Shown one piece after another: positions 1 through 64,000 of a DNA stretch of 64,000 nt (positions are counted from its first letter, which is position 1; every line of letters begins with the position of its first letter). The position numbers were made by a program, and so were the translations under genes. The notes beneath the pieces were generated by a model. That model did not search any database, was not told where the DNA came from, and worked only from the letters and a program-made list of their open reading frames with translations. Origin of the DNA: Candidatus Saccharimonas sp. (GTDB taxonomy: Bacteria > Patescibacteriota > Saccharimonadia > Saccharimonadales > Saccharimonadaceae); contig JBASZO010000015.1 of the NCBI GenBank assembly GCA_049660945.1, forward strand, positions 1,338 to 65,337. Direction: 5' to 3'.

Positions 1-290
1 CGCGATGATCGTGATCTCTGTAGCTACCCCTGTAAAAGTTGATAGTACGTACGCTCGATACCAGAGGTATCAAGCGATAAGGTATAGCCTGATTGTCAAC
101 GTACTCGACTGTTTACATGAGCGATTTCCACCTCACTCACTGTGACCCTTTCATCTTACCACAAAAATGCAAAAAAGTCAATAATACTGCTTAATAACAT
201 AACCTCTTTGCCCGAAAAATAAGCATTTTACCCATTTACCCCTTGAAAAAAGGGTTATTTTGGGGTAAAATAGGGTGGATTTGGCACTAC

Positions 291-357
291 GGTCTCATCG
301 TTTAAGGCGAGCCTACGAGCGATTGCAAGGCAGTCGATGAGTAGGGAGGACACCAGG
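291..357 (+). pseudogene. Degenerate copy of the 5' half of tRNA-Glu (acceptor 5' strand, D arm, 5' strand of anticodon stem), with about 25 extra nt in the D-loop region
   Basis: Two collinear 11-mers match the real tRNA exactly: ggtctcatcgt (291-301 = 414-424) and aggacaccagg (347-357 = 434-444). Similarity stops where the anticodon loop would begin. Confidence 0.55.
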
Positions 358-413
358 CTGTCCGTGCTTGCGCAGAGGGCTAAATCAATAGTACATTGCA
401 GAATACCTAGCAT

Positions 414-488
414 GGTCTCATCGTCTAACGGTTAGGACACCAGGTTTTCATCCTGGCAATCGGAGTTCGATTCTCCGTGAGATCACCA
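414..488 (+). tRNA. tRNA-Glu (anticodon UUC), CCA encoded
   Basis: Hand-folded cloverleaf. Acceptor ggtctca/tgagatc (one G-U). Anticodon stem ccagg/cctgg with loop ttTTCat (anticodon 447-449). T arm cggag-ttcgatt-ctccg. Discriminator A followed by CCA. The D region cgtcta..aggacacc resembles bacterial tRNA-Glu. Confidence 0.9.
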
Positions 489-2160
489 TATTAGGATTTT
501 CAAAACATCCAACTTGAAACAGTTCGTTTACCCCTGGTAACGGGCTGTTTTTTTGAGTTCCACCGACTAAATCTTCGTAGTTCGGAACCATATTGAAGAT
601 AGCACCGAAAAAGGCGGCCTTACGGAGCGGATTACTGAGGTGGATGAGTATATCAGACAGGTGTTCCACCAAATACCGGGCGTATTGTAAAACCACCTGT
701 ATATCGACCGTTTCTGTAGGCTGTTCACTAGCTGTTTGTAGCTTGGCGATTTGCTGTTCAATGTTCACGACTTCTTCCTCCATTCGTTTGATTACGGTTT
801 CTGACGACACCATCTTCATGCGGTCGATGACCGCCTTGATTTGCGTTTCAAGCTCCTGACGGCGCTCCTCGAGCTTCTTGTCATCCTGAGCGGTCTGCAC
901 TTGTCTTTCGTTCCACTTGACCTCGATAGCGCTTAGGAGAGTGTCTAGCTGCTGCGGGTTAATTTGCAGCCGCCTGACGACATCTTCTACGGTTTGCTCG
1001 AACGCAGCCTTCGGTACGCGAAAGTAGTGACCGTTCTTGCTGCAATGGTAGGCAGGATAGTATTTACCCATCTTTCCGCGCGATGCACTGCCCAAGAGCG
1101 TACTGCCACATTGTGGGCAAGCTACGACCTTCTTGTATGCGAACTCGGGGTTATGCATGTTCTTATTAACAAGATGCTCAGGCGGTCGTTTGCGGTGTAC
1201 GGAAACGTTATTGTCGGCATCAATCTCGATGAATAGCTTGCCACGATTTGCTTTGTTAAATACTTCTATTGGTACGAGGCCGTCAAATTGGGCTTTGATT
1301 GGCTCGTTATTCGTCCATTTCTCTTTGATGATACCAGCATAGATAAGCTTATGAGAATAGTAATCAACCCTCTTGGCGGTCATCTTGTGCCCGCCAATAT
1401 GCTTTATGACTTTAGTATTGTCGTATTTATCTCGGACGTACTGCAGGCGTGTGGCGAAGCCGAGCCTATTAAGCTCATCTGCAATCTGTTGGTCGGTATA
1501 AATGCCTTCAGCGCGCATAGCGAATAGGCGCTGCATGTAAGGTGCTTCTTCGGGGTGAGGTATGAGTATAAGGCGCTTGCCGTTCGGTGTGTTCACTTTC
1601 TCGCTCGCATATCCATATGGTTGCTGCCTCATCCAGTAACCGAGCTTGGTGTAGTGTATTTCAGCACCAATCATACGGGTCATAATGTCGCGCAGTTCGT
1701 CTTTGGCCCGTTCGGCTTCTAGCAGCTCATTCTTAAAAGATGGGCTGTAATTGCTCCAGTAGTAGTCGAAGCCGGTATGCTCAAGTGTATTCACGCGGCG
1801 GCCGTCTATGACACCGAAAGTATCCATGAGTATCACATTAAGTGCATCGAGTTGTTCTTTCAGCTTGATATATGCAGAGGAGCCGCCACGCGTAAAACGG
1901 TCGATTGCTTTGATAAGCACGACTTCAACGGCCGGATTATCTTTACAGCGTTCGACGATTTCCTGCATTGGCTGTTCGGCGTGTGAGGCTGACTCGACCA
2001 AGATGACCATGTCGATGACTTTAATATTGTTATCGGCAGCCATGCGTTCGCCACGTTGGCGCTGTTCTTCTGGCGAATCACCGTCACGACCTTGTTTGTC
2101 GGACGAGACACGTATGGCGAGTAGGCCATTGCGTATTTTAGTGGCTTGCTGGGGTTGCAT
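448..2160 (-). CDS. Large serine recombinase (resolvase/invertase N-terminal domain plus recombinase and zinc-ribbon-like region)
   Basis: N-terminal catalytic motif LAIRVSSDKQ, then IDRFTRGG. A CPQCG...HC cysteine cluster and a C-terminal coiled-coil fit large serine integrases. ATG at 2160 has GGAGG 6 nt upstream; the track's TTG at 2181 is less likely. Stop TGA = 448-450. Confidence 0.9.
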   Translation of the reverse strand: MQPQQATKIRNGLLAIRVSSDKQGRDGDSPEEQRQRGERMAADNNIKVIDMVILVESASHAEQPMQEIVERCKDNPAVEVVLIKAIDRFTRGGSSAYIKLKEQLDALNVILMDTFGVIDGRRVNTLEHTGFDYYWSNYSPSFKNELLEAERAKDELRDIMTRMIGAEIHYTKLGYWMRQQPYGYASEKVNTPNGKRLILIPHPEEAPYMQRLFAMRAEGIYTDQQIADELNRLGFATRLQYVRDKYDNTKVIKHIGGHKMTAKRVDYYSHKLIYAGIIKEKWTNNEPIKAQFDGLVPIEVFNKANRGKLFIEIDADNNVSVHRKRPPEHLVNKNMHNPEFAYKKVVACPQCGSTLLGSASRGKMGKYYPAYHCSKNGHYFRVPKAAFEQTVEDVVRRLQINPQQLDTLLSAIEVKWNERQVQTAQDDKKLEERRQELETQIKAVIDRMKMVSSETVIKRMEEEVVNIEQQIAKLQTASEQPTETVDIQVVLQYARYLVEHLSDILIHLSNPLRKAAFFGAIFNMVPNYEDLVGGTQKNSPLPGVNELFQVGCFENPNMVISRRIELRLPG

Positions 2161-2326
2161 CGCTTGCCTCCAAGATAGCAATTAAATGCTGGCCGTTATG
2201 ACGGTCTTCAAGTATCTTCTCTACGATAAGGTCGGCAACAAGTTCAATGCGTTGGGCGCTGGTATAGCTGAATTGCTCAGCTGGTAACTGGCGTATTCTG
2301 TTCTTGCTGCCTTTTGGCCTCGGCAT
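2138..2326 (-). CDS. Small hypothetical protein (62 aa) directly upstream of the recombinase and overlapping its start
   Basis: ORF in the same operon. Basic N-terminus (MPRPKGSKNRIR). Overlaps the recombinase start by 23 nt. Function unknown; position suggests a DNA-binding or directionality factor. Confidence 0.4.
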   Translation of the reverse strand: MPRPKGSKNRIRQLPAEQFSYTSAQRIELVADLIVEKILEDRHNGQHLIAILEASDATPASH

Positions 2327-2376
2327 AGTACCCTCCGTCGAGGCTCCATAACAATCCGGCTACACAGTTAAAAGGG

Positions 2377-2580
2377 TTATTTTTGTGGGCGACCTGGCTT
2401 CGTTTTTTCAGCCAGTTCTTTTTCTATGAGTTCAGTCAGCGCTTTGTCGCCGACCTTGGAGAGTCCGATGAGTACGAGTTGCACTAACGTCATGTCACGT
2501 TCGATAGCCACCGTCTTTGCTCTACGGCGTACTGCATGTGACATATCTATCTGGACGCGTTCTCGTTTTGGTTCGGTCAT
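2377..2580 (-). CDS. Small ribbon-helix-helix-like DNA-binding protein (67 aa)
   Basis: The pattern RVQIDMSHAVRRRAKTVAIERDMTLVQLVLIGL looks like a beta-strand/helix/helix CopG or Arc-type fold. Recognised by pattern only. Confidence 0.45.
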   Translation of the reverse strand: MTEPKRERVQIDMSHAVRRRAKTVAIERDMTLVQLVLIGLSKVGDKALTELIEKELAEKTKPGRPQK

Positions 2581-2644
2581 CGAGGAATATTATACAACAA
2601 TAGACCTCTCGTAACAATCACTTGCCGCACTCTGCGCAGTGGCC

Positions 2645-2770
2645 CTACCCCTCGATGATGTCCAACAGCTCTTGGTCGCTGGTTATAGCAAGATAGTCCT
2701 GCAAATCGTAGTAGTCGGAGGCACAGACTTTCATCAGTGCCTCCTTCTCTAGAAATTCTCTGTCAATCAT
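2645..2770 (-). CDS. 41-aa acidic ORF, translationally coupled (ATGA overlap) to the upstream ORF
   Basis: Hand translation: MIDREFLEKEALMKVCASDYYDLQDYLAITSDQELLDIIEG. Its ATG overlaps the TGA of ORF 2767-2949. Too short for the ORF track. Confidence 0.3.
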   Translation of the reverse strand: MIDREFLEKEALMKVCASDYYDLQDYLAITSDQELLDIIEG

Positions 2771-2949
2771 GACAGGTCAGCCTTAAATTCGCAGATGATG
2801 CGATCGGCTTCATTGCCGTACTGCTGCTGGAATGCGAACTCGATATTCTCCAGCACTTCCGTAACCCGCCGCTGAGTGGCTATACGGTTGTTATCTGCCA
2901 GTCGGTGCAATATCATGCGCCGGTCGTGTTCGTTAAACGATATCGTCAT
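2767..2949 (-). CDS. Hypothetical protein (60 aa), element operon
   Basis: ORF-track entry in the same orientation and tightly packed within the operon. No recognisable motif. Confidence 0.4.
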   Translation of the reverse strand: MTISFNEHDRRMILHRLADNNRIATQRRVTEVLENIEFAFQQQYGNEADRIICEFKADLS

Positions 2950-2971
2950 GGTTCCCCCAAAGGGCGGCGGC

Positions 2972-3286
2972 TTACGCCGCCACCCTTTCTATCTCATGTA
3001 CTAGCAGGTCTTTTACGCGTGTCGGCTTAAAGTACCTGTCACGCTCTATGGGCAATCCATACCCGACCAAACTCAGTTCTTCTAATGAAAAATAACCGAA
3101 CTCGGTTTCATGCCCAACCACCAAGCCGAAGCATGTGTCCGCACCGTCGTACTCCATAACGTACCAAGTCCATTGCGACACTGGGTGGAAGAACTTAGCG
3201 TAGGCAATCTTGTCTGGCGTTTCGATATGTTCGGTGGCGTATAGCTTTGGTATTTTAGCGGCGGCAGCTTTAGTGAGTAGCTTCAT
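2972..3286 (-). CDS. DUF2958-family protein
   Basis: MKLLTKAAAAKIPKLYATEH...AYAKFFHPVSQWTWYVMEYDG...CFGLVVGHETEFGYFSLEEL...PIERDRYFKP matches the DUF2958 signature common on plasmids and ICEs. Start taken at the internal ATG (3286), not the track's upstream start. Confidence 0.7.
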   Translation of the reverse strand: MKLLTKAAAAKIPKLYATEHIETPDKIAYAKFFHPVSQWTWYVMEYDGADTCFGLVVGHETEFGYFSLEELSLVGYGLPIERDRYFKPTRVKDLLVHEIERVAA

Positions 3287-3419
3287 CGAGTCGTGCCTCC
3301 ATGTCGAAAATCCAGTCTTCTGAAACGCCTCCAGCCCGCAGGATGCCGAGCGCTTCGCTAAATGATTTATTGCGTATGGTGATTTTCTCACCAGCAAATG
3401 TTTTAACGGTAACTGTCAT
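3270..3419 (-). CDS. 49-aa ORF, first gene of the minus-strand element operon
   Basis: Hand translation: MTVTVKTFAGEKITIRNKSFSEALGILRAGGVSEDWIFDMEARLDEATH. A strong AGGAGGG lies 5-6 nt upstream of the ATG. The stop overlaps the DUF2958 start. Confidence 0.4.
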   Translation of the reverse strand: MTVTVKTFAGEKITIRNKSFSEALGILRAGGVSEDWIFDMEARLDEATH

Positions 3420-3492
3420 AGGAACCCTCCTTTTTAGTTGTGTAGCCGAATTGTTAAGGAGCCAGTTTCGTCTTACTTAACTCTAATATAAT

Positions 3493-3510
3493 TGTACCCC
3501 ATGGGGTACA
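3493..3510. promoter_or_regulatory. Perfect 18-bp palindrome tgtaccccatggggtaca in the divergent intergenic region of the element
   Basis: Read directly. It sits in the AT-rich 230-bp gap between two divergent operons. A second inverted repeat, ttaccc-N12-gggtaa, lies at 3549-3572. Confidence 0.4.
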
Positions 3511-3651
3511 CAATAACAATAAATATATGCATGAATTACAACAAATAATTACCCTATTCCGGGATTGGGTAAATTTAACCTTATTACATCTGTTATAATT
3601 CGTTCTTTTTCTCTCTTCTTATATATAAATATATAGAAGTGAATAGGAAGG

Positions 3652-4491
3652 GTGATGTATGCTTACAGTATGAAGGTAAAGTATGCCAGGTCTACATTAA
3701 ATGCAGGTCAAATTGGTCTGTTGGAGTTGATATATAAATATCGTTTTGGTAGTCCTCAATTACTAGCAAATAGTCTTGGAGTAAAACCACAAAATGGGCT
3801 ATACGAGAAATTGGAAGTATTGGTTAAATATGGCTATTTAGGAAAGCGGTTTGAAAAGCACTTGAAATTACATGGTGTTCCATCCGCATACTATTTGACA
3901 CCACAGGGCTTGAGGATATTGCAGGAACACCTAGGGCACGAAACTGTAACTAATGCTGTCATAAAGGGCAGCTATAAAGACAAAACCGTCGGCATGGAAT
4001 TCATAATGCATACTTTGAACGTTTACAAGTACACCAGCCTGCTCAAGCGCCATTATCCCGCGCTTAAAGTCTTCACGCGGCGGGACATTGCTCAGTACGA
4101 CTATTTCCCAGCACAGCTGCCTGACGCGTTCTTTTCGCTGCCAACTGACGACCCGAAGCAACCCAAGAGGTTTTTCTTCGATTTGGTTTCCGACTCCGCG
4201 CCACGCGCGGCACTGGATAAGCGCATAGCGAACTATTGTGAGTTCTTTGACGAAGGTGGCTGGGATGTGACAGGCAGCGAAATGCCAGCCTTACTGCTTT
4301 TAAGTGAATGGGGCGCGGCAGAGAGGCGTATACAACGCAATGTGCGGGCACAATTGAACCGGTCAGATATGGAAGACATGCGGATTTACACCAGTACCAT
4401 CGTAGCACTCGACAATATGACTGCCGATGCGCCAGTCTGGACGAGTGTTGAAGACACCGATGAACTAGCGTCGCTGGATTCTATATCGTAA
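3652..4491 (+). CDS. Replication-relaxation family protein (Replic_Relax-like, winged-helix N-terminus)
   Basis: N-terminal QIGLLELIYKYRFGSPQLLANSLGV...LEVLVKYGYLGK...AYYLTPQGLRIL is typical of the family. Length of about 280 aa fits. The true start may be the ATG at 3655. Confidence 0.65.
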   Translation: MMYAYSMKVKYARSTLNAGQIGLLELIYKYRFGSPQLLANSLGVKPQNGLYEKLEVLVKYGYLGKRFEKHLKLHGVPSAYYLTPQGLRILQEHLGHETVTNAVIKGSYKDKTVGMEFIMHTLNVYKYTSLLKRHYPALKVFTRRDIAQYDYFPAQLPDAFFSLPTDDPKQPKRFFFDLVSDSAPRAALDKRIANYCEFFDEGGWDVTGSEMPALLLLSEWGAAERRIQRNVRAQLNRSDMEDMRIYTSTIVALDNMTADAPVWTSVEDTDELASLDSIS

Positions 4492-4540
4492 CCTCTATTG
4501 CTACGGCAATAGAGGTTGGCTCTTTTCTTTAGAAAAGAGC
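4490..4540 (+). terminator. Two tandem stem-loops after the replication-relaxation gene
   Basis: aacctctattgc-tacg-gcaatagaggtt (4490-4517) and gctcttttc-ttta-gaaaagagc (4519-4540), both perfect stems. No long T tract follows, so a role as an element boundary is also possible. Confidence 0.45.
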
Positions 4541-4650
4541 ATTAGTAATGTGGTGGCGTACTACTCCGGTGGACCCTAGCTATGCTAGAACGCTTACGGT
4601 ACACTTATACATAAGGCGTGCTGGGAAGTCTGGTCAGCGACCGACTTGCT

Positions 4651-5886
4651 ATGCTTAAAACTATTCACCATCACCTTCGACGTGCAGTCCATGTCACCCG
4701 CTTACCGGCCGTAGCGGCGTACTTACTGCGCGACGAGGCTATCAGCGGCAAGTTCATCTTAGGTGCTGTCGCCCTAGCGCTCCTGTGTGCCAATACGGCA
4801 TTGGCTAGCTGGTATGAGCATCTCTGGCACACCGAACTAACTATCGGCCTCGGCAGTTGGAATCTAACCTACGATTTGCAGCACTGGGTCAACGAAGGCC
4901 TTATGGCCATATTCTTCCTAGTGGTCGGCCTGGAGATAAAACGCGAGCTGGTAAGCGGTGATTTGCGTCACCGCAAAACGGCCCTGCTGCCAATCGGCGC
5001 CGCCATCGGCGGTATGGTACTGCCTGCTTTGCTATACGTATTTTTCACACACGACACACCGGCAGCGCAGGGCTGGGCAATACCTATGGCGACCGATATC
5101 GCTCTGGCCGTCGGTGTTCTGACCCTCGCCGGCAGACATATCCCTAGCTCACTCAAACTATTCCTGCTGACACTCGCAATCGTTGACGATATTGGCGCGA
5201 TACTCGTCATCGGCTTATTTTACGGCAGCGGTTTCAATGTAGCCTCGCTACTCCTAGCGGTTCTTGTGTGCGGAGCGGTGGTACTGCTAGGGAAGAAAGG
5301 CTGGTTGCCTCTATGGCTGTATGTAATCTTGGGCATATCCCTCTGGCTAGCGCTGCAAGCCGGTGGTATCCACGCCAGCATCGCTGGTGCGTTGTTAGGC
5401 CTGGCGACACCAATAACTGCACGTCGTACTCCTGGCCAAGATAATCTTGCGGAACGCGTCGAACGCCACGCCATACCGTGGTCAACGCTTATTATTGTGC
5501 CACTGTTTGTCTTTGCGAATACCGGCATCGTACTGACGCTGAGCGGATTTGCTGAACCTGGGGCACTTGCGATGGCGGCTGGCGTTGTGGCGGGGCTCTG
5601 TGTTGGCAAAGTCGCTGGCATTCTTGGGGCCAGCTGGTTGCTTACGCGGCTAGGCTTGGCAAAACTTCCAACCGGGACTACATGGCGGCAGATTACTGGC
5701 GTCGGGTTGGTGGCTGGTATCGGCTTTACCGTTTCGATATTCGTGACCGAACTTGCATTCGGCAGCCAACCTGGTCTAGAGAACAGCGCCAAGCTGAGCA
5801 TCTTTGTCGCTTCGGCTATCAGCGCACTGCTTGGCCTTACTACACTTCGCAGCTATGTAAAACGTAAGAATCAGGCCAATGATTAG
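4651..5886 (+). CDS. nhaA: Na+/H+ antiporter NhaA
   Basis: Conserved NhaA blocks: WVNEGLMAIFFLVVGLEIKRE, PMATDIALAVGVL and LLTLAIVDDIGAILVIGLFY. Start uncertain (GTG 4618 or ATG 4651). Confidence 0.9.
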   Translation: MLKTIHHHLRRAVHVTRLPAVAAYLLRDEAISGKFILGAVALALLCANTALASWYEHLWHTELTIGLGSWNLTYDLQHWVNEGLMAIFFLVVGLEIKRELVSGDLRHRKTALLPIGAAIGGMVLPALLYVFFTHDTPAAQGWAIPMATDIALAVGVLTLAGRHIPSSLKLFLLTLAIVDDIGAILVIGLFYGSGFNVASLLLAVLVCGAVVLLGKKGWLPLWLYVILGISLWLALQAGGIHASIAGALLGLATPITARRTPGQDNLAERVERHAIPWSTLIIVPLFVFANTGIVLTLSGFAEPGALAMAAGVVAGLCVGKVAGILGASWLLTRLGLAKLPTGTTWRQITGVGLVAGIGFTVSIFVTELAFGSQPGLENSAKLSIFVASAISALLGLTTLRSYVKRKNQAND

Positions 5887-5895
5887 TAGTCGCAA

Positions 5896-6288
5896 CTAGA
5901 CGACTAGTTCGTCGAAACCAGTCTGAGGGTCAGGTTCACGTTTGAATACGGTGTTATCTAAAATACCGATGACGAGCTCACAGGTGGTTCGAATGGTGCA
6001 GCCTTCTTTTACGTGGCCGCCCATAACGTGACCACTTGTATCTGAAACTGAAATATGGAGATGGCAACCATTTTCTGAAACAGTACCGTGCAAGCTATCT
6101 ATCTCAAGGTTTACCGGTTCGATGTATTTTACCTTGCCGTCAATAACAGGCACACGGATTTTTGAATTGCTCAAGCTGCCTACGGCGGATAGGATGACAC
6201 CAGCCTGTACATGGTGCTCTTGTACTAGCTTCTGGATCTCTTGTAGTAAATCTTGACCATCGTGTAGCCGCTTCGTAACTGTCTTCAT
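5896..6288 (-). CDS. PPC (DUF296) domain protein
   Basis: GQDLLQEIQKLVQEHHVQAGVILSAVGSLS...LEIDSLHGTVS...HLHISVSD..G.V.GGHV fits the PPC/DUF296 pattern. Start at the internal ATG 6288. Confidence 0.7.
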   Translation of the reverse strand: MKTVTKRLHDGQDLLQEIQKLVQEHHVQAGVILSAVGSLSNSKIRVPVIDGKVKYIEPVNLEIDSLHGTVSENGCHLHISVSDTSGHVMGGHVKEGCTIRTTCELVIGILDNTVFKREPDPQTGFDELVV

Positions 6289-6452
6289 AGCATAACTATA
6301 GCAGACAACAACTCTCCGCCGGTGCAGTAGCGACATTTATGGCGTTATCTGGTTTAGACTAATGATGAGATACTGCAGTTGGAGCTTGGCTTCATGCGAC
6401 GATACCGTAATGTACTGACTACGAATGACTGTATATTTGCTAGAATACCTAC

Positions 6453-6920
6453 ATGAACATAGAGCAAACCATCCGAGAATATCTGCCACAGGTCGTACAC
6501 TTATCACTCGCCACAAGTAAAGACAATAGGCCGTGGGTATGTGAAGTTCATTTCGCCTACGACGAAAATCTGAACATATACTTCCGTTCGCTCACATCGC
6601 GTCGCCACAGCCAGGATATAGCCGCGAACCCGAAGGTGGCGGGAAATATAGTTCGCCAGTTCGCAGTTGGAGAGTATCCGCTGGGCGTATACTTCGAGGG
6701 TACTGCCGAATTGCTTTCAAGTGGCGTGGCACAACACAAAGCTTTCGAACTCATAAAGGCACGGCTTAACGCCAGTGATGACATCTTGGCTGAAGCTGAG
6801 AGGCCCGATGGGCACCAGTTCTATAAGGTTACTGTTGCCAACTGGTACGTTTTCGGTAAGCTTGGCAACAGCACTAGCGGCCAGAAGTATAAACTTGAAT
6901 GGAACGGAGGAAATAAATGA
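6453..6920 (+). CDS. Pyridoxamine 5'-phosphate oxidase-family (general stress protein 26-like) protein
   Basis: LSLATSKDNRPWVCEVHFAYDENLNIYFRSLTSRRHSQDIAANPKVAG matches the PNPOx-like split-barrel signature. Confidence 0.7.
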   Translation: MNIEQTIREYLPQVVHLSLATSKDNRPWVCEVHFAYDENLNIYFRSLTSRRHSQDIAANPKVAGNIVRQFAVGEYPLGVYFEGTAELLSSGVAQHKAFELIKARLNASDDILAEAERPDGHQFYKVTVANWYVFGKLGNSTSGQKYKLEWNGGNK

Positions 6921-7330
6921 ATTACCGGCCGCACCACACGGCGATTTCGGTTCGTAACCTAGACAAGTCGCTGGAGTTTTACAAAGCCCTTGGCTATGAG
7001 CAAGTGCACCGGTACGACGAAGCAGACGGTTCCATGTCGATCGTGCACCTAAAACTGGGCGGCTCATTCCTAGAGATATTCGCATACAAGAAAAACGAAA
7101 CCGAACCACCCGTTACCTATGAATATGCTAACAATCTGGAGGATATCGGGGTCAAACACATTGCGTTGCAGGCCGACGACATCGAGGCTGCACTCGAAGA
7201 TATGAAGGCCAAGGGCTTTGCGAACGACGATACCAAAATCACGTTCGGCAGAACGAAGGTCAGCTATTTCTTCATCCAGGACCCCGATGGTGTATGGGTG
7301 GAATTCGTCAAGGACGATAGATACAATTGA
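6917..7330 (+). CDS. VOC/glyoxalase-family protein
   Basis: HHTAISVRNLDKSLEFYKALGYE...GVKHIALQADDIEA...DPDGVWVEF is typical of the glyoxalase/bleomycin-resistance fold. Confidence 0.8.
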   Translation: MNYRPHHTAISVRNLDKSLEFYKALGYEQVHRYDEADGSMSIVHLKLGGSFLEIFAYKKNETEPPVTYEYANNLEDIGVKHIALQADDIEAALEDMKAKGFANDDTKITFGRTKVSYFFIQDPDGVWVEFVKDDRYN

Positions 7331-7433
7331 CTGAATCTGAAAGAGTACCGATGCCCACAAAATCTCCCGGAAGTAAAAGAGGTAGTGATATGATAAAGAT
7401 ATCTAATCAGGGCGTGTATAAAGGAGAGTATGT

Positions 7434-7676
7434 ATGAAGTCTAAAGGTATAGCATATGTGCTTTGGTTGGTGGGTTTCTTTGGCATTCTAGGATTCCATC
7501 GATTTTATATCGGTAAAATTGGCACGGGTATCCTCTGGCTTGTTACAGGTGGCGTGTTTGGTGTAGGTGCGCTTATAGATTTATTCACCTTAGGCGGACA
7601 AGTTGAGCAGTACAACACAAATAAAGAGCTGAATCATATAAGAGCCGCTACGCTCGCAAACTCGAAGGCAGAATAG
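7434..7676 (+). CDS. TM2 domain membrane protein
   Basis: [44 protein letters not shown] is the TM2 signature. Confidence 0.8.
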
Positions 7677-7687
7677 AGGCCTATTAT

Positions 7688-8374
7688 ATGAATGATTTGC
7701 CGAATACTACATTGTTTTTGCTGATGTCAGTGGATGGAAAGATATCTACTGGTGAGGGCGATGAGCGCGATATGGACAAAGATTTGCCAGGTATTGCGGG
7801 CGTCAAAGAAGGTTTGCACCAGTACTATGAGCTCGAAGAAAAGACTGATCTATTCTCGTTTAACACGGGACGGGTAATGGCGAAGGTTGGCTGGAATGAA
7901 GAAAAGGCAGAAGTAGACCAACTGCCTGTCACGTTCGTAATCCTGGACAACAAACCGCACCTGACTGCGCTTGGTGTTGCGAACTTGTGCAAGCGAACGA
8001 AGAAACTTTACATAGTTACGACGAACGCCGAGCACCCGGCGCACACCAGCGCCGAAGCTAACTTGGAGGTGATTTCTTACGAACACAAAGTAGACTTTGC
8101 AGACTTGTTTCGGCGACTCAAACAAGCCGGTGCCGACAATCTGACCGTGCAGTCGGGTGGTGAGATGAACGCCCAGCTCGTCCGCGAGGGGCTAATAAAT
8201 AATGTCTCAATCATAGTGGCTCCGCTCCTTATCGGAGGCAAGGCCACTCCAACCCTCATGGACGGCCCATCGCTTGCAACCGAAGCCGACCTCCACTTCC
8301 TAAAACCGCTCAAACTCGTAAGCGCCGACATTCTCGCTAACTCCTACCTCCACTTGAGATACGAAGTAAAGTAG
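7688..8374 (+). CDS. Dihydrofolate reductase-family / RibD C-terminal domain protein
   Basis: LFLLMSVDGKISTGEGDE... and a C-terminal ..VQSGGEMNAQL...INNVSIIVAPLLIGG pattern. Confidence 0.65.
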   Translation: MNDLPNTTLFLLMSVDGKISTGEGDERDMDKDLPGIAGVKEGLHQYYELEEKTDLFSFNTGRVMAKVGWNEEKAEVDQLPVTFVILDNKPHLTALGVANLCKRTKKLYIVTTNAEHPAHTSAEANLEVISYEHKVDFADLFRRLKQAGADNLTVQSGGEMNAQLVREGLINNVSIIVAPLLIGGKATPTLMDGPSLATEADLHFLKPLKLVSADILANSYLHLRYEVK

Positions 8375-8406
8375 CCATTGCCCGTAACCACTGCTATCAT
8401 GAAGAT

Positions 8407-9123
8407 ATGACCGAAGACCCCATAGTAACGACTGCACTACAAGAGCTTGCTCAATTCAATCCAAAGTCAGTTTTCCTATATGGCTCACGTGGGCGGGGCG
8501 ATGCCAAGCCCGATAGTGATTACGAGGTTGGTGTTATTTTTGATGATGACAAATATGTGCAGCGCAGCGACATTCACGCAGCGATTTCTAATCCAAACGT
8601 AAAAGCTTACCCGTTCAAGTGGGAAGAACTGCTGCATGGCACCTTCGGGCATGTGTTTCAGAAATCCATTTATCTGCGAGAAATCATAAAAGGTGGGCGT
8701 ACTATTGCGGGCGACCATTTAGTGGAGCAAATTCCGCCGCCGCCCATCACCACACTCGACCTTATACAGCGGCTTCGCTTCGACATTGGTATGGCACTGG
8801 CTGCACTACTATCCTTTCGAGCGGGAGATATGCAGACGAGTATGGAAGAGTTCAGCAAGTCGTGTTTTTTCGGTGTCCGCTGCCTAGAGATTCTAGAGCT
8901 CAAAACATTTCCGGTTGGGTATGACGAAATCTACGAACTTTCGGCAAAAGTCATTACCGATGCAAAGTATAAGGCAGTTTTGGAAGCGGCACGCGCGGTT
9001 CGAACAGGCGGTACAACCGCCGATATAAACATTCTGTACGATAACATCTCACTTCTCGACAGCTTCATCGAACCAAAACTCATCGCCGCCTTCAACGCCA
9101 ACGGTAACCAAACGATTATTTAG
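8407..9123 (+). CDS. Nucleotidyltransferase-domain protein with a helical C-terminal domain (KNTase/MNT-like)
   Basis: Pol-beta-type NTase motif LYGSRGRGDAKPDSDYEVGVIF. Confidence 0.7.
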   Translation: MTEDPIVTTALQELAQFNPKSVFLYGSRGRGDAKPDSDYEVGVIFDDDKYVQRSDIHAAISNPNVKAYPFKWEELLHGTFGHVFQKSIYLREIIKGGRTIAGDHLVEQIPPPPITTLDLIQRLRFDIGMALAALLSFRAGDMQTSMEEFSKSCFFGVRCLEILELKTFPVGYDEIYELSAKVITDAKYKAVLEAARAVRTGGTTADINILYDNISLLDSFIEPKLIAAFNANGNQTII

Positions 9124-9137
9124 GGCTAGGCATGTAG

Positions 9138-12100
9138 TCATGCGGTGGCAGGAACTCGGACTGCCACAACTGCCACACCTGGAATCTTTTCATATGCTTG
9201 TTTTACTTTGACTACAAACGCTTCCCAGTCATCATCACTCGTTGACATATCGTCATACACAAGGAAAATACCCCTTTGGGCACTAAATTCGCGCATATAT
9301 TTCTGTAAGCTCCGATAGGACGCTTGGGTTTCAAGTTTTTTTGCATGTAGTTCACCATGCCCCGAGCGTTTCAGCTCAATTACAATCGGACCGTAGAAAT
9401 TATAGTATACAAGATAGTCAGTGGCGGTGTTATCTACAGCTTGTGACTCTCGTAAAACACGCATACTCTCCGCTGGAAAGCCTTTACGCAATAGTATGTT
9501 CTGTAATTCCATGAAGATATACTTCTGTTCTTGCTTTTCGAGTTTAAAAGTACGACCCTCTTGGGCAACCCATGATCGCCAATCATTATCAAAGGCAGCA
9601 TGAACGATTTCAAATAGCTTAGCATTCGAACTCACGGCAACATATCTCTTGGTGCTTAATTCGTTATGCCTATTAACAGCATCCGCAAAGACAGTTGGTT
9701 TGCCGACTGCTTCAAGGTAGCTTCGTTTCAGTGCGTTTAGGCGATTAATGTATCGCGCTGACACTACATTATCCTTGTAGCCACTTACATGCTTCTCTAA
9801 TTTACTTAAGGGCTCGTAGTCACCATCTATAATAAGATTTGAAAAGTATTGGTCAACAGCCTTCCAGAGATAATAAGCATAGTTTTCCCAGCTTACCCCT
9901 TTGCTCATCAGGTCTGCACCCTTTTGCCACATTCCGAGGTATAAGTCGATGTATTTAGGATTCTTCACGCCATAAAGCGCTGTGATAGTATCACCGTCAC
10001 GCAGCTCATGCTCTCTAAAGTCAACCGTATGCGCGCCTGTTGGTTGCACGAATTCGTAAGCACTTTCTTGGATATATTTGATTAGCCATTTCAGAGCCTG
10101 ATCGTTGCTATGCTTAGTGATTAACAGGGCATTTGCCTTTAGGGCAAGAGCCTTCAAGTTTCCGTCGCTAATATAGGTCTCAACGACCTGCTGAAGCCTT
10201 TTCTCATTCGGCAAGAATGACTGGGATAACTCAAGGGCTTTCTCCCTGTTCCATATAGCGGTGCCATCTTGGTCGACGACCTTATCTAGAATTGGAGCCA
10301 TGTTATGCGCGCTGTACTTTTCAGCAACCTCAAGCAGGTTCCCAATCATAAACTGTGCCCTATCGGCATTAAGGTCGCTGTATGCGTCAATAAGCACATC
10401 TTGTTCTATGGTAGTCATCTCACCTACGACACTGAAGACGGCTTCCAAGCTATCGTTATAAGCAAAGGGGATGAGATTGATGAGCTTTGCACGATACGTT
10501 GCGATATCCTTACGTTGGGTCTTAGCGCCAAATTCTACGCTCAAAGAGAATACATTGAGAAACCTACTGATATTATAGGACTTTGCACCATCCGCAGAAC
10601 GAGCCGTGATTTTTACCTTTGTATCAGCGGGGTCATATGGGTCGAGGAAGTACTTTTTTGCTTCTTGCCACAGAAATTCAAGGTCTTCTTCGGGAACTGA
10701 TTCCATGAGTCCGTTACGACTGTCATTAGTTAAGTCCTGCATTGCTTCGGCTACGCTTTGAGGGTTAGTTTCACGGGCTTTCGTTATATGATTCCTTAGC
10801 TCTTCAAGTGCCGGGTTTTTTGATCCGCTCTTCTTAGACTCGGCTAACGCCTTGTCATACTCCTTATACATATCGGGGAGTAGTGCGCGAGCTTCCTTTT
10901 CAATATCGATAGCATTCGGGTTGTCACTCTTAGGCAGCGCCCTAAGAATGGCGAAAAGCCACCACTCAATATGTTCGGGTTTAGCTTCCTTGATAGCTTG
11001 GGCAAGCTTTGCTGTATCATCTTTTCGCATGATACTCGCTAGGGCATGACTAAGCTCATCGGCTAGAATACGCTTTCTGTCGCTCGTCACGGCAAGGAGT
11101 TCAGAAAAATATAATGGGTCTTTTTCGCCGATAAGCCCGATGGTCTTAGCAATAAATGATGACCGTACTGCGTAATAGCCATATTCAAGCTCAAGGGAAT
11201 TTACGACTAACTGCTTAAGTTTGACTAACCACTGCTGATGCCAATTGGTTTTTATTGCATCTAGAAAACCATCTTCTTCATCTTTGAAAAGTGAGTTATG
11301 CTCAATGAGTTGGAAGAGTATATCGTTGTCTGTCGATATAGTATCCAACGCTCCCTTGATGCCTTCTGATGAGTCAACACCGAGTAAGCCATGTCGACCA
11401 TAATGCGACTCCGGGTTTTTTATCCCAGCCACGAATATTTGAATTGCTTCAGAACTGTTACGGTTTAGCTCGTTTGCGAGCGACTGCAAAGAGTCCAGAA
11501 TCATTGAGTCCGTACTAGATGTGAGCGGTAAGAGTTCTGCCAAAACGCTCTCATCCTTGAATTCACCCAGCGCGTCGACCATTTCACGTTGAATATGCGC
11601 TTCCGGTGATGTCTTTGCTAGTTCTATCATTCGAGCGCGAACGGTAATGCGTTGCTGCTGAGGAAGCTTGCCTAATGAGGCGGTATAGCCAACAATCCGC
11701 GCTGCGTTCACGAGTTTTATCTTCGTGGCTTCGTCGTCAGCTTTTGCGTTGATTACTTTTAGCAGTGGCGGAAGCTGGTCGTCGAGGATGTAGTTCGCTA
11801 AATTAAAAGCAATTTCATCTGCTATGGGCAGGCTATGGTCAAAGTAGTACTTCGAGACTCGCTCATAGATGTCTCTTTTATAATCCTCGCTGAGTTTGAG
11901 CGACGTCGAGCCAGTCAGTAACCTATGCCACGACTCATCTACTGCAACGGCGTCAGGATTGTCCTTAAGGTTTGCAAGTTCCGGGAGTAGCTCGGGCATC
12001 TCGTCAATGAGAAATGAAACAGTATTCTCCCATGAGGGATATAGCTCACGGAGGTTTGGCTCGATAGCAATGTCGAATAGGGCATGCCACTTATCCTTCA

Positions 12101-13121
12101 GGTCTAGTATGGCTTTGGCGGCAAGATATTCTTGCATCTCGGCGTTATCAAAGCTTACGTTATCATCCTTATCTTTCTTTAATAGGCTATGAACATACAG
12201 GTCATCGACTGTAGTTTGCGACAATAGTGCTAGTTTCGCATCTGACTTTGCGTCATCCAGAAAAGTCGTGAACTCTCTTTCGCTCACAGTATTTACCTGT
12301 GCGATCTCCATAGTTAGTGCTAATCGCTCGAGAAAACGACGCTTAATCTGCTTGAGAGAAGAAGCGTTTTTGGCGTCTTCTGCTTTAAGTGCGTTATCTA
12401 CGAAGTTGTCGAAAATGACTGCCCTGTTAATATTTTCCGTAACGGACGGATTCGCCTTGATAAAGTCTGCTAAGAACTCAAGATATCTGGGGTTCTGTAC
12501 AACGAGCGGATCTTCTCGTCTGAAGCGTAGACTTTTAATGATGGTCTCGATTTTTGCATTTGAGATACCTAGACTGGACAGGAATTGGCGAGATTGTTTG
12601 AGTTCCAGTGTTTCAACCATTACGTACCGAGCGTGAGTAAGGTCGGAAAATTGTGGAGTGTATTGCGTAAAATAGTGCAGTCGAGAGGCAATAATTATTT
12701 TATGGTTAGCATGGTTGCGTATGTATTCCTTAATGCGGCGAATGGCGTGCAATATGTCCGTCTGGGCTATTTCATCTAGGCCATCTAGTAAAACAACCGA
12801 TTCATCCTCTGGCTTCCAGCCGAGAGCCTGTGCGTTTATGAAACTATCTATCGTTTCCTCTCGACCCCTTGTCTTAAGGTCAACTATAACTTTCTGTTGA
12901 GCTGCTTGTCGGCGGAGTTCCATAAGAAGGCGTGTCTTGCCCTGACCCGGCTCGCCCACGACGAATACCAACTGCTGGCTCAATATGTCCCCTGGTGTAA
13001 CGTGCGTATCTTTATGCGCCCAAGCCAAATAGCGGCCATACTGCCTATAGTCGTCGAGGAGATTCTCGAAAGACACGGCCATTAATAAATTTGGTGTGAT
13101 GTAAGGTGTTTCTTCTCTCAT
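9138..13121 (-). CDS. 1327-aa STAND/NACHT-type P-loop NTPase with a long alpha-helical repeat region and a probable C-terminal PD-(D/E)xK nuclease-like domain
   Basis: Walker A VVGEPGQGKT (aa 54-63, nt 12933-12956). NACHT-like Walker B VVLLDGLDEI (aa 109-118). About 800 aa of helical, repeat-like sequence follows. The C-terminal ...TDYLVYYNFYGPIVIELKRSG... fits D...ExK. Confidence 0.8.
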   Translation of the reverse strand: MREETPYITPNLLMAVSFENLLDDYRQYGRYLAWAHKDTHVTPGDILSQQLVFVVGEPGQGKTRLLMELRRQAAQQKVIVDLKTRGREETIDSFINAQALGWKPEDESVVLLDGLDEIAQTDILHAIRRIKEYIRNHANHKIIIASRLHYFTQYTPQFSDLTHARYVMVETLELKQSRQFLSSLGISNAKIETIIKSLRFRREDPLVVQNPRYLEFLADFIKANPSVTENINRAVIFDNFVDNALKAEDAKNASSLKQIKRRFLERLALTMEIAQVNTVSEREFTTFLDDAKSDAKLALLSQTTVDDLYVHSLLKKDKDDNVSFDNAEMQEYLAAKAILDLKDKWHALFDIAIEPNLRELYPSWENTVSFLIDEMPELLPELANLKDNPDAVAVDESWHRLLTGSTSLKLSEDYKRDIYERVSKYYFDHSLPIADEIAFNLANYILDDQLPPLLKVINAKADDEATKIKLVNAARIVGYTASLGKLPQQQRITVRARMIELAKTSPEAHIQREMVDALGEFKDESVLAELLPLTSSTDSMILDSLQSLANELNRNSSEAIQIFVAGIKNPESHYGRHGLLGVDSSEGIKGALDTISTDNDILFQLIEHNSLFKDEEDGFLDAIKTNWHQQWLVKLKQLVVNSLELEYGYYAVRSSFIAKTIGLIGEKDPLYFSELLAVTSDRKRILADELSHALASIMRKDDTAKLAQAIKEAKPEHIEWWLFAILRALPKSDNPNAIDIEKEARALLPDMYKEYDKALAESKKSGSKNPALEELRNHITKARETNPQSVAEAMQDLTNDSRNGLMESVPEEDLEFLWQEAKKYFLDPYDPADTKVKITARSADGAKSYNISRFLNVFSLSVEFGAKTQRKDIATYRAKLINLIPFAYNDSLEAVFSVVGEMTTIEQDVLIDAYSDLNADRAQFMIGNLLEVAEKYSAHNMAPILDKVVDQDGTAIWNREKALELSQSFLPNEKRLQQVVETYISDGNLKALALKANALLITKHSNDQALKWLIKYIQESAYEFVQPTGAHTVDFREHELRDGDTITALYGVKNPKYIDLYLGMWQKGADLMSKGVSWENYAYYLWKAVDQYFSNLIIDGDYEPLSKLEKHVSGYKDNVVSARYINRLNALKRSYLEAVGKPTVFADAVNRHNELSTKRYVAVSSNAKLFEIVHAAFDNDWRSWVAQEGRTFKLEKQEQKYIFMELQNILLRKGFPAESMRVLRESQAVDNTATDYLVYYNFYGPIVIELKRSGHGELHAKKLETQASYRSLQKYMREFSAQRGIFLVYDDMSTSDDDWEAFVVKVKQAYEKIPGVAVVAVRVPATA

Positions 13122-13241
13122 TCTACCTGTTATTTTAGCACCTGAGCGGTAGCCGTGGCCTATAGATTAAATCATGCTAATACAGAGTCATGACTTTCTC
13201 GCTGTTCCGGCAAATATACAGTAGGCGCTTGTCGATAAAGA

Positions 13242-13487
13242 CTACTTTACTGAACAGTGGGTTTTGGTCCAGTTGGTAACTGAGTCTTCGGCGCTCAGGC
13301 CACTGAGGCTGGCAGAGATTGCGCCGGATGGGTTGTCTTTGATAGATTGGAAAGTCTTTTTAAGTGTAGTGACATCGGGCTCGATTTCTTTGGGGGCAAC
13401 GGCTTCGAGTTTTGAGAAGGCATTCACAAAATCGCCTAGCTCGCTCCAGGAATAATTTTTCCCAAGCTGAGGTGTTATGCTATTGGC
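13242..13487 (-). pseudogene. 5'-truncated remnant of a paralog of gene 16080-16481
   Basis: The translated ..SWSELGDFVNAFSKLEAVAPKEIEPDVTTLKKTFQSIKDNPSGAISASLSGLSAEDSVTNWTKTHCSVK aligns residue for residue with the C-terminal half of 16080-16481. The N-terminal TM segment and start are missing. Confidence 0.6.
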
Positions 13488-13529
13488 ATGAGATTGCCTT
13501 GGTTTAAAAAGTTCTATCGTTCTGTTCTT

Positions 13530-14138
13530 ATGAGGAAGACCCCGTTATTTAGTTTAACCGTCATGCAGTTTTTGTTAATGTTTGTAGTCATAATTGGCGG
13601 GACGGCTGGTGTTATAGCGTCTCAACATCGGCAGCCAGCAACAAAAGACACAAGTACTCATCGACCAACAAACGAGACGGATACTAAAGCGGCATTACCG
13701 AAAGAGGACATAATACCGCAAGACAATACCCAACAGAGCACAAGCAGTCAGAACTCAACAAATCCAACCGGTACTAACGACTTAGGAAGTACTTTGGACC
13801 AGTATGGATGTGCGACCAACACTCCAAGTTATAGTCAGTGTGTCAAGAACGCAAAAGCCCTATGGTGCGATACTCAAGTATCGGCTCCATCTTCTGTATT
13901 TAATTCAGCGACGCTTCAAGCCAGAACGGCCTACAACACAGTGATGAATGAATGGGAGGTCATGCAGTACAAGACCGTACACAGTCCAAAGTCAGAATAC
14001 TTAGCAGATGCAAGTAACAAATTTAACACCCTATACGAACCGGCATTCTCTACTTATACCACAGAAGTACAGTCCTTAAATTCACAAGGGTGTAGCATTG
14101 CATACCCTGTCCACGAATCACCTGGACAATACTTGTAG
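13530..14138 (+). CDS. Hypothetical membrane-anchored or secreted protein, Ser/Thr/Gln-rich linker, Cys-containing C-terminal domain
   Basis: N-terminal hydrophobic segment LFSLTVMQFLLMFVVIIGGTAGVIA. No recognisable family. Start at ATG 13530 or 13488. Confidence 0.5.
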   Translation: MRKTPLFSLTVMQFLLMFVVIIGGTAGVIASQHRQPATKDTSTHRPTNETDTKAALPKEDIIPQDNTQQSTSSQNSTNPTGTNDLGSTLDQYGCATNTPSYSQCVKNAKALWCDTQVSAPSSVFNSATLQARTAYNTVMNEWEVMQYKTVHSPKSEYLADASNKFNTLYEPAFSTYTTEVQSLNSQGCSIAYPVHESPGQYL

Positions 14139-14169
14139 CGCATGACAAAAACAAGAGAGGCTAATCACG

Positions 14170-15114
14170 ATGACTGATGAAAACGAAAAAGACAAGCGTA
14201 AGAAAATAATCATACTAATTTTCATGGCGAGCCCTTTATGTGGTGCCCTAATTTTTGGCATACTTGGAGCGTTAGTGGGGCTTATTGGGGACAGTTTTAC
14301 GCCATTATCGGGATTTCTATGGGGTCTCGTTGTGGGGGTTCTTGTGGTAGTTATATCTGGAGCTGGCGTATTGAGCTGGGAATGGATAAAAAAAGAAGCA
14401 ATCAAAGGAAGAGTACTTCCGTATATGCTATGTGGTATTGGTGCAGCCATTGCCATAAGTGGTATTTTTGCTATTAATTTAGGTCGACCAAGTTGTGAGG
14501 AGCAGGGGGACGCACCTTACAGTAATTGTGTGACATACGCGAATGATGGTTTTGAGGCAACTTCTACACAACGTTGGCATAAGTTCTGGGGGGCCTTACC
14601 GATTGCCGTAATCATATGTTTACTAATTGCCTTCATCGCGCACAATCAAGTAGAGAAAAATCGCCCGAAACACTTTAAGTCAGACGAAGACAGATTTACT
14701 GTCGGTATATTTCCAGAAACTATTTCGGTGAAGATGCATAAGGATGGAAATAACTACAAATACGCAATTGAAGGTGTCGTGGAGTATGCAATATATGCCA
14801 TACCCTTAGATGAACGCCTCAAGAGTCAGCGTGAGATACAAGAAACAATTGAATCATCTCACAAAGAAACAGTATCTTCTGCGCTTGGAATTGATGTTGA
14901 TAAAATCCAATATAGCAAGGGCAGTAAGCAGGGTTCACCATATGTGTACGGATCGTATCCGATTAGAAAAGATTTCTCTTGTTATTACCTCACACTAGCG
15001 AAGTATGGAAAAGTTTACGGGCTTATTATGCATATAAGTCATAGTGAACACGCAGGTAAATCTTCTCTCGATAAAACTTTCTTCGAATTTGTCGATAGCT
15101 TTCGGTTTACATAA
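14170..15114 (+). CDS. Hypothetical polytopic membrane protein with Gly-zipper TM segments and a soluble C-terminal domain
   Basis: Several hydrophobic stretches (GALIFGILGALVGLIG, LWGLVVGVLVVVISGAGV, CGIGAAIAISGIFAI, LPIAVIICLLIAFIA). No family recognised. Confidence 0.55.
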   Translation: MTDENEKDKRKKIIILIFMASPLCGALIFGILGALVGLIGDSFTPLSGFLWGLVVGVLVVVISGAGVLSWEWIKKEAIKGRVLPYMLCGIGAAIAISGIFAINLGRPSCEEQGDAPYSNCVTYANDGFEATSTQRWHKFWGALPIAVIICLLIAFIAHNQVEKNRPKHFKSDEDRFTVGIFPETISVKMHKDGNNYKYAIEGVVEYAIYAIPLDERLKSQREIQETIESSHKETVSSALGIDVDKIQYSKGSKQGSPYVYGSYPIRKDFSCYYLTLAKYGKVYGLIMHISHSEHAGKSSLDKTFFEFVDSFRFT

Positions 15115-15257
15115 AAGAGTACTTAGGGGGTAGATCTACACGTTAGTGCACTTTTCTTGTCAAAACCTGCGTCAGACTCGCGGTAAACTCTGCATCCGCT
15201 CTGTACTAGAAATAGGGTATTCAGGTATTTGAGTCTTCGACAATGTAGAATAATCTT

Positions 15258-15587
15258 ATGGATGCTAAGAAATCAATTGCAAATACCGGAAAAGTGATAG
15301 TTACCGGTGGCGCTGCAGCCGTTGGTGGTAACTGGAAAACGGTAGTTGCCGCGGCACTTGGCGAAAGCTTATCCATTGTAATAGACAAAGCCTTTGCTGA
15401 CATGTCCCAGACACGTGCGGCGCAGTTATTTGATAGTGCTGAATTTGTTAATCAGGTTGTAATGGAAAGTAAACTTCCCACGACCTTACGGTCGGGGCAT
15501 TATCTGTTTCAAACCAATCCCAATTGGTTTGCGAGTGGGTCATTCATCCCACGGCCTGACGGCCGGGGAATCCTGAGCCAGGATTAA
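15258..15587 (+). CDS. Hypothetical small protein with a Gly/Ala-rich N-terminus
   Basis: ORF-track entry. VTGGAAAVGGNWKTVVAAALG segment. No family recognised. Confidence 0.45.
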   Translation: MDAKKSIANTGKVIVTGGAAAVGGNWKTVVAAALGESLSIVIDKAFADMSQTRAAQLFDSAEFVNQVVMESKLPTTLRSGHYLFQTNPNWFASGSFIPRPDGRGILSQD

Positions 15588-15612
15588 AAGCTCAGAGGAT
15601 TACGCTTCACTG

Positions 15613-16044
15613 GTGCTAGATATATGGAAAAGGTATAACTTTGAGAGTTCGGAACAAAGGCGAAAATTACTAAAGGCGATCCTTCAAAGAGCTACCTACG
15701 AACAACAGAGGAGCTACGAAAACTTTAGCAAGATTTTACTAGTGACCCAGCAAATTACAGGCATAGAACTAATCGTTCTCGCCGCCTTTTATATGATTGG
15801 AGCTTACGCATATTCGGATAACCCTCATGGTTCAAGCGAGGAAAGTTTTCAACTAAATGCTAATGAGATGGACAGACTTTTAAAGGATAGACGTCTGTGC
15901 GAAGACACCTTGCCGGAACTTGCACAAGCTTTAACTCAGCTTGGTAATTACGGCCTGATTGCGGAACGTCCGGCCATCATAGGAGGTCCCTACTACACTC
16001 CATTACACTTTGATAGGACATTTCTCAGCTATATTGAAAGCTAG
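15613..16044 (+). CDS. Hypothetical protein with one predicted TM segment
   Basis: ORF-track entry with GTG start. Hydrophobic GIELIVLAAFYMIGAYAY. Confidence 0.45.
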   Translation: MLDIWKRYNFESSEQRRKLLKAILQRATYEQQRSYENFSKILLVTQQITGIELIVLAAFYMIGAYAYSDNPHGSSEESFQLNANEMDRLLKDRRLCEDTLPELAQALTQLGNYGLIAERPAIIGGPYYTPLHFDRTFLSYIES

Positions 16045-16079
16045 CACAAGTCCTGGCATATATTTTTTGAATGCCAATA

Positions 16080-16481
16080 CTAGCGCATGCCGCAATGAAT
16101 CTTGGTCCAGTTTTTTACTGAATCCTCGGCTCCTAGCCCGCTTAGACTAGCGGAGATCGCGCTAGATGGGTTGTCTTTAATGGATTGGAAAGTCTTTTTC
16201 AGCGTGGTCACATCGGGCTCGATTTCTTTTGGAGCGACGGCTTCGAGCTTGGAAAAAGCGTTCACAAAGTCGCCAGGGTCGCTGGATGAATGGCTGAATA
16301 CCTTAACGCTGTATGTATCGCCTGTAGCATGGGCTAGGATATTCGACTGCTCACCGTATACCTTGCAGTAGCTGGCCACACTTCGTTCCGGCTTATGTAG
16401 CCCGAAGAACAAAAGCCCTACGACCACAAGAACGAGAAGTGCGGCGGCGATATAGATTGGTCTCTTCCGGGTCTGTTTCAT
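16080..16481 (-). CDS. Hypothetical N-terminally anchored exported protein (full-length paralog of remnant 13242-13487)
   Basis: MKQTRKRPIYIAAALLVLVVVGLLFFG signal-anchor. Start at the internal ATG 16481. Confidence 0.6.
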   Translation of the reverse strand: MKQTRKRPIYIAAALLVLVVVGLLFFGLHKPERSVASYCKVYGEQSNILAHATGDTYSVKVFSHSSSDPGDFVNAFSKLEAVAPKEIEPDVTTLKKTFQSIKDNPSSAISASLSGLGAEDSVKNWTKIHCGMR

Positions 16482-16557
16482 GGCTAAATGCAGTATACCG
16501 TATGTCACATCTAAGTATCGACACGTCCTTAGGCTATGTGCTTCGGAATGCACGAAA

Positions 16558-17238
16558 TTACGAAAACTCTATGTTGCAGCTATTCTTCTTTGAAGTGTAA
16601 GAGTCTTCAATGCGTTGCAGATTCTCCGATGACATGTGATAGATGTTATTACCACTGGCATCTTTTGTCACAGATACCGCGTTTATTTCTAGCGTATGAT
16701 TATAGTCTTGTCTGGCGGTCTCTAAGCAGCGATTACTCGCCGCAGTTTTACCAGATTGAATGGCTGCATCCGAAGCGGCCATGGCCTTTGTCGGATTCGT
16801 AGTGCATTCCTTTTCATCTATTGTTTTATCAAAGCCCGCGATTACACTGTCGGTGGGAGCGGGATATGAGCCATAAAGCGTAAATATCTTGCTATTATTC
16901 GCATAGATTTCATCCTTACAGCTTTTTATTGATGCTTCTAGTTTTGCTTTTGTCTCTTGTGCGGCGATTTTATTGTTATGGGTTATCGTAAAGAAAGTAG
17001 CACCACCATATAAAAGCATGAAGCCAATAGATAAGGCTATACCTCCCAGGGCAAGTCTTCTTACTCCACGTATTCGTCTAATGGCTTTTTTAGAGTCTTC
17101 GGGTGGTTCAATTGATGCTATGTTTGAAAGACTTATTATTCCGAGAATCAAACCGACCAGGGGGATAATAGCGCCTAAATAGCTCCAACCACCCGTATTG
17201 CGTGCCCTATTTAGAGCAGCGACATCTTCTTTGTCCAT
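16558..17238 (-). CDS. Hypothetical membrane protein (two TM segments, Cys-containing extracytoplasmic domain)
   Basis: TM segments WSYLGAIIPLVGLILGIISL and LALGGIALSIGFMLLYGGATFF. No family recognised. Confidence 0.55.
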   Translation of the reverse strand: MDKEDVAALNRARNTGGWSYLGAIIPLVGLILGIISLSNIASIEPPEDSKKAIRRIRGVRRLALGGIALSIGFMLLYGGATFFTITHNNKIAAQETKAKLEASIKSCKDEIYANNSKIFTLYGSYPAPTDSVIAGFDKTIDEKECTTNPTKAMAASDAAIQSGKTAASNRCLETARQDYNHTLEINAVSVTKDASGNNIYHMSSENLQRIEDSYTSKKNSCNIEFS

Positions 17239-17325
17239 AGACGCCTTTTACCCTCAATCTTCATTAATTAATCAAAGTATAGCAAACAATCTATGAAGAT
17301 ACTGCTTAAGGTTATGAAATAATAT

Positions 17326-17355
17326 TTGCTAAAATGCAAATATTTCTTATATAAT
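17326..17355 (+). promoter_or_regulatory. Sigma70-like promoter of the T4SS-like operon, overlapped by a 9-bp inverted repeat
   Basis: TTGCTA (17326-31), 18-nt spacer, TATAAT (17350-55). Inverted repeat aatatttgc-N6-gcaaatatt at 17321-17344. An AAGGAGAGGG RBS precedes the ATG at 17382. Confidence 0.5.
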
Positions 17356-17381
17356 CGAAACCAAACAATAAGGAGAGGGTA

Positions 17382-17723
17382 ATGACTAGAAAATCTTTGG
17401 GAGCCGTTATGCTTTTCGCAGCTATCGGGGCGCCGCTTGTTTTAAGCCACCCCGCACTCGCCGCCACCGGGGGTGACATCAGCAATGTCGAGAACTTTAT
17501 TCGCAACGTCATAAAGGTGTTGGCTGGTCTTGCAGGTCTGGTTGCGACCGGCTTCTTCGTAGTCGGAGGTTTCAGCTACATCACCAGCTCAGGTAACCCT
17601 GAACATTTGGACCGGGCAAAGCGCACCCTTACTTACTCTGCGCTGGGTCTTGCTATCACCATCGGTGCGTTCGTCCTCAGCAACATCGTCACTACACTCG
17701 CTACCAACGCTTTCGGGAGTTAA
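17382..17723 (+). CDS. TrbC/VirB2-like T4SS pilin-type protein
   Basis: Signal peptide ending ALA-ATGG, then two hydrophobic helices flanking GGFSYITSSGNPEHLDRAKRTL. This is the typical layout of Gram-positive and CPR T4SS pilin-like proteins. Confidence 0.7.
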   Translation: MTRKSLGAVMLFAAIGAPLVLSHPALAATGGDISNVENFIRNVIKVLAGLAGLVATGFFVVGGFSYITSSGNPEHLDRAKRTLTYSALGLAITIGAFVLSNIVTTLATNAFGS

Positions 17724-17729
17724 CCGAAC

Positions 17730-19166
17730 ATGCACGAACTGCTCGCCATGCCGATGACGCTCATGGCGGATTCAAGCGCTGCCACGTCAGTGATGCACGC
17801 GTACATAGTGCCCGTTATGCGGATGCTGTGTGTCGTGGCGTCTTTGGCGTGTGCGTTCTTTATAGCCACAGGTGGCTATGCGTACATGACGAGCGCGGGC
17901 AAACCGGAGCAGCTTGATCACGCGAAACGAATTCTCAAGAACGCCGTCATCGGTCTGGTCATCGTCTTTGCCGCCGGAGCGCTTACGGCGATATTGGCGC
18001 ACGCATACGGCAACCCAAGTGCGGCGACGGGTACGTCATTGCCGAAGCTTCAGGCCGTATCGCCTGATCATGTATCTAACGGACTAGTCTCAGTACTCAT
18101 AAAGGCCGTGACAGGCTTCCTGAACAATATCATCCAGGCGGTCGCACAACCGTTCCTCGCGGCGCTTTCGTTCTTCACATCATCAACCGAACTCATGGCC
18201 AGCAACTCGGCAGTCTTCAACCTGTGGCTTGGCGTGGTCGCGATAGCGGATGCCCTGTTCATAATCGTTGTCGCGCTACTAGGCTTCCACGTGATGAGCG
18301 CTACGACGCTCGGTTTCGACGAAATAGAATTCAAACATCTGCTGCCACGCTTTGGCCTCGTCTTTTTAGCCATGAATACGTCGATTTTCATCATCGACGG
18401 CGTTATCGGCATCAGCAATGCCATGATAAGAGCCTTAAACGCAGCAGGAGGTGGCACATCGGTTTGGGGCGTCTTGTCCAATGTGGTAAAAGATGCCGAC
18501 GGACAAGGCGTCGCCGCACTACTCATCATGGTTACATTCCTGATATTCACTGTCATCCTGCTGGTGTACTACGTCGGCAGGCTCATAACGCTCTATGTGG
18601 GTGCCGTTCTGTCGCCAGCGGTCTTACTCGCTTGGCTAGTGCCTGGTTTTAGGGATTTTTCCGAAACTGCCGCGAAAACGTATCTCACCACCATATTCGT
18701 CTTGTTCGTCCACGTAGTGATTTTGGAACTGGCCGCTTCGCTGTTCAAGGGTATGTCGTCGGCAAGTGGCAACGCCCTCCCGGATACACTAATGGCGATG
18801 GTAACTGGCCTAGCGACGATTATAGCGCTGCTCAAAACACAGAGCGTCATGATGCAGTTCAGCTACGTCAGCCTTGGTCCGCGAAACATGCGAAAGCTTG
18901 GTGGTCAGTTCGTGAACGGCATTAGCTATATGGCAGGCAAAGGCAAAGCTGTAGCGGTAATTGCAGGCGAGACTTCCAAAAAGAATATCGGGCATGCTGC
19001 TGGCTCCTCGTATATCCCACGACCAAAGAAAGCCGAAGGAGTGACCGTCATCAGTAGCTCATCATCTCGGCCAGCCGCCAGTGCCACAAAGCCTAGGCCT
19101 AAGACCGGCTCGACCGTGGTAGCGCCAAAGGTAAAACCTAGCAGTACCAAAGGAGGTAAATCATGA
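17730..19166 (+). CDS. VirB6/TrbL-like polytopic membrane protein with an N-terminal pilin-like module
   Basis: The N-terminal ATGGYAYMTSAGKPEQLDHAKRIL duplicates the motif of the preceding pilin gene. At least 5 TM segments and a basic Ser/Pro/Lys tail follow. Confidence 0.65.
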   Translation: MHELLAMPMTLMADSSAATSVMHAYIVPVMRMLCVVASLACAFFIATGGYAYMTSAGKPEQLDHAKRILKNAVIGLVIVFAAGALTAILAHAYGNPSAATGTSLPKLQAVSPDHVSNGLVSVLIKAVTGFLNNIIQAVAQPFLAALSFFTSSTELMASNSAVFNLWLGVVAIADALFIIVVALLGFHVMSATTLGFDEIEFKHLLPRFGLVFLAMNTSIFIIDGVIGISNAMIRALNAAGGGTSVWGVLSNVVKDADGQGVAALLIMVTFLIFTVILLVYYVGRLITLYVGAVLSPAVLLAWLVPGFRDFSETAAKTYLTTIFVLFVHVVILELAASLFKGMSSASGNALPDTLMAMVTGLATIIALLKTQSVMMQFSYVSLGPRNMRKLGGQFVNGISYMAGKGKAVAVIAGETSKKNIGHAAGSSYIPRPKKAEGVTVISSSSSRPAASATKPRPKTGSTVVAPKVKPSSTKGGKS

Positions 19167-19678
19167 GGTCCACTGTCGTGCCGGCACAGGTAACTACCGT
19201 CGAAGACAAGGTTGCGGGCAATCTTGGCATGTCTCAGCTCATCCTGCTCGCTACGCCGGTGTTTATCGGCGGAATCTTGTATGTAATACTACCGCCTTTC
19301 ACACAGACCGCCACCTACAAGCTTGTGGCGATAGCGTTAGTATTAGTGATTTGCAGCATACTGGCAGTGCGTGTAAAAGGCGTCCTAGTTTTGCAATGGC
19401 TGCTGGTGCTAATGCGCTATCACACCCGACCGCGCTTCTACATATTCGACAAACGGAGTATGCACGGCCGCGCGGAAGCGCATGTACAGTACGAAGCCGA
19501 ACCGATAGACGAACGCGCCGAAGAGATAGTTAAAGTTCCGCATACGTCACTATTGTCGACTGCCGATGTCGTAAACCTACACGACATTATCGAAAACCCT
19601 GCCGCTAACTTGTCGTTTGAGACGAATAGGAAAGGAAAACTGTATGTCCGTATTACGGAAGTCAAACCGGAAATCTAG
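19163..19678 (+). CDS. PrgI-family (VirB3-like) membrane protein
   Basis: VPAQVTTVEDKVAGNLGMSQLILLATPVFIGGILYVILPP... fits the PrgI family N-terminus. Its position immediately upstream of VirB4 also fits. Confidence 0.7.
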   Translation: MRSTVVPAQVTTVEDKVAGNLGMSQLILLATPVFIGGILYVILPPFTQTATYKLVAIALVLVICSILAVRVKGVLVLQWLLVLMRYHTRPRFYIFDKRSMHGRAEAHVQYEAEPIDERAEEIVKVPHTSLLSTADVVNLHDIIENPAANLSFETNRKGKLYVRITEVKPEI

Positions 19679-20276
19679 TGCTCGCCAACAGATAGATATC
19701 AAAGGCGTCAAAGACGACATTTTACTCTTGCCGGGCCACAAGTACCGGATGGTGCTTGCCGTCTCCTCGGTGAACTTTGAGCTTAAGAGCGAAGACGAGC
19801 AAGACGCCATTATCGAGACATACGAGAGCTTCCTGAACTCGGTTGGCTGTCCTCTGCAAGTACTTGTCCGCACGCGCGAAATCGATATGGATAACTACCT
19901 AAACGACTTAAACGAGAGGGTCGGCAACGAGACCGTGCCGATTTATAAGCAGCAACTTCAGAACTACGATGAGTTTATCCGCTCGCTTATAGCCACGAAC
20001 AAAATCCTGACGAGACACTTCTATGTCGTGGTTCCGTACGATGCGACCGGCAAAGATGACTTCGACTTTGTGAGAGAACAGTTGGAACTGCGAATCGATA
20101 TCGTGCAGAAAGGCCTAGCCCGGCTGGGTATGCAATCACACACGCTGCGAAGCCTGGAAATCCTCGACCTGTTCTATACGTTCTACAACCCCGCGCAGGC
20201 CAAGTTGCAGCCGCTTACGCAGCAGGCTTTGGAGTTGCTGCACACCAGTTATGTACAGAAGGGGCAGACAATATGA
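19644..20276 (+). CDS. VirB4/PrgJ-type N-terminal domain encoded as a separate ORF
   Basis: QQIDIKGVKDDILLLPGHKYRMVLAVSSVNFELKSEDEQDAIIETYESFLNSVGCPLQVLVRTREIDMDNYL resembles the N-terminal region of Gram-positive VirB4 ATPases. RBS AGGAAAGGA. The stop overlaps the next ATG (ATGA). Confidence 0.6.
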   Translation: MSVLRKSNRKSSARQQIDIKGVKDDILLLPGHKYRMVLAVSSVNFELKSEDEQDAIIETYESFLNSVGCPLQVLVRTREIDMDNYLNDLNERVGNETVPIYKQQLQNYDEFIRSLIATNKILTRHFYVVVPYDATGKDDFDFVREQLELRIDIVQKGLARLGMQSHTLRSLEILDLFYTFYNPAQAKLQPLTQQALELLHTSYVQKGQTI

Positions 20277-22015
20277 CCATCCCGAATCCGGTAGTAGCCG
20301 CCAAAGAATGGAAACGGCAGCGCGACGAACGTCCCAAAGAACTAGCGTTGTCGTTTGGCGAACAAGATAACACCGACGTACTGTCATATGCCGGTCTCGA
20401 AGAACAGGCAGATTACCTCTGCATCGACGGTGTGTACCTGCGAACTCTGTTCGTTTCGGGCTATCCGTTTATCGCATCCAGTGGCTGGCTCGACACGCTC
20501 GTAAACTTCAACCACGATATCGATATCTCATACCACCTACACGAAGTCGACGCACTCCAGGCACTCCCGAAACTGCACCGCAAGATTACCGAACTGGAAT
20601 CGACCAAACGGGCGATGATACGTTCCGGCAAAATCGTCGGTTCGGAAGTCACCGATCCGCTTGAATCCGCTATGGAGCTGCGCGACAAAATCCAGCGCGG
20701 TCAGGAAAAACTATTCCAAATGAGCATCTATGTGGCGCTTCGAGCCGAAAGCCTTTCAGAGATCAACAAAGTCACAAAAATTCTGGAAACAACACTGTCG
20801 GCCAAGTTGTTTTATACCAAACCAGCCCGATATCAGCAGTTGGAAGCGCTACAATCCATACTCCCTCGCGCCGAAGACCAGCTCAGCCAGAAACGGAACC
20901 TAGATAGTTCGTCTGCAGCACTCACGTTTCCATTTATGTCATCTGAATTCGTCCAGGAATCAGGCATCCTCTACGGCGTCAACAAATCGAACAGCTCGCT
21001 CGTTATCCTCGACCGCTTCAGCCTTCATAATGCCAATTCCATCGTGTTTGCCCAATCCGGCTCCGGCAAGAGCTACGCGACCAAAGTAGAGATACTGCGT
21101 CAGCTCATGCAAGGCACCAAGGTGCTCGTCATCGACCCAGAGCGTGAGTACAAGCTGTTGAGCGAGTCTGTCGGAGGTACCTATATAAAACTTTCGGCCA
21201 AGAGTAAAGAGAAAATCAATCCCTTCGACCTGGCGACTACCTACCGCACTCGAAATGACCTGTCCGAGCATATCCAAAACCTGACCGAGGTAATTAGCCT
21301 AATGGCGGAAGGACTAGACGCGAGCGAAAAAGCGGCACTCGACAAGGTACTCATCGCACTCTACAAGAGTAAACGCAAGAAGCAACCGATACTCAGCGAC
21401 CTTTACCACGAATTGAAACTGTTGGAGCAGATGAGCCTTTGCACCCGTCTGGAAAAATACGTGCACGGCTCACTTGCCAGTGTCTTCAACGCACAGTCCA
21501 ATATCGAACTCAAGAACCGGCTTGTCATCTTCGACATTAAAGATTTGCCAGAATCTTTACGACAGATCATGATGCTCATCATCTCTAACTTCGTCGAGAA
21601 CCAGGTGAAGGCGCAGCCGGAGAAACGGCTACTGATTATCGATGAAGGCTGGCTGCTACTAGAACATGAGGAAAGTGCTCGGTTCGTGGCTGGGCTAGTG
21701 CGACGGGCGCGTAAATACTACTTGGGCGTTTCTATCATTTCGCAGCAGGCGAACGACTTCTTGCATAGCGATTATGGCCGTGCCATTGCATCGCAAAGTG
21801 CACTCCGCATACTGATGCGCCAGGACACAACCACCATAAAGAACGTGGTGTCTGAGTTCAACTTGAGCGAATACGAGCAGAGCTTCTTGCTGACATGCGA
21901 ACGGGGCGATGCGCTCATCATTGCCGACCAGAACCACGTCGCAGTCAAAGTGGTCGCATCTGACAAAGAGCATCCGCTCATTACTACTAATCCGTCGGAG
22001 ATATATAGCACTTGA
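20273..22015 (+). CDS. virB4: VirB4-family T4SS ATPase (central and C-terminal ATPase part)
   Basis: IDGVYLRTLFVSGYP block. Walker A AQSGSGKSY. Walker B LLIIDEGWLLL. Also YYLGVSIISQ. Confidence 0.85.
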   Translation: MTIPNPVVAAKEWKRQRDERPKELALSFGEQDNTDVLSYAGLEEQADYLCIDGVYLRTLFVSGYPFIASSGWLDTLVNFNHDIDISYHLHEVDALQALPKLHRKITELESTKRAMIRSGKIVGSEVTDPLESAMELRDKIQRGQEKLFQMSIYVALRAESLSEINKVTKILETTLSAKLFYTKPARYQQLEALQSILPRAEDQLSQKRNLDSSSAALTFPFMSSEFVQESGILYGVNKSNSSLVILDRFSLHNANSIVFAQSGSGKSYATKVEILRQLMQGTKVLVIDPEREYKLLSESVGGTYIKLSAKSKEKINPFDLATTYRTRNDLSEHIQNLTEVISLMAEGLDASEKAALDKVLIALYKSKRKKQPILSDLYHELKLLEQMSLCTRLEKYVHGSLASVFNAQSNIELKNRLVIFDIKDLPESLRQIMMLIISNFVENQVKAQPEKRLLIIDEGWLLLEHEESARFVAGLVRRARKYYLGVSIISQQANDFLHSDYGRAIASQSALRILMRQDTTTIKNVVSEFNLSEYEQSFLLTCERGDALIIADQNHVAVKVVASDKEHPLITTNPSEIYST

Positions 22016-22554
22016 ATCCTGTACTTATACTGACTATATCTGGAACATCTAAAAAACAGCTCATGACCGTGCTGGCCGTACTCACTGTCGTAGTAGCCCT
22101 GCCATTTATGGCTGTGTTCTCGCTGGGAGATGACGCACTATCGTTCCTGTCGAACAGCGACGGTAGTGATACTGTGTACGCCGTATCGACCGACGTACAA
22201 GGTTTTTACGAAGGGCCGGAAATCGCTGGTGATACCTATGCTTGGGGAAACTGTACGTATTGGGCGTTTGCGCTGCGGCTTAAGGCTGGGAGCCCCATTC
22301 CGACTACGTGGGGCAACGCGAATACCTGGGACGACCGCGCAAAAACCGACGGCTACCTCGTTGACCATATACCGACAGCCGGAGCAGTCTATCAAACAGA
22401 CTCGGGCGACTTAGGGCATGTCGCATATGTAAGCGCCGTAGACCCTACTACAGGCGACTGGACAATATCCGAAATGAACGTCAAAGGCCTGAACATCGTC
22501 GATACCCGAACCTTCAAAGCAGCTACCGCCCAATTCTTCAACTTCATCCATTAG
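22012..22554 (+). CDS. CHAP-domain peptidoglycan hydrolase with an N-terminal membrane anchor (T4SS-associated lytic enzyme)
   Basis: YAWGNCTYWAF (catalytic Cys) and GHVAYVSAV (His). Last gene of the operon. Confidence 0.8.
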   Translation: MNPVLILTISGTSKKQLMTVLAVLTVVVALPFMAVFSLGDDALSFLSNSDGSDTVYAVSTDVQGFYEGPEIAGDTYAWGNCTYWAFALRLKAGSPIPTTWGNANTWDDRAKTDGYLVDHIPTAGAVYQTDSGDLGHVAYVSAVDPTTGDWTISEMNVKGLNIVDTRTFKAATAQFFNFIH

Positions 22555-22600
22555 GGGTCGTTGCATTGACAGCAAGGCATTTTATTGACATAATATACTT

Positions 22601-23542
22601 ATGAGTGTTCCCTATTCTCATGACATACCACCACTTATAGAAGTTAGCGAATTGCCAGCTGACCCTGCTGTGCTGCTCCAAGATCGAGGCTATGCGTTCT
22701 GGAACAGCGAGCCGACTGGTGTCTGGGCACCTAAGGCCACTGAAACGCTCAATGCAATACAGCAGGGAGCCGATATCGTAACACTGAGCGGTCGCAATGG
22801 TGTCGGTAAAACTATGCAGTTCTTACGATTGCTCGAGTGGACATTGGATGACCGCATTATCATGCATCAAGCGCAGGAAGCAGCACACTATAACTATGTC
22901 TCAGACACAGAATTCGTAGTGCTCGACGAGTTTACTAAACCGGCGGCGGAAAACCGTACAGAACTTGTTAACTATATGGCAACGCAGCTTCTCGAAACCC
23001 CAACCGTCGTCATTGCACCAGCTGTTACGCGACGGTTGCGTCGAGATAATCTCGATGCAACTATCGATGCGCTTGCTTTACGGCGCCCTAACTTGGCCGT
23101 ACACGATTTAGGTGACGTAAATATTGCTCCGGTGAGCATTGAGGCCGCAACTGTTGCCTTGAAGGCCGTAGAGGTTGATGAAGAAGCAATCGCTTTCTTT
23201 GCAACGCAAAGTGCCCTGCGAAATGCCCGATTATTTGAGAGGCTCGTATTTTCACCCAGCACGCTACAAGATAACGAACAGCTTAGAACAGCTGATGGAA
23301 TGGTTGAGCTACTGACTGCCTTAACTCGAAGAGGGAGAATGAGAGGCGATCATTATAGAAACGCGATCGCTTCCAGTGTCATGCCAATAGGCTCGGAGGA
23401 TGAGGATCACGTCTTATTCCGAGCGAATGAATTCACGACCGACCAGGCAATTGAGATGTACAATTTCCTAGGCGTGCCACTGCCATCTCGCTACGCATTT
23501 GATGTTGATGAGCTTGGTTTTGATCCTTACGATAAGAACTAG
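22601..23542 (+). CDS. Orphan P-loop ATPase (313 aa), function unknown
   Basis: Walker A LSGRNGVGKT and Walker B EFVVLDEF. It has its own promoter, TTGACA (22566-71)-17-CATAAT (22589-94), ending only 6 nt before the ATG. Confidence 0.55.
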   Translation: MSVPYSHDIPPLIEVSELPADPAVLLQDRGYAFWNSEPTGVWAPKATETLNAIQQGADIVTLSGRNGVGKTMQFLRLLEWTLDDRIIMHQAQEAAHYNYVSDTEFVVLDEFTKPAAENRTELVNYMATQLLETPTVVIAPAVTRRLRRDNLDATIDALALRRPNLAVHDLGDVNIAPVSIEAATVALKAVEVDEEAIAFFATQSALRNARLFERLVFSPSTLQDNEQLRTADGMVELLTALTRRGRMRGDHYRNAIASSVMPIGSEDEDHVLFRANEFTTDQAIEMYNFLGVPLPSRYAFDVDELGFDPYDKN

Positions 23543-23742
23543 AGTTCTAATCGTCCGCACCCACACCTTCAAAGTCGCCAATGCCAATTTCTACAACCTC
23601 ATTCATTGATTCGCTGCATTTTCTACACTATCTAGCGCAAGCAGCGAATGCTACTGTAGAAACAAGCTCGTGAGGCTTAGGACTTGTCAGAATGCGTAGC
23701 ATCTGATGAAACAAAAACATACAAAAACAAGGAGGGTTATAT

Positions 23743-24417
23743 ATGGCTGAAACACACCCGAGTGGTATCCCAGAAGCGGTGCTTAACAAAGTAATTCCAC
23801 GTCGGGGGCGTATGCACGCGTATCCGACACTAAATCCTGCGAACACTGCGCTGGTAGTTATCGATTTTGATACGGGCTCTGTGACACATGGCACGACAGA
23901 AGAGATACGGTCTTTTATGCCATTAGTCAATTCCTTGGCCAAGACCGTGCGGGAACATGGTGGCACTGTCGCCTGGGTTACGACGCCTATTGCAAAAGCT
24001 ACGAAAAATATGCGTGCCGTCTACGGTGAAGCATTTACAAAAATGAATGAGGAAGAAGGCGCCGAAGGTGGAACAGCTCATACCGTATGGCACGAGCTCG
24101 ATGCGCTTCCAGATGATGTGTATGCCACCAAGCAAGGTGCCAGCGCGTTCTTCCCTGGCAAAAGCAACTTACATGAACAGTTGCAGAAGCGCGGCGTTAC
24201 ATCGCTGCTTATCGCAGGGCTGGTTACGAACGTTTGTTGTGAATCAAGCGCTCGTGATGCCTGCGAACTAGAGTACGAAGTTACCATGGTGAGCGACTGC
24301 TTGTGGGGACATAAAGAAGGTCAGCACGATGCTACGCTTGCAACCTTCTACCGAAACTTTGGTGATGTAAGGCCGTCCTCTAACATTCAAAGCCTGATAA
24401 CTGAATCGACAATGTAA
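23743..24417 (+). CDS. Isochorismatase-family cysteine hydrolase
   Basis: ALVVIDFD, and LLIAGLVTNVCCESSARDA containing the catalytic Cys. Confidence 0.8.
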   Translation: MAETHPSGIPEAVLNKVIPRRGRMHAYPTLNPANTALVVIDFDTGSVTHGTTEEIRSFMPLVNSLAKTVREHGGTVAWVTTPIAKATKNMRAVYGEAFTKMNEEEGAEGGTAHTVWHELDALPDDVYATKQGASAFFPGKSNLHEQLQKRGVTSLLIAGLVTNVCCESSARDACELEYEVTMVSDCLWGHKEGQHDATLATFYRNFGDVRPSSNIQSLITESTM

Positions 24418-24438
24418 ATGATATGAAAGGAGCCTAGT

Positions 24439-25362
24439 ATGTTACCACCAAGATTAATGCCGGGAGACCATGTACGATTCGTATCGCCAGCTAGTCCCGT
24501 TCCACGAGATGGTCTCAACGCTCAAGTCCTACAGGACATGGGCTTGGTCGTTGAATACGGAGAACATGTCTATGATGTAGACGATAGTCTTGATTACCTC
24601 GCCGGTACAGACGAAGATCGGTTAGCGGATATAAATGAAGCCCTCCGTGACCCAGATGTCAAAGCTATCATAGCTACGCGTGGTGGCAAGGGTGCATACC
24701 GCATTGCTGACGGCTTGGATTTTGAAGCTGCCCGTAAACACCCCAAGCTCTTAATAGGTTTTAGTGAAATTACCATCTTACACATGGCGCTTCTAAAACA
24801 TTGTGGACTTGTAGGTTTACACGGCGCACCTTGGGATGAGAGTTTCGGTAAGGAGACTGCTGCATCATTCGTAAAAGCCGTAACGACTACAGAGCCAGTG
24901 ATAGTCCGCACTACGACCGACGAACATACTCACACATTAACCACTCACGGCAAAGCCGAGGGCATACTCATCGGTGGCAATCAGGACTCAATCGCCACAG
25001 GCGCAGGATGGGCGTTACCGAGCTTTGATAAGGCGATATTACTTATCGAGGCAGTTAATTTACGCCTTGGCCATATTGACCGACAACTTACGATGCTCAT
25101 AAAAACTGGGATTATACGGAATATTGTTGGTATCGCCATCGGGCAGTACACGGACTGCGGAAGCGCTACTGAACCTACGACCGATGTTAACTGCAACGAA
25201 ATTGACATTTTGCGTGACCGTTTTGGATTACTGGATGTTCCGGTCTTAGGTGGTTTACCCATAGGACACGGTAAGAATCCTATCGCCATACCAATCGGCA
25301 CTATGGCCACCCTAGATGCTGACAAGGGTTTACTGACTGTAGGTGCTGGAGTTAAGGACTAA
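24439..25362 (+). CDS. ldcA: LD-carboxypeptidase (peptidase S66)
   Basis: GDHVRFVSPASP, GFSEITILH (Ser nucleophile), GGLPIGHG. Confidence 0.8.
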   Translation: MLPPRLMPGDHVRFVSPASPVPRDGLNAQVLQDMGLVVEYGEHVYDVDDSLDYLAGTDEDRLADINEALRDPDVKAIIATRGGKGAYRIADGLDFEAARKHPKLLIGFSEITILHMALLKHCGLVGLHGAPWDESFGKETAASFVKAVTTTEPVIVRTTTDEHTHTLTTHGKAEGILIGGNQDSIATGAGWALPSFDKAILLIEAVNLRLGHIDRQLTMLIKTGIIRNIVGIAIGQYTDCGSATEPTTDVNCNEIDILRDRFGLLDVPVLGGLPIGHGKNPIAIPIGTMATLDADKGLLTVGAGVKD

Positions 25363-25409
25363 CCGCATTTTCAAAGCAGCGACCAGAGGTATTAAGGTAT
25401 AATCAAGCA

Positions 25410-25997
25410 ATGAGCGAAGGCACTACCATGACCAACGAGTTTGATAAACACACAATCATAGAACGAGCCGTAACCGAAGATGCCGAGGCGGTGTGTGATG
25501 TACTGCGGCAAACTTGGCTAGATACCTACCCTAACAAAGAAGCGGGCATTAGCTATGAAGACATTAAGCTGCGTATTGAAGGCGTGAATGGGGAGCGTAT
25601 ACCCAGAAACATTGAGCGCTGGAGAAAAAGTATTGAGTCAACAGATGGCACTAGGGCAGTTTATGTGGCTCGGATTGATGGCAAAGTCTCAGGAGTGGTA
25701 GCACCTGGCTTTATTGAAGGACAACGCAGGATAGGTGCTATATATGTACTGCCGGAAGCACAAGGCAAAGGCATTGGAAGTCAGCTCATGCAGAAAGCAC
25801 TGGAATGGCATGGTGACAAAGAAGACATATATCTATTAGTTGCCAGCTACAATCAACACGCGATTGATTTTTACAAACGGTTTGGCTTTGAGCAAACCGA
25901 CAATCCTGTAGTGGACACGGGTGATGTATATGGTAATACACAGATACCCGAAATTGAAATGGTACGCAAAGCACCTACGCATAGCTCAGCGCCTTAA
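25410..25997 (+). CDS. GNAT-family N-acetyltransferase
   Basis: Acetyl-CoA motif AQGKGIGSQLMQKAL, plus AIDFYKRFGF. Confidence 0.8.
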   Translation: MSEGTTMTNEFDKHTIIERAVTEDAEAVCDVLRQTWLDTYPNKEAGISYEDIKLRIEGVNGERIPRNIERWRKSIESTDGTRAVYVARIDGKVSGVVAPGFIEGQRRIGAIYVLPEAQGKGIGSQLMQKALEWHGDKEDIYLLVASYNQHAIDFYKRFGFEQTDNPVVDTGDVYGNTQIPEIEMVRKAPTHSSAP

Positions 25998-26471
25998 TTA
26001 CTCGCTACTATGTTCTGCAAAGTATGCTCGTAGCTTTTCAGCATAAGGAAGCCTTGCTCGTGCATCCACAAAACCCTGCTGGTCATGATTCTTATATAAC
26101 TGGTCATCTTTATAGCGTGGGTACACGTGAGCATGAAAATGCCACACGTCTTGATTACCGGCAGGTTCGTTATGCTGTCGGGTGGAAGTTCCGTAGCAAT
26201 CATATGCGCTGCGGATGGCTGTAGCAACTTTCTTCACGGTCATATACACCTCACCGAGTATATCGTTTGGGATAGTGTAGATGTTTTCGTGATGGGCATT
26301 AGGTATGACTAGCACATGTCCGGTGTTATTCTTCCACCACTTAGGTGCTACAAAGGCTGTCGTGAACTCATTCTGGAATACAATATCTTGTTTTTTATTG
26401 TATTCAGTTTCTTTACCGGCTAAAAATTCACAAAAAGGACAAACATAATTTTCGGGCTGGTGGGTAATCAT
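25998..26471 (-). CDS. HIT-family nucleotide hydrolase/transferase
   Basis: CPFCEF zinc motif, HVLVIPNAHH, histidine triad HFHAHVYPR. Confidence 0.8.
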   Translation of the reverse strand: MITHQPENYVCPFCEFLAGKETEYNKKQDIVFQNEFTTAFVAPKWWKNNTGHVLVIPNAHHENIYTIPNDILGEVYMTVKKVATAIRSAYDCYGTSTRQHNEPAGNQDVWHFHAHVYPRYKDDQLYKNHDQQGFVDARARLPYAEKLRAYFAEHSSE

Positions 26472-26569
26472 ATAACGTATTATACAAGACCGGCACTAGT
26501 ATCAGTATTTGGTTGCATACCTTGAAGCGGTGTAACCATCGCCACCTTAGCCGTATTTCGCAACAATAG

Positions 26570-26947
26570 CTATGGGGCTAATGTTTTGAATGCTTCAATA
26601 GCTGATAGCAAATCTGCGTATGACTCAAAGCGGTTTTGTTCAGTGATAACTGGTGCAAATTCCGCCAGGACGGACGCTTCTTCCTCCTCGGTCAAATTTA
26701 GGTAAAACTTATGCTCCCCATTCTCGAGCTCGGGACGATACACAATGAAATATCCATCAATTGACCCATCGCCAACAAATAAATCAAGATTAGCTCCGTC
26801 TTCGCCGGTGTAGCCTTCAATATCGCCATAATCTACGGGGTACGTCACGCCCTTTAGTGGATAGTCAGAATTTGCTGTGCCAAAATCTTTATATTCGCCA
26901 GCCTTTTTCTCGACTCGGAAAGTATCAAAAGGCTTTTCTAAACTCAT
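26570..26947 (-). CDS. Short inorganic-pyrophosphatase-like protein
   Basis: YPVDYGDIEGYTGEDGANLDLFV resembles the family I PPase block YPxxYGxIPxTxxxDGDPxDxxV. At 125 aa the protein is shorter than a canonical PPase. Confidence 0.4.
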   Translation of the reverse strand: MSLEKPFDTFRVEKKAGEYKDFGTANSDYPLKGVTYPVDYGDIEGYTGEDGANLDLFVGDGSIDGYFIVYRPELENGEHKFYLNLTEEEEASVLAEFAPVITEQNRFESYADLLSAIEAFKTLAP

Positions 26948-27056
26948 AGCTAAATCATAGCAAAGTTAATAGTTTTTCTCGAGGGACTTGTGGAAATCCG
27001 CTACAAATGAGTATTATATCTGTAAGTTATCTATAGCTGGTGGGCGTAAGAGAGGG

Positions 27057-29657
27057 ATGATGCTTACCGGTGACAAACTGACAAGTTGGCTGAATACGCT
27101 CCGAGGCTTCCTGCCATGGGTCATTGCTGTAGCGGTTATTGTATCCTTGGTTTTCCTTGTTCTGAAACTGTTAAGTGTGCGCAGACTAGTGCGTAGGAAG
27201 TCGGTGTTTTTAGAACTCACACCGCCCGCTAATACTGCCCGGGCACCTCGCGCAACGCAAGAGCTATTTGCTGTTATTCATGGCCTGCGCAGCAATCGGA
27301 CACTACGCGACAGGCTACTACGGCGTGAGGTCGTTCTGTCTTTCGAAGTATCATCGACGCGAAAGCAAGGCGTGCGTTATCTCGTGCGGGTGGATGCTCG
27401 GCATGCGGACAATTTGCAGCAAGCCATCGTCTCCTATTTACCACAGATAAAGGTTACGGAAGTTCCTGAAACTTTAGCTGAGGATGGTATGCAAGTTGTT
27501 GAGTTCAAGCAGACAGGTCACTTCGCCTTTCCACTTGCGACTATCGGTTCGCTAGACCAGCACGACCCAGTAGCATACCTAGCAGGTGCTCTAACGAAGC
27601 TACGCTCAGATGAACAGATACGTTTTCAAATAGTACTAACGCCGGTTCGTTTACGCGAGGCTTCGCTACTCGCACATAAAATACTCGGCAACGAAAATCT
27701 CTTAGTCCACTTGAATAGCAAGAAAATACCCTTGTGGTCGGGGCTTATGGCTGTAATGAACAAAGTGATGTTCGCCGCTACCGACGCAATTGGCGATGTG
27801 TATCACGGCTCTACTAACCGGGCATACTATAGCTCGGAGCGAACTAATGATGAGCGCACCCAAATTGCACGCAAGCAACGACCCGCTCGCACCTTGAGCG
27901 CCTTTGAGTTGGAGCTTATGGAAACGATGCACAAGAAGCTCAACCAGCCACTCTTCCGCGTGAGTATTCGGGCCGCCGTTGCTATGGATACGCCAGAAGC
28001 AACACACGAACGATTAAATGTTATCAAAACATCACTGCAGGCTTACACTGTGCCGTCCTACCAAACCTTACGTGCTCGCTACAATATGCCAATTGTACGA
28101 AGTATTCGCCGATTCAATTTTACTCATCACTTACCATCGTTTTTTGCCAGTAATTCTTTGGTGTTGTCTTCGTCTGAGCTGGCAGGTCTGTATCATTTCC
28201 CGCTGGGCAATACTTCCCAGACGGATAACCTCATTACGTCGTTAAGTCGTACGCTACCCGCACCCGTATCGCTGAAGCAAGACAATAGCCTGGATGTTGT
28301 AGTCGGACAGAATGAACATCACGGCGTAGCCACGCCAATTGGACTGACCGAACAAGAACGCGAACGTCATGTTTACATCATCGGTGGAACCGGCAACGGT
28401 AAGACAACCTTGTTGCAATACCAGATTGTGCAGGACATGCAGAATGGGAAAGGTTTAGCTATCGTTGACCCGCACGGCGATATGGCCGAGACACTGCTTC
28501 GCCATGTGCCATCCGAGCGAGTACAGGACGTTATCTACTTCAACCCCGACGACTTGGAATATCCAATTGGCCTAAACCTTTTAGAGCTGACGCCCGGTTT
28601 AACAGGCAACGAGTTGCTACGCGAAAAGGACTTGATAACTGAGTCCGTCGTTTCCGTCTTCCGCAAGATTTTCTCCGATGACGATAACGGCGGCCACCGC
28701 ATCGAGTATGTCCTGCGTAATGCCGTACAGACCGCCCTGACCGTGCCGGATGCCACGCTCTTTACTGTATTCGACCTTTTGAACGACCCGAAATATCGCA
28801 AGTCAGTCACAAGGAACTTAGAAGATAAAAACCTGGTCAACTTTTGGAAGAACGAACTTGGCAAGGCCGGTGATATGCAGAAAGTTAAGATGGCCGCCGG
28901 TATCACCGCTAAGATTGGCCGCTTCCTATTCTCGGCCTCTGCGCGGCAGGTTTTGGAACAGCCCAAGTCCACTATAGATTTTGACGACATTATTAACTCC
29001 GGCAAGATACTGATTTGTAACTTCTCGAAAGGTCTACTTGGTGAAGACACCTCCGAACTGTTCGGCATAACCGTACTTGCCAAACTTCAGTTGGCAAGTT
29101 TGCGTCGCGCCCGTCTTGCGCAGCAGGAGCGCGGCGCATTTTACCTGTACGTCGATGAGTTCCAGAACTTCGCTACACAATCGTTTGTACAGATGCTCTC
29201 TGAAAGTCGGAAATACAAGCTGTTCATGGTCATGGCCGAGCAGTCCACCTCACAGCAGGACGACCAGCAGATGGTGAACATCATCTTAGCGAACGTTGGC
29301 ACCGTCATCTGCTTCCGCACGGGCAACCCACAAGATGAGCGATTACTTCTGCCACTATTTAGTCCTTACATCGAGCAGGGTGAAATAAGTAACCTGCCAC
29401 CATTCAACTTCTACGCAAAACTCTCCGCCACCAAGTCCCAAGAACCGCTCTCCGGCGAAACACTATTGCTTGCAAATGACGGTAGCGCCGAAATAGCCAC
29501 TGAGGTAATACAAAAATCCCGTGTTACTTTCGCTCGAACACAATCACCCAAGCCTGAAACCCCAGTACCGTATGAACCAAATACGAAACTCGCAAAGAAA
29601 CAGCCCAAGAGAACAGTTGAACCCCAGGCTGTCGTCATGCTTGATGTAGCCGACTGA
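27057..29657 (+). CDS. virD4: VirD4/TraG/TraD-type T4SS coupling-protein ATPase with an N-terminal TM anchor
   Basis: TM segment WVIAVAVIVSLVFLVLKLL. Walker A IIGGTGNGKTT. Walker B FYLYVDEFQNF. Also VMAEQS and ICFRTGNPQD. Start at ATG 27057 (RBS AGAGAGGG). Confidence 0.8.
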   Translation: MMLTGDKLTSWLNTLRGFLPWVIAVAVIVSLVFLVLKLLSVRRLVRRKSVFLELTPPANTARAPRATQELFAVIHGLRSNRTLRDRLLRREVVLSFEVSSTRKQGVRYLVRVDARHADNLQQAIVSYLPQIKVTEVPETLAEDGMQVVEFKQTGHFAFPLATIGSLDQHDPVAYLAGALTKLRSDEQIRFQIVLTPVRLREASLLAHKILGNENLLVHLNSKKIPLWSGLMAVMNKVMFAATDAIGDVYHGSTNRAYYSSERTNDERTQIARKQRPARTLSAFELELMETMHKKLNQPLFRVSIRAAVAMDTPEATHERLNVIKTSLQAYTVPSYQTLRARYNMPIVRSIRRFNFTHHLPSFFASNSLVLSSSELAGLYHFPLGNTSQTDNLITSLSRTLPAPVSLKQDNSLDVVVGQNEHHGVATPIGLTEQERERHVYIIGGTGNGKTTLLQYQIVQDMQNGKGLAIVDPHGDMAETLLRHVPSERVQDVIYFNPDDLEYPIGLNLLELTPGLTGNELLREKDLITESVVSVFRKIFSDDDNGGHRIEYVLRNAVQTALTVPDATLFTVFDLLNDPKYRKSVTRNLEDKNLVNFWKNELGKAGDMQKVKMAAGITAKIGRFLFSASARQVLEQPKSTIDFDDIINSGKILICNFSKGLLGEDTSELFGITVLAKLQLASLRRARLAQQERGAFYLYVDEFQNFATQSFVQMLSESRKYKLFMVMAEQSTSQQDDQQMVNIILANVGTVICFRTGNPQDERLLLPLFSPYIEQGEISNLPPFNFYAKLSATKSQEPLSGETLLLANDGSAEIATEVIQKSRVTFARTQSPKPETPVPYEPNTKLAKKQPKRTVEPQAVVMLDVAD

Positions 29658-29671
29658 CCTCTGTAAGTAGC

Positions 29672-29700
29672 TTGATAAAATAACATTTTTATGCCATTAT
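29672..29700 (+). promoter_or_regulatory. Candidate sigma70 promoter of the small-ORF/hammerhead cassette
   Basis: TTGATA (29672-77), 17-nt spacer, CATTAT (29695-700). Confidence 0.4.
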
Positions 29701-29758
29701 GTTCTCACTTCGTCGAGATGCAGATATCTTCATTTCCGAGGTTCTTTGACAAGCAGAC

Positions 29759-29814
29759 CACACAAGGTGAGAAGTAAGCACATACAGTAGTGTTCTTACC
29801 CCTCATCTTGTGTG
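29759..29814 (+). repeat. Long imperfect inverted repeat (20-bp arms, 16-nt loop)
   Basis: cacacaaggtgagaagtaag (29759-78) pairs with cttacccctcatcttgtgtg (29795-814): 17 Watson-Crick pairs, 1 G-U, 2 mismatches. Read directly. Confidence 0.6.
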
Positions 29815-29882
29815 TTGGGAATAAACACACGCTCGCTTTTGCGAGGGGTCTCTGTACCATGAGGAGAATTGGGAGGTGCGCC

Positions 29883-30068
29883 ATGAGTTTCGTAATTTCA
29901 CCACGCGATTACGAAGAGATGGCCAAAGCGCTGAAAGCTGCTGGGCTTGACGAGTCGAAGTCACGCCAGGTGGTCGACGCGCTGTTCACCAATGGTCACA
30001 TGCTGATCGACTCGAGGACCTACCACGAGATGTACGTCAGTGCGAACACCTACGGGGTGCCGTCCTGA
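29883..30068 (+). CDS. Hypothetical 61-aa protein, first ORF of the G/C-shifted cassette
   Basis: ATG preceded by GGGAGG at 6 nt. No recognisable family. Confidence 0.4.
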   Translation: MSFVISPRDYEEMAKALKAAGLDESKSRQVVDALFTNGHMLIDSRTYHEMYVSANTYGVPS

Positions 30069-30114
30069 TTACGTCTTAGTCCACAATGGTTCCACTCTCG
30101 AAAGGGCCAGACTC

Positions 30115-30336
30115 ATGGAAGTTGTAAGCAACGGGATTTACGAGCGATGTGGCGTGTGTGGGCAAATGGTTCGTCTGAATAAGCGCCTGTTTGGTAGCTT
30201 GCACATCTGTCTAACAGATTGTGAAGAAGCCGAACGGCACCTGGACATTCAGACTCGCAACGTGTGGTCGCTCAAAGGACGGCGTACCGAGAAGTTCTGC
30301 GCGCGTTGCGGAGAAACGCTTCCGGCAGAGCAGTAG
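30115..30336 (+). CDS. Hypothetical 73-aa protein with two CxxC pairs (zinc-ribbon-like)
   Basis: CGVCG...CLTDC...CARCG. The start could also be GTG 30040. Confidence 0.4.
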   Translation: MEVVSNGIYERCGVCGQMVRLNKRLFGSLHICLTDCEEAERHLDIQTRNVWSLKGRRTEKFCARCGETLPAEQ

Positions 30337-30359
30337 TACCTACTAAGGAAGGATTTCTT

Positions 30360-30551
30360 GTGAACGAGAAGAAACCTGAGACCGTAATTAACGAGTGGTG
30401 TGCGTTTCATCTCGATGAGACCGCATCGCGCTGGCCAGCTGGCGGGGGTGTACACGAAGGTGCCAGGGTGGCTCCGAATGGATTCATCTATGCCGGAGAT
30501 GGCATCGTTGCAGCTCTGACCAAGGCTGGATACAGGATTGTATCGGCCTGA
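30360..30551 (+). CDS. Hypothetical 63-aa protein
   Basis: GTG start preceded by AAGGAAGGA. No family recognised. Confidence 0.35.
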   Translation: MNEKKPETVINEWCAFHLDETASRWPAGGGVHEGARVAPNGFIYAGDGIVAALTKAGYRIVSA

Positions 30552-30648
30552 TGCAAGCTAGCGAGTTTGGCAAGTGGACGTGGGTTCAAACCTGGATGTT
30601 CACGGTCACTCGTGATATTTTTTCCTAACCCCATGTCTGCTTGTCGAA

Positions 30649-30701
30649 TTCGCTCCATAACTGTGTAGTTATGCTGATGAGTCCGAAAGGACGAAAGCGA
30701 G
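30649..30701 (+). ncRNA. Type III hammerhead self-cleaving ribozyme
   Basis: 5'-UUCGCU-C^-CAUAACU-GUGU-AGUUAUG-CUGAUGA-GUCC-GAAA-GGAC-GAA-AGCGAG-3'. Stem I is a 7-bp hairpin (30656-73). Core CUGAUGA is 30674-80. Stem II is 4 bp with a GAAA loop (30681-92). GAA is 30693-95. Stem III (open end) is 6 bp, 30649-54 with 30696-701. Predicted cleavage follows C30655 (triplet CUC). Confidence 0.85.
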
Positions 30702-30711
30702 AAATCAAGTA

Positions 30712-30939
30712 CTAAGCTTCTGGGCGTTGTGCTTTGTAGGCTTCGTAATATGTATCGAAGCCGTCTTCGCTCATAGTTGTAGACACTTCTTTTGCAACGG
30801 TCTGCATGAATGCTAGCAGTGAAATGGCATCTTCACGGGTAGCATTTTCGGGGTCATGGTATTGCAGGTATTTCATCGCCGCCGCAATCAGGTTTTCGTC
30901 TGTGATGCTCGGCCGTGTATCAAAATCGTTGTCGTTCAT
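30712..30939 (-). CDS. Hypothetical acidic 75-aa protein, downstream partner of the PLD nuclease gene (4-nt overlap)
   Basis: ORF-track entry. Its ATG overlaps the stop of 30936-31409. No family recognised. Confidence 0.5.
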   Translation of the reverse strand: MNDNDFDTRPSITDENLIAAAMKYLQYHDPENATREDAISLLAFMQTVAKEVSTTMSEDGFDTYYEAYKAQRPEA

Positions 30940-31409
30940 GATGGCGTTCCTATATATTTATCTAGCTTAATGAAAGTAAGCAACGCGCTCGCTTCTGCAC
31001 TAGAAGTAATCCGCCTCATTATCTCACAGCTATCACTGAACGATAAAATGTTCAGACTGCCTTCCCATACAACCTCATTATCAATGATGGCTAGTTTTCT
31101 ATGGTGTCCGGCGGTGTAGAGCACCACTATATCTAGTGCATGGAACAGTGCCACGGCTTCGGCGGCCTGCGCTTGATATGTACCGTCATGGTCTTCGGGG
31201 TCACGGGTGTTGATGACGACTCGTACCCCGTGCTTTCGTAATTGCTCAAAAATGGGCAAAAGCATACGCACACGCCTGCTGGTTATGAATGGGCTTTCTA
31301 TGACAAGTTGTTTCTTGGCATGCCGCATGTCGTACATGAAGGCATGGTAGAAACTGTTCTGGTCGTATAGCTTTGAGCTTGGCGGCGTAGTATTGCGGCG
31401 ACTAAACAT
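30936..31409 (-). CDS. Single-HKD phospholipase D-family protein (Nuc-like nuclease type)
   Basis: HKD motif HHRKLAIID followed by GSLNILS. At 157 aa it has one HKD domain, as in dimeric Nuc/BfiI-type nucleases. Confidence 0.8.
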   Translation of the reverse strand: MFSRRNTTPPSSKLYDQNSFYHAFMYDMRHAKKQLVIESPFITSRRVRMLLPIFEQLRKHGVRVVINTRDPEDHDGTYQAQAAEAVALFHALDIVVLYTAGHHRKLAIIDNEVVWEGSLNILSFSDSCEIMRRITSSAEASALLTFIKLDKYIGTPS

Positions 31410-31544
31410 CTCGTCCCTCCGAAGTGTCTAGGTCGGCTAGATAAACTTGCCCGTCAACATACCCGACACCAAGTTCAACCATTCTGCTGTATAGCGTAAC
31501 CAAATCTTCCTCCAAAGAGTGCCACTGAAATATACGAGGGCTCA

Positions 31545-31587
31545 CCAAAGTAAATACCCCTCTACGAAAGAGGGGTATTTACTTTGG
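31545..31587. repeat. Perfect 18-bp-stem hairpin (7-nt loop) between the CPBP protease gene and the PLD operon
   Basis: ccaaagtaaatacccctc-tacgaaa-gaggggtatttactttgg, read directly. No clean T tract on the minus strand. A short T-rich run (tgtgttttctt) follows on the plus strand. Confidence 0.6.
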
Positions 31588-31609
31588 TGTGTTTTCTTGG
31601 TGCAGCTTC

Positions 31610-32413
31610 CTACGCTTTCGCAAAAATACGCTTACTAGCACAGAAAGTGATAATACTTGCTGCGAGCGCATAAAGAATAGCTACCATAACAGCAAATGTA
31701 GTATCGCCCTCTGGAGTGATTGTGGCAGTCAAAACAACATTGTGCGCCATATGAGCGATCATTACGAGCAGTAGGCTGCCGCCAGATACGCTGTATAGCC
31801 AGCCGTAGATGATAGCGGTAGAAATGAGGCGGAGATAGGTTAGCGCGGTATCGGTAAGCCATGCCCCCTCCATTCCGCCACTAATGAGGAGTGGCCAGCT
31901 ATGCCAAGTAGCCCAAATAACACCTATGATGACACTTGCCCAAAACACTGAAAATCGCCGTTGCAGGCGTGGCTGTGCGAATCCGCGCCAGCCGAGTTCT
32001 TCGCCGAGCCCACCAGCTATAATGGCAGCAATACCGGGAGCGAGTGCCGCAAAATCGACCCAAGGTGACGGTGCTTCTGCGCCAAAGAGTTGCGAGAGTA
32101 AATGTGCTGCTCCCACGACACCTACAGGCAGTAGAATCGCACATGCATACCACTTTGGGCTGACTCGCCATTTCCCGACTTGTGCAAATAATGATTTGAC
32201 TGAACGCCAGCCGCCAGCGATACCGGTAGTAATGACAGCAGCGAGTGAGGATGCATAGGCGATGACAATGATAGCTGGAGAGAAGTCGCTCGAAAGGTCG
32301 ACGTTTTCGGCGATCAACCAGCCGACACTGCCGAGTGTCAATATAGCTAAGATCGTACCCCAGGCCAATAGTTCCCGTCGAGTGTTTTTGGATTTGGTGA
32401 TCAGCTGGGACAT
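31610..32413 (-). CDS. CPBP-family (CAAX-type) intramembrane metalloprotease
   Basis: GLGEELGWRGF, plus WATWH and IAHMAHN motifs in a polytopic membrane protein. Confidence 0.8.
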   Translation of the reverse strand: MSQLITKSKNTRRELLAWGTILAILTLGSVGWLIAENVDLSSDFSPAIIVIAYASSLAAVITTGIAGGWRSVKSLFAQVGKWRVSPKWYACAILLPVGVVGAAHLLSQLFGAEAPSPWVDFAALAPGIAAIIAGGLGEELGWRGFAQPRLQRRFSVFWASVIIGVIWATWHSWPLLISGGMEGAWLTDTALTYLRLISTAIIYGWLYSVSGGSLLLVMIAHMAHNVVLTATITPEGDTTFAVMVAILYALAASIITFCASKRIFAKA

Positions 32414-32438
32414 AGCCCCAGTATAGGGTGTGTTAGCA

Positions 32439-32465
32439 TTTGAGGCAAATAAAAAAGCTCGGCAG
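32439..32465 (-). terminator. Rho-independent terminator of the vWA gene
   Basis: On the minus strand: agctcgg-ttactg-ccgagct followed by ttttttatt. Confidence 0.6.
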
Positions 32466-32492
32466 TAACCGAGCTAGTAAGGAGGAAACCCT

Positions 32493-33332
32493 TTACTGAG
32501 GGGTGAGGAGACCGATACGGCGGGCTTCACGGTAGTACGCCGGGAACTCGTTTAGCAGTTTGCTCAGGATGAGCTTCTGCAGTCGATCCTGCTGTTCCGC
32601 TGTGCGCTTCACACCTGGGCCGTAGCTTCCTGGGGGCATAACCTCCATGGCGTTGAAGAAGCCACAGTTGTCGATGAGTCGCGAACCCTCGGGCATTTCG
32701 TTCAGCTGCTTGTTGAGGAAGTGGAAGTCGTTGTCGACACCCACGCCCACGAACTGGATGAAGATCGGCAGCTGTGAGATTCGCTTGATGTAGTCAATGA
32801 TCGCAGACTTACTGTCCGTCGGTTCGCCGTCGGTGATGAAGATGGCAAAGAGCGGTAGATCCGACTGGAACTTTACGCTCATAGGTGCGCCTGAGTACCC
32901 AAGGTCAATGCCTGCGAAGGCATCTACCTGGCTCACGATCCACTTGAGCGCTGCGAGGTAGTTGGTGCCACCTGCCCAGTTTTGCCGGTAGGTTCGCTCG
33001 ATCAATCCGAGACTATCGTCGATGTTGACGTCGCCCAGACCGATGTTTGACACCCTCTCGTTGAAGTAGGTGGATGGGATGATACCATCGTCATCGAATG
33101 CCGCACTGACGGCATACGCGATATTCGCGAGATCAGGAACCAGGCCGCTTGAATAGTTGCGGTTGCGATTATTCCAGCCCTGCATCAGCTCGTTTGAGGG
33201 GCTCGAGTCGAGCACCAGCACGACAGCTGCACTGTCGTTGGGACCTAGACCCTTGCTCATATTGATGGTCTGAACATTCTTGACCATCGACAGCATACCG
33301 ATCTTCCTGAGTCGGTCCTCAGCTACAGCCAT
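32493..33332 (-). CDS. vWA-domain protein of the TerF/TerY-associated type
   Basis: VLVLDSSPS (MIDAS-like DxSxS), AIFITDGEPTD and FIQFVGVG blocks. The gene is G/C-shifted relative to its neighbours. Confidence 0.65.
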   Translation of the reverse strand: MAVAEDRLRKIGMLSMVKNVQTINMSKGLGPNDSAAVVLVLDSSPSNELMQGWNNRNRNYSSGLVPDLANIAYAVSAAFDDDGIIPSTYFNERVSNIGLGDVNIDDSLGLIERTYRQNWAGGTNYLAALKWIVSQVDAFAGIDLGYSGAPMSVKFQSDLPLFAIFITDGEPTDSKSAIIDYIKRISQLPIFIQFVGVGVDNDFHFLNKQLNEMPEGSRLIDNCGFFNAMEVMPPGSYGPGVKRTAEQQDRLQKLILSKLLNEFPAYYREARRIGLLTPQ

Positions 33333-33464
33333 GGTGGAATTCCTTCCGGTGTGAGGTGCGTGATACGGATGTATCAGCTTCGATAATATAACATCTATAT
33401 CATGCTAAGTCAATCAGCATGCAGACACGCTATAGAAGAGCATGTGGTTTCTCGATGATATAAT

Positions 33465-34193
33465 ATGATTCATATGGCAGAATATGATCGAGATAAATAT
33501 GATGTGCCGTCCGATCAGGCGAACAACAGCAAGCTGAATAGTTTGCGTGCGGCAGTTTTGGGGGCTAATGACGGTGTTGTGAGTGTATCGGCTATCGTCA
33601 TGGGCGTTGCCGGAGCGACGAATGATGTGCGAACAATTAGCTTGACTGGTCTTGCGGCACTTATTGCTGGGGCGTTGTCGATGGCAGTAGGCGAATATGT
33701 ATCGGTCAGTAGTCAGGCAGATGCTGAAAAGGCGTATATTCGTGAAGAAAAGAAAGATTTGCGCAATGATCCTGCTGGCGAGCTAGATGAGTTGGCACGA
33801 GAGTATGTAAAGCAGGGGCTAAGTCGGGCGACCGCGCAAAAAGTGGCTCATGAGCTCACGAAGAAAGATGCGCTTCGGTCGCATTTACGCGTGCATTTCA
33901 ACCTTGACCCAGATGATATCAATAGCCCATGGCAGGCGGCAATTGCGTCGTTGCTCGCGTTTACCGCAGGCGGCCTCGTACCTTTCCTAGCAATTCTTGT
34001 GTCGCCAGCCGCAGGGCATGTCCCGGTCACGATTGTTTCTGTATTCGCTGCACTTATCATCATAGGTATGCTTAGTGCAAAAGTAGGCAATGCATCGAAA
34101 GCGCGCGCTATTCTCCGTGTAGTATTTGGCGGATTGGCGGCGATGGCGATTACGTATGGGGTAGGAGTCTTGTTTGGTACAACCGTTGGCTAA
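33465..34193 (+). CDS. VIT1/CCC1-family iron/manganese transporter
   Basis: LRAAVLGANDGVVSVSAIVMGVAGA, GALSMAVGEYVSVSSQ, and C-terminal TM segments. Confidence 0.85.
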   Translation: MIHMAEYDRDKYDVPSDQANNSKLNSLRAAVLGANDGVVSVSAIVMGVAGATNDVRTISLTGLAALIAGALSMAVGEYVSVSSQADAEKAYIREEKKDLRNDPAGELDELAREYVKQGLSRATAQKVAHELTKKDALRSHLRVHFNLDPDDINSPWQAAIASLLAFTAGGLVPFLAILVSPAAGHVPVTIVSVFAALIIIGMLSAKVGNASKARAILRVVFGGLAAMAITYGVGVLFGTTVG

Positions 34194-35193
34194 CAAGCCG
34201 TTGCGTGGCGTAAATTTGGGCGGCTGGTTAGTGTTGGAACGGTGGATGACTCCTACATTGTTCGCGGGCACTGATGCAGAGGACGAGTATTCGTTTATGA
34301 AGACATCGGGTGCACTTGTCAAGTTACGCGCCCATCAAAAATCATTTATTCGCGAAGAAGATTTCGAATGGATGGCAGCAAACGGTATCAATGCAGTCCG
34401 TATACCTATAGGGTACTGGATTTTCGAGGGAGAAAGCCCCTATGTTTCGAGTATTGGGCGACTGGACTGGGCGGTACGCATGGCGACAAAGTACAATATT
34501 CGCGTTTTGATTTGTCTACATGCAGCACCTGGGAGTCAAAATGGCGAGCATCACAGCGGCAGGCAGGGCGATGCAGCATGGTTTCAAGATGCAAGATACC
34601 GCGAGCGAACCATTGCGATACTAGTGCGACTGGCTGAACGATATGCGGATCAGGCGGCGGTGTGGGGTATTGAGCTGTTGAACGAACCGCACGCATGGCG
34701 TCATGTGTTGCGACTACGGCAGTTTTATAAACAAGCCTACACTGCGCTTCGCAAGGTTGCGCGACCGGGCTTGGCGACAGTGTTTCACGATGCCTTTATG
34801 CCTCGGGCTATGTCGGGAGTGCTGCGCGCGAAACCGGAGTACCCTGTTATCATGGATGTTCACTGGTATCAGTTCTTTCTTCCGCCATGGCTTCAGCGAA
34901 TCTTGCCATTCTGGTGCACTAAAATGCTGGTGCAATCGCGAGCCTGGCTGTTTGAGCGATTATCTCGTGCGCAACCGGTGATTGTTGGCGAGTGGAGTGG
35001 TGTAATAGGGGGCGAGACGCTGCAGCGAGTTGCTCATGATCGTCACGAGTTGCTAATGCAAGAGCACCTACGTCGACAGGTGCAACTATATGCTTGCCTA
35101 AAAGGCTGGTTTTACTGGAGCTACAAAACAGAATCGCGTGGTATCTTTCATTTTCGCTCTATGGTCGAGGATGGTCATGTCTCGCTCGACTAG
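34174..35193 (+). CDS. Glycoside hydrolase family 5 (glucan 1,3-beta-glucosidase-like)
   Basis: GVNLGGWLVLERWMTPTLF, NAVRIPIGYW, IELLNEP (acid/base Glu), VGEWSG (nucleophile Glu). TTG start; overlaps the VIT gene by 20 nt. Confidence 0.8.
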   Translation: MVQPLANKPLRGVNLGGWLVLERWMTPTLFAGTDAEDEYSFMKTSGALVKLRAHQKSFIREEDFEWMAANGINAVRIPIGYWIFEGESPYVSSIGRLDWAVRMATKYNIRVLICLHAAPGSQNGEHHSGRQGDAAWFQDARYRERTIAILVRLAERYADQAAVWGIELLNEPHAWRHVLRLRQFYKQAYTALRKVARPGLATVFHDAFMPRAMSGVLRAKPEYPVIMDVHWYQFFLPPWLQRILPFWCTKMLVQSRAWLFERLSRAQPVIVGEWSGVIGGETLQRVAHDRHELLMQEHLRRQVQLYACLKGWFYWSYKTESRGIFHFRSMVEDGHVSLD

Positions 35194-35211
35194 TCACTAA
35201 CAGAGGAGATA

Positions 35212-36660
35212 GTGTATAATACACCCCATATGACTAATATTACTTTCAAACGTTCAAAAATTCTTGCAACCGTCGGTCCAGCGACAAATAGTTCTGAAAT
35301 GATCCAAAAAATGGCTGAAGCCGGTGTAAATGGTTTTCGCCATAACTTTAGCCACGGCACTTTCGAGGAGCGTGATCAGCAGATTGCTTGGATTCGTGCC
35401 ACGCAAGAGGCACTTCAGAAACCGATGGCAATACTTCAGGATCTTCAGGGTCCAAAAATTCGGCTTGGTGCTCTCAAAGATAATCGATTTGAAGTAAAAA
35501 CGGGCGACACGATAATCCTTGACTTTGCTGTGACCGAACACGATGGCGGTAATGTACTGCCGGTGCAGTATAACCTCGCTGAAAAGACGAAAGTTGGCGA
35601 GCCAATCTATATCTTTGACGGCAAAGTGCGTACGACGGTAACTGAGATCAGCTCTGCAACGGCAATTACACTACAGGTAGAGAATGACGGTGTCTTGATG
35701 AGCAAAAAAGGCATCAACTTGCCGGATACCGACTTTGGCGGTGACATCCTGACGCCAAAAGATATTGCCGACCTCGAGTATGGGGCAACCAAAGATTATG
35801 ACTATGTATCACTTAGTTTCGTGCAAAGCCCGGAAGATATCGTAGCGCTTCGTCAGCGAATGGTTGAGCTAAATTATCATGCGCAGATCATTGCCAAGAT
35901 TGAAACGAAGGCAGCGATCAAAGACGATGTACTCGAAGAGATCGTTCAAGTGAGCGATGGCGTCATGGTGGCACGTGGCGATCTGGCTGTCGAGGCTGGT
36001 GCCGAAGTGGTGCCTATTGTGCAACGACGCATCATTGCGCTTTGTCGTAAGCATGGCAAGCTCAGTATCGTTGCGACACAAATGATGGCGAGCATGGTAG
36101 ATGCCCCAGAACCGACACGTGCAGAAGTGAGCGATATTGCGAACGCAGTCATACTGGGAGCAGATACGCTCATGCTTTCTGACGAAACGGCAAATGGCTC
36201 GTATCCACTCCAGGCAATTGCGGCTATGAAACGCACGATACTATATGTACAAGACAATGCACCAGTCGTCCCTATTCAGGACGCCCTCACTCGGAGTAAG
36301 CCAGAACTAGACGCTATTGCTGGTGCTGCTGTGAAGCTTGCCGAGCAGCTGCATGTTTCGGCTATTGTCGCAAAAACAAAGACTGGCGCGACTGCTGCAG
36401 CGATTGCGGCATACCGACCAAACCTACCTATTATTAGTGTAACTAGTGATACGCGTACAGCGCAGCAACTTGCGCTCTGCTATGCGAACCGTAGCTATGT
36501 ACGTCCAGATGACGAGAATGATGCATTTCAGTTGTGTCAGGAGCTTAAAGAACAGGGCTACTTTGGTGAGGACGAACAAGTCCAGGTAGCGATTGTTAGT
36601 GGACGAACTCCCGGCGTGGCTGGTACTACCGACACTATTCGCATGCGCGTGATACAATAA
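35212..36660 (+). CDS. pyk: Pyruvate kinase
   Basis: KILATVGPAT, NFSHG, LQDLQGPKIR, MVARGDLAVE, MLSDETANG. GTG start with AGGAG 6 nt upstream. Confidence 0.9.
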   Translation: MYNTPHMTNITFKRSKILATVGPATNSSEMIQKMAEAGVNGFRHNFSHGTFEERDQQIAWIRATQEALQKPMAILQDLQGPKIRLGALKDNRFEVKTGDTIILDFAVTEHDGGNVLPVQYNLAEKTKVGEPIYIFDGKVRTTVTEISSATAITLQVENDGVLMSKKGINLPDTDFGGDILTPKDIADLEYGATKDYDYVSLSFVQSPEDIVALRQRMVELNYHAQIIAKIETKAAIKDDVLEEIVQVSDGVMVARGDLAVEAGAEVVPIVQRRIIALCRKHGKLSIVATQMMASMVDAPEPTRAEVSDIANAVILGADTLMLSDETANGSYPLQAIAAMKRTILYVQDNAPVVPIQDALTRSKPELDAIAGAAVKLAEQLHVSAIVAKTKTGATAAAIAAYRPNLPIISVTSDTRTAQQLALCYANRSYVRPDDENDAFQLCQELKEQGYFGEDEQVQVAIVSGRTPGVAGTTDTIRMRVIQ

Positions 36661-36682
36661 AGCTAATGAAAAGGGTGGGTCT

Positions 36683-37906
36683 ATGAAATTTCCAAAATGC
36701 GTCATGCGCAAAGCGTCGCTACAGGGCAAAACAGTGCTAGTACGAGCTGATTATAATGTTCCGCTTGCTGATGGCAAGATTGGCGACGACTATCGTATAC
36801 GTTCGAGCGCACCAACAATCAAGAAGCTTATTGAATACGGATGTAAAGTTGTAATCATTAGTCACTTGGGGCGACCGAAAGGTGCTGAGTCCCAGTACAG
36901 TCTTGCTCCTGTGGCCGAGCGCCTACAGGAATTGCTTGGCACTGAAGTTCGTTTTGTCGATCAGTGTACCGGGCCGAAAGTGCGAGTAGAGGTAAAGCGC
37001 GCACCTAAAGGCAGTGTGACATTGCTTGAGAATCTTCGGTTCCATAGCGAAGAAGAGGCAGATGATCTCGGATTTGCTCGTGAGCTAGCAAAGGACTCCG
37101 GCGCGGCGTATTTTGTGCAAGATGGCTTTGGGGTGGTGCATCGTGCCCACGCTAGTACGAGTGCAATTACGCAGTTTCTTCCGAGTGTTGCAGGGTTACT
37201 ACTCGAACGTGAGTATGTGACGATCATGAGCGCAATGCAATCACCTGAACGTCCACTCGTGGCAGTGCTCGGCGGCGCAAAGGTGAGTGACAAGATTGGT
37301 GTTATCAAGGCACTTGTGCCTGTTGCCGACACGATCATCATAGGTGGCGCTATGGCAAATACTTTTTTGGCACATAGAGGATCGTTTATGGGTAAAAGTA
37401 AACTCGAGGCAGATCAAGGGGCGGTAATTGATGCTATTTACCAGGCAGTGTACGCAAAAGTAGGACACGACAAGGCAGATGAGTTTTTGGTTTTGCCCGT
37501 AGACCTTGGCGTTGGAGTATCGACCGAGCCTACAGCGACACGACAAAACGTTTCTGCAAAGACTATCCCTGCTGATAGTATGGCCTTAGATCTTGGTCCT
37601 GAGACAGATGCGATTATTCGTACTATCGTTGAAAAAGCACGAACTGTCATATGGAACGGAACGCTTGGGTTTGCAGAATCTCCTGCGTTTGCGACATCAT
37701 CGAAATCGCTTGCGAGCTGCCTCGTAGAGCATCAAGACACGATTACCTCTATTGTCGGAGGTGGCGATACCGCAGACTTTGTTATTGGGTGGGATGCGCA
37801 GCATGGTGATAGCTTCTCTCATGTCTCCACCGGTGGAGGTGCAAGTCTTGAGCTAATGAGTGGAGAAAAGTTACCAGGTATCGAGGCACTGCTAGACGCG
37901 CGATAG
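36683..37906 (+). CDS. pgk: Phosphoglycerate kinase
   Basis: GKTVLVRADYNVP, ISHLGRPKG, LENLRFH, GGAKVSDKIGVI, GGGDT, STGGGASLE. Confidence 0.92.
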   Translation: MKFPKCVMRKASLQGKTVLVRADYNVPLADGKIGDDYRIRSSAPTIKKLIEYGCKVVIISHLGRPKGAESQYSLAPVAERLQELLGTEVRFVDQCTGPKVRVEVKRAPKGSVTLLENLRFHSEEEADDLGFARELAKDSGAAYFVQDGFGVVHRAHASTSAITQFLPSVAGLLLEREYVTIMSAMQSPERPLVAVLGGAKVSDKIGVIKALVPVADTIIIGGAMANTFLAHRGSFMGKSKLEADQGAVIDAIYQAVYAKVGHDKADEFLVLPVDLGVGVSTEPTATRQNVSAKTIPADSMALDLGPETDAIIRTIVEKARTVIWNGTLGFAESPAFATSSKSLASCLVEHQDTITSIVGGGDTADFVIGWDAQHGDSFSHVSTGGGASLELMSGEKLPGIEALLDAR

Positions 37907-37955
37907 CGGGTATAGTACACTAGAGTAAGTAAAAAAGTATAAGCAGTATATAAAA

Positions 37956-38741
37956 GTGGGCAAGAAACTTATCATCGCGAACTGGAAGATGAACCTCACC
38001 ATTGGTGAGGCAAGTTTGTTTGTTCATAAGCTAGATAAGCTTGTAGGACATCACCCAGGGGTAGAGGTAGTGTTGGCGCCAACAATGCTTGCACTACAAC
38101 CAGTACATCTGCAGGTACAGCACCACCACTTCAATCTCGCGGCTCAAAACTTTTACTGGCGGGACGCGGGTGCATATACGGGTGAAGTCTCGGCAACACA
38201 GCTGACGGGTCTGGTGAAGTATGCACTAGTAGGTCACAGTGAGCGTCGCCATGTATTTCATGAACGTAATACAGAAATTCGCCATAAGGTTCAGTCGGCA
38301 TTTCGTAATGCGATTACGCCGGTACTTTGCGTTGGTGAGACGGCGGGCGAGCGTGCACAGGGTGAAACGAACGATGTTATATTCGATCAGCTAACAGCTG
38401 GTCTGACGAACATTACGAGCGAAGAAGCTGCGGATCTAGTTATAGCGTACGAGCCTGTTTGGGCTATTGGTACGGGAAATAATGCGACGCCTCGAGATGT
38501 AGAGCGTGCGGTTAGCGCAATTCGAAGTCACGTTTCACATCTATTTGGGAGCGAGACTTCCAAGCAAGTGCGCGTATTGTACGGCGGCAGCGTCAATCTA
38601 GACAATGCAGCCAGCTACCTTGCCGCAAAGGGAGTAGATGGATTGTTGGTTGGCGGAGCAAGTCTCGATGTTCATGCCTTTTCAGAAATCATCAAAAAAG
38701 CACAAAAGAGTGACGCAAGTCCTGTAAAGAGAAAGAATTAG
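37956..38741 (+). CDS. tpiA: Triosephosphate isomerase
   Basis: IANWKMN, VGHSERR, AYEPVWAIGTG, YGGSV. Confidence 0.9.
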   Translation: MGKKLIIANWKMNLTIGEASLFVHKLDKLVGHHPGVEVVLAPTMLALQPVHLQVQHHHFNLAAQNFYWRDAGAYTGEVSATQLTGLVKYALVGHSERRHVFHERNTEIRHKVQSAFRNAITPVLCVGETAGERAQGETNDVIFDQLTAGLTNITSEEAADLVIAYEPVWAIGTGNNATPRDVERAVSAIRSHVSHLFGSETSKQVRVLYGGSVNLDNAASYLAAKGVDGLLVGGASLDVHAFSEIIKKAQKSDASPVKRKN

Positions 38742-38748
38742 TGGGGTT

Positions 38749-39855
38749 ATGACAGAGATTGATTTCGAAGAACTAGACAAAGCGGTCAATAGCCTGATGA
38801 CCGATGTAGATAAGTCTAATCCTCCCGCACCAGCCACTTCTTCAAATACTCCAGCTGCCTCGACAACCCCCTCTACACAGCCTTCTGCCGTTTCCCCTGG
38901 TAGCGCAACGGCAACTTCGGGTACAAATGAACGAGAGCAAAAAGTCTCTTCATCACCACTTCCTACAAAGCGACGAGGGCAGTTTATGGATATTGTACGT
39001 CCTGCGGGCAATAAGCCGACGGTAAATCCTGCGCATCGCCAGGGCGTTACTATTACCCCAAATGCAACAGCATCGCAATCTTCAGAAACCGCCACTGAAG
39101 CACCCGTTATCGAGCCAAACCCGCTTACGTCCGTAGAACCGTTCGAGTCAACCGGACAGACCCCGCCGAGCCCATCTGTTGAGCAGTCTTCAGTAGCCTC
39201 GAGCGAGTCGATAGAATCTCCCACGCAAGAGTGGCCTGATCCGATTGATTTTGCAGATAGTACTCAGAAGTCTCAGGAGAGTACTACTGCTACGCCCGAT
39301 GTTCTGCCAAAAGATGAGCTTTCTATTGATGCCCAAGACGTCGAGTCTCTGCCACTTGATTCGCCCTTTCTTCCAGACGCCAAACCAGAAAAGCGTCCAC
39401 TTGGCGCTTTGGCTACTGCAGAAGAGGCGAGTGACGATACGAAAGACGCGCCATCTACTGCAGCTGAATTGCCGCAACCCGAAGCCGCAAATGTGGCCTT
39501 ACCTGCCGAACTTCATGGTAGTGTTGTAGCGATAGAGTCAGAATCTACGGGTCAGTCTGTCTCCGAGGCTCAGACACCTGCTGCGGACACTGAGACGCCG
39601 AAAAAAGATGAGCCGCAGCAACAGTCAGCCGATGTACCTGCTGGCGGAACGATTCCTCAACAATACAAAGAGCAACCAAATACAGGTGATCAGACAAACG
39701 GATCTATCTACGATACGGCAAACTATCATACGGCTATCGAGGCGCACGCGACGGGTGGCAAGAAAAACTCTGTACTAAAGATGGTCATATGGGGTGTGCT
39801 GCTTCTCATACTCGGTGCCGGTGTCGGCGCTGCCGTCTTTATGTTTACACGTTAG
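38749..39855 (+). CDS. Hypothetical low-complexity (Pro/Ser/Thr/Glu-rich) protein with a C-terminal TM anchor
   Basis: Long ORF. C-terminal VIWGVLLLILGAGVGAAVFMF. No family recognised. Confidence 0.55.
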   Translation: MTEIDFEELDKAVNSLMTDVDKSNPPAPATSSNTPAASTTPSTQPSAVSPGSATATSGTNEREQKVSSSPLPTKRRGQFMDIVRPAGNKPTVNPAHRQGVTITPNATASQSSETATEAPVIEPNPLTSVEPFESTGQTPPSPSVEQSSVASSESIESPTQEWPDPIDFADSTQKSQESTTATPDVLPKDELSIDAQDVESLPLDSPFLPDAKPEKRPLGALATAEEASDDTKDAPSTAAELPQPEAANVALPAELHGSVVAIESESTGQSVSEAQTPAADTETPKKDEPQQQSADVPAGGTIPQQYKEQPNTGDQTNGSIYDTANYHTAIEAHATGGKKNSVLKMVIWGVLLLILGAGVGAAVFMFTR

Positions 39856-39921
39856 TTTCACACTAAAAATCGCATATCAAAATCCCATTGCCATGCAGAG
39901 CTACTGCTATAATAGGGTATA

Positions 39922-42060
39922 GTGAATATTCTTGAGGGGCTCAATGATGCACAGCGACAGGCGGTCGAACGTTCCGATGGCCCATTATTAATATTGGCGG
40001 GAGCAGGCAGTGGCAAAACGAAGACACTCACTCACCGAATTGCACACTTACTGACAACGGCCGGAGTATGGCCAAATGAAATACTTGCGGTGACTTTCAC
40101 GAACAAGGCCGCGCGCGAAATGCGTGAGCGTCTGTGGAAGCTGACAAACGAGCATATGCCCGGCGCGACTGAAATGCCTGTCCCACGAAGCTATATGCCC
40201 TGGATGGGGACATTTCATGGTATTTGTGTACGAATATTACGCCAAGATGGTTCAAGCATCGGCATTCAGTCGAACTTTGTCATCTATGACGAAGATGACC
40301 GCCAAGGGTTAATTAAACAGGCTATGAAGGTACTGTCTATTAGCACCGATCAAGTGAAGCCGCGTGCGGCAAGTGCGACGATTAGTAGTGCAAAAAATGA
40401 CCTCATTGACCCGGAGGAGTACGCGGCAAATGCGCGGTACCCTCGCGACAAAGCTATTGCGAAAATTTATGAAACATACGAACGCATGCGCGACACGGCC
40501 GGTGCGCTTGATTTTGACGACCTGCTCATCGAGACGGTACGACTCTTCCGCGATTCACCAGAAGTTCGTGCGCGCTACCGTGCGCAGTTCAAGCATATTC
40601 TGATCGACGAGTATCAAGATACAAACGCGGCTCAGTATGCAATCGTAAAGTATCTTGTAAACGATCAGAAAAACATATGTGTCGTTGGCGACGACTGGCA
40701 GTCTATCTATAGTTGGCGGGGGGCTGATTTTAAAAACATTTTGAATTTTGAGCGAGATTTTCCGGGTGCGATTGTTGTGAAGCTCGAGCAGAACTATCGT
40801 TCAACCGGCGCGATTCTCGAGGCGGCGCACAATGTTATTACTAAAAATATTGAGCGCACCGACAAGGATCTTTGGACGGCCGAAGGCAAGGGCTCTCCAG
40901 TTCAGATTCATCCAGTGTACGACGAAGCCGAAGAAGCATACGTTGTCGCGAGTCATATAAATGCACAGACATCGATCGGTGCACGCGGGCATGGGGATTT
41001 TGCTGTGCTGTATCGTACAAATGCGCAAAGTTTCACCTTTGAGCGCGCATTCTTGCAGCAACACATACCGTATCAGTTAGTAGGTGGTGTGCGGTTCTAT
41101 GACCGCAAGGAAATAAAAGATATCGTGGCGTATCTACGTTTGCTGTATCAACCAAATGATCGCATGAGCTTTAGTCGTATCGCAAATATTCCGTCGAGAG
41201 GCATTGGTGCGACCAGCCTTGAGAAGTTTCTGGTATGGCAGTCTGGGTCGGGGCTGGACATTATTAGCGCACTTGTAACGGTTCAACAGTCAAGTGCTGT
41301 CGCTGCTCGCGCCAAGAACGCGCTTGCGCAGCTAGGCGAGACACTACGTCGGTTGCAGGCGCGTGTTGAATCACAAGCAAACCCGAGTGATATCATTGAC
41401 CAACTGATACAACAAACTGGGTACCGTGATTATGTGCTGGACGGCACTCCCCAGGCAGAAGAACGCGAAGCCAACTTAGGTACGCTAGTCAGTGACGCAA
41501 AATCGTTCGCAACATTACCAGATTTCTTGGAAGAAGTTGCACTTATGAGCTCGGTTGATCAAGCGGATGACGGTGCCAAGGTAACACTAATGACGCTGCA
41601 CGCCGCGAAGGGCTTAGAGTTTCCTGTCGTGTACATGGCTGGTATGGAAGAGGGATTATTCCCAAGTACGCGTGCCCTCGAAGAGGGGCCTCGTCAGCTA
41701 GAAGAAGAGCGACGACTTTGCTATGTCGGCATGACTCGTGCTCGCGAAGAGTTACATCTGATCTATGCGCAAAATCGTATGCAGTATGGCTCACGCAGTT
41801 ACGCGACACCATCGCGCTTCCTCGAGGATATGGGCAACCAACTCATGATGACAACGAGCCCAAGCATTCCAGCCCACAAGCCGCAGTACAATGAGTTCGA
41901 TGAGTTTGTGATGGACTACGACATTGGTGACAGTGTTCGTTCGGCACAGTTTGGTGCTGGCGAGATTGTCGATATTGACGGCATGGCGGTAACAGTACAA
42001 TTTGACAACGGTACGCGCAAGAAGCTCAATGTTGAGTATGCTCGACTCGAAAAATTATAG
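39922..42060 (+). CDS. pcrA: UvrD/PcrA-family ATP-dependent DNA helicase
   Basis: AGAGSGKT, TFTNKAA, ILIDEYQDTN, VGDDWQSIYSWRGA, LEQNYRS, TLHAAKGLEF, RLCYVGMTRA. Confidence 0.9.
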   Translation: MNILEGLNDAQRQAVERSDGPLLILAGAGSGKTKTLTHRIAHLLTTAGVWPNEILAVTFTNKAAREMRERLWKLTNEHMPGATEMPVPRSYMPWMGTFHGICVRILRQDGSSIGIQSNFVIYDEDDRQGLIKQAMKVLSISTDQVKPRAASATISSAKNDLIDPEEYAANARYPRDKAIAKIYETYERMRDTAGALDFDDLLIETVRLFRDSPEVRARYRAQFKHILIDEYQDTNAAQYAIVKYLVNDQKNICVVGDDWQSIYSWRGADFKNILNFERDFPGAIVVKLEQNYRSTGAILEAAHNVITKNIERTDKDLWTAEGKGSPVQIHPVYDEAEEAYVVASHINAQTSIGARGHGDFAVLYRTNAQSFTFERAFLQQHIPYQLVGGVRFYDRKEIKDIVAYLRLLYQPNDRMSFSRIANIPSRGIGATSLEKFLVWQSGSGLDIISALVTVQQSSAVAARAKNALAQLGETLRRLQARVESQANPSDIIDQLIQQTGYRDYVLDGTPQAEEREANLGTLVSDAKSFATLPDFLEEVALMSSVDQADDGAKVTLMTLHAAKGLEFPVVYMAGMEEGLFPSTRALEEGPRQLEEERRLCYVGMTRAREELHLIYAQNRMQYGSRSYATPSRFLEDMGNQLMMTTSPSIPAHKPQYNEFDEFVMDYDIGDSVRSAQFGAGEIVDIDGMAVTVQFDNGTRKKLNVEYARLEKL

Positions 42061-42227
42061 AAATTACAAGGCTACTAACAGCGCCAAATGTATATTTACC
42101 TTATCAACGCATGATGGGGCGGTTAGCAAAGACTTTTTGCTTATGGTTCGTGCTCGGCAGAGAACATGGCATAATAGTTGGTATCCAAGTAGCCGCCCGG
42201 GCGAACGGCGAACCGAAAGGACCTCAC

Positions 42228-42641
42228 ATGAAGACGGTGGTGCAGGAAATTCCTACCATTGACGACCTTGATGCACTACCTACGCATAGTGATGTCATCG
42301 AGACTATCGTGATGTATTGCTTCCGAAATGTAGTGCAGGATGCGATCCAGGAATTCGCAAAGGGTCGTCTAACTCTGAAGGGCGCACTACTGAGTGAAGG
42401 TGCTTACTTTGTTCGAGATGATGCACTACAGCTGATCCTGTCTCTTGTGGACGAGTTTGCAAATGAGCTCATCGACCAGAAGCGTGCTCGCCTAGAGTCT
42501 ATCATCAAAGCCGTCATATCACACCAGCCAGGTAAGTTGTCTGGCTTGTTGACGCAGAACGGCTTGCGGGTGAGTGTGACGTATAATGGTGCCGGTATTC
42601 TCCGTGCAAAACTTGTAGCTGACGAGCCCAACACACGGTAA
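42228..42641 (+). CDS. Hypothetical protein (137 aa)
   Basis: ATG with AAAGGA upstream. The track's longer 42111 start is unlikely. No family recognised. Confidence 0.45.
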   Translation: MKTVVQEIPTIDDLDALPTHSDVIETIVMYCFRNVVQDAIQEFAKGRLTLKGALLSEGAYFVRDDALQLILSLVDEFANELIDQKRARLESIIKAVISHQPGKLSGLLTQNGLRVSVTYNGAGILRAKLVADEPNTR

Positions 42642-42647
42642 GTCATA

Positions 42648-42679
42648 ACCCCCTACGACAACGAGGGGGTATTTTATTT
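42648..42679 (+). terminator. Rho-independent terminator
   Basis: accccct-acgacaacg-agggggt followed by attttattt. Confidence 0.6.
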
Positions 42680-42754
42680 GGTCCGATGAGTACGGCAAGT
42701 GACAGGAGTGTGATACAATAAAAGGAACGCGCTCTAGAGGTCAGAGCCGGAAGT

Positions 42755-43981
42755 ATGAACACAACTTTACTACGACAGCACCAACGCAAACTCATTGTTG
42801 CCGCTATCTCTATGGCGATTGTCTTGGGGATCGCGATTACTTTTTCTTTTAGCCAAGCCTATGCCGCTGACTCTGAAAAGCCCGCAGCAAACGAGCATAT
42901 CATCACCCTTCATGACGATGGAGTCGAGAAAGGCTTTATCACCAAAAAGCATACGCTGCGCGAAGCACTTGCCGATGCAAAGGTTCGTATAGACGAGCGT
43001 GACCGCACAGAGCCTAGTCTCGACGAGAAACTAACGGCGAACTCATATGAAGTGAACGTATATCGAGCACGGCCTGTTCTTATCCGTGATACAGGCAATG
43101 AAACCAAAGTCATTACTTCTTATCGCACGCCGAAGCAAATTGCCAAAGAAGCGAATCTGACACTTCAAGATGAGGATATTGTTACGCTGAGTCCGTCAAA
43201 CGACCCAATTGCTGATGGCGCCGCTGAAGTGATGACGATTGATCGTGCCATTACCTTTAGTTTCGATTTCTATGGCAAGGCAACACAAGCATATACGCAG
43301 GCTAGTACCGTCGGTGACATGCTAAAAGAAAAAGGTATTGTCATGAAGCCTGTCGATGGTATTTCGGCACCACTCGATACAAAGATAGTGGCAAATATGC
43401 AGGTTCGCCTGTGGCGCAACGGCGTACAGACGGTTACCCAAGATGAGGATGTTGCTTTTGAAACAAAGAAAGTGCACGACACTGCGCAACCTACTGGATA
43501 TTCAAAAATCGAAACACCAGGTGAAAATGGCAAGCGAACGGTAACCTACGAGGTTGAGCTACGCAATGGCGTTGAAATCTCTCGCAAAGAGATAAATAGC
43601 GTTGTAACCAAAAAGGCAGTTGAGCAGGTAGAGACAGTCGGCGCTAAGCCTAATGGCGATGGTCTCACAAAGGGCAAGGGCGTATTTATGTTTACCGATA
43701 GTAAAGGAGTCGTACACCGTGAAACGTACTACGATCTTCCTATGGCGAGAGTGATGCAAAACTGCGGCATGGGCGGCTACTATACTGTTCGAGCCGACGG
43801 TGCAAAGGTCGATAGGGATGGATATATTATCATTGCAGCGCATCTCGCAAATTACCCTCGTTGTTCGATCGTCGAGACAAGTATAGGTCTAGGTAAGGTA
43901 TATGACACTGGTGGCTTTACGTCAGTCCATCCTTACGGGTTTGACCTTGCGACTGATTGGTCAAAAGGTGACGGAATTTAG
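42755..43981 (+). CDS. YabE-like cell-wall protein (signal-anchor, DUF348-like repeats, G5 domain, C-terminal 3D/RlpA-like domain)
   Basis: G5-like TVTQDEDVAFETKKVHD....ETPGENGKRTVTYEVELRNG...V..VVTKKAVEQVETVG. The C-terminal region (...YTVRADGAKVD..GYIIIAAH...) is 3D-like. It lies directly upstream of rsmA, as yabE does in Firmicutes. Confidence 0.7.
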   Translation: MNTTLLRQHQRKLIVAAISMAIVLGIAITFSFSQAYAADSEKPAANEHIITLHDDGVEKGFITKKHTLREALADAKVRIDERDRTEPSLDEKLTANSYEVNVYRARPVLIRDTGNETKVITSYRTPKQIAKEANLTLQDEDIVTLSPSNDPIADGAAEVMTIDRAITFSFDFYGKATQAYTQASTVGDMLKEKGIVMKPVDGISAPLDTKIVANMQVRLWRNGVQTVTQDEDVAFETKKVHDTAQPTGYSKIETPGENGKRTVTYEVELRNGVEISRKEINSVVTKKAVEQVETVGAKPNGDGLTKGKGVFMFTDSKGVVHRETYYDLPMARVMQNCGMGGYYTVRADGAKVDRDGYIIIAAHLANYPRCSIVETSIGLGKVYDTGGFTSVHPYGFDLATDWSKGDGI

Positions 43982-44748
43982 TGCCAAAAAAGGAATTAGG
44001 TCAACACTGGCTCAAAGATCGCGGCATACTGGCGGCAATTGCAGATGATGCTGATTTGCACGAGGATGACGTTGTACTCGAAATTGGTCCCGGACTAGGA
44101 ACGCTCACCAGTGAGCTATTGCGCCGCGCAGGCAAGGTGATTGCTGTAGAGTTTGATCCTGACCTAGCACGAAAGTTGCCAGGACAGTTTCCGGGCAAGA
44201 ACCTCGAAGTTATTCATACTGACATACTTCAGTTTGATCTCGATACGCTTCCTGCCGGCTATAAAGTCGTTGCAAATGTTCCCTACTACATTACTAGCAA
44301 GATTGTCGAAAAACTCATGACCGCTCGTAATCGACCATCGGTAACAGTGCTGCTTGTACAAAAGGAAGTTGCCGAGCGAATCGCTGCGGGGCCGGGGGAT
44401 ATGAGCATACTCGCGCTGAGTGCGCAGGTATATGCAACGGCCACACTAGGAGTGTTTGTGCCGCGTGAGCATTTCACCCCCCCTCCAAAAGTTGATTCAG
44501 CGGTAGTAGTGCTTCATGCGCGTCCAGAGCCACTCATTGCTCCCGAGGACGAACGTGCGTTTTTTCGCGTTGTCAAAGCAGGCTTTATCGCTAAGCGTAA
44601 AAAACTTCGTAGTTCGATAGCTGCGGGCCTCGCTTTGTCGAAACCCGATGCCGAAGCATTGCTTCGTCATGCTGGCGTCGACCCCGATCTACGTGCTGAG
44701 GATCTGTCGATTGACGATTGGTTACGTCTGGCGCGAGACGCAGTATGA
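43981..44748 (+). CDS. rsmA: 16S rRNA (adenine1518/1519-N6)-dimethyltransferase
   Basis: LGQHWL, VLEIGPGLGTLT, VANVPYYITS. Confidence 0.9.
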   Translation: MPKKELGQHWLKDRGILAAIADDADLHEDDVVLEIGPGLGTLTSELLRRAGKVIAVEFDPDLARKLPGQFPGKNLEVIHTDILQFDLDTLPAGYKVVANVPYYITSKIVEKLMTARNRPSVTVLLVQKEVAERIAAGPGDMSILALSAQVYATATLGVFVPREHFTPPPKVDSAVVVLHARPEPLIAPEDERAFFRVVKAGFIAKRKKLRSSIAAGLALSKPDAEALLRHAGVDPDLRAEDLSIDDWLRLARDAV

Positions 44749-45473
44749 TCGCAGGTGACCAGCCGCAATGCTTTCCGGACAGCGTACTGGTAGCAGTATC
44801 TTCTCGTAGTGACGGCACTGTACTTGATCGAACGCTGAGCGATAAGCATGATATGCGCGTCGTGCAGAACCGTAAGAATTTTGTGCAACAGGCTGGCGGC
44901 AGTTATGAATCGAGTGTTTACCAAGTGATTTTATATGGTGACGACCAGACATATGATGTCATTTCCGAGGTTGATCGCCCTGACATCGAAGGCGTCTGTG
45001 CAGATGCGCTCTATACAGAAACTTCTAGTGTTGGGCTATTTCTGCCTGTTGCAGACTGTGTAGCTACGGTTGTATATGATCCTGCTCGACGAGCGCTTGC
45101 CCTCGCACACTTAGGGCGTCATGCTTCTATAGCTCGGTTGACGACAAAGCTCATTATGTTTATGGGCGATAAGGGGAGTAATGTTCAGGATCTCATTGTA
45201 TGGATGGCACCAAGCGTTGGGCGCGACTCGTATCGCATGGAGTACTTTGCCCATCGCGATGAGCCAGAGTGGCAGCCGTTCGTAACCGTTCGCGATGACG
45301 GAATCTATTTGGATCTCGCAGGGTTTAACGCTCAGCTTGCTGAATCTTGTGGTGTTTTACCGAATAATATTCACCGATCGTCTGTCGATACTGCGCAAGA
45401 TCCAAATTACTTTTCGCATTCACAGGGTGATGTTGCGGGTCGTTTCGCGGTATTTGCGCAAATACGTCCGTAA
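44745..45473 (+). CDS. pgeF: Laccase-domain / peptidoglycan editing factor PgeF (YfiH, DUF152) family
   Basis: VADCVATVVYDP...ALAHLGRH... and YFSHSQGD are typical of DUF152. ATGA overlap with the rsmA stop. Confidence 0.75.
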   Translation: MIAGDQPQCFPDSVLVAVSSRSDGTVLDRTLSDKHDMRVVQNRKNFVQQAGGSYESSVYQVILYGDDQTYDVISEVDRPDIEGVCADALYTETSSVGLFLPVADCVATVVYDPARRALALAHLGRHASIARLTTKLIMFMGDKGSNVQDLIVWMAPSVGRDSYRMEYFAHRDEPEWQPFVTVRDDGIYLDLAGFNAQLAESCGVLPNNIHRSSVDTAQDPNYFSHSQGDVAGRFAVFAQIRP

Positions 45474-45523
45474 CTCACCCCTCTGTTACATCTAGCTGAC
45501 CTCTGGTATACTGAAATATAGAA

Positions 45524-47014
45524 ATGACGAAAAAACTCTACATCACAACTGCAATACCCTATGCAAATGCCAAACCTCATATCGGCAATGCACTTGATTA
45601 CCTCATTGCCGATATTTGGGCGCGGTATCAGCGACAAAACGACAATGAAGTACGATTTCAGGTAGGTACTGACGAACACGGCAACAAAATTGCCGCCAAA
45701 GCTGGCGAGGCTGGGCTAGAACCGCAGGCGTATGTCGATGGTATGTACGGTAACTTCGAGTCTCTCATGCGTGCTGTAGGTGCCGATTTTACCGACTTCA
45801 TCCGTACTACGGACGGCCACCACAAGGGTGCTGTACAGTATATTTGGCAGCAGCTCGAGCAGGCAGGCCTGATCTACAAAGGGTCGTACGAAGGGTGGTA
45901 CTGCACGGGCTGTGAGAACTTTGTCTCAGACAAAGAAGCTGCCGAGAACAACGGCATTTGCCCTGATCACCAGAAGCCGTATGAGCGTCTGAGTGAAGAA
46001 AATTATTATTTCAAAGCGAGTCAGTTCAACGAGCAAATTCACCAAGCAATTGAGTCGGACAAACTGCGTATCGTTCCTGAGTTTCGCAAAAAAGAATTCT
46101 TAGAGTTGATCAAAGACGGCGTGAAAGATGTATCGGTATCTCGACCTCGCAAAAATCTTTCGTGGGGGGTTAGTGTGCCGGGCGACGAGACTCAGGTAAT
46201 GTACGTCTGGCTTGATGCTCTTTCGAATTACATCACCGTGTTGGGATACCCGGATCGTCCAGAGTGGCAAGAGTTTTGGCCAGCAAACGTGCAAGTAATC
46301 GGTAAAGATATTTTACGGTTTCATGCAGGTATTTGGCCAGCAATGCTGCTTGGGCTTGGCCTGCCGTTGCCAAAAGCACTGCTCGTACACGGACATGTAA
46401 ATGTTGGCGGCACAAAGATGAGCAAGTCTGTAGGAAACGTGGTTGACCCTATGGAGATTATCCAACAGTACGGTGTCGATGCATTTCGTTACTACTTTAG
46501 TCGACACATTCCCACGCAGGAAGACGGTGACTTTACCTGGGAAAAGTTCGAGAACGCCTATAACAACGAGCTTGGCAATGATCTAGGTAACCTAGTTCAG
46601 CGCGTTGCAGCGATGATTACACGCTACCAAGCCGGTGTTATTGGTGAGGCTCCACAAACCGAGCACGACATGGGTCCATACCGTGACGCGATGAATGCAT
46701 ACGAGTTCAACCGTGCCCTCGATGAAGTATGGGTGACAATTCGTGCACTTAATCAATATCTCGAAACAGTTAAGCCGTGGCAGATTGCAAAAACACGAGA
46801 GACCGATACGGAGGCAGCCGAACACCTCGAGGAAGTGTTAGCTCATGCGAGCGGTACGTTACTTCAAATTGCCGATCTCTTATTGCCGTTTATGCCGACA
46901 ACCGCAAAAGCAATTCATACAACATTTGAAACTGGTGTTGTACCCGCTTCATTTACGCCCTTGTTTCCTAAAGTGTACCTACATACGGTCGACCCTCGAG
47001 CACCAAAGGAATAG
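45524..47014 (+). CDS. metG: Methionine--tRNA ligase (short form)
   Basis: IPYANAKPHIGNAL (HIGH-type), zinc knuckle CTGCENF...CPDH, KMSKSVGN. Confidence 0.92.
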   Translation: MTKKLYITTAIPYANAKPHIGNALDYLIADIWARYQRQNDNEVRFQVGTDEHGNKIAAKAGEAGLEPQAYVDGMYGNFESLMRAVGADFTDFIRTTDGHHKGAVQYIWQQLEQAGLIYKGSYEGWYCTGCENFVSDKEAAENNGICPDHQKPYERLSEENYYFKASQFNEQIHQAIESDKLRIVPEFRKKEFLELIKDGVKDVSVSRPRKNLSWGVSVPGDETQVMYVWLDALSNYITVLGYPDRPEWQEFWPANVQVIGKDILRFHAGIWPAMLLGLGLPLPKALLVHGHVNVGGTKMSKSVGNVVDPMEIIQQYGVDAFRYYFSRHIPTQEDGDFTWEKFENAYNNELGNDLGNLVQRVAAMITRYQAGVIGEAPQTEHDMGPYRDAMNAYEFNRALDEVWVTIRALNQYLETVKPWQIAKTRETDTEAAEHLEEVLAHASGTLLQIADLLLPFMPTTAKAIHTTFETGVVPASFTPLFPKVYLHTVDPRAPKE

Positions 47015-47019
47015 CACGG

Positions 47020-47784
47020 ATGAAGTTTGTCGATACACATTGTCATCTCCACGACAGTGAGTTTTATCTCGAAGATAGAGAAGACGCATACATTCGGTCA
47101 ATCAAGGCTGAGGTAGCGATGATATGTGTAGGGACAAACGCACAAAGTTCGCGCGAAGCAGTGAAGTTCTGCCAATCTCACGCGAATACCTATCCAGTCG
47201 TAGGTATTCATCCGCACGATACGGCCACAGGTGACGTAGGTGAAATTCGTACACTTGTAGAAGAGTATCACGATACGATCATCGGTATAGGGGAGATAGG
47301 GCTGGATTATTTTTATACCCATAGCCCGCGTGAGCAACAAATCAAAGCACTGCGTCAGCAGCTGATGATTGCAAAAGAATTCAATTTGCCGGTTAGTTTT
47401 CATGTACGTGAGGCATTTGATGATTTTTGGCCTATACTCGATGAATTTCCTGGCATTCGTGGTGTTTTACATAGTTTCACTGATACGCAGGATAACTGTG
47501 ACGAGGCAATTCGTCGTGGCCTCTATATAGGAATAAATGGCATTAGTACTTTTACAAAAAATAGTGATCAGCAGCGATTGTTTGCACAATTACCGCTCGA
47601 AAAAATCCTTCTGGAAACAGATGCGCCATTCTTGACGCCAGTGCCATTTCGTGGTAAAGTGAATATACCAGCGTATGTAGGTAGAGTCGCGGAGTATCAG
47701 TCAGTCCAAAAGGGCTGTACTCTTGACGACGTCGCACAGATGACTACAGACAACGCTATGAAACTATTTGGAATTAGTCTATGA
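47020..47784 (+). CDS. tatD: TatD-family metal-dependent hydrolase
   Basis: FVDTHCHL, GEIGLDY, VSFHVREA, GVLHSF, ETDAPFL. Confidence 0.88.
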   Translation: MKFVDTHCHLHDSEFYLEDREDAYIRSIKAEVAMICVGTNAQSSREAVKFCQSHANTYPVVGIHPHDTATGDVGEIRTLVEEYHDTIIGIGEIGLDYFYTHSPREQQIKALRQQLMIAKEFNLPVSFHVREAFDDFWPILDEFPGIRGVLHSFTDTQDNCDEAIRRGLYIGINGISTFTKNSDQQRLFAQLPLEKILLETDAPFLTPVPFRGKVNIPAYVGRVAEYQSVQKGCTLDDVAQMTTDNAMKLFGISL

Positions 47785-48107
47785 ATAACAGCAAAGACCA
47801 GTATCGTATCCCTACTTCACCCGCTCCAGTTCCTGGAGAGGTCATCAGAACATATACCTCAGGCGACCAGCTGACAGCTGAGCAAGCGCTTGATATCGCA
47901 CTTGCCGCAGCGGGCGAAGCGCCTACTCGTCTCGACCCGACAAATATTGACCAGGCGCGAGTTGAGCAGCAAACAGCATTCGGTGCCGCAACTGTACAGG
48001 TTGCCGTAGCCGAGCAGCCTCGCGTTACTCTCGACACTAGCCCTGAAGTGCTCCGCCAGTTTGGCGCCAACGTACAAAAGATGCGCACATGGGAGATGGC
48101 TGCGTAA
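47781..48107 (+). CDS. Hypothetical protein (108 aa)
   Basis: ORF-track entry, overlaps the tatD stop. No family recognised. Confidence 0.4.
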   Translation: MNNSKDQYRIPTSPAPVPGEVIRTYTSGDQLTAEQALDIALAAAGEAPTRLDPTNIDQARVEQQTAFGAATVQVAVAEQPRVTLDTSPEVLRQFGANVQKMRTWEMAA

Positions 48108-48123
48108 GCAGAGGCGAACTGCC

Positions 48124-48555
48124 ATGGCATCTGTATTACAAAAGGCATATCAACTACTCGTTGGGGACGATGCCAACGTTGATTGGCTGAAACTTCCAAA
48201 GAAGCGTACGCTAAAGAAATTCACAGAACGTGAGTTGTTGACGCTCGAGAGTGAGATAGGCTCGAAACTTTTCGGACCGATTCCCGAAGGTCACCGACGT
48301 GAATTCTTTTGTCTAGATGAAAAAACATGGATTTGGCACGAAGAGTGGCTAGACGAGAAAAAGAAACTAGAAACAAGTACAGTTCGATACGAAATTAACG
48401 AACACGGTGTGCTGAAAGTACAAGAAGGTGCGCGCTATAGTTACCTAGAAGGCGAAGAGCTACAGAATTTCGGTGTTGCTATTCGCATGTACTATGAACA
48501 GGTTGCCCGCGGTGTATATAATCGCGATCCCGCAACTGGCCAAAAATTGGTATAA
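48124..48555 (+). CDS. Hypothetical protein (143 aa)
   Basis: Internal ATG 48124 chosen to avoid overlap with the previous ORF. No family recognised. Confidence 0.45.
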   Translation: MASVLQKAYQLLVGDDANVDWLKLPKKRTLKKFTERELLTLESEIGSKLFGPIPEGHRREFFCLDEKTWIWHEEWLDEKKKLETSTVRYEINEHGVLKVQEGARYSYLEGEELQNFGVAIRMYYEQVARGVYNRDPATGQKLV

Positions 48556-48567
48556 TAGAGGATAAGT

Positions 48568-49722
48568 ATGAGCGAGTTGTATTATCTCGATCACGCGGCA
48601 GCAACACCGCTGGATGCTAGAGTGCTTGCGGCAATGCAGCCGTACTTTAGCGAACAGTTTTTTAACCCTTCGAGTCCCTATGCACCAGCGGTAATAGTGC
48701 GGCGAACCTATGAAGATGCAAAGCATAGGCTCGCGATGTGTATCGGGGGAAAGGGTGACGAACTTGTCCTGACTGCAGGTGCGACTGAATCGATTAATCT
48801 GATGTTTGGCAGTGTTGAGGGGCATGTGGTCACAACAACAATTGAACATCCCGCAGTCATAGCGGCTGCAAAACAGCACGAGCATACGCTTGTGTCGGTG
48901 GATGCGAAAGGTCGGGTTGAACCTGCTATGATTGCAAAAGCGCTACGTCCTGACACGCAGCTCGTGAGCGTTGCACTTGCGAACAACGAAATTGGGACTA
49001 TACAACCCTTGCGTGACATCGCTACTGTTATAGAGACCGAACGTCGTCGTCGTGCAGACGCTGGCGACAATACACCACTCTATTTCCATAGCGATGCTTC
49101 ACAAGGTGTAGGGCAAATTGATGTGCATGTAGCGCGTTTAGGTGTGGATGCACTGACGGTAAATGCGGGCAAGTTGTATGGGCCTAAACAGACGGCGTTT
49201 TTGTGGGCAGCTCCTCACGTAAAGCTGCAACCGTATATCGTGGGCGGTGGACAAGAGCGTGGATTGCGCAGCGGTACTGAAAATGTTGCAAGTGTCATAG
49301 GGTTTGCAACGGCGCTTGAACTTGCGGTTGCGCATCGAAATTCTGAGTCGAAACGACTTACTTTGCTTCGTGATGCGATGCAGTCGGCGCTTACTCGCGC
49401 TTTTCCCGATGCGATCGTATCGGGTGCGCTCAAGAAGCGCTTGCCAGGGCATTTACACATATCATTTCCTATGCTTGATGCCGAACGTCTGATATTTGCT
49501 CTTGAGGTAAACGGTGTCATGGTGGCTACTGGTAGCGCATGTGCGGCAAATAAGGGAACGCGCAGTCATGTTTTGACGGCAATCGGTTTGGCTCCAGAAG
49601 TTGCAGATGGCAGCTTGCGTATTACGTTTGGGCGATTAAATGATAGTGAGACGTGTGCGCGAGCAACTGCTATACTAGTAGATACAATTACGCGTGAGCA
49701 AGAAAGGGTGGGTATACGGTAG
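48568..49722 (+). CDS. Cysteine desulfurase (class V aminotransferase, NifS/IscS-like)
   Basis: YLDHAATTP, TAGATESINL, HSDASQ, NAGKLYGPK (PLP Lys), SGTENV, SACA (catalytic Cys). Confidence 0.88.
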   Translation: MSELYYLDHAAATPLDARVLAAMQPYFSEQFFNPSSPYAPAVIVRRTYEDAKHRLAMCIGGKGDELVLTAGATESINLMFGSVEGHVVTTTIEHPAVIAAAKQHEHTLVSVDAKGRVEPAMIAKALRPDTQLVSVALANNEIGTIQPLRDIATVIETERRRRADAGDNTPLYFHSDASQGVGQIDVHVARLGVDALTVNAGKLYGPKQTAFLWAAPHVKLQPYIVGGGQERGLRSGTENVASVIGFATALELAVAHRNSESKRLTLLRDAMQSALTRAFPDAIVSGALKKRLPGHLHISFPMLDAERLIFALEVNGVMVATGSACAANKGTRSHVLTAIGLAPEVADGSLRITFGRLNDSETCARATAILVDTITREQERVGIR

Positions 49723-50336
49723 TGTCGTTTCTGAAGTACATCGTTGGGTTTATCATCCTACTCGCTCTTTCTGCATGGGCGGTCGGTTCCTTCCTTGGTC
49801 CTGATGATCTAGCGCAGTGTGGGTCTACGCCATCGAGCAAGCAAGGATGTGGCGCAGCAAATGCTATCGTTGCGGTGAGCGGCGGAGACACGTCGGCTCG
49901 AGCCGCCGAAGCGATTCGTCTTTACAAAAATGGTTGGGCGGATATACTTATATTCTCTGGTGCGGCTGCCGACAAGTCGGGACCTAGTAATGCCGAGGTG
50001 ATGCGTGATCAAGCAATTGATGCTGGAGTTGATCCTCTAAAAATTATCATAGAAAAAAACAGCCAGACAACAACCGAAAATGCAACCGAAACCACTGACA
50101 TTTTCGAAGAGTATGGTATAAAATCGGCGATTATCGTAACGAGCGGTTACCATGAACGTCGTGCAACGCTAGAGTTTGAGCGCCGTGCAACAGGAGTAAA
50201 GTTACGTAGTCACCCAGTTGCACATGACAAACACTGGGGGCCATGGTGGTGGCTTACTCCTACTGGCTGGTCGCTTGCGATTCCTGAGCTTGTGAAGTCT
50301 CTCATACTCTCGACTGGCGGAGTCGAAGAGCGGTGA
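49722..50336 (+). CDS. YdcF/ElyC/SanA (DUF218) family protein
   Basis: N-terminal TM anchor, AIVAVSGGD, T.ENA, IIVTSGYHERRA. Confidence 0.75.
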   Translation: MSFLKYIVGFIILLALSAWAVGSFLGPDDLAQCGSTPSSKQGCGAANAIVAVSGGDTSARAAEAIRLYKNGWADILIFSGAAADKSGPSNAEVMRDQAIDAGVDPLKIIIEKNSQTTTENATETTDIFEEYGIKSAIIVTSGYHERRATLEFERRATGVKLRSHPVAHDKHWGPWWWLTPTGWSLAIPELVKSLILSTGGVEER

Positions 50337-51370
50337 CACGTGTCTATGTCGGTATGAGCGGTGGGGTAGACTCGTCGCTCGCTGCTAGTTTGCTGGTTGA
50401 GCAAGGTTTTGAAGTCACAGGCGTCTATATGAAGAACTGGAGCCAAGATCTGCCCGGCATGAAGTGCCCATGGGCGGAGGATTTAGCTGATGCTAAGCGC
50501 GTGGCTGTGCAATTAGGAATTGATTTCAAAGTGTTTGATTTTGAGCGAGAATATAAGCAAAATGTCGTCGACTATATGGTCGACGAATACAAGGCTGGCC
50601 GTACGCCAAATCCTGATATCATGTGTAATCAAGAGGTAAAGTTCAAGCTCTTCCTAGAGGCGTCACTAGCTGATGGCGCGGACGTAATCGCCACTGGGCA
50701 TTATGCGCAGACCCGCGATGGCAAACTACTGAAGGCGGTCGATGATAACAAGGATCAGACCTACTTTTTATACCGCGTAACGAAGTCGGCACTTCAAAAG
50801 ACGCTGTTTCCACTTGGCGGATACACTAAAGAGCAGGTTCGCGAAATGGCGCGTGAGCGAAACTTGTGGACGGCAGCAAAAAAAGAGTCAATGGGCGTCT
50901 GCTTTGTTGGGAGTGTGAGTATGCGCGATTTTCTCGGTCAGTATGTCACTACACAGCCGGGAAATATCATCGACAAGCAAACTAACAAGGTTGTCGGTCG
51001 TCACGATGGGGCGATCTATTATACGCTCGGACAGCGTCATGGTCTCGATGTTGGCGGAGGCCTACCGTACTATGTTGTCGGTAAGGATATCGAAAAAAAC
51101 GAAGTGTATGTTAGTACGAGCCTCAACGATGAAGCAATGTGGAAGGACGTAACAGTGCTGCACTCGATGCATTTCATCGCCAATGAAGAACGCTTGGGTC
51201 GCTTTATGGTTCGTATGCGACACCGTGGTGCGCTTGTAGATGCAGAATTGCAAAAGAATGGCGATGACTACCTACTGCAGCTTGCTCATGCTGAGCGAGC
51301 TGTCACTCCTGGCCAATCGGTTGTACTATATAGTGACAATGAGTGTATTGGCGGTGGTATCGTCCGATAG
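50333..51370 (+). CDS. mnmA: tRNA 2-thiouridine(34) synthase
   Basis: VGMSGGVDSS, TPNPDIMCN, ATGHYA, KDQTYFL, ESMGVCF. Confidence 0.92.
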   Translation: MTRVYVGMSGGVDSSLAASLLVEQGFEVTGVYMKNWSQDLPGMKCPWAEDLADAKRVAVQLGIDFKVFDFEREYKQNVVDYMVDEYKAGRTPNPDIMCNQEVKFKLFLEASLADGADVIATGHYAQTRDGKLLKAVDDNKDQTYFLYRVTKSALQKTLFPLGGYTKEQVREMARERNLWTAAKKESMGVCFVGSVSMRDFLGQYVTTQPGNIIDKQTNKVVGRHDGAIYYTLGQRHGLDVGGGLPYYVVGKDIEKNEVYVSTSLNDEAMWKDVTVLHSMHFIANEERLGRFMVRMRHRGALVDAELQKNGDDYLLQLAHAERAVTPGQSVVLYSDNECIGGGIVR

Positions 51371-51405
51371 TTGCCGTCACTTAAGCGCAATGATATGCTG
51401 AGTAT

Positions 51406-51993
51406 ATGTTTAAAGCGTGGGCACGTCAGCAAACTGGTCGACAGGGGTTTACGATTGTTGAACTACTTATCGTCATCGTCATTATTGCAATCTTAGCTGC
51501 TATTACTATCGTGGCATTTCGAGGGGTGCAATCACGTGCTCGTGATTCGTCACGTACCAGCGCGGTACGGCAAATTCAAAAGTCACTCGAGCTGTACCGC
51601 CAGCAGTACGGCAGATACCCAGCGCACATCGGCGCAGGTACTAATGTACCGGTTGGGTTTACTGGCGTATGGGGTACAAGCTATTCATATAGTGTTGCAA
51701 CGGACGATTCTTGGCTACGTAATCTTACAAATGAAGGAACGGTCAAGACAGCTCCGCTTGATCCTACAAATGACAATACACACTATTTTGCGTATTGGTC
51801 TAGTGGACTGACGGGGTTAGGTAAATGCACAGAGCCATTTTATGTACTAACGGCCGTTGGCTACGAGACAACGGCAAATATACCCTCAGATTCTGCACAG
51901 TTAACTTGTACACTTGGCGGAACGACAGCGAACTGGACGACCTCTTCAGTACGTGCAGTTTTCTCTAACATTACTACCCCACCCGACCCTTGA
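51406..51993 (+). CDS. Type IV pilin / pseudopilin with prepilin N-terminal cleavage-methylation signal
   Basis: RQG-FTIVELLIVIVIIAILAAI is the class III signal peptide. Confidence 0.8.
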   Translation: MFKAWARQQTGRQGFTIVELLIVIVIIAILAAITIVAFRGVQSRARDSSRTSAVRQIQKSLELYRQQYGRYPAHIGAGTNVPVGFTGVWGTSYSYSVATDDSWLRNLTNEGTVKTAPLDPTNDNTHYFAYWSSGLTGLGKCTEPFYVLTAVGYETTANIPSDSAQLTCTLGGTTANWTTSSVRAVFSNITTPPDP

Positions 51994-52024
51994 TAGATAG
52001 AGAAAAAGCCAAACGGGGGAGTAG

Positions 52025-52327
52025 CTAGCGAGATTCAATAGCCAAAGCAAGGTCATCTTGCCATTGCCTGTACGCACCGATTACATCAGGCGAAACCAAA
52101 TCTTCATAGGCAGTCTCTGAGGCACGCTGGAGGCCGCGGTAGCGAGCGATACTATAGCGCAACTGCATACTTGCAAATACGCGTCGACCAAACGATCGTG
52201 CTCGAAGGGTCTTAACCGCATCATCAACTAGTTCTTGGCGCTCGATATGTCGTTTAATTACCTCACGCTCCACTGGATGGAACGGACAAGGGGGAAGTTC
52301 TATACTCATATAAGTACGCTCTATCAT
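52025..52327 (-). CDS. Hypothetical protein (about 95-100 aa)
   Basis: ORF-track entry. Start ambiguous (52327 or 52309). No family recognised. Confidence 0.4.
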   Translation of the reverse strand: MIERTYMSIELPPCPFHPVEREVIKRHIERQELVDDAVKTLRARSFGRRVFASMQLRYSIARYRGLQRASETAYEDLVSPDVIGAYRQWQDDLALAIESR

Positions 52328-52436
52328 AGAGTAAAGTCACCCCCCTCGTCAATTGATAGTCTCTGATAAATAAAAATCCCCGCGTCAGGGCTCGACCGAC
52401 ACGAATGTCAGGAGCTCTGAAACGGGGTTATTGTTG

Positions 52437-52904
52437 CTAGCAGCGATAGGCACTGATATTCCAGTTTGCCGCATCGTTGATCTTGTGGTTTCCGGAGCCG
52501 TAGTACTTGTACTTGTAGGCCCTTCCTACCCACAGAGACGTCCGAGCACAATAGCCTGGGCCAATGTAGAACCCATCGGTGTCCTGGAAGTACTTTGTAG
52601 AGGCCTCTCCCGGCTGGAGGATCTTGCTATAGCTCTGTCCCCACGAGCCAATGATGCCGATGCCGACCTTACCGGTATTCTTGAGGTATCCGCAGACAAA
52701 ACCAAGCGACCAATCACAGGCCGGTCCCTTTGCTGCCAAGCCTGTGGCCACTCCTTGCTGAGCTACCGCTGCTTGAGCCGCAGGAGCTGCACTCGCTTCC
52801 TGCGAGAATGAGGCCGCTCCAAGGATTAGAGCCAGCGCGGCAAGGATCAAGACGACCCGCTTGCCGAGGGTACGCATGCCCGTGAGGGCAAAACTACTCT
52901 GCAT
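52437..52904 (-). CDS. Small secreted Cys-containing protein in a G/C-rich insert
   Basis: ATG 52904 with AGGAG 8 nt upstream. Sec signal ...LILAALALILGAASFSQEASA-AP. The mature part is about 110 aa with 4 Cys and is Gly/Tyr-rich. No family recognised. Confidence 0.55.
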   Translation of the reverse strand: MQSSFALTGMRTLGKRVVLILAALALILGAASFSQEASAAPAAQAAVAQQGVATGLAAKGPACDWSLGFVCGYLKNTGKVGIGIIGSWGQSYSKILQPGEASTKYFQDTDGFYIGPGYCARTSLWVGRAYKYKYYGSGNHKINDAANWNISAYRC

Positions 52905-53069
52905 GGCGCACTGCTCCTGTCTGTGCTCTACGAAGTGCCGGTATCGACCGGCTGGGGGGTTCGCAAAACACAAAGAAAATAGTAACACTTAGAATCTAAT
53001 ATGTCAATGTTTTTTTAAATGTTTAGGGTACGATGTGATTTCTTGATAAAAATGCTATAATTAACAGAT

Positions 53070-55010
53070 ATGAACGCTCAAGAAATTCGTAACGCTTACA
53101 TCAAATTCTTTGTCGATCGTGGCCATGTGGTTGTTCCCCGTGCACCGCTAGTACTAAAGGACGACCCGACGACACTGTTCACCGGCAGTGGCATGCAGCC
53201 GATGATTCCCTATCTGCTTGGCCAGCCACACGCAGAGGGTAACCGAATCGCCGACAGTCAAATGTGCCTTCGTGCGCAGGATATCGATGACATTGGCGAC
53301 AATCGCCATACGACGTTCTTTGAGATGCTCGGAAACTGGAGCCTTGGTGATTACTTTAAAGACCAGCAGATCGAATGGATTGCTGAATTTTTGTTTGATG
53401 TGGTTGGTCTCGACGCGAGCAAAGTGTATGTATCGTGCTATATCGGCAACGAAGCATACGGCATACCACGCGACGAAGAAGCGATTCGCCTTTGGACAAA
53501 GGTGTTTGAGAGCCGAGGTATAGAGGCAAAGGTTGTCGAGCTCGGTACAGCAAAAGATGGCGATACGCTTGGTATGCAGGGCGGCAGAATCTTTTTGTAC
53601 GACGGCAAAGAAAACTGGTGGAGCCGTAATGGCAACGAAGAAAACACACCAATAGGCGACCCATGCGGTCCCGACAGCGAAATGTTTTATGATTTTGGCG
53701 AAGCTGCGCATGATCCAAGCTACGGCGAGCCTCATCCGGCAAGCGATTCTGGGCGATTCATGGAAATCGGCAACAACGTCTTTATGGCGTACCGCAAAGT
53801 CACCGAAGACCAGTTTGAAAAACTCGACAAGCCAAATATCGACCACGGCTCGGGTCTAGAGCGCATTGCAGCAGCTGCAATTGACAGCCCCGATGTCTAC
53901 AAAATAAGCCTTATGTGGCCAATTATCGAAAAACTGCAAGTTATTAGTGGCAAAAAATACGAAGACAATCTTGAATCAATGCGTGTGATTGCTGACCACC
54001 TTCGTGCAGCAACATTTTTGGCTGTAGACGGCTGTGTGCCGAGTAATAAGCAGCAGGGTTACGTGATGCGCCGCTTGGTTCGCCGTGCTATGGTAAAGGC
54101 TTTCGACCTTGGTGTCGAGCAGAATTTTGTCGAGCAGGTTATACCAGTTATTGCCGATTTGTACGCCGTCGACTACCCAGAAGTTGCCGAAAAGCGCGAC
54201 GAAGTGATTGCGGTGCTGATCAAAGAGGAAAAGGCGTTTCGCCAGACGCTTCGCAAGGGTCTCCGAGAGTTTGATAAGTATGCCAATGATGCAAAGCGTG
54301 CAGCAGTTCCTGCAGGTGATGGATTTGTAGGGGTAGGATATGCGGGTATGTCGGGGAGTGACTTATTTACTCTTTATGACACCTTTGGTTTTCCGGTGGA
54401 ATTATCTGTAGAGAACGCAACAAAGCAAGGAATACGTCTTTCAGAAACATGGCAGCAAGAATTCAACACCAAAATGGCCGAACAGCGTACTCGCTCACAA
54501 ACTGCAGCCAAAGGTACCTTTAAAGGTGGTCTTGGCGGGCAGACGCTGCAGCACAAAAAGTACCACACCGCGACCCACCTGATGTACCAAGCCCTTCGCG
54601 ACGTACTAGGAGACCATGTAGTCCAGCGCGGCAGCAACATTACCGAAGAGCGCCTACGTTTTGACTTTAGCCATGACCAAAAGGTCACGCCAGAACAAAT
54701 TGCTCAAGTAGAGCAAATCGTCAACGAACAGATTCAAAAAGATCTCAAGATCAGTTTTGCCGAGTATCCAACACAAGTGGCTCGTGAAGAAAAGGGAGCA
54801 CTAGGGCAATTTGGTGACCGGTACGGCGACACGGTTAAAGTTTATACGATGATCGCTGACGGTGAAGATAAGCCGTTTAGCTTCGAGATTTGCGGTGGTC
54901 CTCATGTCGATCATACACACCAACTTTGCGAAGATGGGAAGCGTTTCAAGATCATCAAGGAAGAGTCCTCAAGCGCCGGTATCCGTCGTATCAAAGCTGT
55001 ACTTGTCTAG
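53070..55010 (+). CDS. alaS: Alanine--tRNA ligase (646 aa, short form)
   Basis: IRNAYIKFF..RGH, FTGSGM, FEMLGNWS, editing-domain motifs HTATHL and CGGPHV. It ends soon after the editing domain. Confidence 0.9.
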   Translation: MNAQEIRNAYIKFFVDRGHVVVPRAPLVLKDDPTTLFTGSGMQPMIPYLLGQPHAEGNRIADSQMCLRAQDIDDIGDNRHTTFFEMLGNWSLGDYFKDQQIEWIAEFLFDVVGLDASKVYVSCYIGNEAYGIPRDEEAIRLWTKVFESRGIEAKVVELGTAKDGDTLGMQGGRIFLYDGKENWWSRNGNEENTPIGDPCGPDSEMFYDFGEAAHDPSYGEPHPASDSGRFMEIGNNVFMAYRKVTEDQFEKLDKPNIDHGSGLERIAAAAIDSPDVYKISLMWPIIEKLQVISGKKYEDNLESMRVIADHLRAATFLAVDGCVPSNKQQGYVMRRLVRRAMVKAFDLGVEQNFVEQVIPVIADLYAVDYPEVAEKRDEVIAVLIKEEKAFRQTLRKGLREFDKYANDAKRAAVPAGDGFVGVGYAGMSGSDLFTLYDTFGFPVELSVENATKQGIRLSETWQQEFNTKMAEQRTRSQTAAKGTFKGGLGGQTLQHKKYHTATHLMYQALRDVLGDHVVQRGSNITEERLRFDFSHDQKVTPEQIAQVEQIVNEQIQKDLKISFAEYPTQVAREEKGALGQFGDRYGDTVKVYTMIADGEDKPFSFEICGGPHVDHTHQLCEDGKRFKIIKEESSSAGIRRIKAVLV

Positions 55011-56020
55011 GCGACACGTGTATTCACAAGTGTATTGAGCGAGCTAACCATACCCAATAGTACTGCTGGCATGTCGTGAATAGTAGACTGAGTTGTGCGA
55101 ACATTCGTTTCGGAGTCGTGCAGTTCACAGCTAAAAGCGATATTTCCTGTTTCGTTGACCACGGCAATCATGTCGATAGTGATAACAGTGCCTTCTTGTG
55201 TGTATCGATATATCGATTGCTTCATAGCGATCATGAATTCGCTCTCACCGACGTCGTACTGCGTACGGTGCACGACGAGTGATATTTTGCCGGATGGTTT
55301 CTGTTGCGTCGTATCATTGCCATCGTCTGGGAACGTATAGTGTGAGTACTCATTTGATGTAGAGAATTGACGACCGTGTGTAGCAAGCTCATCGCGAAAG
55401 AGGTTCGTTAGTTCATCGAGCGGCTCATCGGTGCCTTCATCTTCTATAGAACGAATGCGTGCTGCGCCTGTATCGTAGGCAGTAACCGGCCAGTAGTGGC
55501 TTACGAGACTGAGCACACCTTTGTCGGAGAGCCCTTTTAGGCTACCGTCATCGTCGAGTATTTCGTAGCCACTCCAATGTCCTGTCTCAGGGTCGCGAAC
55601 AACACTGATTGGACGGTAGCTGGAGTCGGCATGGTTCGGGTGAAGATATATATTGCCTTTTGCAAATCCATTGCCGCGTACCTCAAGTGTTCCTGATAAC
55701 GCACCGGTGCTATCTCTTCCGAAAGGAACGTCGACGATTTCGGTCGTGCGAACTTCGGGCGGAACAGTGCTTTGCTCTAGGTCTGCTGCGCGTTCAAAGA
55801 GGAGCTGTGCAAGCATATCCAGGGTAACTTCAGTGTCAAGCTCTTGCTCTAAGTAAGCAAACAGGGCTGCGTGACTATCGTCTCCACTCGTACCGTCTTC
55901 GAGGTTAGCAATGATTTGGTGGTCACCAGGCACATGAGCGAACTCTTTTTCGAGTCTCTTGAAATCATTTTCTTCCATATGTCTCTTGTGCTCGTTAGCG
56001 CGCCACGACTTATCTTCCAT
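55007..56020 (-). CDS. Hypothetical acidic protein (337 aa)
   Basis: Long ORF convergent with alaS (4-nt overlap of the ends). No family recognised. Confidence 0.5.
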   Translation of the reverse strand: MEDKSWRANEHKRHMEENDFKRLEKEFAHVPGDHQIIANLEDGTSGDDSHAALFAYLEQELDTEVTLDMLAQLLFERAADLEQSTVPPEVRTTEIVDVPFGRDSTGALSGTLEVRGNGFAKGNIYLHPNHADSSYRPISVVRDPETGHWSGYEILDDDGSLKGLSDKGVLSLVSHYWPVTAYDTGAARIRSIEDEGTDEPLDELTNLFRDELATHGRQFSTSNEYSHYTFPDDGNDTTQQKPSGKISLVVHRTQYDVGESEFMIAMKQSIYRYTQEGTVITIDMIAVVNETGNIAFSCELHDSETNVRTTQSTIHDMPAVLLGMVSSLNTLVNTRVA

Positions 56021-56114
56021 ATCTTTATTATATCACAAAAACTAATAGTTTACAATAGTTTGTATGCCGGGTTTGTCAGCCATGAGCGCTTTTGATGTAT
56101 AATGAGGTATATCT

Positions 56115-57377
56115 ATGGTTTTCGAAAAATTTCTCAAAAAGCCGAACGGAACACAGCAAGAGTTTGTCGTTGGTCTTGATATCGGTACCGAGTATGTAAA
56201 AGCATTGATTGCACAGGTGGATGGTGAACAGATACAGATTGTCGGTGTAGGCAGGGCGCATCAAGAACTGAGCGATATGCATCAGGGTGCGATTGCCGAT
56301 ATTACCGGTGTTGTCCGTAATTGTGAAGATGCGCTTGCGCAAGCCGAAGAGGCCGCGGGGATACAGGCCAAGCGCTGCGTCATAGGTATAGCTGGCGAAC
56401 TGGTAAAAGGAGTGACGAATACGATTCGCTATCGTCGTCCGCAGCCAGATCGTCCCCTCGATGAGGCAGAGGTAGAATTTATTATCGAGAAGGTACAGGA
56501 TCGCGCTGCGGCAAAGGCGCAAAAACAAATCGCGCTTGAGACTGGCAACGACGACGTAGAGGTAAAACTCGTCAACTCTGCACTCGTGAGTATTCATATA
56601 GACGGTTACAAAGTGTCAAATCCAATCGGCTTTCAGGGCAAGGACGTCGCGGTACAGATTTATACAGCTTTTGCCCCTATGGTGCATATTGGCGCGCTCG
56701 AGAAAGTGGCTGACGAGCTTGATCTCGAGTTGGTCGCTGTTGCTGCAGAGCCATTTGCGGTGAGCCGTAGTGTGCTTGGTACGGATGCGAATAGCTCGTT
56801 CACTGCCATCCTTGTAGATGTTGGCGGTGGTACAACTGATATCGCCGTTGTTAACGATGGTGGCGTTGAGGGCACGAAGATGTTTGGTATTGGCGGGCGT
56901 AGCTTTACAAATACTATTTCGCACGAGCTCGGCATCAGTTACCAGAGTGCCGAGAAGCTAAAGGTGAACGTACACGACGAAAAGATCAAGCCAGCTGTGA
57001 AAAAAGATATCGAAAAAGCAGTCGACAAGACACTCGAAGTTTGGTTGGCGGGCGTTGAGCTTGCGCTCAGTGAGTTTGATTCTGTCGACCATTTGCCTCC
57101 TAGGATATTGTTATGCGGAGGTGGCGCATCGCTTGATCAGCTAGTGACGGCACTCGAATCAAAAGATTGGTACAAAGACCTGCCATTTACGAAGCGACCA
57201 AGCGTACAGCATATCAAGCTGAATGACGTCGTGGGCGTAACTGATACGACAGATAAAGCGAGTGACCACACGTTCATTACCGCCATGGGATTGCTACGAG
57301 TAGGGTATGATACAATGATAGGCACAAGCGACACTAGCTCACTAAAGGAAAAATTAAACAGGATGTTGCGCATCTGA
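56115..57377 (+). CDS. ftsA: Cell division protein FtsA (actin-like ATPase)
   Basis: VVGLDIGTEYVKALI, VDVGGGTTDIAV, LCGGGASL. Confidence 0.85.
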   Translation: MVFEKFLKKPNGTQQEFVVGLDIGTEYVKALIAQVDGEQIQIVGVGRAHQELSDMHQGAIADITGVVRNCEDALAQAEEAAGIQAKRCVIGIAGELVKGVTNTIRYRRPQPDRPLDEAEVEFIIEKVQDRAAAKAQKQIALETGNDDVEVKLVNSALVSIHIDGYKVSNPIGFQGKDVAVQIYTAFAPMVHIGALEKVADELDLELVAVAAEPFAVSRSVLGTDANSSFTAILVDVGGGTTDIAVVNDGGVEGTKMFGIGGRSFTNTISHELGISYQSAEKLKVNVHDEKIKPAVKKDIEKAVDKTLEVWLAGVELALSEFDSVDHLPPRILLCGGGASLDQLVTALESKDWYKDLPFTKRPSVQHIKLNDVVGVTDTTDKASDHTFITAMGLLRVGYDTMIGTSDTSSLKEKLNRMLRI

Positions 57378-57391
57378 CCGATAGAATAGGC

Positions 57392-58993
57392 ATGCAAAAA
57401 GACGTTATCTACATCGATGTCGAAGACGATATTACCGCCATTATCGGCAAGGTAAAGGCTTCGAATGCGCGTATAGTTGCACTTGTGCCTCCAAAGCGCC
57501 TGGGAGCAATCCAGAGTGCAGTGAACCTCAAGCTGGTGCACCGTGCTGCAGATCAAGCAGATAAGCGACTAGTAATCATTAGTAACAACGCGGCACTTGT
57601 CGCATTAGCTGCATCTGCTGGTATTCCTGTGGCAAAGAACTTGCAGAGCAAGCCAGAGCTTGCTGAAGTTTCTGCACTCGAAATAGATGAGGGTGAAGAT
57701 GTCATAGATGGGAGCGAAGCACAGGGCAAGTCAGCGTCAAGCAACTCTATCGAATCCACAGAGGCAGAGCCCTCTACTCCTTCAACTGGCATGCCAGGGG
57801 CTGCACTTGCGGCAGCGCGTTCAACCAAGCCAAAGATTCCAAACTTCGACACCTTTCGCAAAAAGTTATTTCTCGGAGTAGGTGCTGGGGTTTTGTTGAT
57901 TGGATTTCTCGTGTGGGCGCTTGTATTTGCGCCACATGCTTCTATTATCGTAACGGCTCGTACCTCAAATAGTGCCCTGACGACAAAGGTCTCAGTAGGA
58001 GACAGCTTCTCTACAAGCCTAAAAGACGGTACGATCAAATCGACGACAAAGACACTGAAGAAGAATGTCACTACCCCTGTGACGGCAACGGGTACAAAAA
58101 ATGTTGGTGAAAAAGCGAAAGGAACAGTAAAATTCACTACCACTAATCCAAGCGGTGCGTCTATCCCCGCTGGAACAGCACTCACCGTTGCTGGCATGAC
58201 CTTTTCTCTTGAATCGGCGGTTACTGTACCTGGCGCAACACTTTCGTTTAGCTGTGGCGGTATATGTCCGGGAACAGCAAATGGTGTAATTGTAGCTCCA
58301 GAGGGTGGCCAAAAGTATAATGGCGCGAGCGGCACTGTTACTGGCGCACCTTCGGGCGTATCGGCATCGACTGTCGGTTCAACAAGTGGCGGTACCGACA
58401 AAACAGCGACGACGGTACAGCAAAGTGATGTAGATAGTGCTATGGCGAACCTTGTGAGCAACGAGGATAGCGATGCGGCAAAGGATGATCTCAAGAAAGA
58501 ATTTGGTGACAGTTACGTGGTAATGTCAGAGACGTTCAAGAAAGACACGGCGGGCGTAAAGCCAAATCCTGCGGTAGATGCCGAAGCAAGCGATGGCAAA
58601 GCGACTTTGGCGGGTGAAGTTAGCTTCACGATGACGGCAGTTGCAAAGTCTGAGCTAAACAAGTTCCTTGACGAATACTATGCACAGCAAATCGACGGCA
58701 AGCCTGATCAGAAGGTCTATGACAATGGCGCGAAGAGTGCGACATTTACCGGTGTTTCGGCTAGTGATAAAGGGTTTAGTGCGAATATTGCCGCAAATGG
58801 CAAGATAGGCCCGAAGATTGATGAAGAAGCGTTGAAAAACTACGCTAAGGGCAAGCGCTACGGTGAAATTCAGTCGTATGTGCAAGATATCAACGGTGTC
58901 GACAGTGTCGATGTGAAGTTCTCGCCATTCTGGGTGCAGTCTGCTCCAAATGACGTCAAGAGAATTCAGGTAGAATTCAAAGTAAATGACTAA
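57392..58993 (+). CDS. Hypothetical bitopic membrane protein downstream of ftsA (cytoplasmic N-domain, one TM segment, beta-rich Thr/Gly/Val-rich ectodomain)
   Basis: TM segment LFLGVGAGVLLIGFLVWALVFAP. The ectodomain segments (GTVKFTTTNPSGASIPAGTALTVAGMTF) faintly resemble baseplate-J-like CPR proteins. Weak, pattern only. Confidence 0.55.
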   Translation: MQKDVIYIDVEDDITAIIGKVKASNARIVALVPPKRLGAIQSAVNLKLVHRAADQADKRLVIISNNAALVALAASAGIPVAKNLQSKPELAEVSALEIDEGEDVIDGSEAQGKSASSNSIESTEAEPSTPSTGMPGAALAAARSTKPKIPNFDTFRKKLFLGVGAGVLLIGFLVWALVFAPHASIIVTARTSNSALTTKVSVGDSFSTSLKDGTIKSTTKTLKKNVTTPVTATGTKNVGEKAKGTVKFTTTNPSGASIPAGTALTVAGMTFSLESAVTVPGATLSFSCGGICPGTANGVIVAPEGGQKYNGASGTVTGAPSGVSASTVGSTSGGTDKTATTVQQSDVDSAMANLVSNEDSDAAKDDLKKEFGDSYVVMSETFKKDTAGVKPNPAVDAEASDGKATLAGEVSFTMTAVAKSELNKFLDEYYAQQIDGKPDQKVYDNGAKSATFTGVSASDKGFSANIAANGKIGPKIDEEALKNYAKGKRYGEIQSYVQDINGVDSVDVKFSPFWVQSAPNDVKRIQVEFKVND

Positions 58994-59396
58994 GCAGCTC
59001 CTCGCACTCGATGTAGGTGAAAAGCGCATCGGAGTAGCGCTAGCTGACCCTGCTATCGGTATAGCTATCGTCTATGACACGCTAGAAGTGGACGGTACCG
59101 AAGTTGCTCGTATCGCGCAAGCAGTGATTGAAGAAAAAATCACGACCATTGTCGTAGGGTACCCTAGGAATCAATCGGGTGAAGCAACGCAGCAAACGGC
59201 ATTCGTAGAAGCGTTCGTGGCGAAACTAGAGGATGTAGATGTGCCAATTGTGTTTCAGGATGAATCACTTACGAGTGTCCGTGCCGAAGAGATGCTAAAT
59301 CGCCAAGGAAAGCCATACCAAAAAGGTGACATAGATGCACTTGCGGCATGCTTGATCCTGCAAGATTATCTGGAGCAAAATCGTGGACGGATTTAA
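58986..59396 (+). CDS. ruvX: Holliday junction resolvase-like RuvX (YqgF)
   Basis: LLALDVGEKRIGVALAD, VVGYPRNQSGE, DESLTS. Confidence 0.88.
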   Translation: MTKQLLALDVGEKRIGVALADPAIGIAIVYDTLEVDGTEVARIAQAVIEEKITTIVVGYPRNQSGEATQQTAFVEAFVAKLEDVDVPIVFQDESLTSVRAEEMLNRQGKPYQKGDIDALAACLILQDYLEQNRGRI

Positions 59397-60738
59397 GCGA
59401 CCACCCCGTCGTCCAGAAGGGGCGCCAGGAGTTTCGCCGCGGCCGGTCGTGGTACCAGCTTCGCGAGTGAGTGATGTTGCGGCAAACCCTCAGCAGACAG
59501 CGGCATCTACTGCTTCGAGAATACCAGAAACCGCACTACCTCCTGTCTTGCCAAACGACCCACCCGCTGAACTGGCTGTTGAATTGCAACCACCAGAAAT
59601 TGGTGAAAAAGCTCCCGAGAGAGTGCTAAAAAAGAAGCGCTCAGGTTTCGCAAAGAGCATGATAGTTTTTGGTCTATTCGCTGCGATTGCATTGCTTGTT
59701 GCAGGTGGTGCGTATGCATGGTTTTTTACTATGACGTTGGCGCCGGATCCATCAAACGATCGCATCGTTGGTTTTGAGGTCAAGCCAAATACGTCACTTG
59801 GGGCTATCGGTGAACAGTTGAAAGAACGGGGGCTCATAAAAGATGCGTTTGCTTTCAGCGTGTATGCGCGACTAAATGGACAGCAGAACGCCATCCAGAC
59901 CGGTACATGTAACCTCAGTCCTGCGGAAACGGTTCGTGAAATAATGGATAAGCTTACCGCTGGATGTCATGATTTTGCCTCAGTAACGTTTTACCCCGGT
60001 GCAACAATAGAAAAACCAACCTTCAAGCCAGAAGGATCGACGATCTCACTCGACTTGTATGTTAAGAACATGCTTCGAAAAGCCGGCTACACCGATAGTG
60101 AGATTACAGAGGCGTTATCGGCAAGTTACAAAGGCCCACTCTTTGACGGCAAGCCCGCTGGTACCACGCTAGAGGGGTACATATTTGGTGAAACATATCA
60201 TGTTGCCACAGATGCCACCGCACAAGAAGTACTCCAAGTGGTGTTCGATCACATGTATGAAGTGGTAGCGCAAAACGGACTTGTCGCAAAATACCAGGCA
60301 CAAGGCTTGAGTTTATACCAGGGAATCACTATGGCGTCGATTGTGCAGCGAGAGCTTAACTGTGAAGACAAGCCAACCAAAGAGCGAAAAGATCGCTGCC
60401 ATGCCTATCAAAAGACAATCGCGAGTGTTTTTTATAATCGACTCAAGATTAACATGCCGCTAGGCTCCGATTCGACATTTATCTATGCTGCAGATATGCT
60501 TGGTCAGCCAGCGACCTCGCGAATCGATTCGCCTTATAACACCTATCGTGTTACGGGCCTGCCTCCAGGGCCAATTGGCGCTCCGGGTGAACTCGCGCTT
60601 ACCGCTGCCGCCGAACCGGACAAAACTGATTATTTATTCTTTGTAGCTGGTGACGATGGGCTGATTTACTTCTCGCGAACGCAGGCGGAACACGAAGCGA
60701 ATACGGCAAAATATTGCAAAATATTGTGTGCGTATTAG
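59383..60738 (+). CDS. mltG: Endolytic murein transglycosylase MltG (YceG-like) with a long Pro-rich N-terminal extension
   Basis: TM anchor, ASIVQRE, SPYNTYRVTGLPPGPIGAPG, YLFFVA. Confidence 0.85.
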   Translation: MDGFKRPPRRPEGAPGVSPRPVVVPASRVSDVAANPQQTAASTASRIPETALPPVLPNDPPAELAVELQPPEIGEKAPERVLKKKRSGFAKSMIVFGLFAAIALLVAGGAYAWFFTMTLAPDPSNDRIVGFEVKPNTSLGAIGEQLKERGLIKDAFAFSVYARLNGQQNAIQTGTCNLSPAETVREIMDKLTAGCHDFASVTFYPGATIEKPTFKPEGSTISLDLYVKNMLRKAGYTDSEITEALSASYKGPLFDGKPAGTTLEGYIFGETYHVATDATAQEVLQVVFDHMYEVVAQNGLVAKYQAQGLSLYQGITMASIVQRELNCEDKPTKERKDRCHAYQKTIASVFYNRLKINMPLGSDSTFIYAADMLGQPATSRIDSPYNTYRVTGLPPGPIGAPGELALTAAAEPDKTDYLFFVAGDDGLIYFSRTQAEHEANTAKYCKILCAY

Positions 60739-60781
60739 CCATCCACCTCTGTTTTAGATGAGGAAAGCATAGGCGAATCTA

Positions 60782-60810
60782 TTGACGAAACCGTAGGAGT
60801 GCGGTATACT
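60782..60810 (+). promoter_or_regulatory. Near-consensus sigma70 promoter about 310 nt upstream of the LysM-CHAP hydrolase ORF
   Basis: TTGACG (60782-87), 17-nt spacer, TATACT (60805-10). Confidence 0.55.
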
Positions 60811-61123
60811 CAGGAAAGCACCTTGCCTTAGTGATATCGCAGAACTTCTGTTCTAAGAAATCAGCGGGCGGGCATAAACGAGCAACGGTGCCTACCTTAA
60901 ATGTCGTTACGAACGCCGAACAGCACACTATAACGTACTAAATATTATCTAATACTTATTGGTCGACATGTGCGTTCTGCCCTGAATTCAGGGGAAAGAC
61001 AAAGTCAGGTAGTTGTATTGTCAGCAATGATGATACAGGAGAAAGATTATTCGTAATTATGTTGACGAGATTTCGCTGAAAGTTCAGCAGTCTCGTGAAA
61101 CGACAGAACAGATCCAGAGCTCG

Positions 61124-62239
61124 TTGCGTGCAGCGAAGTCTCACGGTTCTATTTCTGGCTCGGCTATCGCCTCGTACTTTGGCGTGTTCTTGCTAGTAGT
61201 TACTTTGATAACTGTTGCATACCGCCCCCCTGTGAATGAATCGTCGGCAAGTGCCGAAAGTGTTCCTGGCCAGACGAAACCCGCTACTGTTGCGACTGAC
61301 AGCCCTACTGCTGTAGACAAAGTTGTTGCAACAAATATTGCGTCGTCGCTTGCTGAGAGTACAGATATGCCTATCAGCAACAACGTCGCCAACCTTTCGC
61401 AATCCCTTGCGGTCGAGAGTGTACTCGGCCAAACAGATACAAATGTCATTAGTAAACCGCAGATCGTCCAGCCGACAGCAAGTGGCCAAACGGTACAAAC
61501 GTACGTCACTGTTGCTGGCGATACTGCAGAATCCGTAGCACAGCGCTATGGTATTTCTGTGACGACGTTAAAGTGGAGTAATAGCCTTACTTCTGACGCA
61601 CTCGAACCAGGAAAAACACTCACCATTATGCCAGTTGATGGTACGCTATATACTGCCAAGAGCGGAGATACAGTAGCTTCGATTGCTACAAAGTATGGTG
61701 CAAATGCAGATGCGATTGTGGCGTATAACAACCTAGAACTCTCTGGCGTTCCGGCGGCGGGTACAAAACTTGTGATTCCTGGTGGTGTATTGCCAGAAAC
61801 AGAACGACCCGGATATGTAGCACCACGTGTCAATGCTGGCGTGAACTACGGTAACTTTAGCGGTGGGTATGGTTCGTCTTACTCCGGAAGTGTTTCGGTT
61901 GGAAATCGATACGCTTGGGGTAACTGTACGTGGTATGTGTATGAGCGTCGTCAGCAACTTGGTCGCCCTGTCGGAAGTTTCTGGGGTAATGCAAGTACTT
62001 GGGCATATAATGCTCGAATGGCGGGCTTTGCTGTAAACGGAACTCCTGCAGCCGGTGCAGTTATGGCGAACGGTGGTGGGTACGGGCACGTTTCTATTGT
62101 AGAGTCAGTTAATCCTGGAGTTTCTATCACGATTAGTGAGATGAATGGGTATCGATTTGGCGGTGGATTTGCCCGTGTCGGCAATGGCACGATAGACTGG
62201 GCTACGGCGACGAGCGGCTACTACCAATACATTCATTAG
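61124..62239 (+). CDS. Secreted or anchored peptidoglycan hydrolase: 2 x LysM plus a C-terminal CHAP domain
   Basis: LysM repeats YVTVAGDTAESVAQRYGISVTTLKWSN and YTAKSGDTVASIATKYGANADAIVAYNN. CHAP motifs YAWGNCTWYVY and GHVSIVESV. The only canonical start is TTG 61124; see findings. Confidence 0.8.
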   Translation: MRAAKSHGSISGSAIASYFGVFLLVVTLITVAYRPPVNESSASAESVPGQTKPATVATDSPTAVDKVVATNIASSLAESTDMPISNNVANLSQSLAVESVLGQTDTNVISKPQIVQPTASGQTVQTYVTVAGDTAESVAQRYGISVTTLKWSNSLTSDALEPGKTLTIMPVDGTLYTAKSGDTVASIATKYGANADAIVAYNNLELSGVPAAGTKLVIPGGVLPETERPGYVAPRVNAGVNYGNFSGGYGSSYSGSVSVGNRYAWGNCTWYVYERRQQLGRPVGSFWGNASTWAYNARMAGFAVNGTPAAGAVMANGGGYGHVSIVESVNPGVSITISEMNGYRFGGGFARVGNGTIDWATATSGYYQYIH

Positions 62240-62260
62240 TATATAAATCATGAAATCTTA

Positions 62261-62291
62261 AAATGCCTCTGTCAAATATGAGGCATTTTTG
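62261..62291 (+). terminator. Rho-independent terminator
   Basis: aatgcctc-tgtcaaatat-gaggcatt followed by tttt. Confidence 0.6.
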
Positions 62292-62308
62292 ATATAGTAC
62301 TAACAGAT

Positions 62309-63610
62309 ATGTTTGTCGATACAGCAAAAGTACTGGTTCAAGCAGGCAAAGGCGGCGATGGAGCCGTCAGTTTTCGTCATGAAATCTATGTCGACAAAGG
62401 GGGTCCAGATGGCGGCGACGGTGGGCGTGGGGGTAATGTCATATTTGTCGCAACCGAACAGTTGAATACGCTACTCAACTTTCGTTACAAACCTGAACTA
62501 AAAGCGGATCCTGGAGTGAATGGTAGCAAGCGCAAGATGGCGGGTCGTACCGGTAAAGATTTACTTGTGAAAGTGCCTGTTGGCACGCTTGTGAAACGAG
62601 ATGGCGAGGTAATCGCTGATCTTGCAAAACACGGCCAAGAAGTAGTGATTGCTAAGGGTGGTGACGGTGGATTCGGCAATGCGCACTTTAAATCATCAGT
62701 GCGCCAGACGCCACGTATTGCAGAAGTCGGTGAACCGGGTGAGGCATTTGAAGCCGAGCTAGAATTGAAACTTCTCGCTGATGTAGGACTGGTAGGATTT
62801 CCGAATGCCGGCAAGTCAACTTTTCTTTCGGTGGTTTCAAATGCTCGACCAGAGATCGCCGATTATCCCTTTACAACACTCGTGCCGAATCTAGGTGTGG
62901 CAGATATTGACGATGACAGTATACTTATTGCTGATATACCAGGATTGATTGAGGGTGCAAGCGAAGGGAAGGGTCTTGGCGATGCGTTTTTGCGGCACGT
63001 TGAACGCACGGCAGTTCTGCTGCACCTTATAGACGTCTACAGTGACGATGTTGTCGCAAGTTACCGCACCATTCGCCAAGAGCTCGAGCGCTATAGTCCA
63101 GATCTTGCGACGCGTCCAGAAGTGGTTACATTGACAAAATGTGATGGCTTGGATCAAGAGATTATCGATATGCAAATGCAAGCACTGCGCGCTGTCCTGT
63201 CGAAAGATGTCGAGATCTTTGCAATCGCTTCGCAATCACACCTCGGGCTAAAGGAAGTTTTACGCGCCCTTCGCAGTAGAGTAATCGAAGTTCGTACTCT
63301 CGAAAGCGAAGTAAGTGCCGAAAGTGATAGTGCAGATGACGTAATGCCGGTCATTACTCTCGACGGCAAGCAACAATCGGAACACTGGGAAGTTCTGTAT
63401 GATGAGGATGAGCAAGTCTACCATGTAACGGGTGAGAAGATCGAGAAGTTTGCCCGACGCACTAACTATGATCAGTACGAAAGTGTGAATCGTTTACGCG
63501 ATATTATGAAGCGCCTCGGTATTGCGCACGAGCTTTCTCGCGCCGGAGCAGCCGGTGATAGTATGGTGCAAATTGGCGATAGTGCGCAGTTCACCTTGGT
63601 AGAGCAGTAA
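62309..63610 (+). CDS. obg: GTPase Obg/CgtA
   Basis: MFVDTAKV, the Gly-rich Obg fold GGDGGRGG, G1 GFPNAGKST, G3 DIPGLIEGA, NKCD-type TKCD. Confidence 0.92.
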   Translation: MFVDTAKVLVQAGKGGDGAVSFRHEIYVDKGGPDGGDGGRGGNVIFVATEQLNTLLNFRYKPELKADPGVNGSKRKMAGRTGKDLLVKVPVGTLVKRDGEVIADLAKHGQEVVIAKGGDGGFGNAHFKSSVRQTPRIAEVGEPGEAFEAELELKLLADVGLVGFPNAGKSTFLSVVSNARPEIADYPFTTLVPNLGVADIDDDSILIADIPGLIEGASEGKGLGDAFLRHVERTAVLLHLIDVYSDDVVASYRTIRQELERYSPDLATRPEVVTLTKCDGLDQEIIDMQMQALRAVLSKDVEIFAIASQSHLGLKEVLRALRSRVIEVRTLESEVSAESDSADDVMPVITLDGKQQSEHWEVLYDEDEQVYHVTGEKIEKFARRTNYDQYESVNRLRDIMKRLGIAHELSRAGAAGDSMVQIGDSAQFTLVEQ

Positions 63611-63661
63611 CAATCGCTAGTACTGTATAATAAAGACTGATATATAACCGGAGGGAAATAT

Positions 63662-63886
63662 ATGAGAGAGTTTTTGAATACAGATAGTGAGCAGTCGCCA
63701 TTACGTCCGATCGAGGAACTACGCGCGGCGATAGACGCGATTACTGATGGCAATCCAGGAGAGCTACTAACTGATCAACTAGAAGAACGGTTTATTGCTG
63801 CAGTTGCCGCAGTTGCTGCTAAGTACAACAAGAGTCCTGAAGAGATGGAGCACCTGATAAATACTATACGACTAGAGGATAGGTAG
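63662..63886 (+). CDS. Hypothetical 74-aa protein
   Basis: ORF-track entry with GGAGGG upstream. No family recognised. Confidence 0.4.
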   Translation: MREFLNTDSEQSPLRPIEELRAAIDAITDGNPGELLTDQLEERFIAAVAAVAAKYNKSPEEMEHLINTIRLEDR

Positions 63887-63901
63887 GACGAGGGGAATCG
63901 C

Positions 63902-64000
63902 GTGGCACAGACGTTCTTTTTTTACGACCTTGAGACAAGCGGGCTGAATCCACGCGAAGATCGAATCATGCAGTTTGCTGGGCAGCGAACCGACATGAAT
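63902..64000 (+). CDS. 5' fragment of a DnaQ-fold 3'-5' exonuclease (exonuclease I-like), truncated by the window end
   Basis: Hand translation VAQTFFFYDLETSGLNPREDRIMQFAGQRTDMN matches the ExoI motif (DxE) of SbcB-like exonucleases. Confidence 0.55.
   Translation, partial: MAQTFFFYDLETSGLNPREDRIMQFAGQRTDMN

Follow-up and report, generated by a model that had tools for sequence, protein, structure and literature searches.

The gene at positions 9138-13121 of the window (the whole stretch of 64,000 nucleotides from Candidatus Saccharimonas sp. that was analysed) most likely encodes a suicide nuclease that acts alone against phages or mobile elements; it belongs to an uncharacterised family, but both its kind and its layout have been described before. 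We consider it rather probable that its product is an NLR-like (NACHT/STAND) immune protein, in which a NACHT switch is followed by a HEAT-like sensor and scaffold and by a C-terminal PD-(D/E)xK nuclease effector. The preliminary description had placed a 1,327-aa ORF on the minus strand at these positions, and this ORF was borne out with all of the motifs quoted for it (Table 1).

The family comprises 433 clusters at 50% identity, and its members are named in RefSeq only as "hypothetical" or "NACHT domain-containing protein". Their architecture is fixed throughout the family, and the C-terminal domain was found in this single architecture only. Pedobacter and Mucilaginibacter are among the carriers that can be cultivated. 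An alignment was made of 47 full-length homologues at 23-40% identity, except for one at 78%. The residues that are invariant in this alignment include G59, G61, K62, D113, D116, E117, R147, E1195, Q1199, R1224, E1225, D1235, P1245, E1249, and K1251. The quoted motifs are thus more than chance occurrences.

Table 1. Features of the NACHT gene and of its 5' border in the window. Positions are counted from the first nucleotide of the window, and residues from the first residue of the protein.
Feature	Residues	Position	Strand	Remarks
Complete ORF		9138..13121	-	ATG start, 1,327 aa and stop codon
N-terminal extension	1-45	12987..13121	-	Conserved Y7-I8-x-P10 motif
NACHT-type NOD module	46-345	12087..12986	-	Nucleotide-binding domain, helical domain, winged helix
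Walker A GEPGQGKT	56-63	12933..12956	-	G59, G61, K62 invariant (47 sequences)
Walker B VVLLDGLDE	109-117	12771..12797	-	D113, L115, D116, E117 invariant
Winged-helix signature FDNAEMQEYLAA	324-335	12117..12152	-	F324, N326, Q330-E331-Y332-L333 invariant
Central region	346-1140	9702..12086	-	Presumed sensor and scaffold
HEAT-type repeats	~498-608	11298..11630	-	Pfam HEAT_2 and alphaRep/HEAT profile matches
C-terminal PD-(D/E)xK-fold domain	1141-1327	9141..9701	-	Presumed nuclease effector; equivalent, by the annotation of homologues, to Pfam DUF8371 (PF28130)
Putative catalytic core		9369..9539	-	E1195, Q1199, R1224-E1225, D1235, E1249-x-K1251, all invariant in 47 sequences
61-aa gene remnant		13242..13427	-	120 bp upstream of the start codon of the NACHT gene

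NACHT module and central region

The N-terminal part of the protein had been described as a NACHT/STAND ATPase, and structure prediction supports this assignment. The AF2 model of aa 1-470 (pLDDT 84.6) found its best Foldseek matches in NLRP14, NLRC4, NOD2, and NLRP3, and NLRP9 and Avs4 were matched too (E 1e-10 to 1e-8, probability 1.00). The NTPase is closest to those of the NACHT NLRs. In this model, aa 1-45 form a strand and a helix packed ahead of the P-loop domain, and the nucleotide-binding domain, helical domain, and winged helix are folded like those of NLRs.

The sequence carries the motifs of the NACHT clade, that is, a Walker A of the form GxxxxGK[ST] and a Walker B with extra acidic residues in the D-G-h-D-E form, which is typical of NACHT. 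The GEPGQGKT motif itself was correctly recognised in the preliminary description but begins one residue earlier than reported there (aa 57-63), and LLDGLDE was confirmed at aa 111-117. Pfam NACHT (PF05729) matched the protein over aa 51-78 only, with 23.5 bits against a gathering threshold of 26.7 bits, and nSTAND3 and AAA_16 were also among the sub-threshold matches; one homologue (P0073) exceeded the NACHT cut-off with 30.3 bits, and another (P0062) scored 26.5 bits. The winged-helix motif of NLRs reads F-x-H-x-x-x-Q-E-[FY]-x-A-A, and its His contacts ADP. In the register that we assume, FDNAEMQEYLAA aligns with this motif and presumably has its invariant Asn at the position of the ADP-contacting His.

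Conservation is lowest in the central region: mean identity to homologues is about 24% over aa 481-900, versus 36-39% in the winged-helix region and the nuclease core. This pattern resembles that of a sensor. Pfam HEAT_2 matched aa 498-571, and a profile of the family matched designed alphaRep/HEAT proteins with E-values down to 2e-15. About 800 aa of helical repeats had been proposed for this region, and the HEAT-type matches bear this out for roughly aa 498-608 alone.

C-terminal PD-(D/E)xK-fold domain

The C-terminal 188 aa were modelled with a pLDDT of 90 and a pTM of 0.83, and the model shows the canonical alpha-beta-beta-beta-alpha-beta order of the fold. E1195 and Q1199 lie on helix alpha-1, R1224-E1225 end beta-1, D1235 opens beta-2, and E1249-x-K1251 lies on beta-3; in model numbering, the conserved E, D, and ExK fall on helix 56-73, strand 97-101, and strand 104-113. 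The two stretches that had been quoted for the nuclease, TDYLVYY (aa 1234-1240) and IVIELKRS, within GPIVIELKRS (aa 1244-1253), thus place the D...(D/E)xK pattern on adjacent beta-strands, with an acidic residue on alpha-1, all of them conserved. This is the core of the PD-(D/E)xK superfamily, in which E lies on alpha-1, D starts beta-2, and E-x-K lies on beta-3; unlike its described members, the domain is filed by Pfam as DUF8371 and has no significant sequence-profile match.

Indeed, searches with the domain returned no significant Pfam or PDB sequence-profile match and no Pfam nuclease family above threshold, and REase-ARP, PDDEXK_3, and SfsA were the commonest weak Pfam matches among C-terminal fragments. 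When the model was compared with the PDB by Foldseek, the best E-value was 7e-3 and none fell below 1e-3, the weak neighbours including Ecl18kI, Mus81, EndoMS/NucS, EcoT38I, Can2, and Cdn1. In BFVD, the model was matched by a type IV Mrr restriction endonuclease (E 2.3e-3, probability 1.00, TM 0.44-0.46) and a PD-(D/E)XK nuclease (E 2.4e-3), with Cas4, alkaline exonuclease, and endonuclease I as further named neighbours. These structural E-values lend moderate support to a nuclease fold. Together, the invariant residues, the order of the confidently modelled fold and its mostly PD-(D/E)xK neighbours support the PD-(D/E)xK call made in the preliminary description. DUF8371 (PF28130) appears in precomputed annotations of many homologues, and of fragments consisting of the C-terminal domain only, and is absent from those of the protein's own cluster (P0001).

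PD-(D/E)xK folds sometimes serve as non-catalytic binding domains, and the domain could be a module that senses or binds nucleic acid rather than a killing effector. As a STAND that senses DNA or RNA, the protein would then respond by recruiting or sequestering something else upon oligomerisation. We regard this as quite unlikely. It would fit with the confinement of the domain to one architecture, unlike effectors that are shuffled among defence systems, and with a structural similarity to active nucleases that is only moderate. However, the E...D...ExK residues, Q1199, and R1224-E1225 show no variation across 47 sequences of 23-40% identity, which is the pattern expected of an active metal-dependent enzyme. 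Moreover, the Pfam, PADLOC-DB 2.0, and NCBIfam searches of the protein revealed no other candidate effector domain, and no conserved partner gene that could supply one was found across the surveyed homologue loci.

The trigger, oligomerisation, nuclease activity, substrate, and defence phenotype that we infer for a nuclease effector would combine as follows. At rest, the protein would be a closed, nucleotide-bound monomer with an inactive nuclease. The variable central region would be bound by a protein from a phage or another mobile element, and binding would free the NACHT module for nucleotide exchange and oligomerisation. In the oligomer, the C-terminal nuclease domains would come together as active dimers or arrays able to cleave DNA. 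The cleavage would halt the invader and would probably cost the cell its life (abortive infection).

Relation to described STAND systems

The domain order, with an N-terminal NTPase and a C-terminal effector, had been presented as an inversion of the usual one, a novelty that proved to be overstated. Some bacterial NACHT proteins carry C-terminal effectors (Kibby et al., bioRxiv 10.1101/2022.07.19.500537), and the C-terminus of a curated antiphage protein, HyoA, is matched by the family. The protein resembles the bNACHTs of the same study in its NACHT module, repeat regions including HEAT, REase-fold effector, and single-gene organisation (bioRxiv 10.1101/2022.07.19.500537), and it shows their tripartite layout, with NACHT at aa 46-345, a helical part at aa 346-1140, and PD-(D/E)xK at aa 1141-1327. 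It differs from them in having the minority order, with a C-terminal effector, and the family-specific DUF8371; in the REase-effector bNACHTs that were tested experimentally, such as bNACHT25, the effector is N-terminal (bioRxiv 10.1101/2022.07.19.500537).

Two NCBIfam entries named "NACHT domain-containing antiphage protein", HyoA (NF058534) and EruA (NF058535), were compared through their models alone, which have 1,430 and 1,318 positions, respectively, versus the 1,327 aa of the protein. EruA has its NACHT at the extreme N-terminus, as here, and positions 19-211 of its model align with aa 45-249 of the protein (36.6 bits); it was also matched by 6 of the 31 C-terminal fragments. HyoA has a homologous C-terminal domain: 22 of the 31 fragments matched its model at about 1239-1386 (best E 2.7e-9), and the fragment from the window matched positions 1306-1386 across the catalytic core (20 bits, E 1e-4), with no HyoA match for the full-length protein in the NCBIfam search. 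No homology to either was detected over the middle of about 900 aa. Membership of the EruA and HyoA equivalogs was rejected, as 37 and 20 bits fall well short of the respective cut-offs of 1000 and 1200, and function is therefore not transferable by membership. Nevertheless, the matches to the C-terminus of HyoA and to the NACHT of EruA indicate that the combination of an N-terminal NACHT with a C-terminal effector was already present among curated antiphage proteins.

Like Avs1-4, the protein combines a STAND NTPase with an effector of the nuclease type and an extensive helical sensor, and the structure of Avs4 bound to a phage portal (8dgf) was among the matches of the N-terminal model. In Avs proteins, target binding leads to oligomerisation and then to nuclease activation, which is the same logic as that proposed above. 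Avs proteins, however, carry the effector at the N-terminus and a TPR-like sensor at the C-terminus. Avs membership was rejected because the domain order is reversed and no PADLOC Avs model was matched; the search of PADLOC-DB 2.0 gave no meaningful match, its sole hit being mad8 over the P-loop (E 0.005).

Genomic context, distribution, and significance

The NACHT gene is convergent with the downstream NTP_transf_2 gene (8407-9123, plus strand), from which it is separated by 14 bp, and divergent from an upstream ORF (13488-14138, plus strand). By this geometry it is monocistronic, which confirms the isolated unit, convergent with a nucleotidyltransferase gene, that had been described. Its direct neighbours in the window are metabolic or unknown genes, none of them recognisable as defence genes. 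The remnant listed in Table 1 duplicates the C-terminus of ORF 16080-16553 in truncated form, with 87% aa identity, and shows where a rearrangement has left its scar, at the gene's 5' border.

Across the family, the gene behaves as an accessory and mobile one and is frequently co-located with defence genes. The 150 immediate neighbours surveyed at 25 loci included seven DNA methyltransferases and matches to AbiLi, AriA-like, and mad3, as raw counts with no matched background. One homologue lies within a type I R-M operon beside an AAA_15/21 gene, and others adjoin SIR2_2, PLDc_2, and toxin-antitoxin genes, HsdM/HsdR and HNH, or GmrSD and AAA_15/21 with DUF4276. This context, in which no conserved partner appears, defence and mobile-element neighbours are frequent and the gene is present or absent at an obg|exoI site, supports the idea that the protein is a plausible candidate for a single-gene defence nuclease. 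Homologues had been expected in variable islands rather than in conserved housekeeping surroundings; defence and mobile-element genes do recur beside them, but the copies at the obg|exoI site are flanked by housekeeping genes.

These latter copies could point to a housekeeping or regulatory STAND ATPase for DNA repair or recombination instead of an immune protein. In five related Saccharibacteria species, the family gene is placed between obg and exoI-uvrA, with the exonuclease I-like gene following 23 bp downstream in the same orientation, and these copies are conserved as much as their neighbours or more. Within one Saccharibacteria clade, where the flanking genes are housekeeping ones, the family protein is 88-95% identical between species versus 70-99% for Obg; diversification is not rapid there. 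STAND ATPases also include transcriptional regulators such as MalT, and two family members have an N-terminal MerR/HTH_17 domain. However, the obg|exoI site is empty in the window genome, which shares 65-77% identity with the five species in its housekeeping proteins, and its own copy is located elsewhere and is only 31% identical to theirs. With a patchy distribution across phyla and variable neighbourhoods that are often rich in defence or mobile-element genes, a housekeeping role appears highly improbable.

The beneficiary of the nuclease may also be an element rather than the host. Carried on an integrative, prophage-like, or conjugative element, the gene would serve competition between mobile elements or act as an addiction module, and the DNA destroyed would be that of rival plasmids, ICEs, or phages, or that of cells from which the element has been lost. 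The molecular mechanism would not differ, and the two roles are compatible, but as an alternative to host antiphage defence we consider this fairly unlikely. As the preliminary description stated, the gene of the window lies between a mobile element and a T4SS locus: a large serine recombinase (448-2181) abuts tRNA-Glu (414-488), and the T4SS locus begins at 17382. Large serine recombinases recur near family genes at many other loci, a T4SS locus also adjoins the family gene at another locus (L010), and a prophage-like module with a terminase and two methyltransferases is found upstream of the gene in nine Patescibacteria loci. Copies are also carried by Arcobacter plasmids and by one IMG/VR contig. 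However, this contig was the only one of 2.9 million viral contigs to yield a full-length relative, a search of 50,697 deposited phage genomes yielded no copy, and several copies lie in chromosomal defence islands or among housekeeping genes with no visible element.

A further reading, which we hold to be decidedly doubtful, is that of an NLR-type immune nuclease adapted to Saccharibacteria and other Patescibacteria, docked onto the NACHT for autoinhibition and guarding the T4SS or DNA-uptake route. This route is suggested because a T4SS adjoins both the gene of the window and a homologue only 36% identical to it. In these episymbionts with genomes of about 1 Mb, the protein may sense proteins of incoming elements and not classical phage structural proteins, and back-docking onto the NACHT may explain why the nuclease never recombined with other sensors.

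For the reading that we favour, an immune protein with a C-terminal nuclease effector, confirmation would reveal an NLR-like defence family that has so far lacked functional annotation and whose effector domain is filed as a DUF. Pfam DUF8371 would then gain a nuclease function, and the family would offer a natural test case for the control of a C-terminal effector by an N-terminal NACHT. The current picture of bacterial STAND immunity would be extended rather than changed. The immune repertoires of Patescibacteria are poorly known and their genomes can ill afford 4-kb genes; the family, many members of which are found in Saccharibacteria and other Patescibacteria, is among the commoner large accessory genes of these bacteria.

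Architecture and conservation of the STAND protein family

A word-indexed protein search returned 89 relatives of the window protein, the product of the STAND gene, most of which are full length (about 1,310-1,360 aa). The full-length relatives align collinearly with it along 97-100% of its length, mostly with identities of 24-40%, and one relative is 78% identical. In a 47-sequence alignment, the NTPase residues G59, G61, K62, D113, L115, D116, E117, and R147, the P211-R212-Y213-L214 motif, the winged-helix residues Q330-E331-Y332-L333, and the C-terminal residues E1195, Q1199, R1224, E1225, D1235, P1245, E1249, K1251, and Y1275 are invariant; strong selection thus acts on these motifs, which did not arise as chance patterns. 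Those quoted in the preliminary description are all present, the only correction being that Walker A spans aa 56-63 instead of 57-63. Two homologues, P0058 (1,395 aa) and P0059 (1,427 aa), have an extra N-terminal DNA-binding domain of the MerR/HTH_17 type before the NACHT module.

The proposal of an N-terminal NACHT/STAND ATPase was supported by structural comparison. An AlphaFold2 model of aa 1-470 (21 sequences; pLDDT 84.6, pTM 0.83) was matched by Foldseek to NLRP14, NLRC4, NOD2, NLRP3, NLRP9, and the bacterial Avs4, with E-values of 1e-10 to 1e-8 and a probability of 1.00. With Pfam-type libraries, the window protein gave NACHT, nSTAND3, and AAA_16 matches that were all sub-threshold, and family members attain the Pfam NACHT cut-off (P0073, 30.3 bits). 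No NLR was found by sequence when PDB sequences were searched with the whole-family profile, which returned HEAT/alphaRep repeats alone. The Walker B residues D-G-L-D-E and the segment F-D-N-A-E-M-Q-E-Y-L-A-A (aa 324-335) resemble the NACHT signatures of NLRs, and the invariant Asn N326, judged by register, presumably replaces their ADP-contacting His.

Some 800 aa of helical repeats had been described after the NTPase. HEAT-type repeats were indeed recovered at about aa 498-608, and the support is confined to that stretch: Pfam HEAT_2 matches aa 498-571, and the family profile detected designed alphaRep/HEAT proteins among PDB sequences (E down to 2e-15, profile positions 498-608). According to column entropy and regional identity, aa 481-900 are the least conserved part of the protein, with ~24% identity to homologues, compared to 39% in the winged-helix region and 36% in the nuclease core. 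This low conservation fits a diversifying sensor flanked by a switch and an effector that are both conserved, the contrast being modest.

The C-terminal domain and related antiphage proteins

An AlphaFold2 model of aa 1140-1327 (31 sequences; pLDDT 90, pTM 0.83) shows, in order, a helix carrying E1195 and Q1199, a strand with R1224-E1225 at its end, another that begins at D1235, and a strand bearing E1249-x-K1251, followed by a helix, a strand, a helix, and a strand. The modelled domain is predicted to have the canonical core of the PD-(D/E)xK superfamily, with its putative catalytic residues in the places that are usual there. Model and invariant residues are both in agreement with the nuclease fold suggested earlier for the C-terminus.

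Independent support for this fold is consistent but moderate, and no PDB structural match is individually significant. Foldseek returned no PDB match below 1e-3, and the weak list comprised Ecl18kI, Mus81, EndoMS/NucS, EcoT38I, Can2, and Cdn1. The best named match in a viral structure library was a type IV Mrr-domain endonuclease (E 2.3e-3, probability 1.00), and the other named matches were PD-(D/E)XK nucleases, Cas4/RecB-family exonucleases, an alkaline exonuclease, and an endonuclease I. When 31 C-terminal fragments were compared to Pfam, REase-ARP, PDDEXK_3, and SfsA were the commonest weak matches. The C-terminal sequence profile had no real match among PDB sequences; a match to RPC6 involved a helix only and was discarded as spurious. 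In view of the invariance of the predicted catalytic residues, a non-catalytic sensing role for this domain appears improbable. We consider the domain identities of the window protein to be well supported and very probably correct.

An exhaustive HMMER profile scan with the C-terminal domain yielded 433 clusters (50% identity level), of which 246 had E <= 1e-30. Throughout the top 150 of the 433, the domain forms the very C-terminus of a protein of ~1,310-1,490 aa or ends a fragment, and no other architecture was found, so the family architecture is fixed in this set. Precomputed annotations assign the domain to Pfam PF28130, filed as "DUF8371", and its presumed nuclease nature is therefore absent so far from public description; literature searches on DUF8371 found no source.

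The family was also compared to two NCBIfam equivalog models, EruA (NF058535, 1,318 positions) and HyoA (NF058534, 1,430 positions), both named "NACHT domain-containing antiphage protein". The window protein scored 37 bits with EruA and its C-terminal fragment 20 bits with HyoA, far below the respective cut-offs of 1000 and 1200, and it is thus a member of neither. Its aa 45-249 align to EruA positions 19-211, and its C-terminal fragment matches HyoA across the R-E...D...ExK core (E 1e-4). Of the 31 C-terminal fragments, 22 matched the far C-terminal end of HyoA (about 1239-1386; best E 2.7e-9), and 6 matched EruA. On these profile alignments, the window protein family is a sister family of EruA/HyoA with the same end-to-end layout.

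Literature searches found no source for the names EruA, HyoA, or Eru/Hyo; the sole "EruA" paper retrieved concerns a SlyA-family regulator unrelated to the NACHT protein. The RefSeq homologues from cultured Bacteroidota do not carry either name and are called "NACHT domain-containing protein" or "hypothetical protein". The window protein was not recognised in a PADLOC-DB 2.0 scan. The inverted domain order, presented as a novelty in the preliminary description, is a layout that had already been described, and in bacterial NACHT (bNACHT) proteins, C-terminal effectors are predicted to fold back into the place that effectors normally occupy (Kibby et al., bioRxiv 10.1101/2022.07.19.500537).

Genomic setting of the STAND gene and its homologues

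The neighbouring genes are convergent on one side (NTP_transf_2) and divergent on the other, and the STAND gene is therefore, by geometry, a one-gene transcription unit, as previously proposed. Consensus scans for a promoter and a terminator around it performed no better than on shuffled sequence. Its location in an accessory region between a mobile element and a T4SS locus was likewise verified. The overlap between the serine recombinase and tRNA-Glu genes is a typical signature of a tRNA-gene-integrated element; no second att-like copy of the tRNA-Glu 3' end (27-mer) was found within the 64-kb window. The GC content of the STAND gene is 45.0%, that of the window from 17.3 to 64 kb is 49.4%, and the immediate neighbours of the gene include no recognisable defence genes. 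Just upstream lies a direct repeat (199 nt, 79% identical) of the 3' part of ORF 16080-16553, encoding a remnant that resembles the C-terminus of the protein of that ORF; it is a truncated duplicate, left as a duplication/rearrangement scar at the 5' border of the gene. The PNPOx-to-STAND block lies between the arms of an inverted repeat (18 nt, 89% complementary), which may well be a chance match.

Features of the window and sequence motifs of the window protein
Feature	Position	Strand	Remarks
tRNA-Glu(ttc)	414-488	+	Abuts serine recombinase ORF
Large serine recombinase	448-2181	-	577 aa; 3' end slightly overlaps tRNA-Glu gene
Accessory cargo	4618-9123		NhaA antiporter, PCC-domain, PNPOx-like, glyoxalase, RibD_C-like reductase, NTP_transf_2 nucleotidyltransferase; between recombinase and STAND gene
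Inverted repeat	6428-6445 and 13205-13222		18 nt
NTP_transf_2 gene	8407-9123	+	Convergent with STAND gene
STAND gene	9138-13121	-	ATG start, 1,327 aa
Walker A GEPGQGKT	aa 56-63		Window protein
Walker B VVLLDGLDE	aa 109-117		Window protein
TDYLVYY	aa 1234-1240		Window protein
GPIVIELKRS	aa 1244-1253		Window protein
Remnant	13242-13427		61 aa; 87% aa identity to C-terminus of 157-aa protein of ORF 16080-16553
ORF	13488-14138	+	Divergent from STAND gene
T4SS locus	17382-30000		VirB2-like pilins, TrbL/VirB6, PrgI, VirB4-like ATPase; ~4 kb upstream of STAND gene
ORF	30936-31409	-	157 aa
obg	62309-63610		Followed by 74-aa ORF and exoI-like start

When one genome per species was scanned, 79 homologue-bearing loci were identified, and the encoded proteins share at most 38% identity with the window protein. 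Saccharibacteria account for about 20 of these loci, and the others belong to further Patescibacteria, Nitrospirota, Ignavibacteria, Planctomycetota, Bacteroidota (Pedobacter, Mucilaginibacter, Pontibacter, Bacteroides), Acidobacteriota, Actinomycetota, and Negativicutes. Flanking genes differ in size, spacing, and orientation, and no conserved partner gene was found beyond lineage-specific synteny. At one locus (L006), homologue P0041 lies within a type I R-M operon (hsdM, hsdS, homologue, DUF2283, AAA_15/21 gene, hsdR), with VapBC and Fic genes close by. Other copies adjoin SIR2_2, PLDc_2, toxin-antitoxin pairs, and a serine recombinase; HsdM/HsdR and HNH; or GmrSD, a transposase, AAA_15/21, and DUF4276. 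Among 150 immediate neighbours from 25 loci, counted without a background control, 7 were DNA methyltransferases and others matched AbiLi, AriA-like, mad3, HEC-01A, SocA/Panacea, and GIY-YIG.

Associations with mobile elements were also observed. Further copies adjoin serine recombinases, and one is carried on 133-kb Arcobacter plasmids, near a dGTPase gene. At about nine Patescibacteria loci (L020, L029, L030, L035, L038, L041, L042, L045, and L050), a prophage-like module lies upstream of and divergent from the family gene; it contains a large terminase (Terminase_6C), a small HTH protein, and one or two N6/N4 DNA methyltransferases, and large serine recombinases recur near it in nine loci. 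The recurrent methyltransferase was rejected as an R-M-like partner, since it belongs to this divergent module and is limited to these loci. The family had no match in deposited phage genomes and is nearly absent from viral collections. A role in competition between mobile elements or in addiction seems unlikely, if somewhat less so than a non-catalytic C-terminal domain.

T4SS pilin genes adjoin a 36%-identical family member at a second locus (L010, 7495-9537), with 67% identity to ORF 17382-17723 of the window; the STAND gene may be cargo of an element that bears a T4SS. Small proteins next to family members in L010 and L031 share 43-45% identity with the protein of ORF 30936-31409, and near the L031 positions, Pfam annotation in L003 (same contig as L031) labels two proteins of similar size PLDc_2; the window ORF is possibly a small, nuclease-like accessory gene that recurs. 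At L094, glyoxalase/DUF1801-type cargo similar to that of the window adjoins a homologue.

Presence/absence at the obg-exoI site and proposed function

The most telling result on genomic behaviour is a presence/absence polymorphism between obg and an exoI-like gene. Five Saccharibacteria species share synteny with the 53-64 kb part of the window (AlaRS 65%, FtsA 77%, and Obg 74% identical), and in them a 1,327-aa family member lies exactly between these two genes. In the window, obg, a small ORF, and the exoI-like start (94% identical over 33 aa) are contiguous; the site is therefore empty, and a second paralogue after obg at the end of the window was ruled out. The window's own copy, 31% identical to the obg-exoI copies, lies 50 kb away beside the T4SS locus. 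The two findings named in advance as counting against the defence proposal did not appear: the C-terminus is modelled as a nuclease fold, and homologues do not consistently belong to conserved housekeeping operons. A housekeeping role is very improbable.

Between species of the obg-exoI clade (L012, L013, L015, L016, and L017), the STAND protein is 88-95% identical, the downstream ExoI-like protein 86-97%, and Obg 70-99%. These figures argue against fast diversification of the STAND protein at that scale, and its high identity may reflect recent exchange of the cassette. In some species pairs, Obg is only 70-72% identical, below the STAND and ExoI-like proteins, an excess that hints at recent lateral cassette exchange or unusually strong constraint.

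By analogy with bNACHT and Avs proteins, we consider it likely that the window protein is an NLR-like single-gene defence protein with a similar activation logic. Binding of an invader-derived ligand to the variable, HEAT-like helical sensor would be followed by nucleotide exchange and oligomerisation of the NACHT module, and DNA would be cut by the C-terminal PD-(D/E)xK domains once these are clustered. The family is mainly of value for the study of immunity in Patescibacteria and for assigning a function to DUF8371.

Follow-up and report, generated by a model that had tools for sequence, protein, structure and literature searches.

A minimal type III hammerhead ribozyme ending a small inserted gene cassette in a Saccharimonas genome

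The cassette and its insertion site

The window, by which we mean the whole 64-kb stretch of Saccharimonas DNA analysed here, carries a small cassette inserted between a T4SS coupling-protein gene and a PLD/75-aa operon, two units that converge on each other. The features of this locus that are relevant to the present analysis are as follows.

29658..30711, plus strand: inserted cassette of ~1.05 kb, running from promoter and leader through three small ORFs to a structured 3' UTR and the hammerhead
29672..29700, plus strand: promoter-like site, TTGATA, 17 nt, CATTAT (consensus scan)
29708..29741, plus strand: 5'-proximal leader hairpin, CUUCG...CGAGG (inferred from by-eye structure)
29745..29758, plus strand: IR-L, UUUGACAAGCAGAC, a 14-nt inverted repeat complementary to 30635-30648
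29760..29813, plus strand: leader hairpin with a 12-bp stem, ACACAAGGUGAG/CUCAUCUUGUGU, round a variable apical hairpin (MFE helix list)
29832..29845, plus strand: small hairpin, CUCGC-UUUU-GCGAG, just 5' of the ribosome-binding site (scan and fold)
29883..30068, plus strand: cargo ORF1, 61 aa (gene calls on the identical contig L286; ATG at 29859 also possible)
30115..30336, plus strand: cargo ORF2, 73 aa, two CxxC pairs (gene calls on L286)
30360..30551, plus strand: cargo ORF3, 63 aa, GTG start (exact look-up), its stop codon 8 nt before the alternative helix
30560..30584, plus strand: alternative helix, 5' strand, AGCGAG-UUUGGCAAGUGGAC-GUGGG, pairing with 30630-30654
30600..30623, plus strand: terminator-like hairpin, UCACGG-UCA-CUCGUGA, then a U-run (consensus scan), within the loop of the alternative helix
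30630..30654, plus strand: alternative helix, 3' strand, including IR-R (30635-30648) and the stem III 5' strand (30649-30654)
30649..30701, plus strand: type III hammerhead ribozyme

Relatives that possess the same T4SS coupling-protein gene and PLD/75-aa pair (L124-L137 and L143) contain neither cassette nor hammerhead, and the stop codons of their two convergent genes abut or overlap. Another strain, L123, whose flanks are 85-92% identical, keeps both cassette end blocks around a different cargo, and its ribozyme is unchanged except for G30701 to A, which converts the terminal U.G into U-A. Since the site is empty in relatives and the end blocks are shared with L123 despite the different cargo, the ribozyme arrived by insertion, having been brought by the cassette, and is not native to the old intergenic gap. 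The hammerhead forms the last 53 nt of the insertion. The preliminary description of this DNA had placed the motif 10 nt from the minus-strand gene 30712-30939, and the stop codon of this 75-aa ORF does begin 10 nt past it; the same description spoke of a convergent intergenic gap, and while the genes on either side do converge, the gap itself is the 3' end of the ~1.05-kb insertion. Subfamily cassettes in other genomes sit between unrelated housekeeping genes, and at one locus (L164) tandem cassettes each have their own promoter and their own hammerhead. A blastn comparison of the whole insertion with 50,697 phage records gave no match.

The promoter-like site has counterparts in homologous cassettes, where TTGACA-N17-TAnAAT is found at the equivalent place (L123, L191, L239, L252, L172, L278, and L274). 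The motif CTTCGTCGAG...TCCGAAG is kept in homologous leaders, and the hairpin at 29760-29813, which matches no Rfam family, has a conserved stem and a variable apex in L123, L255, L252, and L186. Of the cargo, ORF1, ORF2, and ORF3 match no Pfam or PHROG family, the version of ORF1 that starts at ATG 29859 was not on record in an exact look-up, and ORF2 has one relative besides itself among 5.8 billion proteins, situated within a phage-like array of small ORFs. Resemblance to the anti-Thoeris protein Tad4 was seen only in the cargo of L274 and L275. Downstream of the ORFs, the hairpin at 30600-30623 has 6 pairs, 3 of them G-C, followed by TATTTTTT, as recognised by a simple consensus scan, and the subfamily keeps the terminator-like hairpin and T-run with compensating changes. 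Lying 34 nt upstream, this hairpin may stop most transcripts ahead of the ribozyme. A tRNA-like fragment or att site was also considered at GGGTTCAAACC (30582-30592) and was rejected, as ARAGORN and Rfam gave no tRNA and the segment corresponds to a small conserved hairpin of the 3' block.

The hammerhead and its class

All elements of a type III hammerhead are present in the correct order at 30649-30701 on the plus strand. Stem III (6 bp) joins UUCGCU (30649-30654) to AGCGAG (30696-30701), with U.G as its outermost pair and the A15.1-U16.1 pair formed by A30696-U30654. The predicted cleavage-site nucleotide, C17, is C30655 in the triplet CUC, thus not G, as the hammerhead class demands, and the cut is predicted between C30655 and C30656. 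Stem I (7 bp) consists of CAUAACU (30656-30662), the loop GUGU, and AGUUAUG (30667-30673), while stem II (4 bp) is GUCC-GAAA-GGAC (30681-30692) and includes the G10.1-C11.1 pair (G30681-C30692). The core segments CUGAUGA (30674-30680) and GAA (30693-30695) all fall on invariant RF00008 positions. Loops close stems I and II and stem III is open, which gives the type III topology. The anatomy set out element by element in the preliminary description is therefore reproduced exactly, at identical coordinates.

The MFE fold of 30640-30710 is the exact hammerhead structure with all three helices (-18.2 kcal/mol, z = -2.4). Aligned end to end with RF00008, the Rfam model named in the preliminary description, the motif scores 35.3 bits (E = 3.9e-6 in the 351 nt searched, or roughly 7e-4 when rescaled to the whole window), a significant result that nevertheless lies below the curated gathering score of 48.5 bits, the latter being a property of one model and not a defining hammerhead trait. 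Because of this threshold, the motif goes unreported in a default gathering-mode Rfam scan of the window. A relaxed type III descriptor found 0 matches in 300 dinucleotide-preserving shuffles of the window. The bare core CTGATGA-N8-30-GAAA occurs three times in the window, the copy at 30649-30701 alone having stems, and there is only one hammerhead within the 64 kb. The motif is thus confirmed as a genuine type III hammerhead; a chance origin, which had been called very unlikely from the outset, is excluded.

Two Logan contigs that are 100% identical to the window start at C17 (30655), and these ends were considered as a possible trace of in vivo cleavage before being rejected as an assembly artefact. 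The left contig from the same sample ends at 30679, and a k=31 assembly graph gives both ends if a second hammerhead shares 30650-30684; the sequence L207 is a copy of this sort.

The variant is marked by a stem I of 7 bp with U-GUGU-R at its loop and by GUCC-NAAA-GGAC as stem II. Genomes were scanned for it with constraints on loop 1, core, and stem II only. Among the 130 matches listed, the unconstrained 5' strand forms a perfect 7-bp stem I in 121, stem III reaches at least 4 bp in 120, and N17 is C in 88, U in 32, A in 9, and G in 1. Alignment A3 comprises 118 distinct copies; the paired share of its cells is 95.1% (stem I, 99.4%; stem III, 86.7%), whereas shuffles give 67.4% and slid controls 31-46%, double-change cells number 630 versus 182 in shuffles, and both-sided changes occur at 11 of the 13 non-fixed pairs. 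The U that closes loop 1 is invariant in 118/118 copies, although the scan left that position unconstrained, and in viral contigs searched with the loops left free, loop 1 GUGU or GAGU co-occurs with loop 2 NAAA, both observations bearing on a possible tertiary contact between stems I and II of the type that confers fast cleavage at physiological Mg2+. Over the 118 genomic copies, strong covariation is seen in stems I and III, which were unconstrained, and the class is real.

CPR names are attached to 93 of the first 120 genome loci listed and, judged on these loci, the variant appears strongly concentrated in CPR genomes. We found no paper reporting hammerheads in CPR bacteria, and the preliminary description was likewise aware of none characterised in a CPR-like genome; the variant is common and not exceptional there, one class member being in L246, a Nanosynbacter MAG. 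The RF00008 gathering cut-off was reached by 0 of 21 sister copies checked. A same-strand ORF precedes 85 of 113 class copies, typically by ~30-100 nt; such upstream ORFs are mostly orphans, the downstream genes are often housekeeping genes, and a hairpin abuts stem III in many copies. The variant also occurs in phage contigs. For the subfamily itself, the pattern CTGCTTGTCNNNTTCGCTCC gave 7 matches in viral contigs, all of which were due to chance and none of which had a ribozyme.

With the RF00008 type III hammerheads of viroids, plant satellite RNAs, bacteria, and phage, the ribozyme shares the core, the A15.1-U16.1 and G10.1-C11.1 pairs, C17, and the three-way junction, but it is pared down further than the Rfam consensus, stem I having 7 bp and a GUGU loop of 4 nt and stem II having 4 bp and a GAAA loop. 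Bacterial and prophage hammerheads flank single genes or short gene blocks, and transcript processing is the role proposed for them (Perreault et al. 2011, PMC3088659); their function is still regarded as open in a paper that also mentions the glmS ribozyme (PMC6765202). The present element resembles those of Perreault et al. (PMC3088659) in its intergenic position, its co-oriented upstream gene, its association with variable genes that lie in mobile DNA and have no known function, and its sometimes tandem arrangement. Unlike them, it is the closing module of a cassette that has its own promoter and whose 5' and 3' untranslated blocks are conserved, and it comes with a covarying alternative helix, a leader complement, and CPR hosts. 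The ribozyme is a known kind of element, and its cassette context is new.

Pairings that involve stem III and its flank

The segments 30560-30584 and 30630-30654 form an alternative helix of 25 bp, 6 of them G.U. With U16.1 as its last nucleotide, the 3' strand of this helix stops one nucleotide short of the predicted cleavage site, and the helix sequesters the stem III 5' strand. Across 14 members, 92.2% of cells in the helix are paired (34-46% in slid controls), and both-sided changes are found at 12 helix pairs versus 3.4 in shuffles; the conserved G.U pairs indicate that the helix operates at the RNA level, on the sense strand. In local folding, the helix is the MFE structure in the eight subfamily members tested and, in a separate set of folds, in five of these and L194. 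Imposing the hammerhead fold carries a penalty of +4 to +16 kcal/mol for seven members, L282 being left out of this comparison because its 5-nt loop 2 misfits the constraint. These observations support a helix that is conserved, covaries, and competes with the ribozyme fold in the subfamily and, given this competition, constitutive cleavage is not to be assumed. The thermodynamic models favour the non-ribozyme fold.

In avsunviroid hammerheads, the ribozyme strand is held in a stabler competing helix and the active fold is transient or conditional. The strand is likewise sequestered in the cassette, with the differences that the element is DNA-encoded, lies in an mRNA 3' UTR, and is single copy; there is, unlike in viroids, no evidence of a replicating circular RNA for this element.

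The second pairing links the leader to the flank of stem III, with a predicted IR-L/IR-R duplex energy of -22.5 kcal/mol. Changes in the leader arm are matched by its complement in L191, L252, L239, L184, L186, L271, and L275, and among loci the paired arm sequences vary while their position in the leader is constant. An exact leader complement of at least 10 nt is present at 16 of 104 loci, as compared with 2 and 1 in two controls, and for 31 of the 36 best pairings the distance between right arm and stem III is 0-5 nt. Leader complementarity to the stem III flank is supported by these counts. An excess of G.U over A.C in IR-L/IR-R would be proof of pairing at the RNA level; the ratio is 9:1 for clean cases chosen by hand, 34:33 overall under symmetric scoring, and 3:2 in the subfamily. 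Upon co-folding with a 32-nt leader fragment, the structure was not flipped in 7 of 8 members and the non-ribozyme fold was still favoured. The MFE fold of the full-length transcript of ~1 kb contains neither stem III nor the leader pairing, from which it follows that the ribozyme could be mostly silent, although a fold of this length is unreliable and is best regarded as neutral.

Proposed role and its alternatives

It is probable, with considerable room for doubt, that 30649-30701 is a genuine and probably catalytically competent minimal-variant hammerhead ending a self-promoted accessory-gene cassette of ~1.05 kb, and that it serves conditional 3'-end processing and insulation. Such processing and insulation of the cassette transcript would be the most likely function as judged from sequence comparison and predicted folds, and it is from the same evidence that we infer cleavage in vivo, its purpose, and the trigger of the switch. 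Transcription would start at the cassette promoter near 29700, and the terminator-like hairpin at 30600-30623 would halt a share of the transcripts. The hammerhead would be present in read-through RNA where, prior to cleavage, the 25-bp helix would mask the stem III 5' strand and the leader (29745-29758) could pair with part of the alternative-helix 3' strand. Once stem III forms, the RNA would be cut at 30655/30656, leaving the cassette mRNA with a 2',3'-cyclic phosphate end and able to refold into the helix 30560-30584/30630-30654, while downstream RNA, antisense to the PLD operon, would be freed with a 5'-OH. Given the helix masking and the leader pairing, cleavage is probably conditional and not constitutive. 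A role at the 3' end fits the same-strand upstream ORFs, the orphan genes upstream and housekeeping genes downstream, the abutting hairpins, and the tandem units.

The glmS ribozyme, which is located in a 5' UTR and activated by a metabolite, generates a 5'-OH product that is decayed by RNase J1. Both ribozymes would give a 5'-OH mRNA fragment by self-cleavage, although for the cassette this is predicted, the location is a 3' UTR, and there is no known ligand. Rapid decay of the 5'-OH fragment would, as with glmS, remove the RNA downstream of the hammerhead.

A refinement of this explanation, and one that does not exclude it, is riboswitch-like control coupled to translation or to the leader, in which the 25-bp helix keeps the ribozyme off until a terminating ribosome or IR-L opens the base of the helix and the ribozyme fires, so that cleavage would signal translation or the state of the leader. 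We regard this refinement as conceivable but doubtful. In 10 of 13 members, 7-15 nt separate the stop codon of the final cargo ORF from the base of the helix downstream (the window has 8 nt), although the interval widens to 21 nt in L275 and 28 nt in L279 and a ribosome would probably reach into the helix by at most a few bp. The helix base AGCGAG (30560-30565) is an exact copy of the stem III 3' strand, and the segment open to IR-L has conserved G.U pairs in the local helix that are Watson-Crick with IR-L. The off and on states of the full transcript are near-equal in energy (-386.7 vs -385.0 kcal/mol), but the leader fragment fails to switch the predicted structure in 7 of the 8 members co-folded, and neither a ligand nor a protein partner is known. 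The cassette also invites comparison with retrozymes, which are dispersed ~1-kb units with a type III hammerhead and complementary ends; they are eukaryotic and non-coding and need two ribozyme copies in direct repeats. Size, hammerhead type, complementary ends, and dispersal are shared, whereas the cassette differs in its single ribozyme, its promoter, and its ORFs. It is unlikely that the hammerhead and end-to-end pairing excise and circularise the cassette RNA, a process that may underlie mobility. The sequence just 5' of stem III does pair with the 5' region of the unit, which in a circular or tandem RNA would make a rod-like extension of stem III, the ~1-kb unit is dispersed among genomes, and tandem cassettes with identical stem III sequences occur in L164, L165, L189, and L253. 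However, the window has a single hammerhead, with nothing ribozyme-like in 29640-29900, so that the 5' end of the unit would be a triphosphate transcription start rather than a 5'-OH; where units stand in tandem, a promoter separates the upstream ribozyme from the next unit, and the cassettes have no associated gene for a reverse transcriptase or ligase. Circular products were raised as possible for bacterial tandem hammerheads by Perreault et al. 2011 (PMC3088659), who did not detect circles.

The ribozyme could also be a relic, an intact but silent passenger of a horizontally acquired fragment that is kept since the insertion is recent. The inactive conformer is preferred in local folds, the terminator-like hairpin precedes the ribozyme, and the cargo consists of orphan ORFs with no evident value, all of which would suit a relic. 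Contrarily, L123 has kept its ribozyme save for one pair-improving change while its cargo was replaced and its flanks diverged to 85-92% identity, the core, stems, and alternative helix are kept by compensatory changes in 14 or more distinct members that come from different samples, and the class as a whole covaries, so that we consider a silent passenger improbable. Very improbable, in our view, is a feature acting at the DNA level, with the 14-nt inverted repeats as sites of recombination or transposition and the hammerhead incidental. Repeat arms that change together would also be expected from a shared DNA-binding protein, and the G.U versus A.C asymmetry is 34:33 overall and 3:2 in the subfamily. 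However, the promoter, 5' hairpin, and hammerhead lie outside the repeats yet travel with the insertion, and the cargo, promoter, and ribozyme are co-oriented in every member examined. The location of promoter and ribozyme outside the repeats and the single orientation disfavour a terminal-repeat transposon or invertible segment. Moreover, the dispersed copies are not accompanied by a recombinase, and a right arm adjoining stem III makes sense for RNA only.

As a case for the biological role of bacterial hammerheads, the locus is unusually clean, offering a defined insertion that brought the ribozyme, a unit that runs from promoter to ribozyme towards a convergent operon and has the ribozyme at its very end, and two conserved competing pairings. 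As such, 3'-end formation, insulation from antisense read-through, and gated cleavage are all testable on short transcripts.

We tentatively extend this reading to CPR bacteria, including Saccharibacteria, in a form that may well fail as a whole: a dispersed family of mobile transcription units of ~0.5-1.3 kb, each equipped with a promoter and structured leader of its own, with cargo that is orphan or anti-defence-like, and with a gated hammerhead, might use the latter as a portable module for conditional formation of the mRNA 3' end and insulation of downstream genes. Stem III would be kept in a covarying alternative helix until terminating ribosomes, or a handshake between leader and 3' UTR, set it free. 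Should this hold, bacterial hammerheads would for the first time have a defined regulatory architecture and biological role, and the class in question would be one that goes undetected at current Rfam thresholds. With 93 of the first 120 loci listed bearing CPR names and 0 of 21 sister copies above the cut-off, the variant appears strongly concentrated in CPR genomes and is invisible at Rfam's gathering score, and self-cleaving RNAs may thus be systematically under-annotated in such reduced genomes.

The ribozyme and its class

The stretch 30649-30701 (+), read directly, is UUCGCU-C-CAUAACU-GUGU-AGUUAUG-CUGAUGA-GUCC-GAAA-GGAC-GAA-AGCGAG.

Elements of the hammerhead at 30649-30701 (+)
stem III: 6 bp, A15.1-U16.1 included
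30655 (+): cleavage-site C17
stem I: 7 bp, capped by GUGU
core strands: CUGAUGA and GAA
stem II: 4 bp, first pair G10.1-C11.1, capped by GAAA

The preliminary description had called this a complete type III hammerhead that was very unlikely to arise by chance, and both statements held. All elements were found, the hammerhead structure is the exact minimum free energy fold of 30640-30710 (-18.2 kcal/mol, z = -2.4), and a relaxed type III descriptor found 0 matches in 300 dinucleotide-preserving shuffles of the window. The proposed comparison with RF00008 succeeded in part: a permissive Rfam scan of 30500-30850 produced an end-to-end alignment (E = 3.9e-6), but its 35.3 bits fall under the family cut-off of 48.5 bits. 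The motif is a genuine hammerhead and not a chance occurrence. A default Rfam scan of the window returned no hammerhead, its only matches being a lysM-TM7 RNA (RF03005, 103 bits) at 60890-61041 (+) and a tRNA-Glu(UUC) at 414-488 (+). The lysM-TM7 match points to a Saccharibacteria (TM7) origin for the window.

When viral contigs were scanned for the core and stem II with the loop left free, the matches listed included at least 126 cores; 31 of those parse as type III, and approximately 20 of the 31 have the exact architecture of the window (7-bp stem I, GUGU/GAGU loop, GUCC-NAAA-GGAC stem II). A scan of one genome per species, with a pattern that constrained nothing but loop 1, the core and stem II, gave at least 130 matches at no fewer than 120 loci. 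Among the 130 matches listed, a perfect 7-bp stem I was formed from the unconstrained 5' strand in 121, stem III reached at least 4 bp in 120, and N17 was C, U or A in 129. In an alignment of 118 distinct 53-nt copies, the window's included, 95.1% of cells are paired, compared with 67.4% in shuffles and 31-46% with slid partners, and both sides have changed in 630 cells, compared with 182 in shuffles; U precedes loop 1 in 118/118 copies, although the search left that nucleotide free. The window hammerhead thus belongs to a large covarying class.

Taxon groups taken from record titles place 58 of the 120 genome loci listed in Saccharibacteria, 35 in other Patescibacteria/CPR lineages, 12 in proteobacterial MAGs and 4 in other groups, with 11 carrying no taxon name. 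Because taxa are interleaved among the matches listed, in no apparent taxonomic order, the CPR enrichment of the class, drawn from at least 120 loci, is probably real. In line with the earlier remark that no characterised hammerhead was known from a CPR-like genome, full-text searches found nothing relevant linking hammerhead or self-cleaving RNA with Patescibacteria, the candidate phyla radiation or Saccharibacteria; among the matches listed, however, 93 of the 120 loci carry CPR names. In gathering mode, Rfam reported 0 hammerheads among 21 class copies in 19 genome loci.

Two Logan contigs whose sequence is identical to that of the window begin exactly at 30655, and in one of those samples the cassette-covering contig ends at 30679 (breaks at either position: L121, L122 and L286). 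We rejected these ends as a sign of RNA cleavage. The hammerhead of locus L207 has exactly 30650-30684 in common with the window, and a k=31 graph yields both ends if another sequence in the sample shares that stretch; the breaks therefore reflect near-identical ribozyme copies, present side by side in the community or at another place in the window's genome.

An inserted cassette with exchangeable cargo

A T4SS coupling-protein-like ATPase gene (26988-29657, +) faces a two-gene minus-strand operon (30712-31409) that comprises a PLD-like and a 75-aa gene. In relatives found via the 75-aa protein (L124-L137, L143), the stop codons of the facing genes touch or overlap, and the hammerhead is absent. 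In the related strain L123, the ribozyme and ~90 nt upstream persist at roughly 92% identity, and ~190 nt after the ATPase stop codon are also retained, while the ~790 nt between these ends are replaced by an unrelated ~930 nt encoding a 270-aa protein; the sole change in its ribozyme, G30701 to A, turns the terminal U.G into U-A. Because the relatives' junction lacks the hammerhead and L123 keeps the ends while swapping the cargo, 29658-30711 is an inserted cassette whose ends are conserved and whose cargo can be exchanged. The convergent-gap setting described earlier is correct insofar as the ATPase gene and PLD operon converge, but the hammerhead came with the insertion, at a site that is empty in relatives.

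Unrelated cargo without a hammerhead occupies the same junction in two relatives: two other genes in L138, and in L140 an 891-aa PHP + AAA_15/21/23 ATPase that looks defence-like. By these comparisons, the 29657/30712 junction is an insertion hotspot, empty in many relatives. The PLD pair of relatives is preceded by genes for a 604-aa serine recombinase and Replic_Relax, so that its neighbourhood looks ICE-like. A perfect, terminator-like 21-bp inverted repeat with a 5-nt loop lies at 31543-31589, between the PLD and CPBP protease genes.

Features of the cassette upstream of its right block
left block: promoter-like site, TTGATA-17-CATTAT in the window, TTGACA-17-TAnAAT in relatives
left block, between promoter and 14-nt sequence: 5' hairpin
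29745-58 (+), left block: 14-nt sequence UUUGACAAGCAGAC
29760-29813 (+), left block: 12-bp stem around a variable apical hairpin
29832-45 (+), left block: small hairpin, then a ribosome-binding site
29883-30068, 30115-30336, 30360-30551 (+): cargo genes, as called on a contig identical to the window

No Rfam family matches the left block, and neither Pfam nor PHROG has a family for any of the three cargo genes; for ORF2, the second of them, 5.8 billion proteins include a single relative besides ORF2 itself, encoded within a series of small ORFs that looks phage-like. L163, L255, L191, L194 and L207 of the genome collection share the right block (30560-30701), as do further metagenome loci. Cassettes of this subfamily adjoin housekeeping genes that differ by genome (rpsJ, rpsB, topA/dprA and lysA among them), and their cargo consists mostly of unrelated orphans. 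In two metagenome sister cassettes the cargo matches the Pfam family Tad4, which inhibits type I Thoeris (E = 1.4e-9 in L274, 4.8e-4 in L275); this hints that some subfamily cassettes carry anti-defence genes.

A 5' leader of ~150 nt (29705-29858, +) is conserved in L123, L255, L191, L252, L186, L239 and L282. Besides the 5' hairpin and the 12-bp stem with its variable apex, it contains UGUGUGU/ACACACG pairings that exclude one another and, ahead of the ribosome-binding site, a CUCGC-N4-GCGAG hairpin; the leader may represent a new cis-regulatory RNA. L252 has this leader cassette directly after a tRNA gene and lacks a hammerhead there. Around class hammerheads at 19 genome loci (L144-L163), 12 tRNA genes occur within 132 kb, which may exceed expectation and fit integration beside tRNA genes.

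Competing pairings at stem III

Folding predicts a 25-bp alternative helix between 30560-30584 and 30630-30654. The first six nucleotides of its 5' strand, AGCGAG, repeat the stem III 3' strand; its 3' strand takes in the 14 nt that complement the leader and then the whole stem III 5' strand, ending exactly at U16.1. Local folding predicts this helix in eight subfamily members and, in a separate run, in five of those and L194. Thermodynamic models favour this inactive state over the hammerhead, and forcing the hammerhead costs 4-16 kcal/mol in seven members; the eighth, L282, falls outside that constraint with its 5-nt loop 2. Across 14 distinct members, 92.2% of cells pair (34-46% in slid controls), with both-side changes at 12 pairs compared with 3.4 in shuffles. 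Several positions are conserved as G.U pairs, an indication that the helix forms in RNA, from the sense strand. Enclosed within it are a small hairpin and, at 30600-30623, another that resembles a terminator and has a U-run, and the last cargo gene's stop codon lies 7-15 nt before it in 10/13 members.

A second complementarity reaches further. Class-wide, at 16/104 loci, 10 nt or more of the 24-30 nt directly 5' of stem III recur as a perfect reverse complement 0.45-1.25 kb upstream, compared with 2 and 1 in two controls. In 31/36 best pairings, the gap between the right arm and stem III is 0-5 nt. In the window's leader family, the arm holds a constant position in the leader while its sequence varies and the partner changes in step, as in L184, L186, L271 and L275 and in the following loci.

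Leader arm/partner
L191: CAGGCA/UGCCUG
L252: UUAACAAG/CUUGUU
L239: UACAUAGAGAUA/UAUCUCUAUGUA

A proposed role in ending accessory transcripts

Of 113 class copies, 85 lie downstream of a same-strand ORF, usually at a distance of some 30-100 nt. The upstream ORFs include many orphans, and genes on the downstream side frequently have housekeeping functions. Stem III is often flanked by an adjoining hairpin, and in tandem arrays every unit comes with a promoter and a ribozyme of its own, as in L164. This orientation and ORF position, together with the abutting hairpins and tandem units, fits a ribozyme that would give an accessory transcript its 3' end and cut off read-through, which in the window would run antisense to the PLD operon. 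Before cleavage, the 25-bp helix would block stem III, so cleavage is likely conditional in this model, with leader pairing, terminating ribosomes or a protein as candidate triggers. After cleavage, the new 3' end could fold back into the same helix, which stops one nucleotide short of the cut. Tandem same-strand hammerheads 0.4-2.3 kb apart, often with identical stem III sequences, were observed in L164, L165, L189, L214 and L253, and if circular or precisely excised RNAs are formed at all, such arrays are their likeliest source.

In core and topology the window hammerhead is the same as RF00008 and the bacterial and prophage hammerheads of Perreault et al. 2011 (PMC3088659). Those ribozymes flank one gene or a short block of genes, whose identity varies, and transcript processing was suggested as their role; a 2019 review (PMC6765202) still calls the function of bacterial hammerheads open. 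The present case is set apart by the minimal variant, concentrated in CPR genomes among the matches listed, by the promoter-to-ribozyme cassette with conserved untranslated ends, and by two covarying, competing pairings. This cassette context provides a concrete, testable model for what such ribozymes do.
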